Shown: piece after piece, positions 1 through 64,000 of the stretch
Numbering within the stretch: position 1 is the stretch's first letter
Layout of the letters: every line of letters begins with the position of its first letter
Source of the DNA: Candidatus Hatepunaea meridiana
Lineage (GTDB): Bacteria; Electryoneota; AABM5-125-24; Hatepunaeales; Hatepunaeaceae
DNA length: 64,000 nucleotides
Assembly (NCBI GenBank): GCA_030765125.1
Contig: JAVCDD010000250.1
Coordinates: 14,800 to 78,799 of the forward strand
Direction: 5' to 3'
Translations under genes and position numbers: made by a program
Notes under the pieces: generated by a model
The model's database searches: none
Told to the model about the DNA's origin: nothing
What the model saw: the letters and a program-made list of their open reading frames with translations, nothing else

Positions 1-282
1 GTTCTTAAAAGTCGGACGTAAACAAAATGCTGTTTGAATTTTCAAAGCTGCCAATTCATTGCAGACATCAGGTTCACCCTTATCGTTTCCAACAATAACA
101 CCATTTATTCCCGCAACACATTCAATTAAAGGAGAAACTTGAGGTGTCGTCCAGAAGTGTATTCTATTACCAGGAAAGGCTTTTTGTAAAAGTGGGATAA
201 CAGGTAAGGCAAGGATTGTATCACCAAGTCGGTCATTTCGGACAACAAGCAGGTCGCCTTGTGCAATTTGTGGGTTGTTCAT
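1..282 (-). CDS. Glycosyltransferase family 9 (LPS heptosyltransferase-like), N-terminal fragment running off the left edge
   Basis: Not in the ORF track. A reverse-strand ATG at 282..280 opens MNNPQIAQGDLLVVRNDRLGDTILALPVIPLLQKAFPGNRIHFWTTPQVSPLIE. This is the R-x-x-x-LGD-x-(I/V)L-x-x-P N-terminal signature of GT9 enzymes, also present in the GT9 gene at 52.2 kb. Confidence 0.6.
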   Translation of the reverse strand, partial: MNNPQIAQGDLLVVRNDRLGDTILALPVIPLLQKAFPGNRIHFWTTPQVSPLIECVAGINGVIVGNDKGEPDVCNELAALKIQTAFCLRPTFKN

Positions 283-295
283 CACTGGATTTAAT

Positions 296-1366
296 TCAAG
301 CTGGATGCCATCCGGATCCGTCAATGATCCGTTTCAATTTCGATTGCCAGACAATGCAAGCATTGCGAATAAGATCGGCGTTATCAGAATAAGTCTCAAC
401 TGAAGAACCAATTGGATCAGGAATACTATCTAGCCCAACCGGTTCAGCAAATAGTCGAATGCGGTCTTTAACATCCGGTGCATACTGAATGATCAAATCC
501 CGGTGATATGGTTCTGCGACAAGGATTATATCAGATTTATGCAGAATGTTGTACGTTATCTGTCTTGCTCGATGCTTGCTATGATCTATCCCCCAATCCG
601 CCGCAATTGCAACCATTTCATAAGTTGCCGGGTAACCGTCAACTGCGTGAGTTCCCGCTGATGAGACATTTACACCCGACTTATCCGGATCACCCAACAG
701 ATCAGTAAGTATGACTTCACCAAGCGGTGATCTGCATATATTTCCTGTACATACTACTAATACTTCAAGTGGTGCGTTAATTTTATTCAGTACCTTTTCC
801 ACTAATTCCAACTTGGGTCCCTTTCGTATGATCGCATAAGGGAATTTCCGTAAATCAATTACTGTAGAGGACTGTGAATACTTGGTTTTACCGTTGTCAA
901 TTACCGCATCAATTTCACTAACAAGTTCCTTGTCAATCTTGGAAAAGTCTGACGGCGCCGGTTCACCAGTTCGATTTGCTGAAGTAGCCCATAGAGGTGT
1001 TCTTACATTGTTACAAAGCTGTTGAGCTAAACTATTAGAAGAAACCCGAACAGCCAAGCCAAGTTCTTTATGCAGGTAACCTTCGGGTATGTTATAAGAT
1101 GAGTTAAGAATTAAAGTAACCGGACCGGGAAGAAGCGCATCTGTCACTCGTCTCCGGAAAGGATCAAGCCGCCCGTTCCATTTCTCCAATTGATCTAAGG
1201 ATTGGAAAATGACTTCATAAGGAAGCTTTCTACCTTCCTTAATCCGATTTAACCGATTGAATACATCATCCTGAAAGGCTTTGCCTATCAATCCATAGAC
1301 TGTATCGGTTGCAATAATTATCAGTCTGTTTGAATTAAGGATATTAATTAATTTTTCTATGTTCAT
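296..1366 (-). CDS. Fusion protein: YrdC/Sua5-type L-threonylcarbamoyladenylate synthase domain plus low-molecular-weight protein phosphatase domain
   Basis: The N-terminal half shows YrdC-family motifs (IIATDTVYGL, LLPGPVTLIL, ATSANRTGEP, STVIDL). The C-terminal half has the LMW-PTP P-loop VVCTGNICRSP (C-x5-R-S) and the general-acid loop IPDPIG. Confidence 0.85.
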   Translation of the reverse strand: MNIEKLINILNSNRLIIIATDTVYGLIGKAFQDDVFNRLNRIKEGRKLPYEVIFQSLDQLEKWNGRLDPFRRRVTDALLPGPVTLILNSSYNIPEGYLHKELGLAVRVSSNSLAQQLCNNVRTPLWATSANRTGEPAPSDFSKIDKELVSEIDAVIDNGKTKYSQSSTVIDLRKFPYAIIRKGPKLELVEKVLNKINAPLEVLVVCTGNICRSPLGEVILTDLLGDPDKSGVNVSSAGTHAVDGYPATYEMVAIAADWGIDHSKHRARQITYNILHKSDIILVAEPYHRDLIIQYAPDVKDRIRLFAEPVGLDSIPDPIGSSVETYSDNADLIRNACIVWQSKLKRIIDGSGWHPA

Positions 1367-1421
1367 TATTGAATAATTTGAAAAATTTTGACAATTATAA
1401 CTATTCCCTTATATACACATT

Positions 1422-4400
1422 TCAGCTATCTAACACTTCCCGCACCTTTAAGGCAATTTCCAAAGGTCTAAAAGGTTTCTGCATATATGGTATTCCCGGA
1501 GCAAGGACACCGTGATGAACGATAGAATTTACCGTATAGCCTGACATATATAAGACCTTCACATCCGGCCACATTTCTCGAAGTTTATCGACTAACTCAG
1601 ATCCACTCATATAGGGCATTATGACGTCAGTGACTATCAGATCAACCGGTTTTTTCATTATCTGACATATCATATAAGCTGTGCCTCCAGAGTCAGCCTC
1701 AATAACTTCATATCCCTGTAGTTTCAGAATCTTGCAAGCCATATTTCTAACACCATCCTCATCCTCAACTACAAGGATGGTTTCTGTTCCACGAGGCGCT
1801 TCGGTAATCTCCTCTTTCCTAACTAATTCAACAGCTTCTTCTATGACTCTCGGGAAAAATATTTTGAATGACGTCCCTTGTTCTACTTCGCTATAAACCC
1901 ATATATGTCCATTACTTTGCTTTATTATACCATATACGGTTGACAAACCGAGCCCCGTTCCCTGACCTTCGCCCTTTGTTGTGAAAAATGGATCGAATAT
2001 CTTCTCTTTAATTTCATCCGTCATTCCGTGTCCTGTATCGCTAACCGTTAACATCACGTAATCACCAGATATTACTTCCGAATGCAAATTTGCGTACTCA
2101 TCACCCAGGACTGCATTTTGAGTTTCAACGGTGAGCTTTCCGCCCAAAGACATAGCATCTCGGGCATTTATGACCAGGTTGACAATAACCTGCTCGATTT
2201 GTCCGGGATCAACCTTTATCGCCCATATATCCTTTTCGAGGATTACATTAAATTCTATATCTTCTCCAATCATCCTTATCAGCATCCTTTCCAGATCAGC
2301 TACGAGTGTATTCAGGTTCAGGACACTTGGCTGTAAAGTCTGTTTACGGCTGAAAGCGAGCAATTGACGTACAAGATCGGCAGCCCGATCCGATGCCTTC
2401 ATAATCTCACCTAAATCATCATAGAGTGGATCGTGAGGATTAAGAGATTCCATTGCCATTTCAGAATTACAGATAATTGCCGTCAAAAGATTGTTGAAAT
2501 CGTGAGCGATGCCACCTGCCAATCTTCCTATTCCCTCCATCTTCTGGGACTGTCGCAGTTGTTCCTCAAGATTCTTGCGTTCGGTATTGTCAATTATATA
2601 GCCTCTGATCTGAATCAGTTTACCGGATTCGTCAAATACACCAACCGTATTCTCAATGATATGCAGAATATGACCGTCACAATGAAGATAATCTTTCTCA
2701 TAGAATTGAAGCTTTCTTTCCCTACAAAGCAAATTGATAAATTCATCTCTATCTTCCGGGTTGATGAAATATGATTTAATCGGGGTTGAGATTGCTTCTG
2801 CTACCGATGAAAATCCGAGTATTTCCGCAAATGAAGGATTACAGGTTATAATTCTGCCATCAGGAGTTGAGATGTAATCACCTGTCAGGTCATCCTCGAA
2901 TAATCGACGATAGCGATCTTCGCTTTCCTTCAGCGCATCCTCTGCTCGTTTATGGTTGATTGCCCTTGCTACTTCTGAGGAGAAAAACTCGAGTGTTTGG
3001 AGTTCGCGCTCGCTATAAGCATCCGGATCTGTGTAGTGTTGAACACCCATTACACCGATTATTTTATCCTCGACTTTTAGAGGCACACCAAGCCAGATTT
3101 CGGAAGGAATACCAATGACTTCGGCTTCTCCCCGGTTTTCCAGCTCTATGGAACAATCTTCGTTACATAAGAGAGGCTTGCCGGTTCGAAGCACGTATTC
3201 TGTCAATCCTTTACCCAATTTCTGTGGTGGCGCGGGGATATCCTTCGCATCAATGAAATAAGGAAAACTTAACAGTTCTTCTTTCTCATCGTAGAGTGCG
3301 ATAAAGAAGTTTTCCGCCGGCATTACATCCTGTATGATGATATGCACCGCTGTAAAGAGTTCATTCAGGTTTTTCGTGATATCTACCTCCCGTGCAATAC
3401 GATAGATCGCATTTTGAAGTTTTTCCGCCTGTCTGCGTTCGGTAATATCCCTTCTTACACCAACTAATCCTGTCGGTTCGCCTTTCTCGTTTCTCACGAT
3501 TGAAGTACTCAACTCAACGGGGATAACACCGCCATCCTTGGTGTGGATCCGATATTCCAAGTCATCAATGTGTCCCTTCTCCAGCAACTTTGTCATACTT
3601 GCCAAAGCCTTACTCCGATCCTCCGGGACTATAAATTCGAAGGAGTTTTTTCCAATCAGGTCTGCTCTGTCATCGATTCCATACATTCTGAGGGTAGCTT
3701 CATTCGCATCGGTAATCTTTCCCTCTAAATCACAGAGTACAATACTGTCCTTGGACATCCTCATTGCGCTGGACAATCGTTCCAATTCCCTTTCTGCTCG
3801 TTTACGCTCGGTGATGTCCGAGATTTGCGCTACTGTTCGCATTTTTCCCTGCGAATCTCTCATTACTCCGGCGCTTATCTCCGCGTGCCTTTTTTCACCA
3901 TCTTTCCTAATGAAATTAATTTCATAGCGCTGCGGGATCTGCTCCCCGCATTGGCGACGGATGTAGCGTTCTTTAATTTCGTCTATGCTTTCTTCTTCGA
4001 AAAATATGCAAAAGTCCTGTCCGATTAACTCTTCGCGGATATATCCGGAAATATTTAATATCTTATCATTTACATAGATCATGTGGTAGGAGTCATCTGT
4101 TAAAACAATACCGTCGTGAGAGTTCTCCACTACAGAGCGAAACAGCTCTTCGCTCTCTCGCAGGTTTTCCTCCGCATGCTTGCGCTCGGTGATGTCTGTG
4201 AAAACACCATAAGCATACTTTCCATCGTTTTCTTCACGCACAACACTTGCTACATCATGTAACCAAATCCACTCACCATCTTTTCTTTTGATCCGGTATT
4301 CAACCTCAAACTTCTTTCCCTTGACAAATAATGCCTGAAAACTTTCTTTCACTTTTTGTAAATCGTCAGGGTGTATTCCATCAAACCAGCCAATATGGTT

Positions 4401-6542
4401 CTCCTGATAAATTTCTTCAGCAGTATAGCCATAAACTTCTTTTATATTTGAGCTTATAAAAGAGGTTATACCTTTCTCATTAGTTTTCCATAACACAGAA
4501 GGAGCATTTTCAACAAGCAAGTGATATTTTTCTTCACTCTCCCGCTGCGCCTCCTCCGCCCGCTTGCGTTTTGTGATGTCTTGCGCAACACCAGTGAGTC
4601 CAATAGTCTTCCCATTTTTAATAATAGGATTGACCAGAAACATGAACCATCCTACTGATCCACTTTTATTTACAAATCTAAATTCTATGGTGGCAGATTC
4701 TTTACTTGTCCGTAATTGATCTTGAAAAACTTCATGAACTCGTTTCTTATCTGAAGGATGCACAAACTTTAAATAGAACTTATTATTTAACTCCTTCTGA
4801 GAGTAACCAAGGGCTTTCAGAGCAGCCTCGTTAACGAAGTTAAACCTTCCTCTCTCATTTGTGCTGAAAAGGCAAGCTTGTGTTCCTTCAACAATAGCAC
4901 GGAACCGTTCTTCGCTTTCCCGCAGTGCTTCCTCTGCTTGCATACGTTCGGTAACGTCACGCATAATTCCAAGTACATAAACCTCTTTCGGTTTACCTAA
5001 AGTTACAACACTAACCTCGATATCCAGGATAGCGTCGGTTTTATTTTTAATTTTTACCTTATATTGACTTGGAATTTTTTCTCCGTGTAGGTGAGCATCA
5101 TAACGCTGCTGGATAAATTCCTTTGTTTCATCGGTCAGCAAGACATTGTAATCAAAGTCAGGTGATGTCAGTTCTTCTGAAGAATATCCGGTGATTTCAC
5201 AAAATCGCAGGTTTACGTATTCATAAGTTTTATTTCGCAGCAAGTAAATAGCATCAAAAGCATTGTCGACAAGTATTCTATATTTGCTTTCACTTGCATG
5301 TATTGCTTCTTCGACTTTCATGCGTTTAGTAACGTCCACCAGGTACAAAACGAGCCCGTGGATCTCCCCGTCGGTGTCTTTTACAGGATACAGGGACCAA
5401 TCCAAATATGTCGTTTCGTCTTTCAGATTTTGCGGATCCTCGAAAGGCTCAGTACAGAAAGAAACTGGTTCACCTGTTTCAACAACATGTTGAAAATTCG
5501 CTTCATTCTTTTCGTTGGGGAAAAGGTTGAAGTGATTCTTGCCCACGAAATATTTTGGTGTGTGTCCATCTATTGCAGCATAAGCCTGATTGACGCGTAT
5601 GAAGTTGAAATCGGTGTCCATATACGCGATCATAAGATGGGTCGTGGAGAGGATTGTCTCTATGATCTCGTTAGTTTCTTTCAGCGCTCTCTCAGCTTGC
5701 TTGCGTTCAGTAACGTCTTCATGCATCACTACAACATTCGTCAGCTTGTCATCAGGATCGAATATAGGGAAAAGTTTGCTTTTTACATATAGTTTTTTAT
5801 TATCAAAGGGTGAAATGTATTCTATCTCAGGTGTTTCTATTACATTTCCTTTTAAGGCTTCCTTAATGAATTTGTCTGTGCCGTATTTGATGTTCGTCGG
5901 TACCTTGAGCGCATTAAATCCGAGAATCAAGTCTTTATCAGGAACCGCATAAAATTGCAAGAACGCTTCATTAACCATTAAAAGGATACTCTTGTCATCT
6001 AACACGAAAGTGGGAAGTGGTGATTGCTGTATGAGGCGTTCAAGGAACACGCTTTTAGCTTCTATTTCATTCTCAATCCGTTTGTGTTCGGTTATGTCCC
6101 TTGAAAATCCAAAAAGGACATCCTTATTATCCCATTTTCCCTGAACGACCTTTGTTTCAACAGGAATCAAATCACCATCTTTTGTCAATAACGGAACAGG
6201 ACAGTCGTCTCTCTTACCGGAGAGTATATCTGCAATTATGCTAGTAGCTTCATCTCGTCTGTCTTCAGGATGCAATTCCACAACGTTTTTTCCGATCAGC
6301 TCTTCATAGGAATATCCTGTTCTTTTCACCACCACAGGATTGATATGAGAAATGTTACCCTGTGAATCGAGGATGAAAATGAAATCGCTAATTGTATCGA
6401 ATAGAGTTTGAAGGTTATTCCTGCTTGCAAGCAACGTCTCATCCACCTGCTTGTGCTTGGTGTCGGTGGTGTTGGCGACCCTCTTCCGCAACAGTTCTAT
6501 CTCTTTAATAAGCTGCGCTTTGGTCATGGATTTGTAATTCAT
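1422..6542 (-). CDS. Hybrid sensor histidine kinase: nine PAS modules, one GAF, HisKA, HATPase_c and a C-terminal receiver
   Basis: The PAS-exit linker D(I/V/N)T(E/K)(R/H)(K/R/M)..(A/I/V/L)E. occurs nine times. A GAF-like block precedes the last PAS. H-box GGIAHDFNNLL, N box NLVINARDA, G boxes DTGHGM and GTGLGLS are present. The receiver shows ILVVEDEDG ... LIVTDVIMP ... QKPF. Confidence 0.9.
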   Translation of the reverse strand: MNYKSMTKAQLIKEIELLRKRVANTTDTKHKQVDETLLASRNNLQTLFDTISDFIFILDSQGNISHINPVVVKRTGYSYEELIGKNVVELHPEDRRDEATSIIADILSGKRDDCPVPLLTKDGDLIPVETKVVQGKWDNKDVLFGFSRDITEHKRIENEIEAKSVFLERLIQQSPLPTFVLDDKSILLMVNEAFLQFYAVPDKDLILGFNALKVPTNIKYGTDKFIKEALKGNVIETPEIEYISPFDNKKLYVKSKLFPIFDPDDKLTNVVVMHEDVTERKQAERALKETNEIIETILSTTHLMIAYMDTDFNFIRVNQAYAAIDGHTPKYFVGKNHFNLFPNEKNEANFQHVVETGEPVSFCTEPFEDPQNLKDETTYLDWSLYPVKDTDGEIHGLVLYLVDVTKRMKVEEAIHASESKYRILVDNAFDAIYLLRNKTYEYVNLRFCEITGYSSEELTSPDFDYNVLLTDETKEFIQQRYDAHLHGEKIPSQYKVKIKNKTDAILDIEVSVVTLGKPKEVYVLGIMRDVTERMQAEEALRESEERFRAIVEGTQACLFSTNERGRFNFVNEAALKALGYSQKELNNKFYLKFVHPSDKKRVHEVFQDQLRTSKESATIEFRFVNKSGSVGWFMFLVNPIIKNGKTIGLTGVAQDITKRKRAEEAQRESEEKYHLLVENAPSVLWKTNEKGITSFISSNIKEVYGYTAEEIYQENHIGWFDGIHPDDLQKVKESFQALFVKGKKFEVEYRIKRKDGEWIWLHDVASVVREENDGKYAYGVFTDITERKHAEENLRESEELFRSVVENSHDGIVLTDDSYHMIYVNDKILNISGYIREELIGQDFCIFFEEESIDEIKERYIRRQCGEQIPQRYEINFIRKDGEKRHAEISAGVMRDSQGKMRTVAQISDITERKRAERELERLSSAMRMSKDSIVLCDLEGKITDANEATLRMYGIDDRADLIGKNSFEFIVPEDRSKALASMTKLLEKGHIDDLEYRIHTKDGGVIPVELSTSIVRNEKGEPTGLVGVRRDITERRQAEKLQNAIYRIAREVDITKNLNELFTAVHIIIQDVMPAENFFIALYDEKEELLSFPYFIDAKDIPAPPQKLGKGLTEYVLRTGKPLLCNEDCSIELENRGEAEVIGIPSEIWLGVPLKVEDKIIGVMGVQHYTDPDAYSERELQTLEFFSSEVARAINHKRAEDALKESEDRYRRLFEDDLTGDYISTPDGRIITCNPSFAEILGFSSVAEAISTPIKSYFINPEDRDEFINLLCRERKLQFYEKDYLHCDGHILHIIENTVGVFDESGKLIQIRGYIIDNTERKNLEEQLRQSQKMEGIGRLAGGIAHDFNNLLTAIICNSEMAMESLNPHDPLYDDLGEIMKASDRAADLVRQLLAFSRKQTLQPSVLNLNTLVADLERMLIRMIGEDIEFNVILEKDIWAIKVDPGQIEQVIVNLVINARDAMSLGGKLTVETQNAVLGDEYANLHSEVISGDYVMLTVSDTGHGMTDEIKEKIFDPFFTTKGEGQGTGLGLSTVYGIIKQSNGHIWVYSEVEQGTSFKIFFPRVIEEAVELVRKEEITEAPRGTETILVVEDEDGVRNMACKILKLQGYEVIEADSGGTAYMICQIMKKPVDLIVTDVIMPYMSGSELVDKLREMWPDVKVLYMSGYTVNSIVHHGVLAPGIPYMQKPFRPLEIALKVREVLDS

Positions 6543-6966
6543 AGGTATCTCCTAACCTAAATAGTAAATAGTTAGAACGAAGAAGATTGAATCGGATTAG
6601 ATTTACAATCTGGAGTGTGCATTTCAATCAGGTTATTTGATAAATATATATCTATAATCGACAGATTGCATGTTATATAAAATTTTATAAAAAAACTACT
6701 ATACTACTTTGTTAAATGGGATTTCGCGTAGGAAATAAGGGGACAGTAAACCTATTTTACTACGGTTAGGATATCACAAAGTTAGGGACTGCTGTCGAGA
6801 CTAACCGGGTGGTAAATACGACAGACAAGAATGTCTGTCCTACCCGGAGGTAAGATAGACATTTCTGATCCTTGTGTAATAAAGTGTGACCACCCGCTAT
6901 CTGACGGGGGAGTCTGCTGGCAGTTTTAGAGTGTACGGCAACTATTTTGTCAATACATCTAACTTA

Positions 6967-7458
6967 TCACCAGTCACTTGTCAATCTATTTATCAAATCC
7001 TGCACCAAGCGTTCAACCGCCTTATCAATTCCTTCTTCTCGCTCTTCCATACTACCGGTTTCATAAGGATAAGCACCCTCACCTACTAATTTTCCCTGCC
7101 AAAGCGGTTCCGATTTTCCTGGTTTTGCTAACACAACTTCAACAATAATTGTAATTTGACTCTCTTTAACATCTTCGTTCTCATCGAATGTCAATGGCAG
7201 GTCAGTGATGCTGACTATCTTTCCTCGCAAAATGGCGTCAGCAGAAGCTTGGTTGGCAACAGTCAGCGTTCTGTTACTCAATAGTTCATTGATTAATTCA
7301 TCTGTGAGTTTATCGCGAATGCCAAATTCGGCGGTCTGGTTGTCGAATGGTTCTATGGAGATGGTCTTAATACCGGCTATGCCATGTCCTGAGAATGTGT
7401 AAACGGAACAACTGCATAGAATGATACATAGAACGAGTAGAATACTAAGATATTTCAT
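6967..7458 (-). CDS. LptE-like outer-membrane lipoprotein (tentative)
   Basis: Signal peptide with a lipobox-like LCSCS. Size and pattern (GIRDKLTDELINELL ... ADAILRGKI) resemble LptE-family proteins. The start overlaps the upstream stop as ATGA. Confidence 0.45.
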   Translation of the reverse strand: MKYLSILLVLCIILCSCSVYTFSGHGIAGIKTISIEPFDNQTAEFGIRDKLTDELINELLSNRTLTVANQASADAILRGKIVSITDLPLTFDENEDVKESQITIIVEVVLAKPGKSEPLWQGKLVGEGAYPYETGSMEEREEGIDKAVERLVQDLINRLTSDW

Positions 7459-8585
7459 TTCAGATTGTATTGTTTAATCTTACGATAGAGTGTTCTTTCA
7501 CCGATGCCTAATGCATCAGCCGCCTGCTTTCGATTACCGCCAAAATCCATCAGCGCACGTTTAATCTGTTCTTTTTCTAATTCATCCAGTGAATAAGCTT
7601 CAACTTCCTCAGCAGATGAAAACGGATAGTTCATTTCTATAGGTTTATCGCGTAAAAGTTGTTGTAGAAGCATCTTAACATTGGTCATCTCATGTTTTAA
7701 CTCAAGTAACGTGTGATATACTAACTCTCGATCAAGTTCAGCAGTTGGTTTAGTTACAATTACAGGTAGATTAGCGCTGCTCATCTCATTACTCAAGCGT
7801 ATTCTAACGTCTTCGCCTGTTATAGTGTTCCGATGTCCTAATGCTACCATACTCTCGATAAAGTTCTTTAACTCTCGAATGTTTCCAGCCCAATACTGAC
7901 GATTAAGTATTTCAAAAGCTTCACTTTCAATGACAGGAATCGTACGATTGTTCTTTTGGGCAAATAGATATGTAAAGTGATCGATGAGCATCGGAATATC
8001 TTCAAGGCGCTCTCTAAGCGGTGGTACGTTTATATTAACAGCCTTTAAACGATAATATAGATCCTGACGAAAGCGACCTTGCCCAACTTCCAAGCCAAGG
8101 TCTTTGTTAGTAGCAGCTATAACGCGCACGTCAACGTTGACTTCGTGGCTCCCCCCCACCCTTAGGAAGCTACCTGATTCCAGAACACGAAGCATCTTTA
8201 CCTGAACCTGTAAAGGCATTTCGCCAATCTCGTCAAGGAGCAGCGTACCTTGATCCGCCATTTCAAAATAACCTTGCCGTCTTTGACCTGCAGATGTGAA
8301 GGAACCTTTCTCATGACCGAATATTTCAGACTCAAAAATTCCTTCTGGTATCGCTCCACAGTTAGGGCTTACCAACGGACCGTTTCGCCGCTTGCTATGA
8401 TAATGAATGGCTCGCGCAACCAACTCCTTACCTGTACCACTCTCACCGGTGATAAGAACATTTATATCGCTTCCTGCAACCTGCTGAATAAGAGCTTTTA
8501 CCTGTTGGAGCCGGGTGGAACTCCCAAGCATTTCGTCTAACGGATCAATTAGCGCTTCAGATGTTTTCATATCATTATCAATCAT
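7455..8585 (-). CDS. Sigma-54-dependent transcriptional activator (AAA+ plus Fis-type HTH, no receiver domain)
   Basis: Walker A GESGTGKE, ESEIFGHEKGSFTSA (a GAFTGA variant), Walker B GTLLLDEIGEM, R-finger region FRQDLYYRL, and C-terminal HTH AADALGIGERTLYRKIKQY. Confidence 0.85.
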   Translation of the reverse strand: MIDNDMKTSEALIDPLDEMLGSSTRLQQVKALIQQVAGSDINVLITGESGTGKELVARAIHYHSKRRNGPLVSPNCGAIPEGIFESEIFGHEKGSFTSAGQRRQGYFEMADQGTLLLDEIGEMPLQVQVKMLRVLESGSFLRVGGSHEVNVDVRVIAATNKDLGLEVGQGRFRQDLYYRLKAVNINVPPLRERLEDIPMLIDHFTYLFAQKNNRTIPVIESEAFEILNRQYWAGNIRELKNFIESMVALGHRNTITGEDVRIRLSNEMSSANLPVIVTKPTAELDRELVYHTLLELKHEMTNVKMLLQQLLRDKPIEMNYPFSSAEEVEAYSLDELEKEQIKRALMDFGGNRKQAADALGIGERTLYRKIKQYNLK

Positions 8586-8588
8586 TAC

Positions 8589-9347
8589 TCACCAAACGAA
8601 CTCCAACCCGTCTTTTGCCATAACAGCAATATCACAGTTTATACAATAATCTTCAAGCTGTTGAGATTTAACGGGATCCGAATGTGTAAAAATCACTTTT
8701 TTCAATCCAATATCCAAGGCAACATTCACGATAGCAGCAGTATCAATGTGCATAGCTTCGCATAGTAAAACGGCGCTTGGAACAAGCTCATCCTTGAAAC
8801 AATCTATTGTTGAAACATCGCCTGTATAAATTAACTTTTGTCCATTAGTATTAATAGTGAATCCAAAAGCTTCTATTTCGTCGACTGCATAATCTTTAAT
8901 ATCATATTTAAAATGATCGGATTCCCAGGCGCTTATCGAAAAATTATTACAATCTATTAGAACTGACTTCTTAATTGGATGATATGACATTGAAAACATG
9001 GAGGGTCTTCTATTGGCAAGATAAACTGTTTCCTGCATAAGAGATAATGGCTTTATCCCAGCTTCAGGCAGGAATATTTGTAGTGGTTCTTTTCGCCCCG
9101 CCAGGAACATATTCTGAATAACTGGAAATAAGCCCGAGATGTGATCGGAGTGCAGGTGGGATATAAAGATATACTTTATCTTGTGTAATACATCAAGATA
9201 ACTTAACCATCCGGCAGCGCCTTCTCCGCAATCCATTAAAAAGGCGTTATCGTCTATTTCAACATAGTGAGCAGCGCCACCTTTACCAAGCACTGCTAAA
9301 CCGGCACCGGCGCCAATAGTGATAAGACTGTTTCTGGGTTTGTTCAA
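8589..9347 (-). CDS. MBL-fold metallo-hydrolase
   Basis: Metallo-beta-lactamase motif ISHLHSDHISG, with downstream His/Asp positions (ESDHF, FTHSD). The TTG start overlaps the upstream stop as TTGA. Confidence 0.7.
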   Translation of the reverse strand: MNKPRNSLITIGAGAGLAVLGKGGAAHYVEIDDNAFLMDCGEGAAGWLSYLDVLHKIKYIFISHLHSDHISGLFPVIQNMFLAGRKEPLQIFLPEAGIKPLSLMQETVYLANRRPSMFSMSYHPIKKSVLIDCNNFSISAWESDHFKYDIKDYAVDEIEAFGFTINTNGQKLIYTGDVSTIDCFKDELVPSAVLLCEAMHIDTAAIVNVALDIGLKKVIFTHSDPVKSQQLEDYCINCDIAVMAKDGLEFVW

Positions 9348-10264
9348 TATTGTTCTTTAAAGTACTTCACCGTTAATGCTAATCCTTCTTCCAGTTCAAT
9401 CGTCGGATACCAATTAAGTATCCGACCAACTAAACTCGGATCAATCACGCTTCGTCTCTGTTCACCGGGCGCTTCCTCTCGATGTTTACGCTCAGCATTG
9501 CTGCCTGTATGTTTACTCAACATATCAAATATTGTGACTACATTAGTTTCTTTTCCTGTTCCGATATTCAGAATATGAAAACCATCCTGCTTCAAGGCTG
9601 ATAAATTAGCCCGAACTACATCATTTACATAAATATAATCTCTTGTTTGCAAGCCATCCCCATTGATATACGGTTGTACACCGGATAACAATTTATGACA
9701 AAATATTGCCACAACACCCGCTTCACCCATTGGATTCTGCCTTGGTCCGTAAACATTCCCATACCTTAAAGAAACAGCATTAATTCCATACTCTCTATAA
9801 TAGAAATACATATATTTTTCAACAGCAAGTTTGGCAACACCATAGGGACATATTGGATTCAAGGAATGCGATTCTGACGCTGGAAAAACTTCCTGTTCAC
9901 CATATACGGTACCACCTGAAGAAGCAAATATGAAACGTTTAACATTGTGTTCAACGCATAAAGAAAGAATCTTTACGCTTCCAGCTATATTTGTCATAAG
10001 GTCTGCAACTGGATCGCTAACAGATACTCTAACATCCATTTGTGCTGCAAGATGATATACTATATCGAACTTACCATCCTCAAAAACATCTGATAGTTCT
10101 TTATCAGTTATGTCAACACGAATAAATTCAGCATCAGATGGAACATTCTCAATTTTTCCTATAGATAGATTATCTACGATTGTAATTTTATGTCCATCAT
10201 CAATAAGTGCATCAGAGATATGTGAACCGATAAATCCGGCGCCGCCAGTAACCAGTATATTCAT
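9344..10264 (-). CDS. NAD-dependent sugar epimerase/dehydratase (GalE-family SDR)
   Basis: Rossmann motif VTGGAGFIGSH, catalytic YGVAK (Y-x3-K) and an extended-SDR length of 306 aa. ATGA overlap with purD. Confidence 0.85.
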   Translation of the reverse strand: MNILVTGGAGFIGSHISDALIDDGHKITIVDNLSIGKIENVPSDAEFIRVDITDKELSDVFEDGKFDIVYHLAAQMDVRVSVSDPVADLMTNIAGSVKILSLCVEHNVKRFIFASSGGTVYGEQEVFPASESHSLNPICPYGVAKLAVEKYMYFYYREYGINAVSLRYGNVYGPRQNPMGEAGVVAIFCHKLLSGVQPYINGDGLQTRDYIYVNDVVRANLSALKQDGFHILNIGTGKETNVVTIFDMLSKHTGSNAERKHREEAPGEQRRSVIDPSLVGRILNWYPTIELEEGLALTVKYFKEQY

Positions 10265-11556
10265 TTATTTCCTTTTATACCAATATCATTTCGATACCGG
10301 ATACCTTCTATTTTTACCTCATTTATTGCTGCATAAGCAGTTTTAACAGCTTCTTCGTGCGTTTTACCTAATCCGGTAATTGCTAATATTCTACCACCGG
10401 ACGTAATAATATCCCCATCTTTAATATTTGTTCCAGCGTGAAAAGGTATTACTGTATCCGTTTCCTGTGGCAGATTTTCTATTTTCATACCTTTATTGTA
10501 GCTTCCGGGATATCCATCTGCAGCAACAACTACGGTCGCAGCGTATTCATCTCGTGTCAGTTTTTGCCAATCATTTGGTTTAAGATCGTTTTTTAACATC
10601 CAGTCACTTAAGCCACCTTCAGCAACAGCAATCATTATTTCAAGTGAGTCATACCTCAATATCGGTAATTGCACTTGAGTCTCCGGATCACCGAAGCGAC
10701 AGTTGAACTCAAGTACATTAAAGCCTTTATCAGTCAGCATCAAACCAGCATAAAGTAATCCTTTATATGGCGCACCTAACTCGGCAATTTTCTTTAAGAT
10801 AGGAGGAAAGACGGAATCGGCAATCGAACTTATATCTTCAGAGCTTAGATCATCAAGCGGTGAATAAGCGCCCATACCACCTGTGTTTGGACCTTGGTCG
10901 TTATCAAAGGCTCGTTTATGGTCACGAGATGGCGGCAGAAGCAGATAGTCCTCACCATCCACGAAAGCCATTAAGGATGTTTCAACCCCGATCAATCGCT
11001 CTTCAACAACGATTTCTTCACCTGCCTTACCGAATTTCTTCAGCGAAAGCATTGCATTAGCAGCCGAAATTGCCTCATCAGCGTTTTTACAAATAATAAC
11101 GCCTTTACCTGCAGCCAATCCAGAGGCTTTTACAACAATTTTGTAATCTATAGTCCGAATATGATCTTTTGCCATCTCCAATGAACTGAAAACAACGTAA
11201 TCAGCAGTAGGAATTCCCGCTCCATGCATTAAAATTTTGGCAAAACTTTTTGAGCCTTCGATATTTGCTGCTTTCAGTTTTGGTCCAAACACAAGACAAC
11301 CATTATTCTCAAGCATATCCGTAAGTCCCGCAACTAACGGCACTTCATGACCGATAATTGTAAAATCAATTCTCTTATCTCTAACGTATTCAAGAACAGC
11401 CGCAGATATGTTTATATCAAGGTCAACGTTCTCTGCTATCCCAGCCGTTCCACCGTTGCCGGGTGCGCAGTAAATTTCCGGCTCTAATTTGCTCCTTGAA
11501 CAAGCCCAGGCTAAGGTATGTTCCCTTCCCCCCGAACCGATAATCAATACTTTCAT
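10261..11556 (-). CDS. purD: Phosphoribosylamine--glycine ligase
   Basis: MKVLIIGSGGREHTLAWA N-terminus, an ATP-grasp core and the C-terminal ITSGGRILAITGLG block typical of PurD. Confidence 0.95.
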   Translation of the reverse strand: MKVLIIGSGGREHTLAWACSRSKLEPEIYCAPGNGGTAGIAENVDLDINISAAVLEYVRDKRIDFTIIGHEVPLVAGLTDMLENNGCLVFGPKLKAANIEGSKSFAKILMHGAGIPTADYVVFSSLEMAKDHIRTIDYKIVVKASGLAAGKGVIICKNADEAISAANAMLSLKKFGKAGEEIVVEERLIGVETSLMAFVDGEDYLLLPPSRDHKRAFDNDQGPNTGGMGAYSPLDDLSSEDISSIADSVFPPILKKIAELGAPYKGLLYAGLMLTDKGFNVLEFNCRFGDPETQVQLPILRYDSLEIMIAVAEGGLSDWMLKNDLKPNDWQKLTRDEYAATVVVAADGYPGSYNKGMKIENLPQETDTVIPFHAGTNIKDGDIITSGGRILAITGLGKTHEEAVKTAYAAINEVKIEGIRYRNDIGIKGNK

Positions 11557-11703
11557 TCTTCAATCCTGTAGTCAAACATTATTACCTCCAATGTCACCAA
11601 AACAATTTCGATTGATTCTGTGTTCTTTAACATGATATCCGCTTCATGATGCCAATTTATTGAGCCTTTACGACTTATTCAACAGGGCTCGATAAATCGG
11701 CCC

Positions 11704-13704
11704 CTACGCGGAACTTGTGATTTCTTTGCCGCGCAACGACCAGATTTCATCCCTTATCCTTGTAGCGCGCTCAAAGTCCAGCTTCTCAGCGGCAATTCCC
11801 ATTTCTTTGGTTAGTCCTTCGATGATCTCTTCACGTTCCCAATCGGCAATCATATTTCTGTGCTCAGCCTTAACGCTCTTTTGAGTCGATCTACCTTCAG
11901 CAGCCGTTGTTTGTAATAATATCTCCTCTACCGACTTGCGAATGGTGCGTGGCGTAATATTGTGCTTTTTATTATACTCCGCCTGTACTTTACGCCTGCG
12001 ATTGGTTTCCTCGATAACTTTCCGCATCGATTCAGTTACCCTATCAGCGTAAAAGATAACTGTTCCTGCTTCGTGGCGCGCTGCCCGACCAGAGGTCTGC
12101 ATAAGCGATCTTTCACTGCGCAGGAAACCTTCCTTATCAGCGTCAAGTATGGCTACCAATGAAACCTCAGGCAGATCGAGTCCTTCGCGCAAGAGGTTTA
12201 TTCCAACCAGAACATCAAACTCGGCTAATCTTAAGCCCCGTAATATTCCCACGCGATCCAATGATTTTATCTCACTATGCAGGTAGCGTACCTGCACGCC
12301 TGCCTTTGACAGGTATTCTGTCAAATCTTCTGACATCCGTTTAGTTAAAGTAGTCACTAAGACCCGTTCGCTTCGCTCAACTCTGATCTGAATCTCTTCA
12401 AGCAAATCGTCAATCTGTCCCTCACTTGGTCGAACGATTATTTCCGGATCCATTATTCCGGTAGGTCGAATAATCTGCTCGACTATAACTCCACCGGATT
12501 TCTCAATCTCATAATCAGCAGGTGTAGCTGAAACAAAAACAGCCCGTGAGATGTGTGCTTCCCACTCCTCTTGAGTTAATGGACGATTATCCAATGCAGA
12601 TGGTAATCGAAAACCATATTCTACCAGAACTCGTTTGCGGGATTGATCACCTCCGATCATACCCCTTATTTGGGGTACTGCAACATGTGATTCATCAACG
12701 ATCAACAGGAAATCATCTGGAAAATAGTCCAGCAAAGTTGAAGGCGGCTTTCCAGAAGCTCTATCTGACAAATGACGGGAATAGTTTTCAATACCATTAC
12801 AGTATCCTACTTCAGCGAGCATTTCCAGATCGAAATTAGTCCGCTGTTCTATTCGTTGTGCTTCGAGAAGTTTACCTTCAGACTTTAACTCAGCAACTCG
12901 CACGGTTAATTCATTACTGATTTTAACAATAGCTTCCTTCAAGCGCGCAGGTGTTGTAATGAAATGCTTTGCCGGATAAACGACGCAACGCTCGAGGTCT
13001 TCCAACTTGGCGCCATTTATAATATTGAAGCGATAGATTCCAACTACTTCATCCCATTCAAGTTCAATATGCAATCCATAATCATCATAAGCCGGGTGAA
13101 TTTCAATCAATTCACCTCTGACTCGAAAAGTTCCACGACTAAATTCAATATCGTTGCGATTATATTGGATATTAATGAGTGATTCAAGCAATTTGCGCCG
13201 CGTAATCACCTGTCCTTTTTCAAGTAACAACAACTGTTCACTATATTCTTCCGGTGAACCAAGTCCGAATATTGACGAGACCGACGCCACAATAATCACA
13301 TCATTGCGTTCAAACAAACTGCTGGTAGCTCGCAAACGCAGCTTGTCAATTTCTTCGTTTACTGAAGCATCTTTCTCTATATAGACATCACTATGAGGAA
13401 TATATGCTTCCGGTTGATAATAGTCATAATAACTGATAAAGAATTCAACCGCATTTTCAGGGAAAAACCCTTTAAATTCACCATATAACTGCGCAGCAAG
13501 GGTTTTGTTGTGAGACATGACCAATGTTGGTCGCTGCCATTTCTCGATCACGTTAGCAATAGTAAATGTCTTACCCGATCCGGTTACGCCGAGCAGAGTC
13601 TGAAACTTATCATTATTCTCAAGTCCTTGAACGAGCTTATCAATCGCCTGTTGCTGGTCGCCATGCGGACCGAAATCACTTACCAGTTTGAAATGTTTAC
13701 TCAA
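11704..13704 (-). CDS. uvrB: Excinuclease ABC subunit B
   Basis: GDQQQAI, Walker [13 protein letters not shown] box (VDESHV), helicase motifs and a C-terminal UVR domain ([13 protein letters not shown]). Confidence 0.97.
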
Positions 13705-14114
13705 CCCGATATTCTCGTCCTATACAGTTTATGATTAACAAACTTCAAGACTTCCTCAGCTTTTCTTGTCGCATTGAATGCTTCATCATAAGATATTTCA
13801 CGCCAGTCATCAGTATAGCGGACAGTGACAGCATAAGGGCTTAACTCATCTGCAAAAGCATAGAATTGCTCGAATTCTTGATCGTTTTGAGTACACAAGT
13901 AAATCAGATATGATAAGTTATGTGTTTTCTCTATATGTTTCCCAGAAAATACCAGATAAGCCTTAAGACATTTCTCAATGCATTGCTGAGCATGGAAACA
14001 AATCATATCCGTTAAATCCGGTCGATATTCAAGCAAGCTTTGGGCTGCTTTGATATTGTGATTTGCTTTAAGCATCCATCGTTCAATATTCAAATTGAGG
14101 GCATCTTCATCCAT
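13701..14114 (-). CDS. HEPN-domain protein (toxin partner of the adjacent nucleotidyltransferase)
   Basis: HEPN-like helices with KTHNLSYL and VTVRYTD motifs. I shortened the track ORF to the ATG at 14114, which overlaps the MNT stop by 8 nt (ATGGATGA). The ATG at 14129 is an alternative start. Confidence 0.7.
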
Positions 14115-14415
14115 AAATAATGACTCCATTTTCTGTAACTTCCCGCTCGAGAGTATTAGCAATATCTTTGAATTTCGCGATTTCACTCGTTGTCAAAACC
14201 AATAGATCTAAAGCAAAATTCGGCGGTCTGAACAATCCGCGAATTCCTATATCAACTTCACGTTTTGACATCGGACCATCATAGACGATCACTAAATCGT
14301 AATCGCTGTCCGGTCTATAATTCCCCCGCGCCCTTGAACCGAACAGGATTATCTTTGCCGGGTCGATGTGTGCGGTGATTTTTTGTACTATTTCAGTGAG
14401 TAGATTATCCATCAA
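14107..14415 (-). CDS. Minimal nucleotidyltransferase (MNT/Pol-beta superfamily), HEPN partner
   Basis: ILFGSRARG ... DSDYDLVIV matches the GS-x10-DxD nucleotidyltransferase signature. The protein is 102 aa and lies directly upstream of the HEPN gene. Confidence 0.8.
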   Translation of the reverse strand: MMDNLLTEIVQKITAHIDPAKIILFGSRARGNYRPDSDYDLVIVYDGPMSKREVDIGIRGLFRPPNFALDLLVLTTSEIAKFKDIANTLEREVTENGVIIYG

Positions 14416-14424
14416 ATGTCCTTT

Positions 14425-14691
14425 CTAAAACCGTTTTCGATAAACATCGTTACTCTTACCTATCCTGATTATAATAATCACTAATTCCATATCTTCTATT
14501 GTATATATAATTCGATAATCACCAATTCGAATTCGGAATAAATCATCCTCTCCCTTAAGCTTTCTCATACCGGGCGGACGTGGAACAATTTTCAAATACT
14601 CAATTCGCGAAAGAATCCGATTTCGAATAGACACAGGTAACTTGTCAAGAGTCTTCTCTATCGATGGTGGAATAATAAGAGTGTAGGTCAT
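14425..14691 (-). CDS. RelE/ParE-family type II toxin
   Basis: 88 aa starting at MTYTLIIPPSIEKTLDKLP, with ... FRIRIGDYRIIYTIED ... typical of RelE/ParE. Its ATG overlaps the upstream stop as TAATG. Confidence 0.8.
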   Translation of the reverse strand: MTYTLIIPPSIEKTLDKLPVSIRNRILSRIEYLKIVPRPPGMRKLKGEDDLFRIRIGDYRIIYTIEDMELVIIIIRIGKSNDVYRKRF

Positions 14692-14921
14692 TATAGACCG
14701 CACTTCGCCTTATACTCCTCAAGCGTAATACCTTCACCCGTCCGTCGGTATTCTTCGAGAACCTTTTTAGCTTCTTCAATATCAGCTTGATCTTCAAGTT
14801 CTTCGACGAAATCTTCACGTAACTCACCATCTGTTTGAAGCCACTCTTCAAGTCGCTGGTCGATAATATCCGTTATTAATGTGGTTAATTGTTCAACTGT
14901 CAGGTCTGAAATTCTTGTCAT
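14691..14921 (-). CDS. Putative antitoxin of the RelE-family toxin (small acidic protein)
   Basis: 76 aa counted from the second ATG, which is preceded by AAGGAG at a 5-nt spacing. It is translationally coupled to the toxin gene. No family was recognised by eye. Confidence 0.5.
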   Translation of the reverse strand: MTRISDLTVEQLTTLITDIIDQRLEEWLQTDGELREDFVEELEDQADIEEAKKVLEEYRRTGEGITLEEYKAKCGL

Positions 14922-14948
14922 GTTTGCTCCTTGTGTGGACATTCTTTA

Positions 14949-15191
14949 TTAAGCGATTCCCAAGCAATCCTCGATAACACGCATTGCTTCCACATCAAAG
15001 AAGTCCGCTTTGCACGAAGAGCACTGCCATCGTTCAAGGTTTGGGATGAGCGTTCCATCTAACAGCTTGCAGTCATCTTTGATCCTGATCATGCTCATTT
15101 GACCACATTCCGGACAGGTAAGTATTACATCTTTTATCTGCGTTTCAGTTCTGACTCCAATTCGTGAAACGCTTTGAAGAGATAAGGACAT
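14949..15191 (-). CDS. Small zinc-ribbon protein (YgiT/MqsA-N-terminal-like, CPxCG ... CxxC)
   Basis: I trimmed the track ORF to the ATG at 15191, preceded by GGAGG. Two Cys pairs are present, CPECG and CSSCK. It lies directly upstream of the antitoxin/RelE pair. Confidence 0.5.
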   Translation of the reverse strand: MSLSLQSVSRIGVRTETQIKDVILTCPECGQMSMIRIKDDCKLLDGTLIPNLERWQCSSCKADFFDVEAMRVIEDCLGIA

Positions 15192-15334
15192 AGTAGTATT
15201 CCTCCTTATCTTGTTTAGATATTTTTCCTTTAGTATAGAAAGCCATACCGGAAATGTTAAACCGTTTATCACGTACAACGTTTCCTTTTTACTGGTAATT
15301 GAAATTTATAAGTTTGCGTAATAGTTATAACGAT

Positions 15335-16459
15335 TTACTCGATTTCCAAAACAAAATACAATTGTACATCATCTGTCCAATCTGTCCAATCACCTAATTT
15401 AAATCTACTTCCCCAGTTGTAACCTTGATTAGAAGTTCCCCATAAGTTGACATAATGTTCACCGGCAAAACCATTTGGTTGTTCCTTATGCCAGTTGAGA
15501 TAAGTCACATTTTCTCCTGTTATCCATTCCCATTTACCTTCTTTTTTATAATCTGTTAGACCGATCCACACCGACCAATTTCGCATAACCGCCCCTTTGC
15601 TGCACATTTTGTTTTCTTTGGAATTAGCTATAGTAACCAAATGACCATTGTGTTCTTCGCATATTTTTTTAGCATTCCACCAGGAATTCTTACTTTTCGA
15701 TACCCAATATTCACGATTACCAATTTTTCCTACAAAATTAAAACTCTTTTTGCACCGTTCTATGATTGAGTTAGTCTTGGCGTTCTCAATATCGATCATT
15801 GACACAACCGAAGCGATTTCAATCGGATAAACCACCGCTGTCATCTCAACCGAATAAGCCGATGTTCCCTCAATAAAATGCCCATCCGAATACTTAACTT
15901 GGTGCATCAGTGGTAGCAATAAAGACTTTTTTACTTTCTTCAGTCTATCATCATAGTCGATTAATGCAGTTATTCGAGCCTGGATCTTTGCTTCTTCCTG
16001 AACCTGTTTCACAGTCAAATTCGGATCGGCAACCACCACCTTCTTGGTCAGTGTCCTCGGCTTGAACTTCTCCAGATCATCATCCGTGACGTAAGCTTCA
16101 ATCGAAACGCATATCTCGCCCAGGCTTACGCCCTGATGGTATTTCGGATCCCCCTTCAACCGGACGAAACCTAACGACGTCGTTTCAATCTGCTGCATAA
16201 AATCATCGGAAATGCTCTCGACGCCGTCCTTAATTTTCGATGATTTCTCCATTCTACTGAAGCCGCGGATATACTCGCCGAATATCTCATCTACAGCCGC
16301 TTTCTTTGCCATATTGAGCAGGACGGTTTTTGCTTCGTCTATTGACTTGTAATGATTGCCGAAAGCGGATATGCTGGCGGTTTTAGTTACGGTCTTGTCC
16401 GCGAAACATAGTGTTGTCAATATCAATATGATAATAAAAGATTTTATAAAAACCTTCAT
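15335..16459 (-). CDS. Secreted protein with an LPP20-like N-terminal region and a C-terminal C-type lectin domain
   Basis: Signal peptide present. The C-terminus reads WWNAKKICEEHNGHLVTIANSKEN ... WIGLTDYKKEGKWEWITGENVTYLNWHKEQPNG ... W.DW. This follows the C-type lectin pattern W-x-x-A-x-x-x-C ... hL(A/V)xI ... WIGL(T/S)D ... W.W.dG ... nW ... EPN. Confidence 0.7.
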   Translation of the reverse strand: MKVFIKSFIIILILTTLCFADKTVTKTASISAFGNHYKSIDEAKTVLLNMAKKAAVDEIFGEYIRGFSRMEKSSKIKDGVESISDDFMQQIETTSLGFVRLKGDPKYHQGVSLGEICVSIEAYVTDDDLEKFKPRTLTKKVVVADPNLTVKQVQEEAKIQARITALIDYDDRLKKVKKSLLLPLMHQVKYSDGHFIEGTSAYSVEMTAVVYPIEIASVVSMIDIENAKTNSIIERCKKSFNFVGKIGNREYWVSKSKNSWWNAKKICEEHNGHLVTIANSKENKMCSKGAVMRNWSVWIGLTDYKKEGKWEWITGENVTYLNWHKEQPNGFAGEHYVNLWGTSNQGYNWGSRFKLGDWTDWTDDVQLYFVLEIE

Positions 16460-16484
16460 TTTATAGATGTCTCCTTTTAAAAAT

Positions 16485-17771
16485 CTAAATCACAATCCCT
16501 TCCGAATGACGAAACTCCCGACTAACTTTATATGGTCTCAAATCAACGTTCCCAAAACCGGGTAATTCAATAGTTTCCACATCCTCACCAGCTTTAATCA
16601 ATTCAGCAACAATCCGAGATGAAAATGGGGCATGCATAAGTCCGTGTCCGCTAAAACCAGCAACGTGAATAAGGTTCTTTACATTCGGGTCAAACCCGAT
16701 TAAGGGATTGTGATCTTCAGTATCGGCATAAAAACCTGTAGTAACAGCCTCAATCCTGCCAATTTCAGCGGCGGCGAACAAGTAATTAGCGATTTCTTTA
16801 CGAACAGCAGCAGCATAACCACCCATATCCGACGCTTCAAACCCCGGTTCTATATCATCCTGATTATCGAAATCCGGTACGACTCCATCAGTGTATTGCA
16901 GCCATCCCATCATTAATTGCTCATTATCCGGATGGCAATAGGCGCCTTGTGGTGTGATAATCATTGGCATAGCAACGAAATCATCGGTTGATAATCCATA
17001 ATCGTCACTGTTACCCTTTAGCCCCTTTAGAAAATATAAATACCTCCTCCTATTTATAATAGGTAAATCATATCCTCCAAATAATCCCGATACCAGCTGT
17101 GCCCAGGAGTTGGTTGCATTGATGAAATAGTCAGCTTGTAATACCATCCCCGTTTCAAGTTCAACCTTTAAGGCTTTCCCTCCCGATACTTCAGCTTTAA
17201 CCGCTTCATTATTCTGAATTACTTCAATACCGTTTTTCTTTGCAGCTTCAGCGCCATCCTGGTATATCAGATGCGGAAACAAAAACCCGTCTTTTGGACA
17301 CCAGGTCGCACCAATTATACCAGTAATTTCGAGATAAGGAAATTTCTCCTCTATTTGCTCCGGTTCCATCCACTCCACTTCTTTCAGACCGGCAGAATTC
17401 TGCATCGCAACTCTGTCCCGAATTTCTCTTTTATTATGTATATAGCTGTAAAGGAATAAATAACCGTCCTGCCTGATCGGAGATTCAGAAGCGCCGACAA
17501 TCTCACACCAGTTCTCATAAATATAGATAGCATATCTCATCCCTCGAACAGTACTTGGCGTACTGAACTGAGCGCGTATAGCCGCTGCAGAACGCTGACT
17601 TGAACCACTGCCCAACGATCTTGCTTCAACCAATGTAACCTTGTGACCTATCCGTGAAAGTTCCCACGCCGTCATTACGCCTGTGACTCCTCCTCCGATC
17701 ACGACAATATTTTTCGCTTGATCTTTTACTGGTGGTATATTTATATTTGTTGGATGTGAGTCTGACATCAT
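16485..17771 (-). CDS. FAD-dependent oxidoreductase (DAO family; glycine/sarcosine/D-amino-acid oxidase-like)
   Basis: N-terminal dinucleotide fold VVIGGGVTGVMTAWEL and the C-terminal AGFSGHGLMHAP motif typical of the DAO family. Confidence 0.8.
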   Translation of the reverse strand: MMSDSHPTNINIPPVKDQAKNIVVIGGGVTGVMTAWELSRIGHKVTLVEARSLGSGSSQRSAAAIRAQFSTPSTVRGMRYAIYIYENWCEIVGASESPIRQDGYLFLYSYIHNKREIRDRVAMQNSAGLKEVEWMEPEQIEEKFPYLEITGIIGATWCPKDGFLFPHLIYQDGAEAAKKNGIEVIQNNEAVKAEVSGGKALKVELETGMVLQADYFINATNSWAQLVSGLFGGYDLPIINRRRYLYFLKGLKGNSDDYGLSTDDFVAMPMIITPQGAYCHPDNEQLMMGWLQYTDGVVPDFDNQDDIEPGFEASDMGGYAAAVRKEIANYLFAAAEIGRIEAVTTGFYADTEDHNPLIGFDPNVKNLIHVAGFSGHGLMHAPFSSRIVAELIKAGEDVETIELPGFGNVDLRPYKVSREFRHSEGIVI

Positions 17772-17886
17772 ATTATATTAATAATTCCATTGATATCGTA
17801 AGATTATTTAGTTTCTGTTGAAAAAGTCCCTCTTCCGTATTCCCGCCATTAGGAATGAAGGAAGAGTAGCATATTATAATAGTGTG

Positions 17887-20800
17887 TTATTTATCTTCCA
17901 TATCAGCAATCATTGGTTCAATTACATTCACATCTCTTAGCATCCCGGCACGCTTAGCTACACCAAGTGTATTCTTCAATATCTCAAGAAGTTCATCCTT
18001 CTTTTCACCTTTTTCAAGCAGAATTCTCACCAACGCTATTTGTCCCATAATATATGTTTCGGGATCTTTAGCAGATTTGGCTTCAGCTATTCCATCCTCC
18101 AGTGGCTTTTCATCCCCATCTCGTAATAAACTTATCCAACCTAAACCAACTTTTGCCGATGCCAACCCAATTTTATTACCAAGCGTTTTAGCTATCTCGA
18201 ATGCAGTATTAAATTCTGTTTCAGCTTGTTCGAACTCGCCAATATCTATGAGAACGAAACCAAGATAACGCCTGGCATAGTCTTCAGCTAATTTATACTT
18301 AACTTCAACCGATGCCCTGACGGCTTGCTCCAATGTATCTCTGGCTTCATCAAGATCACCACTACGATGAAGATATTGACCAATATTAAGCATCCATTGC
18401 GTTTCCTCCGCTCGCAGACCTAAATCTCGTGCAATCTCTAACACTTGTTCGCAATATGAAATCGCTGTACTATAATCGCCACCATCAGCATACCATCTGC
18501 CGATATTGCCTAAAGTTGAAATTTGACCACGACGATAACCCATTACCTTTTCAATAGACAGCTTTTCCTGATATGTATTAATCGCTCGCTGACGTTCTCC
18601 CTGACGTTGATATATTACAGCCAGATTTCCCAGATTCCGAGTTTGAACCTCCTTCCAACCAATACTGTAACTTAATTCATAAGCCTGTTTATATGCCTCT
18701 AACGCTTTGTCGAAATCACCTCGTTGATGGTGAAGTACGCCAATATTACCGAGGTTCACAGCCTCAGATTTTTTATTTCCTGCATCCTGGCTAATAACAA
18801 CTGATCTATTATAATAATCCAAAGCTTTATCCAGATATCCCAAGCTTTTATAAGTGAGACCAACGTTTGTCAAGGCAGTTATTTGACCGAAAGTATCATT
18901 GACAGATTCAGCTTCATCGAGCGCTTCTAATAAATATTCTAATCCTTCTTTAAACTTGTTCTGAAGAAAGAAACACTGCCCCATTTTTGATTTAAGGTTA
19001 ATACGCCCCCTTGGGTAATCAAAATGTTTGAGAACTTCCAGAGCTCTATCCAACACCTCATTCATCGTTTCCAGATCAGCAACCTTCTTATAATAACTTG
19101 CCTGGTCATCCAGTATGTTTACTTGTTTTTTCAGATCCCCTTGTTTATTGGCAATTTCAAACGCTTCATCAAGATCATTTTTAAATTGATCGTTCATGCC
19201 CAGAATACCGTATACTTTCGAGCGCATCTTAAGAAGCCAATAACTATCTTCCAGGTTTTGATCAGCAACAGCACGTTTATAAGCCATTGTGAAGAATGAA
19301 GCTGCACTTTCGTTTGCATATAAATCGTAGGATTTGCTACCGGCTATTTTTAAATATTTTACCGCTCTTTCGTTATCTTCCGATTGGTAAAAATGCCGTC
19401 CTAACTCCTCACACCTTTCATTAATTGAGTCACTAAACATCTCTTCAAGACATAATCCTACCCTGTTGTGATAATCACGACGATGCGCAAACAAGAGACT
19501 ATCATAAGCTACGTCTCTTGTTAATAAATTCTTGAAGATATAGTTGAATAATTCAGCATCACTTATTGAGTTTACTAATTCCTGAATCGAAAGTTCTTTA
19601 ACAGATTTCAAGATAGCTTCCGGATCAATATCTACCGGATAAGCCCTTTTAACGACCTCTTCAGAAAAACGACGACCAATTACAGCAGCAATTGTAACAG
19701 TCAGTTTAGCTTCAGTCCCAAGACGGTCTAACTGGCTCATTATTAAGCTATTCAGGGAATCCGGAACTTCAACATCCGACAAATCGCCTTCCTTTTCAGC
19801 TCGAATGCCTGTTCCATCAACTTCAGGTATTAACTTAATATTACCTAAGTTTTTGAGATTGTTAATAAGCTCTTCAGTAAATGAAGCATTGCCGTGCGAA
19901 GCATCGAACATGAAGTCTATCAGCTCGGTGTTAATAGAATTGGCTCCCAAACAACTGAGTGCAAATTTTTCAGATATATCTTTATCAAACTCACTAACGG
20001 AAATACGTTTTGCAACATCACTCTTTTCTATTTCATTAATATAAGGAGAAGTGAAATCACGACCATACGACCTTCTTATTATTACAAACAGGATGGGATA
20101 ATCTGACAGGTTGCGCAATAAATACGCAATTAGCTCCAGGGAATTCCTATCAATCCACTGTGAATCTTCAAAGAAAAATGCAACGGGTGTTTTTGCAGTA
20201 ATATACTTAAAGTACTGCACCAGGAAATCATACATATTTTCTTGGCGTAATTGAGCATCGAAGTTTTGCGTGAATTCATTTTCGGGACAGGTAATACCAA
20301 GCAAACTGGCAATAATAGGCGTTCTGAATGTATGTTCCGGATCTACTTCTTTTACAACTACTTCTAATTGAGAAAGGTTGTCTTCTGCCTTGAAAACAGT
20401 GGATAATCCTATTAAATCTCTTAATATTGATATCCATATAAGATAAGGAGATTGTTTGGCATAGCTAAGTGCCTCACCTCCAGCAGTGCGAAATCCCTTT
20501 TCATTGACTGAACGAAGCGCTTCTTGAGATAAGCGGCTTTTTCCTATTCCTGCCGTTCCTTTTATGACAAGAACTCTAAGATGTTGATCTAATACATCCA
20601 TTATTGATGATGTGATTTCCTGCATCTCAGTGTCGCGTCCGATGATTGGCTTGTCAATACCGAATTCTACCTGTGAAGTCTTAGCCTTAATACCCAAAGG
20701 TTCAAAAGTGGGAAGTGGTTTGGAAATACCCTTAAACTGGTGTTTAATAGGATCTGAATATTCAAAGAAATCGGAAGTTCGATTATATGTTGCTACGTCT

Positions 20801-21978
20801 ACCAACAAATGTCCTGGTTCACTCTTTGCCATTAACCTTGCCGATAGGTTTACAGAGCTTCCCATAACCGTATATTCCTGCCGACTGGGCGCTCCGACTT
20901 CACCTGCAAATACAACACCCGTAGATATACCTAATTTCCATTGCAAGCCCCATTTACTGAATTCGTCTTTACCCTTAACCAATTCCATACCACAGAAAAC
21001 CGCATGCTGTTCATCATTCTCATGAGCGGTTGGCGTTCCGAAAGTCAGAATCATCTTTGAACCTTTATCACCCATATCAACCTTATTAATCGAACCATTA
21101 TATCTTTGAGTTAAACCATATACCCAGTTATAAACAGCATCCAATTTATCCGTAACATCAGAATCTTCATCGTAGTCCAACCCTGAGAAGGACATAAAAA
21201 TTACAGAAACGCGTCTAATCTCACCAACCGAATCAAGTCCTAAGTGCAGTCTGTTATATACTGGAGGATCAATAAAAGCTTTAGCCAAAGTTGCGTCGGC
21301 TTCATCTATCTCATCTTCTTTTTCTTCAAACACCTTATATGATGGTGGTTTATCACCTGTAATAAGCTTTACGAATCCATCCTCAAGAACCTCACCCCCA
21401 CATTCTCCACAAAGTTCTGCAACCATAGATGTAAGGATCACTTCACCTGACGTTCCGTGGTGTTCTGCCTCAGATGCTTCATCTAATGGCTGACCGGCAA
21501 GCAGAAACTCACGACCTATGTCAGATGGACCGACAACCTGAAACAGAACATTTCCAGCAGCTACTCCAACCTTCATACCGAGTGTAAAGTTACCGGCTTT
21601 GGTTTTAAGGTTTTGAAACTGTCCCATTGCAGATTGAAGCTCGAGACTGGTTGCAGTAGCTCTACGCGCCACATCAGGCAGATCGGCTTCGCTCTTTGCA
21701 GGAAAGAAAATTGTCATTGCATCACCACCGAACTTACCTACAAAACCACCATTACATTCAATACGACTAATCATCGCCGTGAAATAGCTATTAAGTATTA
21801 GTGTAAGGGTTTCAGCTCCTTCTTTTCCAATGGATGCCAATTTCTCAGACATTGCCGTGAAGCCGGAGGCGTCGGCAAAGGCGACCACTGCTGGAAATTG
21901 GTGTATAAGCCGTCCTTCTTCAATCCAATGAATCAAGGTTGTCGGCAGGAAAGATGCCGCTTTTTTAACAGTGTTCAT
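17887..21978 (-). CDS. Tandem class III nucleotidyl cyclase domains, then a STAND/AAA ATPase, then a TPR array
   Basis: Cyclase 1 shows FADASGFT and FGGDAMT. Cyclase 2 shows FMSFSG, MGDKGS and GSSVNLSARL. P-loop GTAGIGKSRL with Walker B FFFEDSQWID. The C-terminal roughly 500 aa consist of repeated TPR-like units (...A...Y..A......G....). ATGA overlap with the upstream gene. Confidence 0.85.
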   Translation of the reverse strand: MNTVKKAASFLPTTLIHWIEEGRLIHQFPAVVAFADASGFTAMSEKLASIGKEGAETLTLILNSYFTAMISRIECNGGFVGKFGGDAMTIFFPAKSEADLPDVARRATATSLELQSAMGQFQNLKTKAGNFTLGMKVGVAAGNVLFQVVGPSDIGREFLLAGQPLDEASEAEHHGTSGEVILTSMVAELCGECGGEVLEDGFVKLITGDKPPSYKVFEEKEDEIDEADATLAKAFIDPPVYNRLHLGLDSVGEIRRVSVIFMSFSGLDYDEDSDVTDKLDAVYNWVYGLTQRYNGSINKVDMGDKGSKMILTFGTPTAHENDEQHAVFCGMELVKGKDEFSKWGLQWKLGISTGVVFAGEVGAPSRQEYTVMGSSVNLSARLMAKSEPGHLLVDVATYNRTSDFFEYSDPIKHQFKGISKPLPTFEPLGIKAKTSQVEFGIDKPIIGRDTEMQEITSSIMDVLDQHLRVLVIKGTAGIGKSRLSQEALRSVNEKGFRTAGGEALSYAKQSPYLIWISILRDLIGLSTVFKAEDNLSQLEVVVKEVDPEHTFRTPIIASLLGITCPENEFTQNFDAQLRQENMYDFLVQYFKYITAKTPVAFFFEDSQWIDRNSLELIAYLLRNLSDYPILFVIIRRSYGRDFTSPYINEIEKSDVAKRISVSEFDKDISEKFALSCLGANSINTELIDFMFDASHGNASFTEELINNLKNLGNIKLIPEVDGTGIRAEKEGDLSDVEVPDSLNSLIMSQLDRLGTEAKLTVTIAAVIGRRFSEEVVKRAYPVDIDPEAILKSVKELSIQELVNSISDAELFNYIFKNLLTRDVAYDSLLFAHRRDYHNRVGLCLEEMFSDSINERCEELGRHFYQSEDNERAVKYLKIAGSKSYDLYANESAASFFTMAYKRAVADQNLEDSYWLLKMRSKVYGILGMNDQFKNDLDEAFEIANKQGDLKKQVNILDDQASYYKKVADLETMNEVLDRALEVLKHFDYPRGRINLKSKMGQCFFLQNKFKEGLEYLLEALDEAESVNDTFGQITALTNVGLTYKSLGYLDKALDYYNRSVVISQDAGNKKSEAVNLGNIGVLHHQRGDFDKALEAYKQAYELSYSIGWKEVQTRNLGNLAVIYQRQGERQRAINTYQEKLSIEKVMGYRRGQISTLGNIGRWYADGGDYSTAISYCEQVLEIARDLGLRAEETQWMLNIGQYLHRSGDLDEARDTLEQAVRASVEVKYKLAEDYARRYLGFVLIDIGEFEQAETEFNTAFEIAKTLGNKIGLASAKVGLGWISLLRDGDEKPLEDGIAEAKSAKDPETYIMGQIALVRILLEKGEKKDELLEILKNTLGVAKRAGMLRDVNVIEPMIADMEDK

Positions 21979-23351
21979 ATTAATATTTTGCCAGGATTAA
22001 AGATACCGTGTGGATCAAGTGTGCGTTTTATCTGTTTTTCCAAACTCAAAACTGCTTCTGATTGCTGCCAAGGCAGATAATCTCGCTTAGCACAGCCGAT
22101 ACCATGTTCACCTGTTATAGTTCCTCCAATTTCAATAGCTGATTTGAATATCTCCCTTGAAGCTTCCTCTGCAGATTTCTGCGAATTATTATTGTTTTTA
22201 TCGTAAAGTATTGATATGTGCAAATTTCCATCTCCAGCATGCCCGTATACCGGAATTTCAAGATTGTATTGTATTTCTATCTCACTTATCTGTTTTACAA
22301 AATCTGACAAACAACCTCGAGGCACTGCAATGTCGTCATTTATCTTTCCAAGAGAAAGGCGTGAAAGACTTGGTGATATTCCTCGCCGGAGTTTCCATAA
22401 TTGCTGTCTGCTGCTTTGTTCAGCAGCAGTGTTTACTTCAATTGCAGTGGAATTCAGCAATTGATATACATCCGGTGAAATAGTCGATACTTCTTCCTCT
22501 GAACCGTCAAGTTCGAGAAGTATTTGAGCTTCTGATTCATTCGGATAGGTTAATCCAAGATGGTTAGCTGAAGCAGATAGGGCTTTCTTGTCAATATATT
22601 CCACAATAGATGGTACGATGCCACTCTGGATTATTTGTTCTATACAGGTGAGTGCATCCTCTGATGTTGAATAGTATGCTGATAAAGTAACTGTTTTTTC
22701 AGGCGCTTCAATAAGTCTAAGTGCGATTCTTGTGAAAATCCCAAATGTACCCTCTGATCCAACTAATAGAGGCGTCAATTCAGGTTCAGTATCTTCATTG
22801 TTGAATGCGCCTGAAAGCTGAAGCTTACCTGTGCCGTCAACAAACTCGATGCCCAGAACATAATGACCTGTCACACCATACTTGAAACACCTGAGTCCAC
22901 CAGCATTCTCAGCAACATTACCTCCGAGGGTACTGGCAGTATAACTCGATGGATCAGGAGGATAGAAAAGTTTATTACGCTGTGCAGCTTCCTGAAGAAC
23001 TGCAGTTACTACTCCAGGTTGTACAATTGCGATATATTCATCAGCATCAAGCTTCAGTATGGAATTCATACGTTCACAAGAAAGAACGATCCCACCCTCT
23101 ATGGGCACACTTCCACCTGACATACCGGTACCTGCACCACGAGTTGTGATTTTAAACCCTTCTTCAAGAGCAAAGTCAACTGTCGTTTGAATATCCTCTG
23201 AACAATCTGCCATAACTACAGCAATTGGTTCACCGCGAAACGTTGTCGCATCATAGCCGTAAGAAGCAAGATCTTCAGGTAACGTCAACAGTTTGTCTTT
23301 ACCCAATGAACGTCTTAGTAACTTGAGTGGGTCTTTTTTCCACCATCCCAT
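21975..23351 (-). CDS. FAD-linked oxidase (GlcD / D-lactate dehydrogenase family)
   Basis: FAD_binding_4 motifs (ITTRGAGTGMSGGSVP) and the C-terminal GTITGEHGIGCAKRDYL typical of GlcD-like enzymes. Confidence 0.85.
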   Translation of the reverse strand: MGWWKKDPLKLLRRSLGKDKLLTLPEDLASYGYDATTFRGEPIAVVMADCSEDIQTTVDFALEEGFKITTRGAGTGMSGGSVPIEGGIVLSCERMNSILKLDADEYIAIVQPGVVTAVLQEAAQRNKLFYPPDPSSYTASTLGGNVAENAGGLRCFKYGVTGHYVLGIEFVDGTGKLQLSGAFNNEDTEPELTPLLVGSEGTFGIFTRIALRLIEAPEKTVTLSAYYSTSEDALTCIEQIIQSGIVPSIVEYIDKKALSASANHLGLTYPNESEAQILLELDGSEEEVSTISPDVYQLLNSTAIEVNTAAEQSSRQQLWKLRRGISPSLSRLSLGKINDDIAVPRGCLSDFVKQISEIEIQYNLEIPVYGHAGDGNLHISILYDKNNNNSQKSAEEASREIFKSAIEIGGTITGEHGIGCAKRDYLPWQQSEAVLSLEKQIKRTLDPHGIFNPGKILI

Positions 23352-23501
23352 TATATAACCGATAAAAAATTAACTCGTTATTCAGAACAACGAAGTTGAA
23401 AGCAGAACTATTAAATCGTATAAACACTTTAATATAATCGGGTTCAATTGATAAATCAATATAACTAAGCGCCTATTATATTGTATTGATAGTTAATTAA
23501 T

Positions 23502-23533
23502 AAAAAAAAGTCGGTGTTGAAGACAACCCCGAC
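23502..23533 (-). terminator. Rho-independent terminator downstream of the M3 peptidase gene
   Basis: On the minus strand this reads gtcggggttg-tctt-caacaccgac (10-bp stem with one mismatch) followed by T8. Confidence 0.6.
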
Positions 23534-23561
23534 TACGGATTATAAAAAGTGTAAAGTATAA

Positions 23562-23633
23562 AAGTGCGAAAGTATGAAAGTACCAGAAAAACCTTGTGAT
23601 ATATTACTTTCACACTTTCACACTTTCGCACTT
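23562..23633. repeat. Imperfect hairpin built from tandem gaaagt / actttc words
   Basis: aagtgcgaaagtatgaaagta ... tactttcacactttcacactttcgcactt. The same words recur at 39601..39632 and 43233..43272. Confidence 0.7.
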
Positions 23634-23634
23634 A

Positions 23635-25392
23635 CTATCTGCTCTCTTTTTCTCCCTGTCGTTTAATCTCTTCACCTACTTCAGCCATTAATGGTTCGAT
23701 AATATCATCAGTAAATTTAAACTCAATTTCAGCCGCTTTAAATAAATCAGGTAAAGGTCTTGAACCACCGAGTCGTAATGCGGATTTGTATGCCTCAATA
23801 GCATTGTCAAGGTTTTTCCTGCTGTTTAGCCACACCTGCAATGCACCTAATTGAGCAATCCCATATTCGATGTAGTAGAATGGATATTCAAATATGTGAA
23901 GTTGTGCCTGCCAGCGATAACGGATAGCATCGTCCAATCCTGACCAATCCACATCGGATCCGAAGCGTTCCATCAAGCTGACAAATTGATCGCAACGTTG
24001 TTCAACGGTATGATCCGGATTATTATAAATCCAATGTTGGAAAGCATCAATAATGGCTATCCAGGATAAAATAATGATTGAGCCTTCAAAGTGTTCTCGT
24101 CGTGTGCGCGCTGCATCACCAGGGCTGTAAAACGTTTCAAGATAAGGTGCGCCTAATAACTCCATACTCATAGAAGCGACCTCACAGAACTCCATCGGTG
24201 CATGCCTGTAATCCAGTATAGACTCGTTATGAACGGCAAACTGGTGGAATGCATGACCACCCTCGTGTAATAATGTAAAAACGTCTCTATTTAAACCTAC
24301 TGCATTCATAAATATAAACGGCAAACGAATTTCAGATAGACTTGCCTGATAACCACCCGGCGCTTTACCCTTACGACTGTCAAGATCAAGTAATCCAAGG
24401 TCAATCATTTTTTGGAAGTTCTCTCCCAATTCAGCATTTACATTACCGAAAATATCCCGGCAGCCACTGACAAGCTTATCAGAAGCCTCGAATGGTCTAA
24501 GCGGTTCTCTACCTAAACGGTCACAAGCAGTATCCCAGGGGCGAACCGTATCTAGTGATAAGGCTTTACGACGTTCTTCAGTCATCTGCACGATTAATGG
24601 CACAACGTATTTCTCAACTGCATTATGAAAACTGAAACAATCATCAGGTGTATAATCGAAGCGTCCAAATCGACGGAACTGGTATTCACGGAAGTTGTCG
24701 AAGCCAGCGTTCTTTGCCACTTGAACTCTTAGTTTGAGCATCTTATCAAACAGGTCATCCAGCTTCTCAGCGTCTTCAAGTCTGCGATTAGTTGTCAGTT
24801 GCCAACTCTCGCGACGGACTTCACGATCCTTCTTCTGTAGGAATACACCCATTTGCGGGAGTGTATATTCCTTATCCTTAAAAGTAATCGTCATAGCTCC
24901 GATTGTTTTCTGATACTCTTGAGAAAGCTTGGTGATTTCAACATCAAGAGGGATATTTTCCTCACGGAATAACTCAACATTGTTCCGTCTGTTGCGTATC
25001 AGAACCTCATAATGTGCTTCATCGAGTTCATCTAGATATTTACAATCAAGAAACTTCAGATTCAGTTTATGATCGAAAGGCATGATTTTAGGTTCGATAC
25101 TCTCTACAAAGTGCAGATAAGCTTTCTCAGCCTCTTCATCGTCGGTGGCGCAAGTCATAGCAATATAGCGGCGCGATCCCTCTTCTGATATAACCGAACC
25201 TAACTCGCTTTCGTCAAGCAGCCACTGTTCAAGCGCTTCTTTGCTGTCCAGTTTCCTTTCAAGAAGTTGCTTGAACATTGGTTCAAGGTTTTTCCAATTT
25301 GAGAAATCTATCTCATTTGGCACAAAACTTCGCGGAAATTCGGGTGAAGGTCTGCTTAGTTCTGAGATGCGGTTTACAACCATATTTTCCAT
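23635..25392 (-). CDS. M3-family oligoendopeptidase (PepF-like)
   Basis: Zinc motif HEGGHAFH with a downstream E (EFCEVASM). The 585-aa length is typical of M3B peptidases. Confidence 0.9.
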   Translation of the reverse strand: MENMVVNRISELSRPSPEFPRSFVPNEIDFSNWKNLEPMFKQLLERKLDSKEALEQWLLDESELGSVISEEGSRRYIAMTCATDDEEAEKAYLHFVESIEPKIMPFDHKLNLKFLDCKYLDELDEAHYEVLIRNRRNNVELFREENIPLDVEITKLSQEYQKTIGAMTITFKDKEYTLPQMGVFLQKKDREVRRESWQLTTNRRLEDAEKLDDLFDKMLKLRVQVAKNAGFDNFREYQFRRFGRFDYTPDDCFSFHNAVEKYVVPLIVQMTEERRKALSLDTVRPWDTACDRLGREPLRPFEASDKLVSGCRDIFGNVNAELGENFQKMIDLGLLDLDSRKGKAPGGYQASLSEIRLPFIFMNAVGLNRDVFTLLHEGGHAFHQFAVHNESILDYRHAPMEFCEVASMSMELLGAPYLETFYSPGDAARTRREHFEGSIIILSWIAIIDAFQHWIYNNPDHTVEQRCDQFVSLMERFGSDVDWSGLDDAIRYRWQAQLHIFEYPFYYIEYGIAQLGALQVWLNSRKNLDNAIEAYKSALRLGGSRPLPDLFKAAEIEFKFTDDIIEPLMAEVGEEIKRQGEKESR

Positions 25393-25417
25393 TTGTGTCC
25401 TCAGTTTGTTCTAAATT

Positions 25418-25443
25418 AAAAAAAACGGTGCAATTCTGCACCG
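25418..25443 (-). terminator. Rho-independent terminator after the tRNA cluster
   Basis: On the minus strand this reads cggtgca-gaat-tgcaccg followed by T8. It lies between tRNA-Gly and the pepF-like start codon. Confidence 0.6.
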
Positions 25444-25488
25444 CTTAATATACTCTATAGCTTTATTGTTGAAGTTCCAATTGATGCG

Positions 25489-25530
25489 CTACTTGCTGTC
25501 ATCCCGAAGCTTCGGGATGACAGCAAGTAG
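25489..25530. repeat. Perfect 42-nt palindrome (gtcatcccg...cgggatgac family)
   Basis: ctacttgctgtcatcccgaag|cttcgggatgacagcaagtag is exactly self-complementary around aagctt. Confidence 0.9.
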
Positions 25531-25541
25531 ACAACTGTTCG

Positions 25542-25614
25542 AGCGAGAGACGGGATTTGAACCCGCGACATTCACGTTGGCAACGTGATACTCTACCAAC
25601 TGAGTTACTCTCGC
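25542..25614 (-). tRNA. tRNA-Gly (anticodon GCC)
   Basis: Manual fold: acceptor GCGAGAG/CTCTCGC, D arm ACTC-AGTTGGTA-GAGT, anticodon arm TCACG-TTGCCAA-CGTGA, T arm GCGGG-TTCAAAT-CCCGT, discriminator U. CCA is not encoded. Confidence 0.9.
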
Positions 25615-25639
25615 TAAAGAAATATGAAAGTTAGAAAGA

Positions 25640-25819
25640 TCAATCGGTCTTTTGATCATTCTCTTTTTCTTCGAACCTCTCCTCTATTCTCCTTCGGTAA
25701 CGATCAATTATCTTTTGTCTCTGCTGACGACCACGGCGTTTACTTTTTGCAGAAGCAATGAATAACAATACAACTAAGACCGCCAGGATAACAATTATAA
25801 TGGTTTCTATTTCAATCAT
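25640..25819 (-). CDS. Possible 59-aa single-pass membrane protein between the two tRNA genes
   Basis: Below the ORF-track size cutoff. Translation is MIEIETIIIVILAVLVVLLFIASAKSKRRGRQQRQKIIDRYRRRIEERFEEKENDQKTD, a hydrophobic helix followed by a strongly basic tail. No obvious RBS. Confidence 0.3.
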   Translation of the reverse strand: MIEIETIIIVILAVLVVLLFIASAKSKRRGRQQRQKIIDRYRRRIEERFEEKENDQKTD

Positions 25820-25832
25820 AATTCATAACCCG

Positions 25833-25905
<73 letters not shown>

Positions 25906-25957
25906 AAACTGAAGCTGGAAAATCAATCTTGAACTCCTCGATCCAGCCTACATTAAC

Positions 25958-26112
25958 TAATTAGTGTCTGACCGAAAACCTCCGTTTTTCTGGATATCAA
26001 CACTTTTTTGTCATTCCCGCGAAGGCGGGAATCCAGGATAAACAATAAGTTATCTGGATTCCCGCCTTCGCGGGAATGACAAAAAAGGGGCTTTCCGGTC
26101 AGACACTAATTA
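25958..26112. repeat. 155-bp nested inverted-repeat (MITE/BIME-like) element
   Basis: Outer arms are taattagtgtctgaccg (25958..25974) and its complement (26096..26112). Inner arms are a perfect 33 nt, ttttttgtcattcccgcgaaggcgggaatccag (26004..26036) and its complement (26054..26086). Each inner arm holds its own hairpin, attcccgcgaaggcgggaat. Confidence 0.85.
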
Positions 26113-26170
26113 ATATATGAAATATTAACTATACAGTCAAGTGAAAGGATGAAAAAAAGATGAAAGATGT

Positions 26171-26256
26171 AGTATGAAGGATGAAAAATTGATGTGCTGT
26201 TAACACGACAGATAAAAATGTCTATCGTACCCTGGTATTTTTTCATCCTTCATACT
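26171..26256 (-). terminator. Long hairpin immediately downstream of the C25-like gene (terminator-like)
   Basis: An 18-bp stem, agtatgaaggatgaaaaa / tttttcatccttcatact, encloses an inner hairpin (acgacagataaaaatgtctatcgt). A T7 run follows on the minus strand about 10 nt later. Confidence 0.4.
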
Positions 26257-26270
26257 TCGCACTTCATCCT

Positions 26271-29200
26271 TTATCTAAGCAATACCATTCGCTTGACTTG
26301 TGAATCCATTCCTGATTCAAGACGGTAGAAATAGATACCGGAAGCGAAATTTTCCGATTCAAACAGAACGTTATGCTTCCCAGCGGGCATCTCATTATCT
26401 ATAAGAACAGCAACCTCCCTGCCGGTTATATCATAAATCTTTAATGTTGTTATACCTGCTATATCCAATGAATACCCAATCCGTGTCATTGAGTTGAATG
26501 GGTTCGGGTAGGCGTTGTCCAAACCGAATTCCAATGGGATCGATACATTGCCATTAATATTTGATCTTGCATTAACTCTAAACTCAATTGGCACAACAAC
26601 CTCTTCACCTCGGGCATTATGGTTGATAACCAACCCCATCTCGAACTCCTGACCATCTTCCAATCCTAAAGCGCTCATTATAACTGTAATAGGAGACTCA
26701 CCATTAGGTTGTACAATTCCATCACCTATGTTAACAATGAGAAACCGCGTATCGGGACCAATCTCATAAATTCTTAACATATCTTCATTAAAGCGATTAG
26801 ACTTATCCGCAATAGATGCTAAACAAGCCACCCCCTGCTCCCAGTTAAAACCAATAGACAATCCTTTTCCTTTATCCTGGTCCAAGATAGAAATATCACC
26901 CAATACCTCACTGCGTCTTGTGTAAGGGTTCACTTTTATCAACCTCATACGTCTATTTGTATCGTTAGCTGCCCAGTCCATTATGTAAAGCGGCATATTA
27001 TCATCGTCAACAGGATTCCAAGCCATACCCTTAATCGACGGTCTGCCGTCAGGTAGATCAACGTAAAACGAATCAACTATCCTCGCATCCATATTCATTT
27101 CATAAATTCTATGTAAATCGTGTGCCATAAAAATAGTTTCTGTTTCTGGTCGCCAGGCTAAAGCTCTTGCAAAGGGAAAATCATTTACCGACAAAGGTAC
27201 ATCAATATCACGAACACGATCACCATTAGTATCGAACTGAACCAGAACAACAGTATCCTCTCTTAAATCACCACCATACAAGTAAGTCCCATCATACGCT
27301 AAATCCATAAAACCAAAACTCTGATACGAGGGCTGCTCAAACGATCTGACTAATTGATTGTTCCGGTTAAACACACTAATCCTCTCTGAGCCGACTTGTC
27401 CAAGGTCTTCGGTATAAGTTACAAATACTTCATCTTCTACGAACTGACAACCAAATAGATATGGAACATCAAGAATCTCTCCTACTCCGATTTCACTAAT
27501 CTGCTCATACTCGGTATCTGAACCATCGCGATACCGACGACTCACGCTGTATTCAAGATCGCCAATACCATCGTTATAAACATCTATCAACTGTCCACCG
27601 CATCCTGAGTCAGGTCGAGCCTCACCTCTAATCGGATCGTCACTTAGTCTGATTAATGGATATGTCATTTGCATACCAATTTGGGTAGTACTGTCAGGAA
27701 AAATGTCAACACGAGCACTCATAGTGTTATAATCATCAAGCGCGAAAAACACTTCCTCCCTGCCTGCGGCAATATCATCAAACTCAAATCGTCCATTATC
27801 ATCAGTCAGTGTTTCATAGCCGCGTCTGGTGTATACTCGTACCCCTTCCAGAGTTTGACTTGTATCATCTGCCACGACCGCTCGTCCTGCTAATCCACCA
27901 TACTCGAGTATGACATCCATAGTGAAAAATAATGCTGTTTCGTCGACCAATTCCATACACCTATCCGAATATTCGCTCCAGTATACGTACTGAAGACCTC
28001 CAGTATTATCAAGGTTTTTCAATCCGATTGTACTGAACTGGTTATCATGACTGATTCCACGAAAATCTTCGAAAGTCTTATATTGTATCTTTATATCACC
28101 ATCGCCAGTAGAAGAGTGGTAGATACTCGGATCATATAATATCACCTGGAACTCAACCAGATGGTCATCTGCCGGTCGGTTATCACCATGAAATAACTGC
28201 ATATTTGACCATTCAACTATAAAACGTCCGTTATCTTCGTCATAGTAATAGTAAACGCCTCTCGCGTTTGTAGGTGAAGTGATTACCAAATCTTGCCACA
28301 TAACCGCAATTTGTGCATCCGGTCCCTGAATTCCCGGTATTGACCAATTCCGGAAAGTATGATACTTGGAATTGTCATTTCCAAAAGCTATCCAGCCGTT
28401 CGTGCAGACAATTAGTGTATCAAATTGCTGTCCATAATAGCGAAAAGAGAACGGAAGCTCAAGCACTGCAGAATCATCCTGCTCTTCCAGATAGTCTCTG
28501 AAATCTAACCTTGTTCCCATAAAATTGTTGTCTTCTTCTGAGGTATTGATCTCTATCCAATCATATACAGGTGTTCTATCTCCCCAACCTTCATCACCGG
28601 AATCAAAGCATATATAGCCGTATTCATCCGGTCCAAATGGATCGCGCACATCCGGCTGACCGATCAGTTCCTGGAAATATATAGTATCTCTAAAGTCTTC
28701 ATCATCATTACCGGCAAATAGATCCAATCTGAATCGAGCAGAATCTCCGGGGATTGCTATCGTATCCAATTCTACACGGAAAGCGCTATTATCAATCGGA
28801 GCATAACCTTCGTCCGGTCTCGGATCGATTGGAGGATATTCAACACTATCCTCAATTACTGTAATATCATCATTCAAACTGATCAGCGTTGCGGAGAACT
28901 CCTCAAGTCTTAAATCACCGTGGTTAGTAAGTACAGGAATCAAATCGACCGTTTGCCCGGGATCAAAAGTTTGGTCATCTCCAAAACGAATACGGCGGTC
29001 CGCAAGTAGATGACCTGCAGTAGGGAATGTAAAGGAATGTGACCATCTGCTATCGCCGGCTTCGACCTCTACGCCAATTCGCACTAACCTGTAAGCTTTA
29101 CTGGATTCGTGAATATACATCTCAAATTCTATTTCACGATCTTCACCTTCGGGTATCTCTTGCAACGAAAGTCTATCCTCGGAAAACGTTACCCAGGGAT

Positions 29201-31319
29201 CCTCTGTCGATAAAACAATTGAAAGGTCCTGAACATCTTCGTTACCGTTGTTGCTGAATGTTAAAGTTGTCGGCAGCGTTTCTCCGCTCCCGAATTTATC
29301 ATCTTCGTCATCTATGCTGAAATTATCCAGTTCAATCATAACATTCTGCGCTTGAACGTTAATAGCATCAATAACAGGCAAAGTATTCGGACGGGTGATA
29401 GTAAGCAGCAATTCTCCTTCCTCTAAGTAACCTGAAGCGAAAGTGAACCTTGCCCATCCATCATCACCGGGGAACGTCACCAAATGCACTTCATTATCCG
29501 GTTGCGATATACAAACGGTGGCATCTGCATATAAACCTTCTTCGGAATCAACCAGAATGTTTAAACCTGTCGCACCAAGAGTAACAGTCTCCGGATATTC
29601 AGCTTCAAGTTGAACCGGATACCGGGTAAAAACATTCACGGAAGGATCTCCCAGCAGGCGATAAACCATCAAAGTGGGAATTACAATCCCTTCAGTCACA
29701 TGCTTATCATACCTGAAATCCGCCGCAAAATTTATCTTACTTACGAGTTGAATCAAACCGGGTTGATTCATTTTTCTATAAGTGATGGCTCTGACAATCC
29801 AACCCAATATGCTCTGGTTAGTCTTGGTATTAGTCGGACCAAACATAGCATATACTGCTATTGGTCCGTTCGGAACTCGGGGAGTGCCTGAATGAAAGAA
29901 AGCTGCCTGTCTTCTACCTGAATGACACGTAACAGCACATACAAACGGATGTTTACGACCGGTATAAGTAGCCCGGTCTTCACTCATATCTATCATACTT
30001 CCCAAAAGCCAGCCACGGCTTAGCGCCAGACTTCTTCCATCTTCCAGGGCTTCTTGTGTCTCCTGTACCACACCTTCGTTATCATTCGGTCTTGCATATA
30101 AAGTGTCAACCCAGGTATAAGGTGGATCAGAGAAACGCATTAACCTGTCGTGTGTCCACCGTCCCAGTTGAAACATTGATGCGACTAACTCACCACCCTG
30201 AGCGCCAATGTCTTCAGCGGTAAAGATTGCTTTAGAGTACCAACTGTCATTAATATCTTCCTCATCATCAATATAAGGATCGCTTTCATATAGTATTGAC
30301 CTGTTGAAAGCTGCCTCTAACTGAGCATCACCATCTATATAAAAACGTCCTACGGTAATATCCGGTCCTAATATTTCATCACCGTCCATAAGAGAGAAAT
30401 AATGATCACCAAGATCACGTTCAGAGGGGAAATAGCTTCTGTTCTGGATTGTATCCTGTCCGATTATTATCAAGTGTGAAATAGGGATTTCAGGTGGATC
30501 GACATTATAATAATTATCCCGGATCAATTCTCTAATGTCTGCCGATCCCATTCCAACAGCGTCTTCTATTGCTTCGATATCCACTTGGTAACCCATCTGA
30601 CGTTTCCATTCGGCAAATTCAGCAATAGATAGTTCTGCGGCTCGAGACAAACTTGTATCATGAATAATAAGAATGCGCGCCAGGAACGATACTTGAATTT
30701 CGTCGTAGTCGCGGCGCGGTGGATTAAGCAGCAGTTGATCTATAACTCTTGCCATCTCGCTGCCCGGGGGATCATTAACCGGATTCACAGATCTATTTAT
30801 CGAAGCATCGGGAATAAAACTGATGTTTAAGGAAATATCCGTGTTCTCAACTACACTATTTCTGCTCTGATCAAACTGAACCGGATAGACGGTTATCGGA
30901 GTTATTGGCATCCCGCGGAAGATAATAGTCCCACCTACGGAAACGGGCTCCGGTGGAAATAGTTCTAAATGCGTTAGTTGTTCTGAATTAACTGATAACC
31001 GGTTAATAACGTCATACTTATCTATATCTTTATAAAGACAACTGGAACGGTTGTTGATATCTACCTCAACCCGGTGCCCGGGTGGTATCCTGATCCAGCG
31101 TCTGACAATCGGAATTTCTTTATTATCAGAGGTATAACTATAGCTCTCAATATTGCTGCCAGGATCAATTGTCATTTGAGCAATTGTCGGAAGTTGAAAA
31201 TCAAGTGAAAGCCCTGAATTTCCGTGATCCTGTACCTGGATATTAACTGATGTACTGGGTGACGCTCCGACTGCAAATGCAAGAAGCAGTACAAGAGCCG
31301 GTGCAAGAAGCCTGTTCAT
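26271..31319 (-). CDS. Very large secreted gingipain-like (peptidase C25 family) protein with a T9SS C-terminal sorting domain
   Basis: Signal peptide present. C25-like blocks: HLIIIGQD..., DHYFSLMDGDEILGPDITVGRFY..., SLALSRGW..., KHPFVCAVTCHSG. The C-terminal domain reads AYPNPFNSMTRIGYSL...IYDITGREVAVL...GIYFYRLE...RMVLLR. Confidence 0.75.
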   Translation of the reverse strand: MNRLLAPALVLLLAFAVGASPSTSVNIQVQDHGNSGLSLDFQLPTIAQMTIDPGSNIESYSYTSDNKEIPIVRRWIRIPPGHRVEVDINNRSSCLYKDIDKYDVINRLSVNSEQLTHLELFPPEPVSVGGTIIFRGMPITPITVYPVQFDQSRNSVVENTDISLNISFIPDASINRSVNPVNDPPGSEMARVIDQLLLNPPRRDYDEIQVSFLARILIIHDTSLSRAAELSIAEFAEWKRQMGYQVDIEAIEDAVGMGSADIRELIRDNYYNVDPPEIPISHLIIIGQDTIQNRSYFPSERDLGDHYFSLMDGDEILGPDITVGRFYIDGDAQLEAAFNRSILYESDPYIDDEEDINDSWYSKAIFTAEDIGAQGGELVASMFQLGRWTHDRLMRFSDPPYTWVDTLYARPNDNEGVVQETQEALEDGRSLALSRGWLLGSMIDMSEDRATYTGRKHPFVCAVTCHSGRRQAAFFHSGTPRVPNGPIAVYAMFGPTNTKTNQSILGWIVRAITYRKMNQPGLIQLVSKINFAADFRYDKHVTEGIVIPTLMVYRLLGDPSVNVFTRYPVQLEAEYPETVTLGATGLNILVDSEEGLYADATVCISQPDNEVHLVTFPGDDGWARFTFASGYLEEGELLLTITRPNTLPVIDAINVQAQNVMIELDNFSIDDEDDKFGSGETLPTTLTFSNNGNEDVQDLSIVLSTEDPWVTFSEDRLSLQEIPEGEDREIEFEMYIHESSKAYRLVRIGVEVEAGDSRWSHSFTFPTAGHLLADRRIRFGDDQTFDPGQTVDLIPVLTNHGDLRLEEFSATLISLNDDITVIEDSVEYPPIDPRPDEGYAPIDNSAFRVELDTIAIPGDSARFRLDLFAGNDDEDFRDTIYFQELIGQPDVRDPFGPDEYGYICFDSGDEGWGDRTPVYDWIEINTSEEDNNFMGTRLDFRDYLEEQDDSAVLELPFSFRYYGQQFDTLIVCTNGWIAFGNDNSKYHTFRNWSIPGIQGPDAQIAVMWQDLVITSPTNARGVYYYYDEDNGRFIVEWSNMQLFHGDNRPADDHLVEFQVILYDPSIYHSSTGDGDIKIQYKTFEDFRGISHDNQFSTIGLKNLDNTGGLQYVYWSEYSDRCMELVDETALFFTMDVILEYGGLAGRAVVADDTSQTLEGVRVYTRRGYETLTDDNGRFEFDDIAAGREEVFFALDDYNTMSARVDIFPDSTTQIGMQMTYPLIRLSDDPIRGEARPDSGCGGQLIDVYNDGIGDLEYSVSRRYRDGSDTEYEQISEIGVGEILDVPYLFGCQFVEDEVFVTYTEDLGQVGSERISVFNRNNQLVRSFEQPSYQSFGFMDLAYDGTYLYGGDLREDTVVLVQFDTNGDRVRDIDVPLSVNDFPFARALAWRPETETIFMAHDLHRIYEMNMDARIVDSFYVDLPDGRPSIKGMAWNPVDDDNMPLYIMDWAANDTNRRMRLIKVNPYTRRSEVLGDISILDQDKGKGLSIGFNWEQGVACLASIADKSNRFNEDMLRIYEIGPDTRFLIVNIGDGIVQPNGESPITVIMSALGLEDGQEFEMGLVINHNARGEEVVVPIEFRVNARSNINGNVSIPLEFGLDNAYPNPFNSMTRIGYSLDIAGITTLKIYDITGREVAVLIDNEMPAGKHNVLFESENFASGIYFYRLESGMDSQVKRMVLLR

Positions 31320-31573
31320 GGTGTTTCCCTTTTTTAACGAAAATTACTTTTTTTAACTGCAGATTACGCAGATTTAACAGATTCTTTTTATCAGTAGATG
31401 CGACACTCTTGTCGCATGGCAACCTCGCAGGCGGTAACACCTACGCTATTATAATATACGATATTTTTGTTCTGAATACAAATTATAATTCACAGCAGAT
31501 TTAGCTGATGAAGCAGATTTCATCTGACTTTATTGATTATCAGCGTAATCTGTGTAATCTGCGGAAAATACTA

Positions 31574-32923
31574 CTATTCCGAATCGTATCTTGCCAATCC
31601 CATACTCTTATCAATCTGCATCTTCATCATCACCATTCCGGTGAGCAGTTTGGGGAAGAAGTCGGTTGATTTCTGGGGCATCCTTTCACCGGCAAGCGCT
31701 ACGTCTCGAACCTGATCCATACGCGTGGCGTTGATCAGAAAAGCTGCCTGATTGCCGTCTTTGCCAACGAGATCGAGAATTTCATCGCGACCGCGGATAT
31801 AGTGGACGTTGCTGTATGAAGCGAGTTTCTCTGCTGTAATCCCAAGTATACGATCCAACAACGCCGTGTGTAAAACCGTTACATCCAATCGACTCCAGAT
31901 TTCGGAATGCTCACCTTCGACAAGCTTGTCCATTAACGTTGGATCTTTCAAGGTTAACAGACGGTAACCGTCTATTCCTTCAGCGCTAAACCCAAATACT
32001 GACTTTCCAGCTTTCCCGCCCTCATTCAATGCAGTATATAGCTCAGAACGGTCGACATACTCAGTAATCTCAAAATCGGATGCGGCTTTAGCGAGGAACT
32101 TATCGGGATTAAACCCATCCAGTGAATGAACCAGACGATGGGTCGGTAGAATTGTCAAACCCGGATCGTGCATATTAACCATAGTCATCATCCGGAATGT
32201 GAATGTCTCAGAACCTACAGGTTTCCAGTTGCGTTCATTGCATTCATTCATATAATTCACAGCGGTTTCAAAGCGATGATGCCCGTCAGCGATAAACAGT
32301 TCCAGATTCTCAAACACATCATTAATGTCCAATATCACCCCAGGACGAGTGATACGATAAAGTCTATGAATAGCGCCAAAGTCGTCTTTAACCTCCATAA
32401 CAGGCTTTGCACCCATCATACCGCCTTCAACCAGGTCATTGATCCTATTCTCCGGATCATCATAGAGCATAAATATCTGACCGTCGTTCGCTTCCGTTGC
32501 CTTCATTAACTTCAACCTGTCCGCCTTTGGACCTGAAAGAGTTTTTTCATGGGCACGAACCTTTGCATTGTCATCATCAAGGTCTACCAAAGCAATAAGC
32601 CCTTTGCGAATGTATGTTGTCCCCTCAACGGTATATTCCTGAAAATACGCATAGATAGCCGGACCGCCTTCCTTTATCAGAACGCGCTCGTCAATCCATT
32701 TATTCCAAAAACCTGCTGCTCGGGTGTACTGGTTGTCGTTGGGGTTATCCAATTCCTTGATAACGCCCTTAATTATACGCACAACGTTATATTCGTTACG
32801 GTTATAGTACTCGTCACGAAGCGTATCGTCTATTATATCATACGGTTGAGTTACAACCTTATTAAGATCGCCGACCTCAGCCTTATTATACCGATAACCT
32901 CTGAATGACGCTATTTTCGCCAT
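31574..32923 (-). CDS. DUF1015-family protein
   Basis: N-terminus MAKIASFRGYRYNK......VVTQPYDII and the internal FIADGHHR motif, as I recall them for DUF1015 proteins. Confidence 0.7.
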   Translation of the reverse strand: MAKIASFRGYRYNKAEVGDLNKVVTQPYDIIDDTLRDEYYNRNEYNVVRIIKGVIKELDNPNDNQYTRAAGFWNKWIDERVLIKEGGPAIYAYFQEYTVEGTTYIRKGLIALVDLDDDNAKVRAHEKTLSGPKADRLKLMKATEANDGQIFMLYDDPENRINDLVEGGMMGAKPVMEVKDDFGAIHRLYRITRPGVILDINDVFENLELFIADGHHRFETAVNYMNECNERNWKPVGSETFTFRMMTMVNMHDPGLTILPTHRLVHSLDGFNPDKFLAKAASDFEITEYVDRSELYTALNEGGKAGKSVFGFSAEGIDGYRLLTLKDPTLMDKLVEGEHSEIWSRLDVTVLHTALLDRILGITAEKLASYSNVHYIRGRDEILDLVGKDGNQAAFLINATRMDQVRDVALAGERMPQKSTDFFPKLLTGMVMMKMQIDKSMGLARYDSE

Positions 32924-32976
32924 TTTTTCTCCTTAAGTTAAAAAGTTTCAAGTTTTCAAGTTTGAAAGTTAGCAAG

Positions 32977-33150
32977 TTAGTGCCTGACCGAAAAGTCCCC
33001 CTTTTGTCATTCCCGACAGGCAGAGACGCCTGTCGCTCCTAATTTCCAATTTTTAGATAACCTGCTCATGTCGCTTTCGTAATTTCTTTGAAATTAAGAA
33101 AGATCAAGCTACAAGAGTGTCGCTTCTACTATTTTTCATACTTGGTTGAG
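32977..33150. repeat. Mosaic of repeat modules shared with 25.96, 52.04, 43.75 and 54.73 kb
   Basis: ttagtgcctgaccgaaaa matches 25961..25978 apart from one mismatch, and ttttgtcattcccg matches 26006..26019. ccgacaggcagagacgcctgtcgctcctaatttcc (33012..33046) matches 52044..52078 with 3 mismatches. caagctacaagagtgtcgcttctactattttt (33105..33136) matches the right arm of the 88-bp element. Confidence 0.8.
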
Positions 33151-33176
33151 TCGCCTAACGACACTGCAACAAAGGA

Positions 33177-33950
33177 TTATTTGATCAAAACCACCCGTTC
33201 AACCTGCTTCTGTCCCTCAATCTCAATTGAAACCAAGTACAATCCGTTGTGTAAACCTTCACCATCAAGAATAAAATGATGATATCCGGATTTCAAAAAT
33301 TCTCCAAGTAGTGTTCTGACCTTCCTGCCGGATATATCATAGATATTGAGAATTACATAAGCTGGCTTATGAAGCGTGAATTCAATTTGAGCATTTGAAT
33401 TAAAAGGATTTGGGAAAATCCTCTCAAGTTGAAACTGCTGTGGAGATAGGTTTGGTTCTTTATCCTTTATTCTAAGGGTTGCTTCGACGACGATTAAAGC
33501 CAGATTATGAAAAGTCAATTCATTCCCCTGAAAGAACTCCACTGACATGTTCAGTTCCCAATGGTGTACCGGGTCCCAATAACGCAAAAGGACTTCTTCA
33601 CCATCCTCAAAACCCTCGACTTCATCGGTAAAAGAATCATCTCCCCATGCCGCCAGCCCCCAACCTATCTCTGAATCAGGATCAAGTCGCACTACACCCC
33701 CAAAGACGCCTTCAGGAGTGAAACACGCCATCTCAGAGCCTTCGACAACCTCTAATCCATATATCTCCCTGAAAAGAATAGACATATTGGAGTCAGTACG
33801 CCGATGATCCGGCCAATGTTCACCGTTCAATTCCTGATGCTGTTCAATATCTCTCAGACTTGTATTAAAATCTACCTGAGCGATAAGGACAACAGGTGAA
33901 AATAAAAGGAAAATTAGTATTACCAGCCTAATGTAATTCATAATATCCAA
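33177..33950 (-). CDS. Secreted protein of unknown function with a T9SS C-terminal sorting domain
   Basis: Signal peptide present. The C-terminus reads IFPNPFNSNAQIEFTL...IYDISGRKVRTL...GLYLVSIE...RVVLIK. Confidence 0.7.
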   Translation of the reverse strand: MDIMNYIRLVILIFLLFSPVVLIAQVDFNTSLRDIEQHQELNGEHWPDHRRTDSNMSILFREIYGLEVVEGSEMACFTPEGVFGGVVRLDPDSEIGWGLAAWGDDSFTDEVEGFEDGEEVLLRYWDPVHHWELNMSVEFFQGNELTFHNLALIVVEATLRIKDKEPNLSPQQFQLERIFPNPFNSNAQIEFTLHKPAYVILNIYDISGRKVRTLLGEFLKSGYHHFILDGEGLHNGLYLVSIEIEGQKQVERVVLIK

Positions 33951-34028
33951 ACCTCTTTAGTTGCAAAGACTTCCAGCCTGTGAGTGTTGGGGAGGGTGGA
34001 CAGGAATATCAGCCCTCCCCTATGATCG

Positions 34029-34925
34029 TTACTTTAAGAAATCAATCAACTGTGAAGCAACTTCAAGACCTATTCTATCCTGTGCTTCCACTGTTGATCC
34101 ACCTATATGCGGTGTTACGCTGATCTTTGGATGTTTTGCCAATTCAGCCTTAGGGTTAGGTTCACCCACGAAAACATCCACACCCGCACCGGCAAGTTTG
34201 CCTGAGTTGAGCGCCTCCATCAAAGCGTCTTCATCTACGGTTCCACCTCGGGAACAATTTATCAGGTAAGAACCATCCTTCATTTTCGCGAATTCATCCG
34301 TGCTGAGAACATATCCATCAGGATCAACCGGTATATGCAGCGAGAGATAATCCGCTTGTGCCAGAACCTCTTTCTTGCCGAGAAGCTTAAGATCAAGATC
34401 AATTGAATCCACATAAGGATCATAAGCGATGACTTTCATTCCCAAAGCTAATGCCTTTCTTGCCAATGCTTGACCGATCCGTCCGATGCCGAGGATACCA
34501 AGTGTCTTACCTGCAAGTTCAACGCCTTTGTACTGCTTCTTGTTCCACTCTTTGTTGCGCATTGTCAGGTTGGCAGGAATAAGGTGACGGGATAGTGCAA
34601 ACATATGTGCCAGAGCCAGTTCGGCAACGGAGTCCGAGCTTGCTGCTGGAGTGTTCATCACTTTGATGCCTTTTTCTTCAGCGTATTTAACGTCAATATT
34701 ATCCACACCGACGCCACCGCGAACGATTGCCTTAAGGTTCGGAATGCCTGCGTCAATCACGTCCTTACGCACTTTTGTAGCGCTGCGGACGACGATAGCA
34801 TCGAATTCTGCAATCCTGGAAGGAAGTTCTTCCTGGGGAATCTTATCTGTTTGTAGTGTATGTCCTGCCTCGCGGAGCATATCCGCCCCTGCCGCCGACA
34901 TACCGTCGTTTACTAATATTTTCAT
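34029..34925 (-). CDS. serA: D-3-phosphoglycerate dehydrogenase (short form without ACT domain)
   Basis: D-2-hydroxyacid dehydrogenase fold with GILGIGRIGQALA, catalytic R/E/H positions (CSRGG, ...TPHIGGST) and adjacency to serC. Confidence 0.8.
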   Translation of the reverse strand: MKILVNDGMSAAGADMLREAGHTLQTDKIPQEELPSRIAEFDAIVVRSATKVRKDVIDAGIPNLKAIVRGGVGVDNIDVKYAEEKGIKVMNTPAASSDSVAELALAHMFALSRHLIPANLTMRNKEWNKKQYKGVELAGKTLGILGIGRIGQALARKALALGMKVIAYDPYVDSIDLDLKLLGKKEVLAQADYLSLHIPVDPDGYVLSTDEFAKMKDGSYLINCSRGGTVDEDALMEALNSGKLAGAGVDVFVGEPNPKAELAKHPKISVTPHIGGSTVEAQDRIGLEVASQLIDFLK

Positions 34926-35012
34926 TTGTATATCCTTGAATTAATTTTCAAGTTCGCAAGTTAAAAATGTTGTTGTCTTCTGGACTTATAACTTGAAAAC
35001 TTGAAAGCTTTC

Positions 35013-36104
35013 TTACTTGTTTTCCACTATAAAACCCTTCATAAACCCAACCAGATCCTCGATAGCTTCCGGTGGGATGGCATTGTACATTGAGACGCGA
35101 ATGCCGCCGACGCTGCGGTGACCTTTCAGACCGTTGAAACCGGCTGCCTTGCCTTCAGCGATGAACTTAGCTTCAAGTTCTTCGTTCGGCAGACGCATAC
35201 AGACATTCATCCAACTGCGGCTATCCTTGTCGACAGTTCCACGATAGAAGTCTAAATTGTCATCCATAAATCCATATAGGAGATCGGCTTTCTTTCTGTT
35301 ACGATTCTCCATCGCTTCAAGACCGCCCATTTCGTCAATCCACGTCAACACCCGGTTCATAAACCAGATACCGAAGGTGTTGGGTGTATTATAAAGTGAA
35401 TTCTTATCAACGTGGATTTGATACGTCAACATAGTTGTAATACCCTCACGGGCTGTCTTGAGCAGATCGTCACGAAGTATCACTAATGTTACGCCGGATG
35501 GTCCCAGGTTCTTCTGAGCGCCACCGAACATTAGTGCAAACGGTTTCGTATTAAAGCGATGTGAGAAAAAGTCGCTCGACATATCGCAGATAATCGGTAC
35601 GTCGCCGGTATCGGGAAATTCAAGGAATTGCGTTCCTTTGATAGTGTTATTGCTGGTGATATGAACGTAGGCAGCGCCATCGGTCAGCTTGAGTTCTTCC
35701 TGCCTGGGCAAGCGCGTGAAGCCTACTTCCTTACCGTCAAAGGCAACATTGATATTACCGAACAACTTGGCTTCCTTAATAGCCTTGGTTGACCAGGAGC
35801 CGGTATTGATATAATCAGCGGTTTTCCCTTCACCAAGGAAATTCATCGGCGCCATTGCGAATTGCAGCGAAGCGCCTCCCTGCAGGAAAAGAACATGATA
35901 TTCATCGCCCAATCCAAGCAATTTTTTGACCAGGGAAACGGTATTATTATGGATTACATCGTATTCCTTGGAACGATGCGACCATTCCATCAGGTTCATA
36001 CCGGTATTCTGGTAGTTGAACCAGCCCTCGTTAATATGTTCGAGAACCTCAAGCGGCACACCAGCCGGACCAGGATTGAAGTTCCAGATTCTGTCGTATT
36101 TCAT
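35013..36104 (-). CDS. serC: Phosphoserine aminotransferase
   Basis: NFNPGPAGVP N-terminus, LFLQGGASLQF, the GAQKNLGPSG PLP-lysine block and the C-terminal GGIRVSMYNA. Confidence 0.95.
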   Translation of the reverse strand: MKYDRIWNFNPGPAGVPLEVLEHINEGWFNYQNTGMNLMEWSHRSKEYDVIHNNTVSLVKKLLGLGDEYHVLFLQGGASLQFAMAPMNFLGEGKTADYINTGSWSTKAIKEAKLFGNINVAFDGKEVGFTRLPRQEELKLTDGAAYVHITSNNTIKGTQFLEFPDTGDVPIICDMSSDFFSHRFNTKPFALMFGGAQKNLGPSGVTLVILRDDLLKTAREGITTMLTYQIHVDKNSLYNTPNTFGIWFMNRVLTWIDEMGGLEAMENRNRKKADLLYGFMDDNLDFYRGTVDKDSRSWMNVCMRLPNEELEAKFIAEGKAAGFNGLKGHRSVGGIRVSMYNAIPPEAIEDLVGFMKGFIVENK

Positions 36105-36352
36105 TTTTGTTGACCTCGCTTAAGTGTAAAGATTAGTTGTTTACTTTAATATACGAAATTTTTCACAGCAGATAAAACGGATTAAGCAGATAGTTAAGAG
36201 TTTATTCCGATAATTTGGTTTGGTGAGTTAAGAATTCAACGTTTAGAGTTCGACCTTTAGGTTGTTTTTCTTTCCCGAACTAACGAAGCTAACTCTGAAC
36301 TCCGCATTCCGAACTCCAATTTGTTTAATCGGTATGATATACGGTTAGTAAT

Positions 36353-36916
36353 TTACCTAAAAACATCCTGTATGCGCTCTTCTAAATCCTTAAGTTCCGG
36401 ACATCGTTCTTTCAATCCGTTATAATTACGTAAGGTTTCACCAATCAGAATATCGCGACCGCCTCCAGCCCGCCGCGAGTCACCATATTCCGCCAGAAAC
36501 GGATCAAATACGTTTTCTTTTACAGAAACATCACTTCTGATATCAAACCAGCTTTCAGATAGTTTATCTTGATGACCTGCCAACAGCCAGATTTCAATTT
36601 CTTCTTTTGCAGCACAGCATAGGAGTCGAACTCCTTTCTTCTCAGCAATATCCTCAAGCCTTACGAACTCACTACTCCTGTCCTTTCCATCAGCATCAGG
36701 CAGGAACAACAACAGATCGAAATGGGAATACCCATCCATAATCTGATCAACCAAGAGCGATTTAATATGCTCATAGCCTTTTGCTTTTGGATTAGAAAGA
36801 ACACTAACCCTTGCGTTGGGTTTATTACAGGCTCGCATAATCCTGCTGACAAGCGGCTGTAAGATGTATCCGTTATAGGTTGGATCTTCTGGAATTACCT
36901 TGACACGAAAACTCAC
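36353..36916 (-). CDS. Small TOPRIM-like protein (DUF4276/DUF4435-like), partner of the upstream ATPase
   Basis: I moved the start to the GTG at 36916, preceded by GGAGGA at a 6-nt spacing and overlapping the ATPase stop as GTGA. Motifs: an early acidic VKVIPEDP, a DxD in LLLFLPDADGKD and a later EEIEIWLLAGH. Family assignment is by eye only. Confidence 0.5.
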   Translation of the reverse strand: MSFRVKVIPEDPTYNGYILQPLVSRIMRACNKPNARVSVLSNPKAKGYEHIKSLLVDQIMDGYSHFDLLLFLPDADGKDRSSEFVRLEDIAEKKGVRLLCCAAKEEIEIWLLAGHQDKLSESWFDIRSDVSVKENVFDPFLAEYGDSRRAGGGRDILIGETLRNYNGLKERCPELKDLEERIQDVFR

Positions 36917-38175
36917 AACGCATCCTCCAGCCAACCCTCTGTAAACAGGTCGCCAAGTGACTGTTTATCTATGATTTCGAGGAGACGTGGGATTTCTGAT
37001 AATGGAGTAATAGTCGATGCGCCTGTTTCCTCATCGCGCTTACAGATAAAAGTTGTCTCATAATCCTCTTTCTTGAGCCATTGTAAAACCAGCGGTGAAT
37101 GAGTTGTTGCTATTACCTGGCATCTCTCACTCGAACGTGTTTTCAACAATTCGACCAGCAAACGTAATCTGCTTGGGTGAATGCCGTTCTCTATTTCTTC
37201 AATTGTAATTATATGAGGCATATCAGGTTGGAAGAAAGCTGCGGTTATAGCAGCAAAACGCAATGTCCCATCAGATAGAATAGGCGCCGGATACTTCACA
37301 CCCCTTTCGACTGTTGCAAACATTGGTTCACCCAATGCCCCGGACAATACTGTTACATCATCAAGCTCTGTTGGAGTCAATTGTTTAAGCCAACTTAAAT
37401 ATGCTGATTTTGTGTATTCATCACTAATGATAGTATTTACGAGTGCTGCAAAATTCTCACCGTGATCACCCATTCTTTTTGCGTAAGCAGATTTCGAGTA
37501 AGTGCGTAATATCGAGAGTAAAGGATCAAATCTTTGAATGTCTATTAACGTTAATTGTGCGTGATATGCGCTATTCCTATGAGTTGATGAAATAATTTTG
37601 TTATTTAAATCTTTATCCTTCAAGAGTTGATGCAGTATTGGTAGTGATCTCGCAAACTTAAGTTGAGTTCTTCCTTCTCGTCGACTTCCACAATAAGAAA
37701 CCTTGATCGTTTTATAGTCGAATTCTTCGCTTTTAAAAACTGACTTTCTATCATAAAGGAATTCTTCCTTACATACGACCTTTTTTTTACTTGAAAAGGC
37801 TATTGAATAGTTGCAATCTACGTATGTGATTCTTTCCCTAAAGTGTATTGGAGCTTCTGCAGGTAGACGCATTCCAACTGAAAGAAGGATTTTGTCTTTT
37901 TTAAGTTTAGGTAGAGAATTTCCTTTACTAATGAAGGACGCCTTTTCACTACCTCCTCTTATTCCTTCCCATACTTCACTCGTCGCGCTCTTAGGTTTCC
38001 CATTAAGTATCTCATCAAACGTATACCCATACCCAATGCCCTGTAACACTCTCAGTGCATCAAAGAAATTAGACTTCCCACTGGCATTTGTACCGATGAA
38101 AAGGTTAAACTTGCCGAGCTTTAGTTTTACTTTTTTCAGGCTTTTGAAGCCTTCAATTTCAATTTTATTAATCAT
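36913..38175 (-). CDS. ABC/SMC-type AAA ATPase (AAA_15/AAA_21-like) with no transmembrane or nuclease domain
   Basis: Start IEIEGFKSLK, Walker A GTNASGKSN, ABC signature LSDGTLRF, Walker B IITIEEIENGIHP and H-loop ATTHSP. Confidence 0.8.
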   Translation of the reverse strand: MINKIEIEGFKSLKKVKLKLGKFNLFIGTNASGKSNFFDALRVLQGIGYGYTFDEILNGKPKSATSEVWEGIRGGSEKASFISKGNSLPKLKKDKILLSVGMRLPAEAPIHFRERITYVDCNYSIAFSSKKKVVCKEEFLYDRKSVFKSEEFDYKTIKVSYCGSRREGRTQLKFARSLPILHQLLKDKDLNNKIISSTHRNSAYHAQLTLIDIQRFDPLLSILRTYSKSAYAKRMGDHGENFAALVNTIISDEYTKSAYLSWLKQLTPTELDDVTVLSGALGEPMFATVERGVKYPAPILSDGTLRFAAITAAFFQPDMPHIITIEEIENGIHPSRLRLLVELLKTRSSERCQVIATTHSPLVLQWLKKEDYETTFICKRDEETGASTITPLSEIPRLLEIIDKQSLGDLFTEGWLEDAL

Positions 38176-38187
38176 AACACTACCTCC

Positions 38188-39534
38188 TTATCCTACCCCC
38201 AACACCCCCGCCACAAACGTAACCCCCACAAACACTGCCGAAATTAGCAGCAATACCGTAGCCAATCCAACGCTTATCTTTAACCCCGGACCACCTCGTT
38301 TTAATTCTTCCAGCAAACTCTTCGGCTTCCAGCGGAAAATCGTGAACAGAACCATAAAGAAACCGCCCAACGGCAGCATATACTTAAATGACAGGTAATC
38401 AAAAAAGTCAAACAGGTTCATCTTGAAGATAATGATTTCCTTCAGAGCCCCAAAGGAAAGCGCTGACGGCACTCCAACGAGGAAAATCAGAAACCCAAAT
38501 GCAATTGAAGCTTTTCTTCTCGACCATCCTTTCTGATCGATGAAATATGCAGTTACCACTTCGAGTAATGACATCCCCGAAGTAAGAGCTGCAATGGATA
38601 ACAGCGCGAAGAACAGGAATCCCATTATATTTCCACCCGGCATCATCGAAAAGATTGCCGGTAATACGTGAAAGACCAGACCCGGTCCACCGGCTGGCTC
38701 GAATCCCATAGCAAATACCGCCGTAAAAATCGCAATGCCTGCCAGCAGCGCAACGCCTGTATCTGCCACTATAATCCAGAGCGAACTTTTGACCAGGTCT
38801 TCCTTCTCACTCAGGTAAGAACCGTAAGTCAACATCGCTCCCATACCAAGCGACAAAGTAAAGAACGCATGCCCCATCGCCACGAGCATCGCATTGGCGG
38901 TCAGCTTGCTGAAATCAGGCACAAACAAGAATTTCAGCCCAGCGTCGGCGCCTTCGAGTGTAAGACCACGTACAATCAATAGCAGGATAATTACAAAAAG
39001 CGTCGGCATTAAAATACGATTCCAACGCTCAATACCAACCTTAACACCTTTACTGACCACAAAGATACAAAGAAACATAAAGACGGCGTGAGAAAGAACT
39101 GGCCATATCGGGCTGCTGCTGTAAGCGGTGAATGCTTCACCGGCGATTTCGGGCGAGCTGAAATCCTTGAAACCGAATGCAACTGCTTTGTACATATAGG
39201 TCAACGTCCATCCGGCAACCACGCTGTAGTATGACAGGATTATAAAACCGCAAAGCACACCCATAGCGCCTATCAGAAAATAGGGACTACTCGGAGCCAG
39301 TTTCTGAAACGCTCCAACCGGGTTGAGCTGAGTCTTACGCCCGATTGAGAATTCAATCAGCATAACCGGCAGACCGATAAGCAGGATTGAAATCAGGTAA
39401 AAGAGCACAAATGCCGCTCCACCGTACATCCCGGTAATAAAAGGAAACTTCCAGATATTGCCCAGCCCGACCGCCGACCCCACCGCCGCCAGCACAAACC
39501 CAAGCCTCGACCCCCAATGTTCACGAACTTTCAT
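38188..39534 (-). CDS. Sodium-dependent transporter, neurotransmitter:sodium symporter (SNF) family
   Basis: WGSRLGFVLAAVGSAVGLGNIWKFPF N-terminal signature and a multi-helix hydrophobic profile. Confidence 0.9.
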   Translation of the reverse strand: MKVREHWGSRLGFVLAAVGSAVGLGNIWKFPFITGMYGGAAFVLFYLISILLIGLPVMLIEFSIGRKTQLNPVGAFQKLAPSSPYFLIGAMGVLCGFIILSYYSVVAGWTLTYMYKAVAFGFKDFSSPEIAGEAFTAYSSSPIWPVLSHAVFMFLCIFVVSKGVKVGIERWNRILMPTLFVIILLLIVRGLTLEGADAGLKFLFVPDFSKLTANAMLVAMGHAFFTLSLGMGAMLTYGSYLSEKEDLVKSSLWIIVADTGVALLAGIAIFTAVFAMGFEPAGGPGLVFHVLPAIFSMMPGGNIMGFLFFALLSIAALTSGMSLLEVVTAYFIDQKGWSRRKASIAFGFLIFLVGVPSALSFGALKEIIIFKMNLFDFFDYLSFKYMLPLGGFFMVLFTIFRWKPKSLLEELKRGGPGLKISVGLATVLLLISAVFVGVTFVAGVLGVG

Positions 39535-39904
39535 TTTTGTATCCTGTTTTTACTATTTGTTTGTTCAAAGTTCCAAGTTCAGAGTTCAACCTTCAGGTTG
39601 TTTCTTTCACACTTTGACACTTTCGCACTTTTCTATAAACGTAAAGGTAATTATTAGCATTGCCACTGTCAACAGATTATTCGGATAATCTGAGGACAGT
39701 ATATCTATTTTATGAATACTCTTTTAATGATCGACGAGTTATAGAGAACAGGTATAATGTCCCCCGGATTCAACGAAAATAATGTAAAAAACTCTTGCTA
39801 TTAATGTAATTTTTCATATATATTAATTTATCGAGTAATTTAACCTGTTTCTTTCCACATTTTAACTCAAGATTTGTAATTCGTTTTCTTTGGTAATGGT
39901 GATA

Positions 39905-42900
39905 ATGAAAAGTAAGAAATTATATACACAGAAATCAAACCTTATTCCTATTGAATCACTCCTATGGGGAATCTCTGTTCTATTCATAATTGTCCTACCG
40001 TTTTCTTTGATAGCTCAGACTGAGGTTGAGGGGGAAGTGTCGGGTGTGTGGACAGAAGAGAATAGTCCCTATTTGGTGACTGATACTTTGGTAGTCTGTG
40101 ATGATGACACCCTTATTATCGAAGACGGTGTGATTGTTAATATTAATTCTAACCTACCATTACTCATACATGGAACGATGCAAGTCAGAGGAACTGAAGA
40201 AAACCAGGTTATATTTCAAAAGTCTGAAAACCAAGAAGAAGAGTGGGCTGGCATTTGCTTCGACAAACATGAAGGTTTATCAAGTTTAGACAATTGTGAA
40301 ATTACGGAATGTAATATTGGTATATCTCTCAAGCGAGGTAATAATCTTGAATTAACCGGATGCAATATTGCATGCTCTGAAAATGCAATAGAAGCTGATG
40401 ATAATAGCGGTTCCAATATTACTGCAGACGGATGCGAGTTAAGTTCGGGCGAGGAGGGAGTCACAATACATCTTTTCAACGCTGGATTAATCGCCAGGAG
40501 CTGTAGGTTCTTTAGAGATGAAGGTGAATCTGTTTTCAATGTTCATCCCGGAGGGCTAAACTTGACAGATTGCACTATAGAAGGTGACATTCGTATTTTT
40601 ATGGGGGTTCTCGAGTTAACGGATTGCCGCCAAACCAGACCTGACAGCATAGAATTTATAACCTGTGAGGCAACAGGTGTTCGTGGTTATATTCAAGACT
40701 CCATAATAGAGGGAAATGTTACTATCGATGGAGCAGGACAGTCTTTAAATGTGACAGGATGCGAAATTCAAAGAAATCTTACTCTTGGACACCTAAATGG
40801 ACTAATTGACAGAAATCAGATAGGTGATGATGATGTTGAAGGGGGAATAGGAGCCAGTGATTGCAATTTAACTATATCTAATAATACAATAGCGGGAGGT
40901 GTATCCCTGAATGAAAACAGATATACAGTTAATAATAACACAATGAATGGATTGTATTTATACGGAGAGGGAAATTACATTATCAGGAATAATACCGGCA
41001 TAGAAAGATTGCTGGTTCGAGGTGAATCTAGTATTAATATCCAGAATTGCAGATTGAGTGGTGAAATAGAGTTGCGAAATCGTGGAAGTACGATATTTAC
41101 AAAGAATATCATAGAAGCAGAAATCAATATAAGTAGCAGTGATGTTAATTTTACACAGAATACAATCGTCTCCCCCTATCCTGATGAAGCAATTTTGCCT
41201 TCTACTTTTGAAATAGGTACTCTCACAAGCCTGCAACTTAACAGCAATATAATTGTGGGAAATCCAGCAAGGTCGATGATTGATATCGGATATTTAGAAC
41301 AACCTGAAAATCTTGAAATTCACCATAATTGTCTATGGGGGATGTTGTATCTCTTTGATATGTTTCTTCCGGACACGCTGAATTATTTAATCGATTCAAC
41401 AAATCTGATTACGAACCCTTACTTAAGAAACATTGATCCTTTAAATCCGGATTTACAGCCTATCTCACCCTGTATTAATTCCGGCGATCCCGACCTTCGA
41501 CAAGATCGTGATGGAACCAGAGCGGATATAGGCGCCAACTTCTTCGACCGGCGTTTGGATCATCCTCCAGGTATACATTCCCCTGAACTTGCATTTGCAC
41601 AGAGGGAACATGACTTCAGATACGTGGTGAGTGGAAACGATGATCACGATGTATCCTTTCGTGTGTTAGACTTACCTGAATGGCTGCGTTCGGGCGAGCG
41701 CCGGGATGTTGTGGAAGATTCCCTGGTTCTCGAAGGGAGAGTGCCTTTTGATCAGGACGACTTTTCATTCAGGGTGATTGTAATCGACGATCAGGATAAC
41801 ACAGAAGAACTCAATGTAGATGTTCGCGTCGTTGAAGGTACACCGATTGGTGGGAAAATGTCAGGAAGATTGCGTCAGGCTCAATCTCCTTTCTTTATGT
41901 ACGACCATATAATTATAGAGGAAGATGAAACATTACTTATTGAACCTGGTTGCGATATTGTGGTAAGATATAGAGGACTAATGGGGCGAGAGCAGTTACA
42001 GATGGTAGTTTTCGGTGATCTTTTAATGCACGGAACCGAAGAGGACTCGATCAGGTTCACTCCGGAAGAACTTGATAGAGAGTTAGGGCGTTGGACAGGC
42101 ATTAGACTCTTAAAAACAGGGGGAAACTATGGTTTTGAATATATTTCAATTCAAAATGCAAATGTATCTCTATTCCCAATGAATTCTCAAAGCTTCTCAG
42201 TATTCAACTCAAGGTTTTCAAGCGTAACTTTAGATATTCGCAACACGAGTGAGGTGGATGTGCGGTATAATGAGTTCATCAATTGTGGAGGTAGAGCTAT
42301 TTCAATTAAGGGCGCTGAAGAAGCTGTAATTACAGACAATTTATTTCAGGATGGAAGCAGAGGACTCTCACTACAGATGTCATCGATTATTTTAGTAGAA
42401 AGGAACACCTTTAAAAATATATCTTCCCGTAGTATATATGCCTGGTATGTTGATAATCTGTTTATTTCGAGAAATACTTTTTTCGAGAGTGAAGGTTTTT
42501 ATACAACAGCTGGCGACATCCTTATTGAACATTGTACTTTTCATAATTCAGGTACTTGCTCAATTCTCTCACCAGATTCATATCGTGTAAATAATTGTAC
42601 CTTTACAGGTGGTCAGGAAACTGCATTTAGAGCTGGATTACAACCAGATATTGAAGAATCCATAACGATAGAATATACAAATTTCTATGGTTATGACCAT
42701 CCTGTTGAAAATCCAATAGAGTTGAGTGAGGGGTGTTTATCGGTTGATCCATTGTTTGTAGATCAGGATAACGGTAATTTCTGGCTGATGGCTAACAGTC
42801 CTTTAATAGACGCAGGGAATCCAGTTGATCCGCTTGATCCTGACTCAACACGTGGGGATATAGGAGCATTTTTCTGGACTCCAGACGGTTGCACCGAAGT

Positions 42901-43183
42901 TGACGAAAATATAAAAGGTGGTAATTATTTAAGCTATGCAGTTTACCCTAATCCGTTTAATGCATCAGTTCGGATAAATTACAGCATTGAAAAGGCAGGA
43001 GTTACCAATATACACCTATTCGACTTAAACGGTCGTAAAGTAGCAACACTAATAGAAGATGTTTCAAATAGCGGTACTCACAGTGTTATATGGAATGCTG
43101 GAAATATACCATCAGGTCTGTATATAATTAGATTGAGTGCCTCCGGTGAGGAAAGATTCAGGAAGTTGTTATTAGTAAGATAG
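39905..43183 (+). CDS. Secreted right-handed beta-helix (PbH1-repeat) protein with a T9SS C-terminal sorting domain
   Basis: I chose the ATG at 39905 (MKSKKLY...); the track ORF opens at a TTG at 39890. Repeated N-x-(I/F)-x-x-N / C-x-I motifs fit parallel beta-helix turns. The C-terminus reads VYPNPFNASVRINYSI...LFDLNGRKVATL...GLYIIRLS...KLLLVR. Confidence 0.8.
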   Translation: MKSKKLYTQKSNLIPIESLLWGISVLFIIVLPFSLIAQTEVEGEVSGVWTEENSPYLVTDTLVVCDDDTLIIEDGVIVNINSNLPLLIHGTMQVRGTEENQVIFQKSENQEEEWAGICFDKHEGLSSLDNCEITECNIGISLKRGNNLELTGCNIACSENAIEADDNSGSNITADGCELSSGEEGVTIHLFNAGLIARSCRFFRDEGESVFNVHPGGLNLTDCTIEGDIRIFMGVLELTDCRQTRPDSIEFITCEATGVRGYIQDSIIEGNVTIDGAGQSLNVTGCEIQRNLTLGHLNGLIDRNQIGDDDVEGGIGASDCNLTISNNTIAGGVSLNENRYTVNNNTMNGLYLYGEGNYIIRNNTGIERLLVRGESSINIQNCRLSGEIELRNRGSTIFTKNIIEAEINISSSDVNFTQNTIVSPYPDEAILPSTFEIGTLTSLQLNSNIIVGNPARSMIDIGYLEQPENLEIHHNCLWGMLYLFDMFLPDTLNYLIDSTNLITNPYLRNIDPLNPDLQPISPCINSGDPDLRQDRDGTRADIGANFFDRRLDHPPGIHSPELAFAQREHDFRYVVSGNDDHDVSFRVLDLPEWLRSGERRDVVEDSLVLEGRVPFDQDDFSFRVIVIDDQDNTEELNVDVRVVEGTPIGGKMSGRLRQAQSPFFMYDHIIIEEDETLLIEPGCDIVVRYRGLMGREQLQMVVFGDLLMHGTEEDSIRFTPEELDRELGRWTGIRLLKTGGNYGFEYISIQNANVSLFPMNSQSFSVFNSRFSSVTLDIRNTSEVDVRYNEFINCGGRAISIKGAEEAVITDNLFQDGSRGLSLQMSSIILVERNTFKNISSRSIYAWYVDNLFISRNTFFESEGFYTTAGDILIEHCTFHNSGTCSILSPDSYRVNNCTFTGGQETAFRAGLQPDIEESITIEYTNFYGYDHPVENPIELSEGCLSVDPLFVDQDNGNFWLMANSPLIDAGNPVDPLDPDSTRGDIGAFFWTPDGCTEVDENIKGGNYLSYAVYPNPFNASVRINYSIEKAGVTNIHLFDLNGRKVATLIEDVSNSGTHSVIWNAGNIPSGLYIIRLSASGEERFRKLLLVR

Positions 43184-43254
43184 AAAGGAAGGAGGAGCTG
43201 AAGCGCCTCCAATGATCACCCTTGGAGACGCTTCACTTTCGCACTTTCATACTT

Positions 43255-44847
43255 TCACACTTTCGCACTTTTAAAAACATCCTCAAACTCTTCCCCCTTC
43301 CTCCAAACTTCAATCTTTCCATCCTTATGAACCGCAACCTTAGCTGGTCTGGGAAAACCGCAACTGTTCGAAGCGAAGTGATCGGCGGAGTATGTTCCGG
43401 TGTGATGTATGACGAGCAATTCTCCTCTTTGCGGGAGACGATTTAGTCGAAGCTTAACCTTGCTTATCATATCGCCGGTGAAGCATAACCTTCCGGATAG
43501 AAAGGCTTCGACAGGCTCGTCGTCCGGGCGTGATGGGTAGATTTCAACCGGGAATATATCCGGCGTTATAAGGCTATGTCCCAGGTTAACGATCCCCATA
43601 TCCAGAGCAACTACATTATTGCCCTTTACTTTCTTGACGCCCATGACCTTAGCAACAGTTATTCCTGCTGTTCCCATCAATGCACGTCCCGGCTCAATGA
43701 TGAGAGTCGGTTCTCCAAGCTTCTTTAATTGTTGAGCAATATTTCCTTTGAAAATAGTAGAAGCGACACTCTTGTCGCTTGAATTTTCGTATTTCAAAGG
43801 CATTGTGCAAGCGACAAGAGTGTCGCTTCTACTATTTTCATACTTGGTAGAGTTGCTCGCTGTCAACCCGCCGTGGTTGACAGCATTACCGGAAACGCCA
43901 CCAAGAATCCTTTCCAGCATCTTAGCGCCCGGATACGCCGACCAGTATGCCTTGCCAATCCAGGGGATTTCTTCAACATCCTGACCATTTCCACCCTTAA
44001 GATAATCGGCAAATCCCATCGGTATATTATCCCAGGTCACCCATTGCTCACAGGGAAGTCTGCCATCAAGCTGATCGATCAACAGCTTCTTAAATAAAAC
44101 CCAATCCTTATATGACATGTAGGATACTGGAAAGCCGCCGCCAATATCAATATACTTAACAGACATCCCGCAATCCTGCATCTGTTGGGCAAGATTAAGC
44201 AAACTATCCATAAGCCGGTCATAGCCGGTTTCATCGCAGATTTGTGTTCCGATGTGCGCTGATATGCCTACCGGATCAATATTAGAAGCGTAGGCAGCTC
44301 GTTTAAAAACATACCCAGCCTGATCAATTGGAAAACCGAACTTTGTCCAGGGTGTTGCTGTGGATTGATCGGCAGCGGTAAGACCTTCCAACGGCATTCC
44401 GGCAAATCGTAATAATATTTTTGATTTAACATTACATCTCTTCGATACTTCGTTGACCAGATCAAGTTCCCAATCACTGTCAACTGCAATCAGAGTTCCC
44501 GCCTCAACCGCCATTTCGATGTATCTGTCGGATTTTGCGTTCCCGTTGCAAATAGTCAGATTCGGACTAATGCCTTCCTCAAGCCCCGCCCGGAGTTCGT
44601 ATTCGGATACCACATCTAATCCAAGTCCCATCGAGGCAGCAAACTTCACCGCACCACGACAGGGATTTGACTTGACTGCGAAGCTGATGAGGGTGTTCTT
44701 ATACTTCTGTAGTGCAACTTCACGAAACGACTCAACGTTGCAAGCAATCCGTTCCGTAAAAACGATATGCAGCGGCAACCCATAGGTTTCAGTCAGATGC
44801 GATATTAAATTGCTATCAAATTTATTCAGTTGGTCCATTTTTAACAT
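43255..44847 (-). CDS. Fold-type III PLP-dependent decarboxylase (Orn/DAP/Arg decarboxylase family) carrying a repeat-derived insertion
   Basis: PLP-lysine block FAVKSNP, DIGGGFP, EPGRAL and the C-terminal GRLCFTGD. Residues about 322-368 are encoded by intergenic-type palindromic repeats. Confidence 0.85.
   Translation of the reverse strand: MLKMDQLNKFDSNLISHLTETYGLPLHIVFTERIACNVESFREVALQKYKNTLISFAVKSNPCRGAVKFAASMGLGLDVVSEYELRAGLEEGISPNLTICNGNAKSDRYIEMAVEAGTLIAVDSDWELDLVNEVSKRCNVKSKILLRFAGMPLEGLTAADQSTATPWTKFGFPIDQAGYVFKRAAYASNIDPVGISAHIGTQICDETGYDRLMDSLLNLAQQMQDCGMSVKYIDIGGGFPVSYMSYKDWVLFKKLLIDQLDGRLPCEQWVTWDNIPMGFADYLKGGNGQDVEEIPWIGKAYWSAYPGAKMLERILGGVSGNAVNHGGLTASNSTKYENSRSDTLVACTMPLKYENSSDKSVASTIFKGNIAQQLKKLGEPTLIIEPGRALMGTAGITVAKVMGVKKVKGNNVVALDMGIVNLGHSLITPDIFPVEIYPSRPDDEPVEAFLSGRLCFTGDMISKVKLRLNRLPQRGELLVIHHTGTYSADHFASNSCGFPRPAKVAVHKDGKIEVWRKGEEFEDVFKSAKV
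43751..43884. repeat. 88-bp palindromic element plus gctgtcaacc...ggttgacagc module, located inside the decarboxylase CDS
   Basis: The arms at 43751..43781 and 43808..43838 are identical to the arms at 54731..54761 and 54788..54818. The 26-nt spacers are 22/26 identical in inverted orientation. The second module, 43859..43884, resembles 57017..57038. Confidence 0.9.
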
Positions 44848-45017
44848 AGAAATTTAAGTAAATGTCTCATTGTTTCATTATTTCATTGTTATATTGTTAT
44901 ATTATTGTATTGTTACCAAAATATTGCAATTAATCTTACAGCAATACAGCAATACAGCAATTTAACAATTTAGCATTAAAGCAATATAGCATTAAAAAAT
45001 AAAAAAAGGAGAAATAA

Positions 45018-46382
45018 ATGCAACAAGCTCTCAATTTCGTAAAATCTAATCACCAAAGATATATCGAAGAACTTAAAACGTTTCTGACGATCCCGTCAAT
45101 ATCCAGCGATCCGGAACGTAAGCAAGCAATGTATGACTGCGCTGAACACGCTGTCAATCTTCTGAAAGACGCTGGAATTGACAACCTGAAGATTCACAAT
45201 ACTCCCGGTCACCCGGTTGTAACGGGAGATTGGCTGCATGCGCCGGATGCGCCAACCGTTCTTATCTACGGACACCTCGACGTTCAACCTGTTGATCCGC
45301 TCGATCTGTGGGAAAAGGATCCGTTTGTAGCACACATCCAGAACGACAGACTGGTTGCAAGAGGCACTGCGGATGATAAAGGGCAGCTATATATGCATGT
45401 CAAAGCGCTGGAAGCGATCTTGAAGACTGATGGCAAACTGCCGGTGAACGTTAAAATTATTCTGGAAAGTGAAGAGGAAATCGGCAGTGTCAATCTACCT
45501 GCCTTTCTCAAAGCTAACAAGGAATATCTTACTACCGATATAGCTGTTGTTTCTGATTCAGGAATGCTGGCTGAGGGAAAACCGGCAATTACTTATGGGC
45601 TTAAAGGATTGACCTACCTTGAGATCGAGTTAACCGGTCCCAACCGCGATCTGCATTCGGGAACATTCGGTGGAGCTGTAGCAAATCCCGCCGAAATTCT
45701 AGCTAGGCTTTTAGCATCTGTTAAAGATGAGAAAGGACGAATACAAATACCTGGCTTTTATGACCGCATACCGGATATGACCGAAGAAGAGCGCGCGAGG
45801 ATTGCCAGGGTTCCATATAACGAAACAGAATACATGTCCAGTCTGGGCGTGGAAGAGCTATGGGGTGAAGAACCCTATACACGTCGGGAAAGAACCGGAG
45901 CACGACCGACGTTTGAGATTAACGGTATCTGGAGCGGTTTCACAGGTGTAGGCGCTAAAACCGTACTTCCATCCAAAGCACACGCGAAATTTTCAATGCG
46001 CTTAGTACCGGATCAGGATCCGGATGAAATTATGGAGTTAGTAGAAAAATATTTCATCGAAAAAGCTCCTAAATCAGTCAAAGTAAAATTCATTCGTCAT
46101 CATGGCGGACATCCGGTTGTTACGCCGATTGACAGCAAATATATGAAAGCAGCAGAACAAGCGCTTGCAGAAAGTTACAATCACGAGGTATATTTCTTGC
46201 GCGAAGGCGGATCCATCCCTATCGTAGCGGACTTCAAGAAGATACTCGGTGTGGACACGTTATTATTAGGCTTTGCATTACCGGACGCCAGGACTCACTC
46301 GCCAAATGAAAACATCCACCTGCCGACTTTCTTCACGGGGATTGAAAGTCTGGTCAGGACGTGGTATTATTTTGTGAAGTGA
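45018..46382 (+). CDS. M20-family dipeptidase / acetylornithine-deacetylase-like metallopeptidase
   Basis: IYGHLDVQP, ARGTADDKG and SEEEIGS metal-binding blocks. Good RBS (AAAGGAG) upstream. Confidence 0.9.
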   Translation: MQQALNFVKSNHQRYIEELKTFLTIPSISSDPERKQAMYDCAEHAVNLLKDAGIDNLKIHNTPGHPVVTGDWLHAPDAPTVLIYGHLDVQPVDPLDLWEKDPFVAHIQNDRLVARGTADDKGQLYMHVKALEAILKTDGKLPVNVKIILESEEEIGSVNLPAFLKANKEYLTTDIAVVSDSGMLAEGKPAITYGLKGLTYLEIELTGPNRDLHSGTFGGAVANPAEILARLLASVKDEKGRIQIPGFYDRIPDMTEEERARIARVPYNETEYMSSLGVEELWGEEPYTRRERTGARPTFEINGIWSGFTGVGAKTVLPSKAHAKFSMRLVPDQDPDEIMELVEKYFIEKAPKSVKVKFIRHHGGHPVVTPIDSKYMKAAEQALAESYNHEVYFLREGGSIPIVADFKKILGVDTLLLGFALPDARTHSPNENIHLPTFFTGIESLVRTWYYFVK

Positions 46383-46400
46383 TGTTCTAAAGAACTTTTT

Positions 46401-46470
46401 CACCGCAGAGGGCGCAAAGATAACAGAGAAGCATAATAATTACTTTGCGTTCTCTGCGATCTCTGCGGTA
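46401..46470. repeat. accgcagag ... ctctgcggt hairpin repeat, copy 1
   Basis: caccgcagagggcgcaaag ... ctttgcgttctctgcgatctctgcggt. Related copies lie at 55555..55618, 56956..56984 (half copy) and 48116..48138 (half copy). Confidence 0.75.
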
Positions 46471-46477
46471 AAACAAA

Positions 46478-47854
46478 TCACTGCTTGATCTCATACTGCT
46501 TCATCATCGTTTGAAAATTCCTTCGCTGCATTCCGACTTCTCTGGCAGCGCGGGTCACATTTCCATTTGATCGGCGTAAAGCCTCGGTAACGAACGCTTT
46601 CTCAACCTCAGTAACTGCCGCATGGCGTAATCTCTTTTTAACCGATTTAAGTTCATTAACTGTTGACGGAGGTAGCCCTGACCATACTGAGGATTGGACA
46701 TCTCCCATAACCTGTTGATAATGCATAAGATCAACCGTATCCGATTCGCATACTGAGACCATCCGTTCTACACATTGCGATAATTCGCGTATATTTTTAT
46801 GCCAGTGACGATGTTGCAGCTTTGTCATCAGGTTTCCCTCCACTTTGCTCACAGGTCGGTTATATCTTTTGGCAAAACGACGGAGTATTCGATAGACAAG
46901 AGCGGGAATATCCTCGCTTCGTTCGAATAGTGAAGGTAGATAAATTGGGAAAAATTCGAGGTCGCGATAGAAAGATTCTAAGAGTTTCCCCTGCCTGACC
47001 GCAGATTGAAGGTTTCTTTCCGTGCCAAGTATGATTCTGCACGATAGTGGACGCGAGTTTATACCCCTTAACGGCATATTGCGACGTTCTTTTATCGCAG
47101 AAAGCAAGCGTGTCTGATCGTTGGTTGCAAGTACTGTGATTTCCGGTATATAAAAGGTTCCGTTGCCTGCTTCTTCCATTTTACCCGGGAAGTAAGTACT
47201 GCTGCTGAATTCTCTCGCTACGTATCCGAAGAGCTGTTCAGATATAGTCGGTGATTCTGCACGTATTGGTTCAAACATAACGAAAGGTTCAAGTTTTCGA
47301 GGACTGGCATCGTGGATTGTCATCGCAACGCGTCTCTTTCCTGTTCCCGGAGCGCCGATTATCAATACATTAGTGCCTCTTGCAGATATCAGTGAGATCA
47401 AACGGAATATCTTCTGAATTGCAGGACCCATCCAGATCAACTCGTCAAAATCACCAACACTCTTCACCTTGCGAACATCCCTAGCTTGAAGCAGAACAGC
47501 ACGCAACTGAAGTGCGCGACTCATCACTGCGTGCAGATCATCCGGTGTGAACGGTTTAGGCAAATATTCGTGACCACCTGGCTTCATTGCTTCAACCGCA
47601 GCAGCAATCGAAGCTGGTCCAACGATAAACACTATCGCCGTTTCGGGTGAAAGTTCTTTCAATCGCTTCAACAGGTCTGTTTTGGGATCCCCTATTAGCT
47701 TTAGATCGATGAACATCACGTCATATTCAGCTTCGGATTGTTCGATTTTAGTAATTGCTTCTGAAGGTGTTAGAGCTGTTTCAACAGAATATCCATCTTT
47801 TAACAAAGTGCGTGAACAACCCTGCACTACAGCTAACTCATCATCAATTATCAA
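46478..47854 (-). CDS. NtrC-like response regulator (receiver, degenerate AAA+ domain and Fis-type HTH)
   Basis: Receiver (IIDDE ... MFIDLKL ... KPF), Walker A GAPGTGKR and C-terminal HTH AAREVGMQRRNFQTMMKQY. The start is TTG, and an N-terminal extension cannot be excluded. Confidence 0.75.
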   Translation of the reverse strand: MIIDDELAVVQGCSRTLLKDGYSVETALTPSEAITKIEQSEAEYDVMFIDLKLIGDPKTDLLKRLKELSPETAIVFIVGPASIAAAVEAMKPGGHEYLPKPFTPDDLHAVMSRALQLRAVLLQARDVRKVKSVGDFDELIWMGPAIQKIFRLISLISARGTNVLIIGAPGTGKRRVAMTIHDASPRKLEPFVMFEPIRAESPTISEQLFGYVAREFSSSTYFPGKMEEAGNGTFYIPEITVLATNDQTRLLSAIKERRNMPLRGINSRPLSCRIILGTERNLQSAVRQGKLLESFYRDLEFFPIYLPSLFERSEDIPALVYRILRRFAKRYNRPVSKVEGNLMTKLQHRHWHKNIRELSQCVERMVSVCESDTVDLMHYQQVMGDVQSSVWSGLPPSTVNELKSVKKRLRHAAVTEVEKAFVTEALRRSNGNVTRAAREVGMQRRNFQTMMKQYEIKQ

Positions 47855-48152
47855 TATGTGAATGGGATTTTCGGAGATGTTTCCTCCTGTTATACCGGTA
47901 ACGTTTAGTATAGTTGTATTTTATATTATAAGGCTTGCTTACCTTATTGGAAAATGTTATTTTATTAATAGTAATGCAGGTTTTTAAGTGAAACAAGTTC
48001 AAATACGAGCATTAGCGCTTAATCTTACAATAAATTATACAGTTATCTTAAGAAATCCTAAGATACTACGATTCAAAGCAGTATAAGTAGTGCCTGATTT
48101 ACCCAAGTATGAAAGCCTCTGCGTCCTCTGCGGTGCAATTATCTGGAAAAGC

Positions 48153-48620
48153 TTGATAGATAAAATCATAGGAAGAAACCGAAAAGCTCGGTTTAAGTAT
48201 CATATAGAATCCAGCTTCGAGGCTGGTATTGTCTTGTGTGGCAGCGAGGTTAAATCATTACGCAGCGGTCACGTCAGTTTTGAAGACGCTCATGCAGTCA
48301 TTCGCAATGGTGAGATATTCCTGCGTTCTCTGCATATTGCCGGTTATGACAAGGCACGAGGTGGTGGACACGATCCGATTGCAGAACGCAAGTTACTGCT
48401 GAAAAGAAACGAAATCAAGAAGCTTGAGCATAAAGTCTTAACAAAAGGCGTTACCTTGGTCCCAACGATGGTATATTTCAAACGAGGCTGGGCAAAGGTC
48501 GAGATCGCAATTGCTACTGGAAAACGTAAATATGACAAACGCCAGGTAATTATGGAACGGGATCAAAAGCGGGAATTGGATCGTTTTAACAAAATGCGTA
48601 AAAGGTGGACGGGGAAGTAG
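48153..48620 (+). CDS. smpB: SsrA-binding protein
   Basis: NRKARFKYHIESSFEAGIVLCGSEVKSLR and the KRKYDKR tail are classic SmpB features. I shortened the track ORF because its first 21 codons are read through an accgcagag-family repeat. The start is uncertain; I chose the TTG at 48153. Confidence 0.85.
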   Translation: MIDKIIGRNRKARFKYHIESSFEAGIVLCGSEVKSLRSGHVSFEDAHAVIRNGEIFLRSLHIAGYDKARGGGHDPIAERKLLLKRNEIKKLEHKVLTKGVTLVPTMVYFKRGWAKVEIAIATGKRKYDKRQVIMERDQKRELDRFNKMRKRWTGK

Positions 48621-48623
48621 GAA

Positions 48624-48658
48624 TTAGGCTTTAGGCTTTCCTAAAGCCTAAAGCCTAA
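48624..48658 (+). terminator. Perfect 16-bp hairpin between smpB and tyrS
   Basis: ttaggctttaggcttt-cct-aaagcctaaagcctaa. There is no clear U-tract, so this is a terminator-like or processing hairpin. Confidence 0.45.
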
Positions 48659-48671
48659 AGCTAAAAATACT

Positions 48672-49937
48672 ATGCAAACACACACAAAATTCCTGCCGGT
48701 CAAAGAACAGATCAGCCGACTTAAAGACGGTGTAGCACCTGTTGAGATTATTGACATGGAAGGACTAACACAGAAATTAGAACAATCCCGTTCGGAAAAC
48801 AGACCGTTGCGCGTCAAACAAGGCTTTGATGCGTCTGCACCTGACCTGCATATCGGTCATTCGGTGTCAATCTGGAAGCTCAAGACATTCCAGGAATTGG
48901 GACATAAGGTCGTTTTCCTTATTGGCGATTTTACAGGTATGGTCGGAGATCCATCTGGAAAATCCAAGACTCGTCCCCGGTTAACACGTGAAGAGGTCGA
49001 AGTTAATGCCCAAACATATCGCGATCAAGTCTACAAGATACTCGATCCGGAAATGACCGAAGTTCGCTTCAACAGCGAATGGCACGGGCAGCGAAATATT
49101 TACGAATTCCTCGAATTGACGAGCCACTACACTATCCGCCGTATGCTCGAACGTGATGATTTCTGGAAACGATTCCAAGCTGAAAAACCGATTTCAATAA
49201 TGGAATTCCTCTATCCACTTATTCAGGCTTACGATTCTGTAGCGCTCAAAGCTGACATCGAACTCGGAGGAACGGATCAAAAGTTTAATCTCGTGCTGAC
49301 TCGCCATATTCAACGCGCTTATGGACAGGATCCTCAAGTTTTGCTCCTTATGCCCCTGCTTTGTGGAACCGGAGGCAAGGAAAAGATGTCCAAATCGTTA
49401 GGGAATGCGATAGGCATTACCGACTCACCTGATGATATCTACGGAAAAATCATGTCCATACCTGATGATATGATCCGTGAATATTATCTTATGTGTTCTG
49501 GAATTGAAAATAGAGAAATAGACAATATACTGTCACAAAATGATCCATATCAAGCCAAACACAAGTTAGCAAATACCATAGTTTCAAAATACTATGATGA
49601 AAACAAAGCAAGGTGTGCCGCTCAGCAATTTCTGTCTCTTTTCAAAAATAAGGATTTACCATCACCCGCTGAATTGATTGAGGACAATGCTGCAGTCAGG
49701 ATTGACAATGAGGTTGAATGGCTGCCTCGGATAATTGTAACTGCCGGTGGAGCAAAATCCAATGCTGAAGCAAACCGTCTGATAAAAGCCGGTGCGGTCT
49801 CTATTGACTGCGTCAAAGTTCAAGCGGAAGGGAAAAACCTCGATATCCGGATTGAAGCGCCGTTTATATTGAAGGTCGGTAAACGTAGGTTCTATCTGAT
49901 CTATCGCAATGAAGAACAGCTTAAGCAATTGTGTTAA
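48672..49937 (+). CDS. tyrS: Tyrosine--tRNA ligase
   Basis: HIGH-type motif (DLHIGH), KMSKS, and a C-terminal S4-like domain (EANRLIKAGAVSID). Confidence 0.95.
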   Translation: MQTHTKFLPVKEQISRLKDGVAPVEIIDMEGLTQKLEQSRSENRPLRVKQGFDASAPDLHIGHSVSIWKLKTFQELGHKVVFLIGDFTGMVGDPSGKSKTRPRLTREEVEVNAQTYRDQVYKILDPEMTEVRFNSEWHGQRNIYEFLELTSHYTIRRMLERDDFWKRFQAEKPISIMEFLYPLIQAYDSVALKADIELGGTDQKFNLVLTRHIQRAYGQDPQVLLLMPLLCGTGGKEKMSKSLGNAIGITDSPDDIYGKIMSIPDDMIREYYLMCSGIENREIDNILSQNDPYQAKHKLANTIVSKYYDENKARCAAQQFLSLFKNKDLPSPAELIEDNAAVRIDNEVEWLPRIIVTAGGAKSNAEANRLIKAGAVSIDCVKVQAEGKNLDIRIEAPFILKVGKRRFYLIYRNEEQLKQLC

Positions 49938-50935
49938 ACGGCAAGCTAAATAGCAATAACGGCGTGCTTGCCCGGTTCCAGGAACCGATTATTGATGACC
50001 TGAAGAGATTCCGCAAACAGTACAGCCTTACATTACAGACCGAATTCAAGGTTATTAATCGGGTCGTTGCATATCTATCCCGAACACACGGCAAAGGACT
50101 GCGACCGACTTTGACTTTGCTCTGCGCCCGGTTGGGCGACGAAAGCGTAAATGATAACGCTATCAGGGCGGCAGTGATCGTTGAACTGCTGCACGAAGCG
50201 ACCCTTGTACACGACGACGTAGTCGATGAATCAGACCAGAGACGTGGGTTCCCTTCACTACCGGCACGCTTTAAGAACAAAATAGCAGTGCTGTTCGGTG
50301 ATTTTATGCTCGCCAGCGTTCTTAGAGAAACGCTGTCCGCACGCGATTTGCAATGGCTCGATATACTGTCCGATACATCTCGTCGGATGGCAAAAGGCGA
50401 GCTTGTTCAAGCTGTCCGTGCGAAACGACTCGATATGGATAAGGATGACTACCTAAAGATGATCGGTGACAAGACTGCGGCGCTTTTCAACGCTTCCTGC
50501 CAATTGGGAGGCTTGACAGCGGGATTGCCGGAAGGAAGTGTAACAGCGCTTGGTGAGTATGGCGAGAAATTAGGGATCGCATTTCAGATACGTGACGATA
50601 TGCTCGACCTGTTCGGTGATGGGCGAGGTCTTGGTAAACCCGTCGGTGGTGATTTGAAAGAAAAAAAACTGACGCTGCCGTTGTTAGCAGCATTATCCCG
50701 TGTAGGTAAACGTGAAGCGAGTCGCATTAAAGCACGGATACGACGTGGAATTAAAAGGAAAGAGATTAAAAACATCATTGAATTTGTGCGTAGTAATAAC
50801 GGTGATAACTACGCCACTGAATATATGAATTCAGTAGCAAAACAGGCAGTTCAAGCGCTTGACACCATACCTGATTCATTGATCAGGAAGTTATTGGTTG
50901 ATTTAGCGGAATTTGCTGTTATTAGAGGAAAATAG
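49931..50935 (+). CDS. Long-chain polyprenyl diphosphate synthase
   Basis: First and second aspartate-rich motifs LVHDDVVDESD and QIRDDMLD. The GTG start overlaps the tyrS stop. Confidence 0.9.
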   Translation: MLNGKLNSNNGVLARFQEPIIDDLKRFRKQYSLTLQTEFKVINRVVAYLSRTHGKGLRPTLTLLCARLGDESVNDNAIRAAVIVELLHEATLVHDDVVDESDQRRGFPSLPARFKNKIAVLFGDFMLASVLRETLSARDLQWLDILSDTSRRMAKGELVQAVRAKRLDMDKDDYLKMIGDKTAALFNASCQLGGLTAGLPEGSVTALGEYGEKLGIAFQIRDDMLDLFGDGRGLGKPVGGDLKEKKLTLPLLAALSRVGKREASRIKARIRRGIKRKEIKNIIEFVRSNNGDNYATEYMNSVAKQAVQALDTIPDSLIRKLLVDLAEFAVIRGK

Positions 50936-50936
50936 A

Positions 50937-51932
50937 ATGACTGCACGAATTATTATTGTTATTATTTCGGTTCTGTCTTTTCTGTGTGGCTGCAGTACAG
51001 ATAAACCGCAGAGTTATAAATACAACGAAGCAAACTACACTTTGGAAATCCAAGCAGTTGCAGGTGATATAGGCAGAAAGAAATGTTCATCTCTTATGAA
51101 AGATGCCGCAAAGGTATTCAGTGACAGATTGGATTTGATTCGTGGTGAAAACAGCGTTGTTGATAAACTGAATTCGCAACGGGATTCGGTTGAAATTCCA
51201 CCCGAATTCTATTCGTTGTTATCGAGGATTGACACCCTTAGCAAGTCAACAGGGGATACTTGGAGTGCATGCTTAGGTGAGGTTAGGAAATTATGGGGAT
51301 TCAATTCGTCCAAACCATCACGTCCCGATCCCGATATCATTTCCCAACAAGCTAGAGCTGCTTCATTAACCGAGATAGTATTATTGGAAGGAAATAGAGT
51401 TTCTTTATTAGGCGAAGGTTCTCTATATTTGAGAAGCGTTTCTATAGGTTGGGCATTGGACGCAGCAGCACAGGTTATGATCGATGGTGACGTTGAAGCG
51501 GCGATGTTGGAAGCAGGCGGTGTTTACCGCTCTTGGGGAAGTCCATCTGCCAAAGATAAATGGATAATAACCGTAAAAGCGCCATCCAGTGACAGTACAG
51601 AATATAAAATATCACCGGACGCAGGGGGAATGTGCCTTATAAACCTAAGTGATATCGAAGTGGACATTGGTGATGGTAAGATCAATGATATTATTGATCC
51701 ATTGGATGGAGAACCGGCGGAGGGTATGATTAACCTCATCGTCTGGACACCTGATGCAATGCAAACGTGTATATTTGCCGAAGCTACGTTTGTTATGGGA
51801 CGTGGATGTATGTTGAATTGGATTGAAGGTATAGATTCAGTCGGCGTTTTCTTTATCTGGTCTGATGATATTGATACATACGCAGAAAGTAATACTTTTA
51901 TGGAAAAATGGATTTCGATATTCGTACCGTAA
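50937..51932 (+). CDS. ApbE-like (FAD:protein FMN transferase family) lipoprotein
   Basis: I trimmed the start to the ATG at 50937 after GAGGAAA. Lipobox FLCGCS. ApbE-like blocks: RKLWGF....P, EAGGV, and IIDPLDGEP near the C-terminus. Confidence 0.6.
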   Translation: MTARIIIVIISVLSFLCGCSTDKPQSYKYNEANYTLEIQAVAGDIGRKKCSSLMKDAAKVFSDRLDLIRGENSVVDKLNSQRDSVEIPPEFYSLLSRIDTLSKSTGDTWSACLGEVRKLWGFNSSKPSRPDPDIISQQARAASLTEIVLLEGNRVSLLGEGSLYLRSVSIGWALDAAAQVMIDGDVEAAMLEAGGVYRSWGSPSAKDKWIITVKAPSSDSTEYKISPDAGGMCLINLSDIEVDIGDGKINDIIDPLDGEPAEGMINLIVWTPDAMQTCIFAEATFVMGRGCMLNWIEGIDSVGVFFIWSDDIDTYAESNTFMEKWISIFVP

Positions 51933-51946
51933 TTTTCAGTAGATCA

Positions 51947-52142
51947 GACACTCTCAGGCTGTCTGAGAATAACTAATCGGGAGCGACAGGCGTCCCTGCC
52001 TGTCGTGTATGTTGCTAAATATCAATATATAAGCCGACAGACAGGGACGCCTGTCGCTCCTGATTTCCTGTTTTCGGACAGCTTGCTCTTGTCTGACTCG
52101 TGGTCTGTCGGACAAGAGTGTCCAACCTACTGATGAAATCAT
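51947..52142. repeat. About 195-bp composite nested palindrome
   Basis: The inner arms are 26 nt, ggagcgacaggcgtccctgcctgtcg (51990..52015) and the complement at 52045..52070, with 1 mismatch. The outer arms are imperfect, cagtagatcagacactct / agagtgtccaacctactg. The 72-aa track ORF here is an artefact of the repeat. Confidence 0.85.
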
Positions 52143-52205
52143 CTGCAAGGAAACAACCTGAACCCAAAACACCTATTAATTATCCGTCTTAGTTCGCTTG
52201 GAGAC

Positions 52206-53207
52206 GTGGTATTAACCACTTTGCTACTGAGATGCCTGCGTAATCGCTTCAAAGAAACTGCAATTGATATGTTGACTAAAGAGCAGTATCTCCCATTACT
52301 TGACAACTGCGATTATATTGATAAGATATTAGCATATCCCGATGAATCATCAGCAAAACGAAATTTCCGGAATGAGCTGGCTGCTAACAAGTATGATACA
52401 GTAATCGATCTGCAAAATAGCTTTTCCAGCCGGTTTATTACATCCACTATTAAACCACGACGATTATACCGCTTCAAGCGTCATAGAATTAACAGATGGA
52501 TCAGGATTCACTTACCTACACAACGACACAAATTGCAAATACCACCGCCGGTGGCTATAGATTATCTTAATACTGCTTCTCCACTTACAGCATTGGATGA
52601 TAGCAAGGGATTAGTATTAAATGTTAATACGCATTCGGTTATAAGAATCAAGGAACTACTATCCAGCTACAGTGAAAAAATTAGCGTTTCTAATGAGGTC
52701 AAACCGTTGCTGCTATCGCCTGGAGCCAGACACCCAACTAAGATATGGCTTGCAGAACATTGGTCTAAATTGATGCAGATTGCTTACGAAGCAGGTTATA
52801 AATCCCAGGTTTTAATCGGCAGCAAGGAAGATTTTAAGTTACTTGAAACGATCAAATCGAAGATTGATTTCCCTGTATTAAATACTGCCGGAACAACCAG
52901 TTTAAGTGAACTTGTAGCGTTGGTAAATTCAGGAAGTGCACTGATTTCCAGTGACAGCGGTCCTATGCACATCGCCTCAGCGGTAAATACGCCGGTGGTT
53001 GCGATCTTTGGTCCGACAACACCAGAGTTAGGCTTTGCACCTTTCCGTTGTCAAAGTGAGATTGTCCAGGCTGATGAACTTTTGACTTGTCGTCCCTGTC
53101 ATCCCCACGGTCCAGTGAAATGCCCGCGTAAGCATTTCCGTTGTATGAAAGATATAAGTCCGGATATAGTATTTGATGCGCTTGAAAGAGTTATGAGAGT
53201 TGCTTGA
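52206..53207 (+). CDS. Glycosyltransferase family 9 (LPS heptosyltransferase-like); true start is probably upstream of the track start
   Basis: C-terminal GT9 block SGSALISSDSGPMHIASAVNTPVVAIFGPT. The conserved N-terminal HLLIIRLSSLGD is encoded in-frame at 52170..52205, upstream of the first ATG/GTG/TTG. Confidence 0.8.
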   Translation: MVLTTLLLRCLRNRFKETAIDMLTKEQYLPLLDNCDYIDKILAYPDESSAKRNFRNELAANKYDTVIDLQNSFSSRFITSTIKPRRLYRFKRHRINRWIRIHLPTQRHKLQIPPPVAIDYLNTASPLTALDDSKGLVLNVNTHSVIRIKELLSSYSEKISVSNEVKPLLLSPGARHPTKIWLAEHWSKLMQIAYEAGYKSQVLIGSKEDFKLLETIKSKIDFPVLNTAGTTSLSELVALVNSGSALISSDSGPMHIASAVNTPVVAIFGPTTPELGFAPFRCQSEIVQADELLTCRPCHPHGPVKCPRKHFRCMKDISPDIVFDALERVMRVA

Positions 53208-53215
53208 TGTAAACC

Positions 53216-53347
53216 CGCGTAGGTGTGAGAAATCTGGGGACAGTATACCTGTTTTATCTTTTGTCCTTAAAAAACATAAAGCTTTTTAATAAAAAGGTAT
53301 ACTGTCCTCAGATTTCCAGTGGGGCTAAATAGATCTTTCCCTACGCG
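53216..53347. repeat. Nested inverted repeat between the GT9 gene and kdtA
   Basis: Outer pair: cgcgtagg (53216..53223) / cctacgcg (53340..53347). Inner pair is a 21-bp stem, gaaatctggggacagtatacc (53229..53249) / ggtatactgtcctcagatttc (53296..53316), with 1 mismatch. A half copy lies at about 6723..6752. Confidence 0.8.
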
Positions 53348-53372
53348 TAACGAAATGAAGAGGAATATCTAA

Positions 53373-54668
53373 TTGGATCGTTCAACAATACCCAGAGGAT
53401 TATGGTTTATATTATATGATATTATTCATAATCTGGGTATTTTATTAGCACATATAGTATCACCTTTTAATGGTAAATTGAGAAAAACACTCAAGGGTAG
53501 ACGAAAAGGTGTTGACGGTTGGACAATCGGTTCTGCTGATGCACGTGATTGTGTTCTTTTACATGTGGCATCTTATGGTGAATTTGAGGGCATCAGACCG
53601 CTTATTGACCGCTTGAATAATACCGGGAAATACCGAGTTGCTATATCCTTTTCTTCTCCATCAGCAGCGAAGACTGTCAGCGCTAAATCAGAATTGTGGG
53701 CGTATGGATATCTTCCGAATGATTATATATATCAGCAGCTCAAATTATTTGGAAGGCTGGACCCAAGGCTCATACTAATTTCCAAGCACGATTTTTGGCC
53801 CAACTTATTACGTGCAGCAAAGTCGCTGGATATCCCCGTCATTCTAATAAACGCTAATTTCCACTCCGGATCACACCGAACATTGCCAGTTGTCAGATCT
53901 TTTCATCGAACCTTTATGAAACATCTACACGCTGTATGGACGGTATCAGAAACAGATGCTAAACGTGTTGAACCATTACTGTCAATCGGAACAGAACTCC
54001 TATCCGTCGGTGATACTCGATATGATCGCGTCAGGCAACGCGCTATTAAAGGAAAAGAAAGGTTTAACAATTTAAGAAAAGCTCTTCAACCCGGGCCGGT
54101 GATGATAGCAGGCAGTACTTGGCAGCAGGGTGAGAAGATATGCTGGGCGGCATTTTTATCTATCGTAAAGGAATTACCAGAAGCAAAATTAGTTGTCGTC
54201 CCACACGAACCGACATCTGAAGCTCTCAATCGCAACCAAGCTATAGCTTCAGCCAATCAATTGAAAGTGTGTCTGTTTTCTAAATGGGATGGTAAGAAAA
54301 TTGGTGAGCAGGTATTACTGGTGGACAGAATGGGTGTACTTGCTGACCTTTACACTGTAGGCTGGGCAGCTTACGTCGGGGGCGGTTTCGGCAAGGGTAT
54401 TCACAGTGTTATCGAACCGGCAGCGCACGGTCTTCCTGTGATGTTCGGTCCCAATCATCACGTCTCACATGAAGCAAGCCTGTTGTTGGAAGCAGGTGGC
54501 GGATTTGTGGTTAAAACAGCAAAAGACATTGAAAAGCTATGGCATAAATGGCTTGTTGATTCTAACAGCTATAAACAAGCTTCCGACGCCGCTGCAAACG
54601 TAGTTATGTCGCGCGAAGGTACAGCTGAAAGAATTATAGAATTGCTTGAACCGTACTTATACCGGTAG
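53373..54668 (+). CDS. waaA: 3-deoxy-D-manno-octulosonic acid (Kdo) transferase
   Basis: LHVASYGEFEGIRPLIDRL (the SxGE motif of GT30), VVPHEP, and the C-terminal GGGF.KG.HSVIEPAA.G.PV..GP. Confidence 0.9.
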   Translation: MDRSTIPRGLWFILYDIIHNLGILLAHIVSPFNGKLRKTLKGRRKGVDGWTIGSADARDCVLLHVASYGEFEGIRPLIDRLNNTGKYRVAISFSSPSAAKTVSAKSELWAYGYLPNDYIYQQLKLFGRLDPRLILISKHDFWPNLLRAAKSLDIPVILINANFHSGSHRTLPVVRSFHRTFMKHLHAVWTVSETDAKRVEPLLSIGTELLSVGDTRYDRVRQRAIKGKERFNNLRKALQPGPVMIAGSTWQQGEKICWAAFLSIVKELPEAKLVVVPHEPTSEALNRNQAIASANQLKVCLFSKWDGKKIGEQVLLVDRMGVLADLYTVGWAAYVGGGFGKGIHSVIEPAAHGLPVMFGPNHHVSHEASLLLEAGGGFVVKTAKDIEKLWHKWLVDSNSYKQASDAAANVVMSREGTAERIIELLEPYLYR

Positions 54669-54730
54669 TATACGCCTCCGTGCATGTGAATCCTCGCAGG
54701 CAGAAACGCATACGCTACTGGAAATATGAA

Positions 54731-54818
54731 AAAATAGTAGAAGCGACACTCTTGTCGCTTGCACAACGTCTTTGAAATAAGAAAGTTCAAGCGACAAGAG
54801 TGTCGCTTCTACTATTTT
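54731..54818. repeat. 88-bp palindromic element (reference copy): perfect 31-nt arms and a 26-nt spacer
   Basis: aaaatagtagaagcgacactcttgtcgcttg (54731..54761) and its exact reverse complement (54788..54818). Confidence 0.95.
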
Positions 54819-54829
54819 TAAAGGAAAAT

Positions 54830-55546
54830 ATGGCAATTCTCGAACTGAAAGATGTATCTTATATTTACCCGGGTTCTACCGGAGCTGCTCTGGATAATAT
54901 TTCGTTAATAATAGAGACCGGTCAACATATTGCTCTATTGGGCGCTAATGGCAGCGGGAAAAGCACTTTGGCAGGGATTGCTGCCGGGCTGTTCAATCCA
55001 ACTTCTGGTGAGGTAATTTCGTCAGGGAATGAGAGCTATCGTGGTTGGAACGGCATGGGATTACTCTTCCAGAATCCTGACGAACAACTGTTATGCCAGA
55101 ATGTTGAGAGTGAAATTGCTTGGGGCTTGGAAAATATTGGCGTTCATCCGGATGAGATGAGAGTAAGGGTTTGCGAAACACTTGAGATGTTTGAATTGAC
55201 AAATAAAGCTAAGACTTCCCCAGATACCTTAAGTGACGGTTGGAAACAGATTACAGCATTAGCTGCAATAGTTGCAATGCATCCTGATTTTTTAATCCTT
55301 GATGAAGTAACTGCATTCTTAGATCCTTATTGGACAACAAAGATACGAAGAATGATCGGAAAACTTACCGAAAGGTCGGGATTATTGTGGATTTCAACAA
55401 ATACTATTGATGCGATGCATGCTGATGAAGTCCTTGTAATCCGGAATGGACAGATAGTAACCAAAGGAACACCGCAAGTAGTCCTGAACACTGAACTGCT
55501 TAAAAATGCAGGAATTGAACCCATACATAATTCGATTGAAAGATAA
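54830..55546 (+). CDS. ABC ATPase, ECF-transporter EcfA-like, with variant signature and H-loop
   Basis: I trimmed the start to the ATG at 54830, because the track N-terminus is repeat-derived. Walker A GANGSGKST, Q-loop LLFQNPDEQL, signature LSDGWKQ, Walker B FLILDEV, and H-loop position reading STN. Confidence 0.85.
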   Translation: MAILELKDVSYIYPGSTGAALDNISLIIETGQHIALLGANGSGKSTLAGIAAGLFNPTSGEVISSGNESYRGWNGMGLLFQNPDEQLLCQNVESEIAWGLENIGVHPDEMRVRVCETLEMFELTNKAKTSPDTLSDGWKQITALAAIVAMHPDFLILDEVTAFLDPYWTTKIRRMIGKLTERSGLLWISTNTIDAMHADEVLVIRNGQIVTKGTPQVVLNTELLKNAGIEPIHNSIER

Positions 55547-55554
55547 AGTAAGAA

Positions 55555-55618
55555 TCCACCGCAGAGTTCGCAAAGAACACAATTACCTCTCTGTGTTCTC
55601 TGCGCCCTCTGCGGTAAA
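55555..55618. repeat. accgcagag ... ctctgcggt hairpin repeat, copy 2
   Basis: accgcagag (55558..55566) / ctctgcggt (55607..55615), with an inner agaacaca / tgtgttct pairing. Confidence 0.75.
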
Positions 55619-55635
55619 AAACATGAGGAGAGAAA

Positions 55636-56949
55636 ATGAAACACCTTAGAATGCTCATTTTACTAACGGTTTTTATCAGTATTGTACTGTCAATTGGCAT
55701 TTTGGGTTGTAGTGGATCAACCACACCTTATGATCCAAACAATGATCCGAATCAAAGCCCGCCGCTGCCGCCGAGCAGCCTGTCAGCGGTTGCTGTATCG
55801 CTAACTGAGATTAGACTGACCTGGCGTGATAGGTCGTCGAACGAATCCGGATTCGAGTTATTTGAAAGCGTTGATTCCGACACAAATTTCTCGCTTATTC
55901 AACGCACTAATCAAAATGTAGAAATCTATGTATTTAACGGCAAATCCAGGGATCACGATTATTACTACAAAATAAGAGCGATCAATGAATTCGGAGCATC
56001 CAGGTTTACTGATCAAGTAACGGTAACCGGTGGAGCATTGATATTAACGATAGACTCTGGAGACAGTCCTGTGCTTTCGCTGGCATATAGTCCTCAAGGA
56101 AATTATATCATCGCTGGCTGCGGTGATTATCGAGTGCGTCGTTACGATGCAAGGAGCGGTGAAATGCTACAGAAGTTAGAAGGACATACAAACCTTGTCT
56201 ATGGTATAGCTTACAGCCCTGACAGTACTCGCTGGGCTTCAGGTTCTGACGATGAAACCATTATGGTCTGGAGTATGCTGAATCACCGGCTGGAATGGAC
56301 GCTTTATGACGATGATATGGGTGCGGTTCGCTCCATGGAATTCAGTTATGATGGTCGTTATCTTGCAGCGTTAAGTGGTTATGTTTACATCTGGGATATG
56401 GAAACGGGAGACCTGGCATATAAAATAGGTGATGAGGAATCAGGTGGAGTCGGCAGCTTTGCATATCACCCGGATGGTCGGCATATGATACTCTCTTTAG
56501 ATAATAAAATTCAGATATGGGAACCCGGTATAGTTGATTCAGCTTTATTGGGTAGACGTAGTATTTATCATATGGGTAGATTTACAATTAGTCCGGATGG
56601 TGAATACCTGGCAGGTGTAAGCAATAGTAATATTGTAGTCATGCAAATAATTAATAACAACGGTGAATTAGACATTGACACAACTGCTGTAGTTGCATCA
56701 TTAACAGAATCAGATGGTGGTCATACCGATGCAATTTATGCTCTGGATTTCAGCCCGGACGGTTTATATCTTGCTTCCGGCTCCCGCGATGATAACGTGA
56801 AGGTTTGGGATGCCGTAAACTTCACCTTGTTAGCCACAATGGATGCGCATGATGTTGCTGTCTACTGTCTTGCATTCAGTTCCAGCGGTGTGCACCTTGC
56901 TACGGGCGGTGGTGATACTAATATTAAGATTTGGAGTACGTTCTTCTGA
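55636..56949 (+). CDS. Lipoprotein with a fibronectin type III domain and a WD40 beta-propeller
   Basis: Lipobox ILGCSG. FN3-like LTWRDRSSNESGFELFES...YYYKIRAIN. Multiple WD40 units (GHT..VY.IAYSPD......SGS.D.T..VW). Confidence 0.85.
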   Translation: MKHLRMLILLTVFISIVLSIGILGCSGSTTPYDPNNDPNQSPPLPPSSLSAVAVSLTEIRLTWRDRSSNESGFELFESVDSDTNFSLIQRTNQNVEIYVFNGKSRDHDYYYKIRAINEFGASRFTDQVTVTGGALILTIDSGDSPVLSLAYSPQGNYIIAGCGDYRVRRYDARSGEMLQKLEGHTNLVYGIAYSPDSTRWASGSDDETIMVWSMLNHRLEWTLYDDDMGAVRSMEFSYDGRYLAALSGYVYIWDMETGDLAYKIGDEESGGVGSFAYHPDGRHMILSLDNKIQIWEPGIVDSALLGRRSIYHMGRFTISPDGEYLAGVSNSNIVVMQIINNNGELDIDTTAVVASLTESDGGHTDAIYALDFSPDGLYLASGSRDDNVKVWDAVNFTLLATMDAHDVAVYCLAFSSSGVHLATGGGDTNIKIWSTFF

Positions 56950-57094
56950 TTCTTGCACCGCAGAGGACGCAGAGAGCACAGAGGAAATTTTCCCATATCA
57001 ACCCGCTGTCAATCCGCTGTCAATCCGCCGCGGTTGACATCATTACCAAGTGTGTGCTGTCAAGTGCGGTGACTTGACAGCCGTTTAGGGTTTT

Positions 57095-57823
57095 ATGTTA
57101 ACAGTAAACCACATCAACTACCGCTACCCCGGTATAAATTCCAATGCAATTGATAACATAGATTGTTCTCTGAATCGTGGTGATATCGTCGGATTGATAG
57201 GTTTATCCGCTTCGGGTAAGTCAACGTTTGGTCGATTGTTGAAAGGACTCATTATACCGGCAAGCGGTAAATTCACTCTTCAATCTAACGACAATTCAAG
57301 TGTTGAATTAGATTCCAAATCACTGATAAAAACTGTTGGCTGGGTCGGATCACACCCGGAATTGCAGATATTTGCCTCATCAGTAAAGGAAGAGATTAAA
57401 TATGGTCCAACCAATCAGGGATTGAAAGGTCAGAAACTTGCTGATCGCGTAAATTGGTCACTTCAAGTTGTCGGGTTTAATCCAAATGAAATTCTTGGCA
57501 GATTCCCCGGCAAATTATCCGGTGGAGAGAAACGAAGAGTAGCATTAGCAAGTGTTATAGCAATGAAAACACCATATTATATTTTCGACGATCCTACTGC
57601 GGGACTTGATTATGCAGGACAAAAATGTTTTATTTCAATATTGAGAAATCTTCGGGATGCGGGTTACGGAATAATCTGGATCACGCATAATGTGCTTCAG
57701 CTACAAAGCGTTATTAATCGACTTTGGGGTTTGGAGAAAGGAAAAATGGTTTTGGATGTGCCGGCGGATAATGTTGATTGGGAAAGGATTGCGCGGGTAA
57801 TGGAAACGGGGAAGTCGTTATAG
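57095..57823 (+). CDS. ABC ATPase, EcfA-like, with variant Q-loop and Walker B
   Basis: Walker A GLSASGKST, signature LSGGEKRR, Walker B YYIFDDPT (D in place of the catalytic E), H-loop WITHN. The Q-loop position reads VGSHPELQ. Confidence 0.85.
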   Translation: MLTVNHINYRYPGINSNAIDNIDCSLNRGDIVGLIGLSASGKSTFGRLLKGLIIPASGKFTLQSNDNSSVELDSKSLIKTVGWVGSHPELQIFASSVKEEIKYGPTNQGLKGQKLADRVNWSLQVVGFNPNEILGRFPGKLSGGEKRRVALASVIAMKTPYYIFDDPTAGLDYAGQKCFISILRNLRDAGYGIIWITHNVLQLQSVINRLWGLEKGKMVLDVPADNVDWERIARVMETGKSL

Positions 57824-57825
57824 AA

Positions 57826-57904
57826 GTTCTGAGTTCGCGCTTCAGCGCGTAAAGGATTTGGAATACAGACTATAGTCCAACGCGCTGAAGCGCGCACTCA
57901 GAAC
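57826..57904. repeat. 24-bp inverted repeat between the ABC ATPase gene and ackA (terminator-like)
   Basis: gttctgagttcgcgcttcagcgcg (57826..57849) and cgcgctgaagcgcgcactcagaac (57881..57904), with 1 mismatch and a 31-nt spacer. Confidence 0.8.
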
Positions 57905-57935
57905 AATTTTGTCAATAAATTTTTACGGAGAATAA

Positions 57936-59135
57936 ATGATAATTTTAGTTTTAAACAGCGGATCGAGTTCCGTTAAATATAGACTGTTCAATATGGATGG
58001 CGAGCGATGTCTGGCTTGGGGCGTTGTCGAGCGGATCGGTTCAAGAGGAGCTATCCTTAAGCATAACCGGGAAGACGGTCATCAGATTAAGCTAGCCGGT
58101 GACATTTCCGATCATACCAAAGCGATTGAGTACGTGCTGACTATACTGCTCTCACCAAATCACGGTGTCATAAAAGACAGATCGCAGATAGACGCGGTTG
58201 GTCATCGTGTCGTCCACGGTGGCGAGGAATTCACTGAATCGGTTGTGATAGACAAGGTTGTGATGCATCAAATCCACGATTGCATTGAACTGGCGCCATT
58301 GCACAACCCGCATAATATCAAGGGAATAACCGCCTGCCGGGCGCTGCTTAAGGATGTGCCCCAGGTGGCGGTTTTCGATACAGCCTTCCACCAACAGATG
58401 CCGGACTATTCATATATGTACGGTCTGCCATATATCCTTTACAAGCGGTACAGCGTCCGCCGTTTCGGTTTCCACGGCACATCACACCGTTACGTTTCCG
58501 ACCGGGCAGCAAGTATGCTCGGCAAACCAATCGAAGAGCTTAAGTTAATTACCTGTCATCTGGGTAACGGTTGCAGCACGGCAGCGGTCAGCTGTGGCAT
58601 TTCGATTGACACGACAATGGGCTTCACCCCCACCGAAGGACTGCTGATGGGCACCCGCACCGGCGATATAGACCCGGCAGCGCTACTTTACATAATGTCC
58701 CGCGAGGAGATCGGTGTAGGCGAAGCGAATTCCCTGATCAATAAGCACTCCGGTCTGCAGGGCATCTCCGGCATATCCAACGATATGCGTGAATTAGAGG
58801 AAGCCACCGCAAAAGGAAATGAACGCGCCGAACTGGCGGTTAATATGTTTGTCTACCGGGTGAAGAAGTACATCGGCGCTTACGCCGCCGCTATGGGCGG
58901 GGTGGATGGCATCGTCTTCACCGGTGGTATCGGAGAAAACTCATCCGAAGTGCGCAAACGTTCGCTGAGCGGACTCGAATTCATAGGTATAGAACTCGCC
59001 CCGGAATTGAACAACAGTGACGATTCAGAAGAAAGGTTTGTTGATAAAGGTGGGAGAGTGCGAGTGATGGTTATTCCTACTAATGAAGAATTGGTTATTG
59101 CGCGGGATACGTTGGAGTTGGTTACTGGAATGTGA
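57936..59135 (+). CDS. ackA: Acetate kinase
   Basis: ILVLNSGSSSVKY, GHRVVHGG, FDTAFHQ, FGFHGTSH and TGGIGENS motifs. Confidence 0.95.
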   Translation: MIILVLNSGSSSVKYRLFNMDGERCLAWGVVERIGSRGAILKHNREDGHQIKLAGDISDHTKAIEYVLTILLSPNHGVIKDRSQIDAVGHRVVHGGEEFTESVVIDKVVMHQIHDCIELAPLHNPHNIKGITACRALLKDVPQVAVFDTAFHQQMPDYSYMYGLPYILYKRYSVRRFGFHGTSHRYVSDRAASMLGKPIEELKLITCHLGNGCSTAAVSCGISIDTTMGFTPTEGLLMGTRTGDIDPAALLYIMSREEIGVGEANSLINKHSGLQGISGISNDMRELEEATAKGNERAELAVNMFVYRVKKYIGAYAAAMGGVDGIVFTGGIGENSSEVRKRSLSGLEFIGIELAPELNNSDDSEERFVDKGGRVRVMVIPTNEELVIARDTLELVTGM

Positions 59136-59281
59136 CGAGTATCATTTTATTCCTGCTTATTTGTATATAGATTCTATCGGATTATTTTACATCTTACCTA
59201 ATAGTACGTAGCCCGGTTTCTCCGAAACCGGGAATTATAACTTTGCTACGTTTCGATTTCAGTGTTTTAAGGAGGAAGAAC

Positions 59282-61879
59282 ATGCGTTTAGTACATGAAA
59301 ACTTGATATCGTTTCTGATAGCAATCCTAATTACGTCATCCTTATCAGCTCAACAGTCTCACAATATTGAGTTGATCGATGAAGCAATGGTGTTTGGTCA
59401 GTATAACGATGTCGCAGTGAGTGGTGATTATGCCTTCTGTGCAACGGGATACGGAGTGAGAGTGATATCGCTCAGAAATCCGGCAAACCCCAGGATCCTC
59501 TACGATTACCCAACTCCTGGGCAGGCTTATGATATATTGATCGTCGGTGATTATGCTTACATCGCAGATGGCATGCAAGGATTAGCTGTTTTCTCAATAG
59601 AGGATCCGGAGAATATTGAGATCTTAAGATCTATCACGTTTGAGGAAGGACAATACTTTACCTACATAGTATTTGATAATAACCGACTTTACGTTTACGA
59701 TAAGGTCGGTCAAACCATTTTATCGGAACAGTTGAGGGCTTTTTCACTTGATGATCCGTCTAACCCAAGGCAAATTCGTGCACTCAGATCAGCGAACGAT
59801 GCTATCTGGACAGTCTCTAATAACATTAAATACCACATGACCAATAGGTGGCTATCAATGCGTTCTTACGAAGACTTAGAGAACATTGAGGAGCTGGCAA
59901 CACTGGATTTAGGGTTCGGTCGTGCAGAGAGTATGTTGATTGGAAGAGGAAATTACATGTATATTGTGCGTGGTGAGTCTCAAGCAGAAACGTATTTTTA
60001 TGTAATATCTATGGTTGACCGCGAAAATCCCGAGATTGTAGCGACATTAGAAACGGATATGAGCTATTCTAATGCTCCTCGGATGGCTCTTTATGGCAAT
60101 TATGCTTATTTATCCACACGTTTTCGAGACGGAAATGAAGTTGAGCATGAGACCAAGATAATAAATATTGAAGATCCGGAGAATCCCGAGCCTGTTGGAG
60201 GTTTCGATGAAAATTTGAAACTGTATTCTGATTTTTTCGATCATTACCTCATTGATTGCAAACCCGGTAGTAATTCTGAAGGACAGTTTCGGGTTGTTTC
60301 CCTTGAGAATCCCGAAAATCCTGAATTAATATCAAGGCTGGAATCTCCCAGTGCAAGACATGAAATAAGAGAGTTGGTGACCTACTCAGACAATGTTTAT
60401 GCCATCAGCCACAGATTATATAACTTCTCCCTGAATAACCTGAGGAGGATTCGGGAAAATCCCTGGCCCCGCGCTAACGATTATGAACCACAGTATCCGG
60501 TTATATATGACGAACACTTATATATGGGTGGACGATATCTGTATGTCTATAACTTACGTGATCCGGATTCTCCCGAAGGAATACGTTACTATGAACATGA
60601 GTACCCATACCCAGAATTTGTAATAGAAGACGATCTGCTACTGCGAACCCACATAGATAACGATATAGATGGTTACATACTATCTGTTTATGACGTTTCG
60701 GAACCAGATAGTATCGTGAGGATTGGTCAGACTCAGGTTGAAAATACAAGCGATCTGAAGTGTGTCGAGATTAATGATCGCTATGTCTATGCATTAGGTG
60801 AAGATAGAACTAATAACCGGAGGAATTCCATTTATACATTCTCGATTGCAGATCCTGAAAATCCTGAACTTATCAGTTTACAGAACGCCGGTAGTACAGT
60901 TACAGAATTACGGATTTCAGACAGGCTTCTTTTCATGCCCTATATAACATACCGTGATGAACCCCCATGGGGACAAATCGAAAGCTGTGGAATAAGAGCT
61001 TTCTGGTTATTGGAACCGGATCGTTTCCAGGAGGTCGGTTCAATCGACCTCGGCAGATTCAGAATACCTTCAATTAAATTTGTGCAGGATAGAGTATTAT
61101 TTTTAAGCTGCGGTGAAGAGGGATTCAAGATAGTCTCGTTCGAAGAGCCTGATAATCCCGAACTACTCGGTTGGAGCAGCACACATTATTCCGTCGGTGA
61201 TATTGCAATCGAGGGAGAAATTGCCATTGTAGCTGACAGGTACAGTGTGGGAATTTACGATATCAGCCAGGCGATCACGGCTTCCTTTCTCGATATATCA
61301 GAGGAATCTCATGATTTCGAGTCGGTCATGATCGGTGATACAGCAACCTTCGAAATGACAATCACCAACATCAGCGATCGATCTCGACTAATAACCGAAG
61401 TAACCTTCGATAGTGAGGTTTTTAATTCAAATTTTCAAGATCAGGTTTTACTCGATACTAACGAAGAAACAGTATTAGATGTGCTGTTTCACCCGACTGA
61501 ACTTCTCGCCTATGAATGCACGATGACAATCATGGCGGAAGGTTTGCCTTTGCAAATACCCCTTTCAGGCGTAGGTGTTAGAAATGATGTTGATATTAGA
61601 GAGATAAATGCGCCTGAAAAATTCGAATTATTCCCTGCCTATCCAAATCCGTTTAACTCAAACACGTCTATTCACTATAATCTTCCCTATGATAGTCATG
61701 TGACGCTAACTATCTATGACACTGAGGGCAGGATGGTTAAGGCTTTGAAAAAAGAGAATCTAAAAGCAGGTTCTAATGCTTTTCAGGTTGATGCAAGTAA
61801 CTGGACATCCGGTATTTATATAGGACAACTTAATGCCGGAGACGAAGTTGGATTTACTAAGCTGGTAGTATTATTTTAA
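59282..61879 (+). CDS. Secreted LVIVD-repeat beta-propeller protein with a T9SS C-terminal sorting domain
   Basis: I trimmed the start to the ATG at 59282 after AAGGAGG. The LVIVD-type unit (GDYAY.AD...G..V.S..DP.NP.) recurs many times. The C-terminus reads AYPNPFNSNTSIHYNL...IYDTEGRMVKAL...GIYIGQL...KLVVLF. Confidence 0.8.
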   Translation: MRLVHENLISFLIAILITSSLSAQQSHNIELIDEAMVFGQYNDVAVSGDYAFCATGYGVRVISLRNPANPRILYDYPTPGQAYDILIVGDYAYIADGMQGLAVFSIEDPENIEILRSITFEEGQYFTYIVFDNNRLYVYDKVGQTILSEQLRAFSLDDPSNPRQIRALRSANDAIWTVSNNIKYHMTNRWLSMRSYEDLENIEELATLDLGFGRAESMLIGRGNYMYIVRGESQAETYFYVISMVDRENPEIVATLETDMSYSNAPRMALYGNYAYLSTRFRDGNEVEHETKIINIEDPENPEPVGGFDENLKLYSDFFDHYLIDCKPGSNSEGQFRVVSLENPENPELISRLESPSARHEIRELVTYSDNVYAISHRLYNFSLNNLRRIRENPWPRANDYEPQYPVIYDEHLYMGGRYLYVYNLRDPDSPEGIRYYEHEYPYPEFVIEDDLLLRTHIDNDIDGYILSVYDVSEPDSIVRIGQTQVENTSDLKCVEINDRYVYALGEDRTNNRRNSIYTFSIADPENPELISLQNAGSTVTELRISDRLLFMPYITYRDEPPWGQIESCGIRAFWLLEPDRFQEVGSIDLGRFRIPSIKFVQDRVLFLSCGEEGFKIVSFEEPDNPELLGWSSTHYSVGDIAIEGEIAIVADRYSVGIYDISQAITASFLDISEESHDFESVMIGDTATFEMTITNISDRSRLITEVTFDSEVFNSNFQDQVLLDTNEETVLDVLFHPTELLAYECTMTIMAEGLPLQIPLSGVGVRNDVDIREINAPEKFELFPAYPNPFNSNTSIHYNLPYDSHVTLTIYDTEGRMVKALKKENLKAGSNAFQVDASNWTSGIYIGQLNAGDEVGFTKLVVLF

Positions 61880-61920
61880 TTAGTTCTACTTTGTCACAGA
61901 ATATACAACCAGATTAACAA

Positions 61921-62286
61921 ATGACAATCCAAAAGATTAACCTCGCTGAGAAGTTGTCGTTATTCGACGATCAGTGGGTACCGCGCATCATCGGGGAGCT
62001 TAATGTACAGTATATAAAGTTGGTTAAATTCAAGGGAATCTACGACTGGCATCACCACGAGAACGAAGACGAGCTGTTCCTGGTGGTCAGTGGTCGGTTC
62101 ACGCTTGAGCTGCGGGATGAAAACCTGGAGGTAATGGAGGGTGAGTTCGTGATTGTCCCCCGCGGTATCGATCACCGACCAGTTGCTGATAAAGAATGCC
62201 ATATTATGTTGTTTGAACCTATCACCACACTGAACACCGGCAATGTCCGGACGGGGAGGACGTTAGAGGAATTGGAGAGGATATGA
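61921..62286 (+). CDS. Cupin-domain protein
   Basis: Cupin motif 1-like HHHENEDELFLVVSG and motif 2-like G.FV.VP.G..H. The protein is 121 aa. Confidence 0.7.
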   Translation: MTIQKINLAEKLSLFDDQWVPRIIGELNVQYIKLVKFKGIYDWHHHENEDELFLVVSGRFTLELRDENLEVMEGEFVIVPRGIDHRPVADKECHIMLFEPITTLNTGNVRTGRTLEELERI

Positions 62287-62349
62287 GAACATAAGGTCAA
62301 CAGTCGTTAAGCCAAAATTATTATCTTAATAATATAGGAGAAAATCAAA

Positions 62350-62613
62350 ATGGTGTTGTATGATTGGACATTGTCAGTATTGCTTCCACTTGGAGTTGGT
62401 TTAATACTTCCGGGACTGCTTCGTTTTATAATTATTCGTAAACCAATTCGAAAGCAATTACACGCTATTGGAATGGCTATTGTAATTGCTTTTCTTAATT
62501 CAGTTATCTTCGAGAAATTAGTAGAAGTTAAATGGTTTGCAGAAGTTGATGTGATTCCTGTTATAATATCAGGAATTCTGGCTTATTTTATAATAAAATA
62601 TAAGTTTGATTGA
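62350..62613 (+). CDS. Hypothetical small membrane protein
   Basis: AGGAG RBS 8 nt upstream. Three hydrophobic segments. No family recognised. Confidence 0.4.
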   Translation: MVLYDWTLSVLLPLGVGLILPGLLRFIIIRKPIRKQLHAIGMAIVIAFLNSVIFEKLVEVKWFAEVDVIPVIISGILAYFIIKYKFD

Positions 62614-62732
62614 TGTTTTGTATTGGTTACACACTATGTAAAATAGCGTCACATCGTCACCGAGGGGGTGCAAAGCGTTTGTGGGTGGGGGTTAGAAGGG
62701 GTGACGATAATGTGACGGTGGGTGACGAAACC

Positions 62733-64000
62733 TTAGAGGATACGCAGGATTTCCTCTGCATCGACCCTGCCCCAATGATACCCCATCTCTTCGCTCATCT
62801 CTTTGGCGAATTTTGCTTCAGCGTTTGTCCTGTCAGGATCACCATTTGCATGATGAGCCCAGGCAAGAGCAACCCGGATATCCGCCTCGTATACCCGGTA
62901 ACCACCCTCAAGGGCATAGTCCAATGCCTCGTTCAGGTCGTTGAATGCTCCGGCAGCATCCTGCATCTGTTTCGCCAGCCAGTGTCCGCGTCCCAGCAAG
63001 GCTTCGATTAGAACATCTCTTCTGTCAATACTCCGCGCGATCTTCAATGCCCGGTCAAAATGATCTCCGGCAGTCTCTTGTTTGCCTTCAATAGCGTCAA
63101 GTTCACCGGAAAGTCTGTGGCATTGGCAGATATTGTGGTGCCAGTGATTTCTCTCGCAAATCTTATGATTGGCATCATTCACACGACTGGCATATCCGTT
63201 ATCATCAATTCGGATCAGGTATTCGGTATGTTGAATTCCTCGAAAAGAGTAGAGATATACTTTATCCGGATCAATTTTCTTTTCAAGTTCTTGCGCCTGC
63301 TTAAAAAGCACGCCAGCTTGTGAAGTATCACCCACAAGGAATCTGATGTGTGCTTGATGTGCACGAGAGGATTGAATCACCTTGTCTTCATTCGATTTCT
63401 CAGCGAACTCAGAGCTTTTTTGTGCAGCTCTCTCAGCCACTGAAAGCCTTCCAAGCAGTGAATATGTATCTGTCAGGTTGTTGAAATCAGCGCTGGCTCC
63501 TTCCCAGTCTTCTAACTGGATTGAATGAACACTACCTCGTTCAAAGAAGGGAATCGCATCACTCAAATTTCCCAGGTTATTCTGGCAGAATCCGAGTGAA
63601 CTAATAATCCACGCTTTAGCATTCTCATCGCTGACCAGGGGTTCTTTGTTAGTATCGCGATCCGGGAAGAACTCCTTTAGGATAGAATACTGCGTATAAA
63701 AAGCATTCAATTGATAGGATAGTACTCTTTTATTCCCCTGATGAATCTGTTTCCTAAATACATCATAAAAAGCCTCATCATAAGCCCCAGCCCTGCAAAG
63801 GTGATACACCACCTCAATCAATGGCTTCAGATCGTTAAGTGTTGGATTGTAAGGCACTCTTCCAGCTACATCGAGATAAAAATCCTTGATACTGGTATGT
63901 GCTTCGGTTGTGATTCTCTTGTCCACCCTATTGAGCAAAGTGAAATAATGTGCCCTGATCAGGGGGTGAGTGGTGTAATGTTTCTCAAACTCGCTATACC
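62733..64000 (-). CDS. TPR-repeat C-terminal part of a larger (probably STAND-type) protein; the gene continues past the right edge
   Basis: The reading frame stays open upstream of the track start to the window end (...YSEFEKHYTTHPLIRAHYFTLLNRVDK...). Repeated TPR-like helices fill the remainder. Confidence 0.65.
   Translation of the reverse strand, partial: YSEFEKHYTTHPLIRAHYFTLLNRVDKRITTEAHTSIKDFYLDVAGRVPYNPTLNDLKPLIEVVYHLCRAGAYDEAFYDVFRKQIHQGNKRVLSYQLNAFYTQYSILKEFFPDRDTNKEPLVSDENAKAWIISSLGFCQNNLGNLSDAIPFFERGSVHSIQLEDWEGASADFNNLTDTYSLLGRLSVAERAAQKSSEFAEKSNEDKVIQSSRAHQAHIRFLVGDTSQAGVLFKQAQELEKKIDPDKVYLYSFRGIQHTEYLIRIDDNGYASRVNDANHKICERNHWHHNICQCHRLSGELDAIEGKQETAGDHFDRALKIARSIDRRDVLIEALLGRGHWLAKQMQDAAGAFNDLNEALDYALEGGYRVYEADIRVALAWAHHANGDPDRTNAEAKFAKEMSEEMGYHWGRVDAEEILRIL

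Follow-up and report, generated by a model that had tools for sequence, protein, structure and literature searches.

A translationally coupled ABC ATPase and small DUF4276-like protein from Candidatus Hatepunaea meridiana: a candidate two-gene conflict module

Introduction

[quoted passage not shown] In OLD and in the GajA protein of Gabija the two modules are fused, whereas PARIS is a two-gene unit composed of a separate ABC ATPase (AriA) and a Toprim-type effector (AriB, a DUF4435 tRNase of about 35 kDa), often carried by phage satellites. The Toprim domains of both AriB and OLD are tRNases. A comparable combination occurs in AbiL, which includes an AAA_21-type ATPase, AbiLi, and a small Toprim-superfamily protein of the RloB type, AbiLii, and in MADS, an eight-gene methylation-associated system with an ABC ATPase, Mad3, and a DUF4276 homologue, Mad4. 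We know of no experimentally validated stand-alone member of the DUF4276-type branch.

DUF4276 and RloB have been described as Toprim proteins carrying the glutamate and the DxD motif (PMC12065111). Two candidate systems are closer still to the locus described here. HEC-01 ("Hma-embedded candidate 01") has an ABC ATPase, HEC-01A, and a protein, HEC-01B, which has been assigned to Toprim and whose metal site has been likened to that of OLD; it is the nearest tested candidate and gave no protection against any phage tried (bioRxiv 10.1101/2024.01.29.577857). PDC-M07 is an untested multi-gene defence candidate of the PADLOC collection, of which no mention was found in the literature searched.

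Here we characterize a gene pair of 1.8 kb in a 64,000-nucleotide stretch of DNA (the window) from the salt-lake bacterium Candidatus Hatepunaea meridiana. An initial annotation of the window had proposed that an ABC-type ATPase and a small TOPRIM-like protein form a candidate anti-phage system there. We provide an analysis of both proteins, of their genomic context in the window and elsewhere, and of their relationship to the systems outlined above.

Results

A conserved and translationally coupled unit

Both genes are located on the minus strand. The ABC/SMC-type ATPase gene (36913..38175), defined from its open reading frame and sequence, runs from an ATG at 38175 to a TGA at 36913, encodes 420 aa and is preceded by a GGAGG ribosome-binding site (38183..38187, minus strand). 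The second gene (36353..36916), for a small DUF4276-like and putatively Toprim protein of 187 aa, runs from a GTG at 36916-36914 to a stop at 36353. Start and stop overlap in the tetranucleotide GTGA (36913..36916, minus strand), an arrangement typical of translational coupling, and the GGAGGA ribosome-binding site of the small gene (36923..36928, minus strand) lies within the ATPase coding sequence, in the codons for its conserved C-terminal EGWLE. Both the shared GTGA and the internal ribosome-binding site (at 36928-36923) had been pointed out in the initial annotation and are present as proposed. The open reading frame lister favours an upstream TTG at 36934 for the small gene (193 aa), but the 187-aa reading is right, since 40 of 40 homologues start with M/V/L-S-F at the NTGA overlap.

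This organisation is shared by all 77 informative related loci (46 of 46 with full and 31 of 31 with partial upstream sequence), in which the ATPase gene is directly upstream of the small gene with an NTGA overlap and TGGAGG is kept at the position of the small-gene ribosome-binding site. It is also found on two plasmids, at 31–35% identity. Homologues of the small protein extend down to E=1e-84, and the observation is not due to chance. The ATPase and the small gene are an obligate, translationally coupled and conserved unit, and their constant association, overlapping stop and start and internal ribosome-binding site imply that the two proteins are made together. At two related loci (L163 and L164) the ATPase gene calls are split; these come from long-read assemblies and the splits may be sequencing errors.

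The pair in the window

NCBIfam identifies the flanking genes as serC (35013..36104) and a Na+-dependent transporter (38188..39534), in agreement with the original placement of the pair between serC and a Na+ symporter. Only 12 nt separate the symporter stop at 38188 from the ATPase ATG at 38175. This leaves no room for a promoter of the ATPase's own, and no promoter-like site was found in the gap; in the host genome the predicted transcript of the pair starts upstream of the symporter. No RNA-seq run was found to contain the region.

The pair had also been viewed as an AT-rich inserted defence islet. Its two genes (39.0% and 43.0% GC) are indeed more AT-rich than their immediate neighbours (46.9% and 48.3%), but are ordinary when compared with all genes of the window (43.0 +/- 3.1%; whole window 42.1%). 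Since they fall inside this distribution, composition is no evidence of recent insertion. Within +/-10 kb of the pair there are no defence, integrase or mobile-element genes, and housekeeping and secreted-protein genes alone are present. The idea of an islet is not borne out: there is no island within +/-10 kb in the window and little enrichment in defence genes at 56 homologous loci.

When the surroundings of the pair were searched for terminal inverted repeats and target-site duplications, just short repeats at chance level appeared. The single significant repeat at the locus is a 23-nt hairpin whose two copies, both on the plus strand, lie in the intergenic stretch that separates serC from the small gene (36245..36267) and upstream of the symporter (39581..39603). 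They thus bracket a three-gene unit which includes the symporter, and we treat them as context, not as a demonstrated part of the system. In metagenome runs the repeat has a contig depth of 4–6x the local depth and is multi-copy in the community. One metagenome run has an apparent "skip" joint (36202->39563), which was rejected as evidence of an empty-site variant as it rests on 27 nt of the hairpin repeat.

The large protein is an ABC/SMC-type ATPase

The large protein scores well above the curated cut-offs of Pfam AAA_21 (2.3e-28, 100.6 bits, cut-off 27) and AAA_15 (5.4e-18, 66.2 bits, cut-off 32.1). Its best PADLOC matches are all defence or candidate-defence ATPases and include PDC-M07A over its full length (1.1e-60) and several HEC-01A models (best 1.8e-39). 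Among solved structures in the PDB, the best relative of the family profile is OLD (6p74, 2e-11), with PtuA, GajA, SMC, RecF and Rad50 also among the best; the likeness to RecF and SMC is confined to about 45 residues around Walker A.

Motif conservation was scored over 17 orthologues, plasmid copies included. Walker A, GTNASGKSN (38068..38094, minus strand; residues 28–36), has invariant N30, G33, K34, S35 and N36, and the ABC signature, LSDGTLRF (37255..37278, minus strand; residues 300–307), invariant S301, G303, L305, R306 and F307. Walker B, IITIEEIE (37189..37212, minus strand; residues 322–329), retains E326 and E327 throughout, and the H-loop, ATTHSP (37093..37110, minus strand; residues 356–361), retains H359, S360 and P361. 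As first annotated from these four motifs, the protein is a soluble ABC/SMC-type ATPase of 420 aa with a complete catalytic motif set, an assignment corroborated by AAA_21 and AAA_15. Between the catalytic segments lies a hypervariable insert (37516..37935, minus strand; residues about 81–220), a candidate sensor region, in which column identity to the window protein is 10–31%, against 60–93% in the catalytic core (21 orthologues). Hypervariable inserts have been described for defence ABC ATPases (bioRxiv 10.1101/2024.01.29.577857).

The small protein and its relationship to Toprim

We found 612 homologues of the small protein. The window protein itself matches no Pfam family at E<=1, DUF4276 (PF14103) included. 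This family is nevertheless matched weakly by 36 of 40 close homologues (E<=1, best 7.5e-6) and by 8 of 57 distant members (E<=0.01), and a precomputed PF14103 call is attached to 2 of 120 homologues among the matches listed. RloB is matched by two of the 57 distant members (0.0018). HEC-01B is matched by 32 of the 40 close homologues (best 1.9e-7) and by the window protein (2e-4) over profile positions 12–106 of 204, half of the model. Neither the small protein nor its relatives could be placed in an NCBIfam family. To judge from these profile matches, the family appears to be a neighbour or outlier of DUF4276 and no core member of it, at the border of DUF4276 and HEC-01B.

The three acidic motifs noticed initially are present at the named residues, and the same residues are conserved among homologues. 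In VIPEDP (36881..36898, minus strand; residues 7–12), E10, together with D11, directly follows beta1 at the position of the Toprim glutamate, and E10 does not vary among 57 sequences, the most distant of them 26% identical. LPDADG (36686..36703, minus strand; residues 72–77) places D74-x-D76 directly after beta3, at the Toprim DxD position; in the broad alignment of these 57 sequences D74 is invariant and D76 at least 90% conserved. EIEIW (36587..36601, minus strand; residues 106–110) follows beta4 and is a candidate second metal-binding site, with E106, E108 and W110 each conserved to at least 90% across the broad alignment. An AF2 model (pLDDT 93.4) has a beta-alpha-beta-alpha-beta-alpha-beta-alpha core, with beta1 at residues 4–9 and beta3 at residues 68–72, and a helical C-terminal domain. 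Its secondary-structure elements, read by their order along the chain alone, fit a four-strand Toprim core.

Foldseek retrieved no Toprim chain in the best 50 matches, either with the full model or with its 120-residue core. Against the PDB and BFVD (viral structures) it returned generic three-layer alpha/beta matches alone (E of at least 0.003, TM about 0.5), the best folds being lumazine synthase, nucleoside deoxyribosyltransferase, SLOG and PTS IIB-type. A Toprim fold is neither established nor excluded by this outcome. In the PDB, no meaningful match turned up by sequence or by profile, and P2 Old, taken as a single sequence, was not matched by the family profile in hhalign (probability 0.1). 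Of the TOPRIM/DUF4276-like character originally proposed, the position at the edge of DUF4276 and HEC-01B and the conserved acidic motifs therefore stand, whereas the fold search retrieved no Toprim. The suggested likeness to DUF4435 is not supported: neither the small protein nor any of its 40 homologues matches that family.

Distribution and genomic context

The neighbourhood-conservation check reveals no syntenic core with the symporter: in Calditrichota-like relatives of the host, the pair is missing beside it in 80 of 80 related loci, where the slot is occupied by glutamate dehydrogenase or another gene. The family is sparse (599 clusters among 1.84 billion representatives) and taxonomically scattered, with members in KSB1, Terriglobales, Thermoanaerobaculia and Planctomycetes and on an actinobacterial and a cyanobacterial plasmid. 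The plasmid copies have a relaxase, coupling-protein or integrase gene next to them; the majority of copies are on chromosomes, in settings that are stable. No homologue was found in phage genomes and viral contigs.

The 149 neighbours at the 56 homologous loci are almost wholly housekeeping genes. The few which resemble defence proteins are scattered: PrimPol/AEP-TOTE, one type III methyltransferase, one restriction endonuclease, two dGTPase-like and two PIN proteins. Genomic contexts vary between loci, Terriglobales included. In one Terriglobales lineage, however, the pair is found between eno and gpmI across 74–94% enolase identity, and the stop of the small gene sometimes overlaps the gpmI start. 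This eno-ATPase-small-gpmI synteny looks like stable vertical inheritance. The ATPase start is 12–14 nt past the stop of the upstream gene both in the window (symporter) and in this lineage (enolase). A shared linkage to serA was considered and dropped, the 2-hydroxyacid dehydrogenase downstream at the Terriglobales locus being just 30% identical to the SerA of the window.

Discussion

A probable two-gene conflict module

[quoted passage not shown] In its favour are the domain assignment of the ATPase, the obligate coupling, the DUF4276 and HEC-01B matches together with the conserved acidic residues, the hypervariable insert, the absence of the pair beside the symporter in relatives, the scattered taxonomy and the AriB and OLD precedents. 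Against it stand the failure of HEC-01 to protect, the lack of a defence island and of viral homologues, the generic Foldseek matches, the weak matches of the window's own small protein, the stable eno-gpmI synteny and the unremarkable GC content. Its anti-phage function is a reasoned guess which draws on better-known systems. If the pair works as PARIS AriA/AriB and P2 OLD do, the ATPase would dimerise around ATP and keep the nuclease inactive, its variable insert would sense a phage protein or abnormal nucleic acid, and the triggered ATPase would then release or activate the metal-dependent nuclease. Once freed, the nuclease might cut tRNA, as do AriB and OLD, or DNA, as does GajA, and this cutting would halt growth of the infected cell.

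The pair could instead be involved in nucleic-acid maintenance, as a RecF/RecR-like, SbcCD-like or RNA-processing ABC ATPase with a Toprim partner, expressed together with central-metabolism operons. Such a role would suit the almost wholly housekeeping surroundings, the short distance to the upstream gene in the window and in the Terriglobales lineage, and the stable synteny and gpmI overlap in the latter, as well as the normal GC content of the pair and the lack of protection by HEC-01. The N-terminus of the ATPase also resembles RecF/SMC/Rad50 heads, but only over the short segment around Walker A, and every one of its best profile matches is a defence or candidate-defence ATPase, while its hypervariable insert is typical of conflict sensors. 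A sparse family, which none of the 80 related loci has next to the symporter, with contexts differing even inside Terriglobales and plasmid copies next to mobilisation or integrase genes, is not what a housekeeping function would lead one to expect, and we regard this explanation as rather unlikely.

A tight two-gene cassette with conserved translational coupling, solitary, lacking defence neighbours and at times plasmid-borne, brings to mind selfish addiction of the toxin-antitoxin type, in which a nuclease toxin restrained by the ATPase would be kept by post-segregational killing and not by protecting its host. The Pfam name of AAA_21 in fact refers to a type IV toxin-antitoxin toxin. An ABC ATPase of 420 aa that carries a hypervariable insert would be an atypical antitoxin, however; known ATPase and Toprim pairs (PARIS, OLD) act as infection sensors, and the copies are mostly chromosomal with stable contexts. 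Addiction, which we consider improbable, is moreover compatible with a defence role and hence only partly a rival to it.

It is very doubtful that the small protein lacks catalytic activity and serves as an adaptor or regulator, with a Rossmann-like fold of a generic type and acidic residues that bind a nucleotide or metal for another purpose: although its best Foldseek matches are not Toprim, hhalign against P2 Old was empty and the DUF4276 matches are weak, all of the fold matches are non-significant, DUF4276, HEC-01B and RloB are the only sequence families matched by many members, and the succession E ... DxD ... ExE after beta1, beta3 and beta4 is the Toprim-defining pattern.

It is conceivable, if improbable, that the pair is an ABC-sensor/Toprim-nuclease switch hard-wired into housekeeping operons and not an island-borne defence pair with fast turnover. 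This idea stems from the lack of a promoter of its own, the 12–14 nt spacing behind the upstream stop, the gpmI overlap and the vertical inheritance in the Terriglobales lineage. If true, expression, and perhaps the trigger as well, would be coupled to central metabolism or to the translation of its host operon, a logic different from that of PARIS, OLD and Gabija.

Being one locus, the pair enlarges a kind of system that is catalogued already and brings no new principle. The family would nevertheless lend itself well to asking if Toprim proteins of the DUF4276 type have nuclease activity, and on which substrates: it is small (1.8 kb), its catalytic residues are obvious targets for mutation, and its hypervariable insert, which has sharp borders, is a possible specificity determinant. 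Its steady placement outside defence islands also illustrates that guilt-by-association screens miss such modules.

Comparison with described systems

The initial annotation had likened the pair to PARIS, Septu and Gabija. Membership of these three is ruled out by the lack of a DUF4435 protein, an HNH partner, a fused Toprim module or a helicase, and the pair is not AbiL or MADS either. With Septu, the ATPase reaches 25 bits against PtuA (cut-off 500), and no PtuB-type HNH partner is near. OLD and GajA combine the two modules proposed for the window pair, and no solved structure is closer to the ATPase profile than OLD from T. scotoductus, but the modules are separate genes in the window, similarity to the ATPase does not extend beyond the segments of Walker A and of signature/Walker B (GajA 3.7e-16, partial), TOPRIM_OLD matches neither member of the pair and no GajB-type helicase is located within 10 kb. 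PD-T4-4 was rejected as a relative, its effector being a PD-(D/E)xK nuclease.

AbiL and MADS resemble the pair in combining an ATPase with a small RloB- or DUF4276-type protein. The AbiLi match of the window ATPase is partial (1.3e-27), however, and RloB is restricted to the two distant small-protein members. Mad3 aligns over the full length of the ATPase (8.7e-37) with a score of 127 bits, where the cut-off is 420; one of the 57 small-protein members has an insignificant match to MAD4 (E=0.07), and no methyltransferase or other mad gene lies within +/-10 kb.

The closest relatives by sequence are the two candidate systems. HEC-01 shares the two-gene architecture, and HEC-01B is the sole PADLOC family matched by the small-protein family. 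It differs in that the window ATPase fits PDC-M07A far better (1e-60 versus 1.8e-39) and that the window pair is not embedded in an Hma system. PDC-M07, in turn, provides four PDC-M07A models with which the ATPase aligns end to end (1e-60 to 3e-57), and PDC-M07B is matched by neither the small protein nor its 40 homologues at E<=1.

PARIS differs in several respects. AriB/DUF4435 is matched by neither the small protein nor its 40 homologues, AriA structures are absent among the PDB matches of the ATPase profile, and of the AriA-named models, PDLC02980 (1.8e-31) aligns at the same coordinates as Pfam AAA_21, making this match generic, while PDLC02979 (2.1e-20) aligns partially. The 187-aa small protein is also shorter than AriB and, in contrast to the phage-satellite location frequent for PARIS, the window family is on no viral sequence found. 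As a separate ABC ATPase and Toprim-type effector joined in a two-gene unit, PARIS is nevertheless the best mechanistic model for the pair, with a sensor ATPase, a released nuclease and tRNA cleavage.

Organization and conservation of the two-gene unit

The two open reading frames proposed in the initial annotation as an anti-phage system are both genuine and lie on the minus strand: an ABC/SMC-type ATPase gene (420 aa) runs from an ATG at 38175 to a TGA at 36913, and a small gene (187 aa) from a GTG at 36916 to a TAA at 36353. The start of the small gene and the stop of the ATPase gene share the same four bases, GTGA (36916–36913), and a GGAGGA is located within the ATPase gene 7 nt 5′ of the GTG. 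An alternative upstream TTG start given by the ORF lister (193 aa) was rejected: 40/40 homologues start at the overlap instead. The motifs quoted for both proteins were all recovered in place, as were the flanking genes, serC (35013–36104) and serA on one side and a Na+-dependent transporter, the symporter (38188–39534), on the other. Only 12 nt, including a GGAGG, separate the symporter stop from the ATPase ATG. This leaves no room for a promoter of the pair's own, so that both genes are probably read from the symporter transcript.

A database search returned 612 homologues of the small protein, the best non-self matches (58–70% identity) coming from candidate division KSB1, Terriglobales, Thermoanaerobaculia and Planctomycetes bins. 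Pairing was surveyed at 80 loci from metagenomes and one from a genome. The ATPase gene is directly upstream of the small gene in all 46 loci with enough upstream sequence (46/46), and its 3′ part is seen in 31/31 loci with partial upstream sequence. At every junction the two genes overlap by NTGA, with a TGGAGG ahead of it that encodes the conserved EGWLE C-terminus of the ATPase. The ATPase and the small gene are thus a conserved unit. Two long-read assemblies, L163 (6101–9004) and L164 (7824–9004), have an ATPase split by the gene caller and an intact small gene, with a frame change near residue 280 in L164; the breaks may reflect either faulty assembly or true gene decay. In L163 a second AAA_15/AAA_21 ATPase (576 aa) lies just upstream.

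Genomic context

The host, a Calditrichota-like bacterium, stems from a salt-lake community. Within 10 kb on either side of the pair are found DUF1015, T9SS cargo proteins, arginine decarboxylase, an M20 peptidase, a sigma-54 response regulator, SmpB and a class I (Trp/Tyr-type) aminoacyl-tRNA synthetase (Pfam tRNA-synt_1b), with no integrase, transposase or defence gene. Three proteins with type IX secretion C-terminal sorting domains, a 1682-aa C25-type peptidase (26271–31319), a 257-aa protein (33177–33950) and a 1097-aa beta-helix protein (39890–43183), surround the serA-serC-pair-symporter block. Two minus-strand tRNA genes identified with Rfam (25542–25614, 25833–25905) are unrelated to the pair. 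The AT-richness taken earlier as a sign of insertion does not hold against the window as a whole: the pair's genes have a GC content of 39.0% and 43.0% against 43.0 ± 3.1% for the genes of the window and do not stand out as foreign, only serC and the symporter being unusually GC-rich.

The pair does not form a syntenic core with serC and the symporter, being absent from the symporter locus in 80/80 such loci of related, Calditrichota-like genomes. In L006 and L008, two of these loci, the symporter is followed by a 431-aa protein (11566–12861 and 11561–12859), which we take from its N-terminus to be a glutamate dehydrogenase, and then by serC-serA; in L004 the same putative dehydrogenase (11360–12655) precedes other genes. 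This gene has no copy in the window. Another 449-aa protein stands between symporter and serC-serA in L043, and mevalonate-pathway genes follow the symporter in L012 and L015. The slot after the symporter is therefore variable, and the pair is outside the conserved core here.

The symporter-ATPase-small unit is bracketed by two copies, in the same orientation, of a 23-nt hairpin repeat, AGAGTTCRACCTTYAGGTTGTTT (36245–36267 and 39581–39603), found exactly twice in the window (0 expected by chance). One stem position differs between them and pairing is kept (G-T wobble versus A-T). The element is multi-copy, since metagenome contig depth at both places is 4–6x the local depth; the related loci lack it. 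Candidate readings are a REP-like element, a regulatory site common to the symporter and serC and upstream of both, and a scar left by recombination. Several families of short repeats, among them palindromic AGCGACACTCTTGTCGCT hairpins, CACTTTCACACTTTCGCACTT runs and CACCGCAGAG..GCAAAGA units, occupy intergenic spacers (23594, 31388, 33092, 39591, 43231, 43751, 43795, 46398, 54731, 54775, 55554 and 56953).

Of the 149 nearest neighbours at 56 non-redundant homologous loci, the great majority are metabolic or housekeeping genes, and defence-like ones appear as isolated matches only. Neither in the window nor at these loci does the pair lie in a defence island; its genomic habit is atypical. As judged from crude gene calls, the gene upstream of the pair runs in the same direction in 28/36 loci and lies no more than 150 bp away in 21/36. 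In one lineage, which includes a Terriglobales bin and spans 74–94% enolase identity and 62–91% identity of the pair, the pair lies between enolase and phosphoglycerate mutase genes (L165–L167, 6417–11225; L098; L171, 3281–8917) in the kept order eno-ATPase-small-(DinB-like)-gpmI. There the ATPase gene starts 14 nt past the stop of eno; in some members the small-gene stop and the gpmI start also share an ATGA overlap. A putative defence module is seldom built into an operon to this degree, and the pair might instead serve housekeeping repair or processing, a reading we consider unlikely; another Terriglobales bin has the pair at a different place.

Two plasmid-borne copies (31–35% identity) keep the same arrangement, one on a 50-kb Rathayibacter plasmid, flanked by relaxase and coupling-protein genes, the other on Brasilonema pBOCT1 with an integrase nearby. 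Searches of viral contigs and of phage genomes brought up no copy of the pair. That the pair is an addiction cassette seems slightly less probable still than a housekeeping role. The picture is of an accessory cassette, an occasional mover then able to reside stably inside housekeeping operons.

The ATPase and the small protein

The ATPase matches Pfam AAA_21 (2e-28), AAA_15 and SMC_N. Its top PADLOC matches are four PDC-M07A models, aligned along the full length (1e-60 to 3e-57), followed by HEC-01A, generic AriA, AbiLi, mad3, Old and GajA; the NCBIfam MAD3 model covers the protein from end to end but, at 127 bits, stays below its cut-off of 420. In the PDB, a profile built from 17 orthologues retrieved T. 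scotoductus OLD (2e-11), PtuA, GajA and SMC, RecF and Rad50 heads, AriA being absent; these matches lie only in the segments around Walker A and signature/Walker B. The catalytic core is 60–93% conserved in a set of 21 orthologues, but identity falls to 10–31% at residues about 81–220 (37516–37935), where the locus is also at its most AT-rich (GC 0.36–0.38). The same pattern of conserved core and variable insert is described for sensor inserts of defence ABC ATPases (bioRxiv 10.1101/2024.01.29.577857).

The small protein itself has no Pfam or NCBIfam match in profile searches and matches HEC-01B of PADLOC weakly (2e-4). Its close homologues match DUF4276 (36/40, best 7.5e-6, no rival family) and HEC-01B models (32/40, best 1.9e-7), while among 57 more distant members (26–64% identity) eight match DUF4276 and two RloB. 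DUF4276 and RloB are described as Toprim-superfamily domains with a catalytic Glu and DxD (PMC12065111), and HEC-01B as a Toprim-like protein whose metal site is of the OLD type (bioRxiv 10.1101/2024.01.29.577857). With a profile that reaches only 599 clusters (50% identity) at E≤1e-3 in a whole-library search, the family is small and distinct, at the edge of DUF4276.

The AlphaFold model is confident (pLDDT 93.4) and has a beta-alpha-beta-alpha-beta-alpha-beta-alpha core (residues 1–120) followed by a helical domain. E10, invariant, comes after beta1, D74 (invariant) and D76 (at least 90% conserved) after beta3, and the conserved E106, E108 and W110 after beta4; in the model, the placement of E10/D74-D76/E106-E108 is that of the Toprim motifs. 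A non-catalytic small protein is the least likely of the alternatives. Foldseek, run with the full model, with just the core and against viral structures, gave no significant match: its hits were generic three-layer alpha/beta folds, and no Toprim chain stood among the top 50. An hhalign comparison of the family with P2 Old, entered as a single sequence, likewise gave no match. The Toprim-like assignment of the initial annotation is thus supported by family linkage (DUF4276, HEC-01B) and motif geometry but not confirmed by fold comparison.

Proposed mechanism and comparison with known systems

The best-supported reading of the pair is an ABC-ATPase sensor working with a metal-dependent nuclease of the Toprim type. 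What the sequences show is the domain content, the coupling and the residue conservation. By analogy with PARIS and P2 OLD, the two proteins would form a complex, a trigger would be sensed via the variable ATPase insert, and the nuclease would be released or activated in an ATP-dependent manner. The Toprim domains of PARIS and P2 OLD are tRNases and bring translation to a halt, whereas GajA cuts DNA.

The pair is a real and well-conserved module of two genes whose architecture is of a known kind, catalogued in part by PADLOC candidate models. The assignments to PARIS, Septu or Gabija considered initially fail on defining parts: DUF4435, an HNH partner, and a fused Toprim and helicase, respectively, are missing. 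It differs from AbiL in that the small protein of the window has no RloB match, and from MADS in scoring under the cut-off and having no methyltransferase. PDC-M07A is matched by the ATPase, with PDC-M07B absent; for HEC-01, a candidate system that gave no protection in tests (bioRxiv 10.1101/2024.01.29.577857), the A match is clear and the B match weak. In its proposed working the pair would resemble PARIS or HEC-01.

Follow-up and report, generated by a model that had tools for sequence, protein, structure and literature searches.

RAYTs are HUH/Y1 single-strand transposases of the IS200/IS605 superfamily, and RAYT/REP systems are usually described as vertically inherited. GTAG-type REPs and RAYT transposases were reportedly treated by Nunvar and co-workers in 2010. 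REPs with the GTAG tag were recorded in Proteobacteria, Cyanobacteria, Chloroflexi and the PVC group; those of Bacteroidetes and Chlorobi were all of the CGTC type (Di Nocera et al., 2013; PMC3733652). In the same study, many GTAG REP monomers and dimers were found in frame within genes, mostly in Opitutus terrae, a verrucomicrobium. Among the Rickettsia palindromic elements (RPEs), RPE-4 and RPE-6 carry a CGTC tag and lack a transposase of their own (PMC3733652).

In this study, we describe a decarboxylase gene that carries a palindromic repeat in frame, located in a 64-kb stretch of DNA (the window, i.e., the whole stretch that was analysed). The best explanation, to which we assign a probability of about 0.8, is a composite non-autonomous REP-type mobile element that inserted in the decarboxylase coding sequence of an uncultured FCB-type bacterium. 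The in-frame insertion of palindromes is in itself already described; new here is the REP sequence in an FCB lineage. The element resembles GTAG REPs, REPINs and RAYT systems (Bertels & Rainey, 2011, PMC3116915; PMC3733652) in that a short stem-loop follows a GTAG tag on its 5' side. Like REPINs, its inverted doublets can be folded into one long hairpin, and the copies seen suggest a dispersed, multi-copy and mostly intergenic distribution like that of GTAG REPs. As in a 'REPtron', a gene for a Y1/HUH transposase stands between such REP units at four loci of other genomes (L035, L054, L073 and L079). Unlike known GTAG REPs, the element joins three hairpins into one composite whose flanks are asymmetric, one being Shine-Dalgarno-like, and its host is of an FCB-type, Calditrichota-like lineage in which GTAG REPs were not reported in 2013 (PMC3733652). 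That no such behaviour had been described in an FCB-type genome, as the original prediction held, is consistent with the literature found. The stem-loop AAGCGACA-CTCT-TGTCGCTT and its peptides had no match in the searchable paper text.

The closest described cases are the intragenic GTAG REPs of O. terrae (PMC3733652, Additional file 3), where genes for known proteins contain monomers or dimers in frame. Their translation adds 8–30 residues, interpreted as tolerated in loops or linkers, and the present REP behaves alike in PurL, in a U32 peptidase and in a hydrolase. However, the O. terrae families differ in sequence (one of them encodes VGPALAAG), the insert described here is longer, with 46 aa from a three-unit composite, and it lies in a metabolic PLP enzyme of another phylum, whereas DNA-repair genes are emphasised in PMC3733652.

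According to the accounts in PMC3733652 and PMC10969869, RPEs (Ogata et al., 2000) are palindromic repeats of ~100–150 bp that likewise lie in frame in unrelated genes, encode a conserved peptide compatible with the host fold and use one frame recurrently. They differ from the present element in tag type, being CGTC-tagged (RPE-4, RPE-6) and without a dedicated transposase, whereas here a GTAG tag is combined with RAYT-like partners elsewhere, and in their obligate intracellular hosts, whereas the host here is free-living and environmental. By these descriptions, tag type and host set the element apart, and membership in the RPE family is not expected. Of the RPE-like event originally proposed, the behaviour is retained but probably not the family, the element being a GTAG-tagged REP doublet. 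Nor is this behaviour confined to Rickettsia, from which the precedent had been drawn, given the in-frame intragenic GTAG REPs catalogued in PMC3733652. Intragenic MITEs such as ERIC (Delihas, 2007, as cited in PMC10969869) are, in that account, also small non-autonomous repeats with open frames that give in-frame fusions. However, theirs are terminal inverted repeats with target duplications made by DDE transposases, whereas here each arm is a REP unit in its own right, and a clear duplication is not seen.

The decarboxylase gene and its insert

The reading frame is open over 530 aa, as claimed before, and both Orn_Arg_deC_N (PF02784, 2.4e-35) and Orn_DAP_Arg_deC (PF00278) were detected in the ORF. 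The protein resembles lysA and scores below the curated lysA equivalog cut-off. Its AlphaFold (AF2) model (pLDDT 87.9, pTM 0.89) retrieved diaminopimelate decarboxylases with Foldseek at TM 0.83–0.88, and matched the DAPDC fold 2p3e at TM 0.83–0.84. In a 120-sequence alignment, 58 of 58 invariant columns are retained, including K59, G236–238, E385–R388, C455 and Y486, and H198 is present in a nearly invariant column. With a PLP-binding barrel, a C-terminal sheet domain and the catalytic residues, the protein is predicted to be a member of the Orn/DAP/Arg decarboxylases. The closest homologue, with 62% protein identity, is encoded on a contig (L089) on which no REP copies were found.

The additional segment represents a dispersed palindromic repeat, otherwise intergenic, that was inserted in frame as a lineage-specific event. 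In the alignment, the insert columns hold 0–1 residues in 119 of 119 homologues, and the span M310–E385 comprises 76 aa in the decarboxylase vs 24–31 aa in other homologues. A repeat-encoded stretch at about residues 322–368, between the DIGGGFP (233–240) and EPGRAL (385–390) blocks, had been predicted and corresponds to the insert as delimited here (Table 1). Its boundary is ambiguous by 6 nt, as 43741–43746 (G368–N369) are possibly element-derived too. In the AlphaFold model, pLDDT drops below 50 only at residues 325–360, i.e., within the insert, and the unstructured segment is flanked by two confidently modelled helices. The modelled loop would directly precede the last barrel helix, which itself lies before the EPGR strand, and the insert site is a variable, extended region in the decarboxylase family. 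The original prediction had referred the question of a lineage-specific loop insertion to alignment and structure, and the alignment and the predicted model support such an insertion. Judging from the model, the enzyme would gain a polar, probably disordered loop of 46 residues.

The composite element is free of stop codons in only two of the six frames, one of which is used by the decarboxylase. The ORF is preserved because the insert length is divisible by three and one of the two stop-free frames is used. An intein, an intron and translational bypass were rejected, since the segment is one copy of a repeat that also lies between genes, no stop follows the upstream junction and its size is far too small for an intein. 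Likewise rejected was an origin of the intergenic copies from the gene, because 119 homologues lack the segment and the copies lie in unrelated contexts.

The decarboxylase is not the only gene concerned. In a related metagenomic organism (L080), an 809-aa protein of the xanthine-dehydrogenase family has this composite too, with orientation and frame as in the decarboxylase (…NSRSDTLVACGMSLKYESSSDKSVASTIF…), and both its homologues (757–770 aa) and the solved structure 1rm6 are without the insert. This is a second, independent insertion in the same frame and in a different enzyme. In Verrucomicrobiota, the REP was found in frame in PurL, in orthologous U32 peptidases of two MAGs and in an alpha/beta hydrolase, with Pfam domains on both sides of the REP or spanning it. 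Of the ~14 copies seen in the FCB-type lineage, only two are intragenic.

It is unlikely that the gene is a young pseudogene, in which the insertion killed decarboxylase function and the frame is open only for lack of time to decay. A recent event is suggested by arms that are 100% identical to those of another copy and by 92% identity of the composite to other copies. As RNA, the insert has a predicted fold with a perfect stem of 33 bp (dG -79.7 kcal/mol, z -12.4); such a stem might prevent expression from the mRNA or make it a target of a double-strand RNase. However, an insert with a length divisible by three in one of two open frames out of six, placed in a variable region of the family and leaving every invariant catalytic residue intact, argues against a dead gene, as does the use of the same frame in the independent L080 insertion. 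Moreover, two verrucomicrobial MAGs that have diverged (L028 and L031) both kept the orthologous in-frame REP, which also speaks against mere delay of decay.

Anatomy and dispersal of the element

As read from its sequence, the element is a three-hairpin composite of ~138–144 nt, in which a third GTAG hairpin, an 88-bp REPIN-like doublet and a Shine-Dalgarno-like tail are joined (Table 1).

Table 1. Positions of the decarboxylase gene, its insert and the REP-type sequences in the window
Feature	Position	Strand	Remark
Host gene, PLP-dependent Orn/DAP/Arg-decarboxylase-family enzyme (predicted)	43255..44847	-	Intact 530-aa ORF
In-frame insertion, 138 nt, encodes A322-K367 (46 aa)	43747..43884	-	Absent from 119 homologues
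Y flank, Shine-Dalgarno-like element end (sense strand CAAAGGAAAT)	43741..43750	-	Encodes K367-G368-N369
REP unit 1, left arm: AAAATA-GTAG-AAGCGACA-CTCT-TGTCGCTT-G	43751..43781	+	GTAG tag read on + strand
Spacer, 26 nt, loop of doublet hairpin	43782..43807	.	Conserved in metagenomic copies
REP unit 2, right arm, perfect inverted copy of unit 1	43808..43838	-	GTAG tag read on - strand
X flank, third GTAG-tagged unit: linker (GTAG 43847-43850) and hairpin GCTGTCAAC-N8-GTTGACAGC (43859-43884)	43839..43884	+	
Intergenic sister copy: doublet 54731-54818 and Y flank	54731..54829	+	Ends 11 nt before ATG 54830 of ABC-ATPase gene
Partial intergenic copy: right arm, spacer, left-arm remnant, X flank	33048..33170	-	
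Single intergenic REP variant GTAG-ATGCGACA-CTCT-TGTCGCAT	31393..31418	+	Compensatory stem change
Intergenic hairpin related to X-flank hairpin	57016..57041	+	3 mismatches
REP unit as single strand: GTAG-AAGCGACACTCTTGTCGCTT			

GTAG REPs are short imperfect palindromes (20–40 nt) that form a stem-loop; each REP unit here likewise has a stem-loop, with an 8-bp stem and a 4-nt loop. A GTAG foot (GT[AG]G) stands directly 5' of the stem in both arms, in the variant at 31393 and in all retrieved loci, although GTAG formed part of the search pattern for the outside loci and its presence there is not independent. As in REPIN doublets, two inverted REPs are separated by a short spacer and could form one long hairpin; in the gene copy, the 33-nt arms are 100% complementary around the 26-nt loop. 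In the mRNA, a perfect stem of 33 bp could itself impair decarboxylase expression. Rfam at gathering threshold yielded two tRNAs only and no known RNA family for the element.

The 88-bp element with 31-nt arms and arm sequences identical to those of the 54731–54818 copy had been noticed before, and direct comparison gave four perfect arm matches (43751, 43808, 54731 and 54788) and one with a single mismatch (33105). With ≤3 mismatches allowed, the arm pattern has five matches in the window vs 0 expected (100 shuffles). The identity of 22/26 to the spacer at 54762–54787, noted in the opposite orientation, was recovered after reverse complementation; the whole element is reverse-complemented relative to the 54731 copy, which accounts for this orientation, and it thereby follows the sense strand of the minus-strand gene. 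The two copies are 95% identical over 97 nt, and 92% over 106 nt when flanks are included, and the L080 copy and the copy at 33126 are likewise 92% identical to the gene copy with flanks. By nhmmer, two full copies, one partial copy and one single REP were detected in the window, which thus holds six REP units at four sites, three of them intergenic.

The hairpin at 43859–43884 had been taken for a second module immediately next to the first. Its recurrence at 57016–57041 was recovered (0 expected), but it lies 20 nt from the arm and reads as the third hairpin of one ~140-nt composite that recurs as a unit, not as a separate neighbour. Its motif, hairpin-GCRACTCAAC-nAAGTATGA, is joined to an arm in eight copies, two in the window (43829 and 33126) and six in other loci (L074, L075, L077, L080, L083 and L088). 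On the other side, the Y-flank sequence AAAGGRAAT follows the arm in ~10 copies, in seven of which an ORF starts 12–16 nt downstream. Nested insertion of the doublet into a separate X–Y repeat was also considered and rejected, as X was always joined to an arm and no 'empty' X–Y junctions were seen.

Outside the window, the 22-nt REP core is shared by at least 73 loci of other genomes, and the base of the stem shows compensatory changes: over 97 occurrences, the dinucleotide next to GTAG changes in concert with the 3' side (AA..TT, CA..TG, GG..CC, GC..GC). The units occur as singletons, as inverted doublets with a pitch of 38–60 nt and in tandem arrays. In the Ga0075114 metagenome, 11 contigs carry the element and several break inside it, as expected of a multi-copy repeat. 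A blastn comparison of the window with the 73 genome loci gave no match, and with the 15 metagenome loci it matched in repeats only. In L035 and L079, Y1_Tnp genes have REPs within 15–45 nt on either side; in L054 and L073, such genes also adjoin REPs. For the transposases of L035, L079 and L073, the best NCBIfam model is NF047646 (REP-associated tyrosine transposase), with 47–50 bits (E ~1e-13) and hence below its cut-off of 80 bits, whereas Pfam Y1_Tnp exceeds its own cut-off. The HUH motif and the tyrosine of the RAYT-like proteins align with those of ISDra2 TnpA. These three proteins are Y1 transposases and RAYT-like by context.

Very unlikely, in our view, is a conventional MITE, i.e., a deletion derivative of an IS with a DDE transposase, in which the 31–33-nt arms would be terminal inverted repeats and which would not be a RAYT-mobilised REPIN. 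The inverted repeats are indeed long and perfect, and no RAYT gene was found in the 64-kb window (tblastn, noise only) or on the Ga0075114 contigs, which represent the lineage of the window. However, the arm is a GTAG-tagged stem-loop that is likewise found singly, in tandem arrays and in doublets whose pitch varies, which is the behaviour of REPs and BIMEs, and RAYT-like genes are bracketed by REP units at four loci. Weak direct repeats around two copies (GGTAAT/GGAAAT at the insert, GGAAATATG/GGAAAATATG at the 54731 core) could be taken as target duplications of such a MITE; they overlap sequence that is conserved between copies, and are therefore more likely parts of the element. Since target duplication is not expected in IS200/IS605-type transposition, direct repeats of this kind count against the RAYT reading.

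That an assembler spliced the repeat in, or that only part of the population carries it as a minority strain variant, is highly improbable. In its favour, the family has many copies, its arms exceed common k-mers in length, related contigs end at the repeat and the window is apparently metagenome-derived, exact look-ups of its decarboxylase and the neighbouring peptidase having given no record elsewhere. However, both flanks belong to the same gene, collinear and in the same frame, as a chimeric repeat join would not give, an independent JGI assembly shows a comparable in-frame insertion in a different gene, and assemblers collapse or break at repeats and do not insert them.

Proposed mechanism and wider meaning

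For the REP-type element inserted in the decarboxylase gene, a course of events can be proposed. The composite would be mobilised in trans by a RAYT encoded elsewhere in the genome, the predicted enzyme would tolerate the loop, and selection would remove insertions in other frames and orientations. The two independent insertions in the same frame would be a clean natural example of selection that leaves only insertions compatible with coding. They also extend the in-frame colonisation of genes by REP-type palindromes to a free-living FCB lineage and to a new REP sequence family.

It is tempting to speculate further, although we hold this to be rather unlikely, that one RAYT/REP system with an identical core of 22–24 nt is common to Verrucomicrobiota and an unrelated FCB lineage of 42% GC. 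In the latter, the composite would be coding-compatible in one frame, would have entered enzyme loops at least twice in that frame, would place its Shine-Dalgarno-like end 12–16 nt before starts and would carry a loop that flips orientation between copies. If true, the shared system would imply cross-phylum transfer, the Shine-Dalgarno-like end might serve as a portable 5'-UTR hairpin and ribosome-binding site, and the composite would act generally as a source of variation, both in regulation and in protein loops, among free-living bacteria.

At the level of annotation, the insertion explains an odd low-complexity segment that might otherwise be annotated wrongly, be it as a domain, as a frameshift or as an error of assembly. 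The peptides SRSDTLVA, SDKSVAST and VEATLLSL are signatures by which translated REPs can be recognised in metagenomic protein databases.

The decarboxylase insert and its repeat anatomy

The original prediction held that a mobile palindrome had inserted in frame into a PLP-decarboxylase gene, in the manner of the Rickettsia palindromic elements. In this study, the observation was confirmed and its interpretation is supported with refinements. The protein was aligned with 23 and then 119 homologues (BLAST identity 45-62%, mostly 472-500 aa), and residues A322-K367 stand opposite gaps in all other sequences (119/119 in the larger alignment), while M310 and E385 are 76 residues apart in the query versus 24-31 in every homologue. 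By this alignment the segment is a lineage-specific insertion relative to homologues, as predicted, and the 530-aa frame stays open across it; the codons for G368-N369 (43741-43746), directly after the insert, may be element-derived too. All 58 invariant columns of the 120-sequence alignment are retained in the query, among them those of K59 (the PLP lysine), of the GGG phosphate loop and of EPGR. Between that loop and EPGR lie ~22 residues in solved relatives, ~90 in this family and 135 in the query, and the insertion site is thus an already length-variable region. Another dispersed repeat (ACTTTCACACTTTCGCACTTT family; window 43231-43273, also 23553-23635 and 39591-39635) covers the 3' end of the ORF, namely its final five codons plus the stop, so that the C-terminus of the protein is repeat-derived as well.

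Features of the decarboxylase gene and of the element within it (window coordinates)
Feature	Position	Strand	Description
PLP-decarboxylase ORF, 530 aa	43255-44847	-	two Pfam domains of the Orn/DAP/Arg decarboxylase family
Insert A322-K367, AVNHGGLTASNSTKYENSRSDTLVACTMPLKYENSSDKSVASTIFK	43747-43884, 138 nt	-	alignment with homologues
88-bp palindrome (31-nt arm, 26-nt spacer, 31-nt inverted arm)	43751-43838		inverted repeat perfect over 33 nt
Module 2 hairpin	43859-43884		recurs at 57016-57041, three mismatches

The identity of the 31-nt arms with those of an intergenic element (54731-54818) was reproduced. The arm has five matches in the window at up to three mismatches versus none expected by chance, and the four perfect ones are both arms of each element. 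The two copies are reverse complements (95% over 97 nt), which is why the spacer had been seen in opposite orientation; both are oriented alike when read against the gene's sense strand. The arm reads AAAATA-GTAG-AAGCGACA-CTCT-TGTCGCTT-G, with an 8-bp stem and a 4-nt loop directly after GTAG. Judged from this layout, the arm has the anatomy of a GTAG-type REP (a GTAG-tagged stem-loop repeat) and the inverted pair is a REPIN-like doublet.

A metagenome scan with the lineage-specific arm retrieved 15 contigs, eleven of them from sample Ga0075114, mostly with 39-46% GC (42% in the window). They carry doublets of matching geometry, and several terminate within the element. Aligned with the window copies, they extend the conserved sequence past both arms. 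In the X flank a variable, small hairpin precedes GCRACTCAAC-nAAGTATGA, whose opposite strand starts GT[A/T]G; here the gene copy has a literal GTAG (43847-43850) and then a GCTGTCAAC…GTTGACAGC hairpin. The Y flank, on the opposite side of the doublet, reads TTTTyAAAGGRAAT. Eight copies have the X flank attached to an arm, and no X-Y junction lacking the doublet was found among the aligned window and metagenome copies. X, doublet and Y cover the whole decarboxylase insertion, which therefore represents a single event and not two neighbouring ones. The inserted element is best described as a three-hairpin composite of ~140 nt that includes module 2; this hairpin had been proposed as a separate neighbour, a view that did not hold, and its recurrence in the window did.

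The 26-nt spacer is found in either orientation relative to the asymmetric flanks, in four copies each: one orientation in the window copies at 43751 and 54731 and in metagenome loci L080 and L081, the other in L075, L077, L083 and L088. This resembles a flip/flop of the loop that the perfect inverted repeats enclose. Only the former, that of both intragenic copies, is stop-free in the used frame; the latter yields GCT TGA. The Y end AAAGGRAAT is a Shine-Dalgarno look-alike (window 54819-54832, L075, L081, L083, L084, L087 and L088), and an ORF start codon lies 12-16 nt after the arm in seven copies, e.g., the ABC ATPase ATG at 54830. The composite may supply, or target, ribosome-binding sites.

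Other in-frame copies and predicted structure

The composite is stop-free in only two of six frames. A further in-gene copy was found in L080 (Ga0075114), where an 809-aa xanthine-dehydrogenase-family molybdopterin subunit contains …QQNMKNSRSDTLVACGMSLKYESSSDKSVASTIFQRN…, encoded in the same orientation and frame by DNA 92% identical to the gene copy. Homologues of this protein are mostly 757-770 aa and lack the segment, as does 4-hydroxybenzoyl-CoA reductase (1rm6), in which nine residues stand opposite L080 residues 429-482. We show that this second insertion uses the identical frame. Among the ~14 copies seen in the window lineage, no others besides these two are intragenic. Two homologues of the L080 protein (P0127 and P0128) carry a different palindromic repeat in frame, in the loop equivalent to the REP-doublet site; its peptides (…CHSRESGNPE…FRGND…) represent the GTCATTCCCGCGAAGGCGGGAAT family, also present in the window as a perfect 34-nt inverted repeat (26003-26087).

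In verrucomicrobial loci this same REP was observed in frame in PurL (between the synthetase and glutaminase domains), in an alpha/beta hydrolase and, as a single REP encoding SDKSVAST, in a U32 peptidase (L028 3402-3423 and L031 6908-6929). The latter occupies an identical position in two different Puniceicoccaceae MAGs, thus an in-frame REP can outlast speciation.

AlphaFold2 on the 120-sequence alignment (mean pLDDT 87.9, pTM 0.89) gave a diaminopimelate-decarboxylase fold (2p3e, TM 0.83-0.84). Residues 325-360 are the sole stretch with pLDDT <50, between helices 308-316 and 370-376, the latter preceding the strand that runs into EPGR. The insert is polar and predicted to be unstructured, which would fit a surface excursion that the enzyme tolerates. 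Its RNA is predicted to form a perfect stem of 33 bp (dG -79.7 kcal/mol, z -12.4).

REP family, RAYT link and host lineage

The GTAG and CGTC REP super-families were defined previously, and GTAG REPs were tied to RAYTs, REP-associated Y1/HUH transposases (Di Nocera et al., 2013; PMC3733652). Dimers or groups encoding 20-30 residues make up more than half of the gene inserts described there, and clusters encode up to 43-82. In-frame REP insertion is therefore a known phenomenon, although the decarboxylase insert differs in being a 46-aa three-hairpin composite. Rickettsia RPE-4 and RPE-6 are CGTC REPs (PMC3733652), whereas the decarboxylase element is GTAG-tagged. No searchable paper text contains this exact REP sequence or its peptides. 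New here are the host lineage, the REP sequence family, the build of the composite from three hairpins and the insert length of 46 aa.

A scan for GTAGNNGCGACACTCTTGTCGC, with one genome per species, gave at least 73 loci; those listed are mostly from Verrucomicrobiota (Opitutia, Puniceicoccaceae, Lentimonas), with a few from other phyla. Among the matches listed, the two free bases change in concert with those that follow the 3' half-stem (AA..TT, CA..TG, GG..CC, GC..GC), so that the REP stem is extended through compensatory change, and the units occur as singletons, inverted doublets of varying pitch and 45-46-nt tandem arrays. A Y1_Tnp (IS200-like) gene of ~190 aa lies between REP doublets, 15-45 nt away on each side, in L035 and L079, and a related gene adjoins REPs in L054 and L073. 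This matches the arrangement described for RAYTs as 'REPtron' (PMC3733652). The best NCBIfam model of these proteins is 'REP-associated tyrosine transposase' (E ~1e-13, under the curated cut-off), and their HUH motif and tyrosine align to those of ISDra2 TnpA. We thus show that this REP family is tied elsewhere to RAYT-like transposases.

From the copies and homologues compared, we also show that the decarboxylase insert is an inserted dispersed GTAG-REP composite with preservation of the ORF. We infer that a RAYT encoded elsewhere in the genome would mobilise the composite via single-stranded DNA hairpins, as proposed for REPINs, that selection would remove insertions that use another frame or hit essential structure, and that the decarboxylase with its extra loop would stay functional. 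This mechanism does not explain the weak direct repeats bordering the element (GGTAAT/GGAAAT at the gene copy, GGAAATATG/GGAAAATATG at 54731).

The label 'FCB-type' given to the genome is reasonable, since the best named matches of the window UvrB are Calditrichota/Calditrichaeota MAGs (72-73% identity; then Zixibacteria and KSB1), named decarboxylase homologues are from Calditrichaeota too, and the neighbouring gene has a type-IX secretion sorting domain at its end. GTAG REPs were reported from Proteobacteria, Cyanobacteria, Chloroflexi and the PVC group; those reported from Bacteroidetes and Chlorobi were all CGTC REPs (PMC3733652). The REP core GTAGAAGCGACACTCTTGTCGCTT (22-24 nt) is common to many Verrucomicrobiota MAGs and the 42%-GC Calditrichota-like window lineage, and MAGs labelled Fimbriimonadales, Nitrospinota and Yoonia contain variants of the stem. 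This distribution suggests that one REP/RAYT family has spread between phyla, or else that some of the MAGs are contaminated.

Other palindromic repeats of the window

The ends of a ~200-nt composite palindrome (51937-52138) carry GTAG tags (TCAGTAGATCAGACACTCT … AAGAGTGTCCAACCTACTGA), and a hairpin (GGGAGCGACAGGCGTCCCTGCCTGTCG) is nested in it; part of it recurs at 33013-33072 (region 33008-33072), beside the partial REP copy. An intergenic family (CACCGCAGAGGRCGCAGAG / CTCTGCG…CTCTGCGGTG) is located at several gene boundaries (46396-46478, 48117-48150, 55554-55624 and 56941-56983). The window is unusually rich in distinct families of short palindromic repeats.
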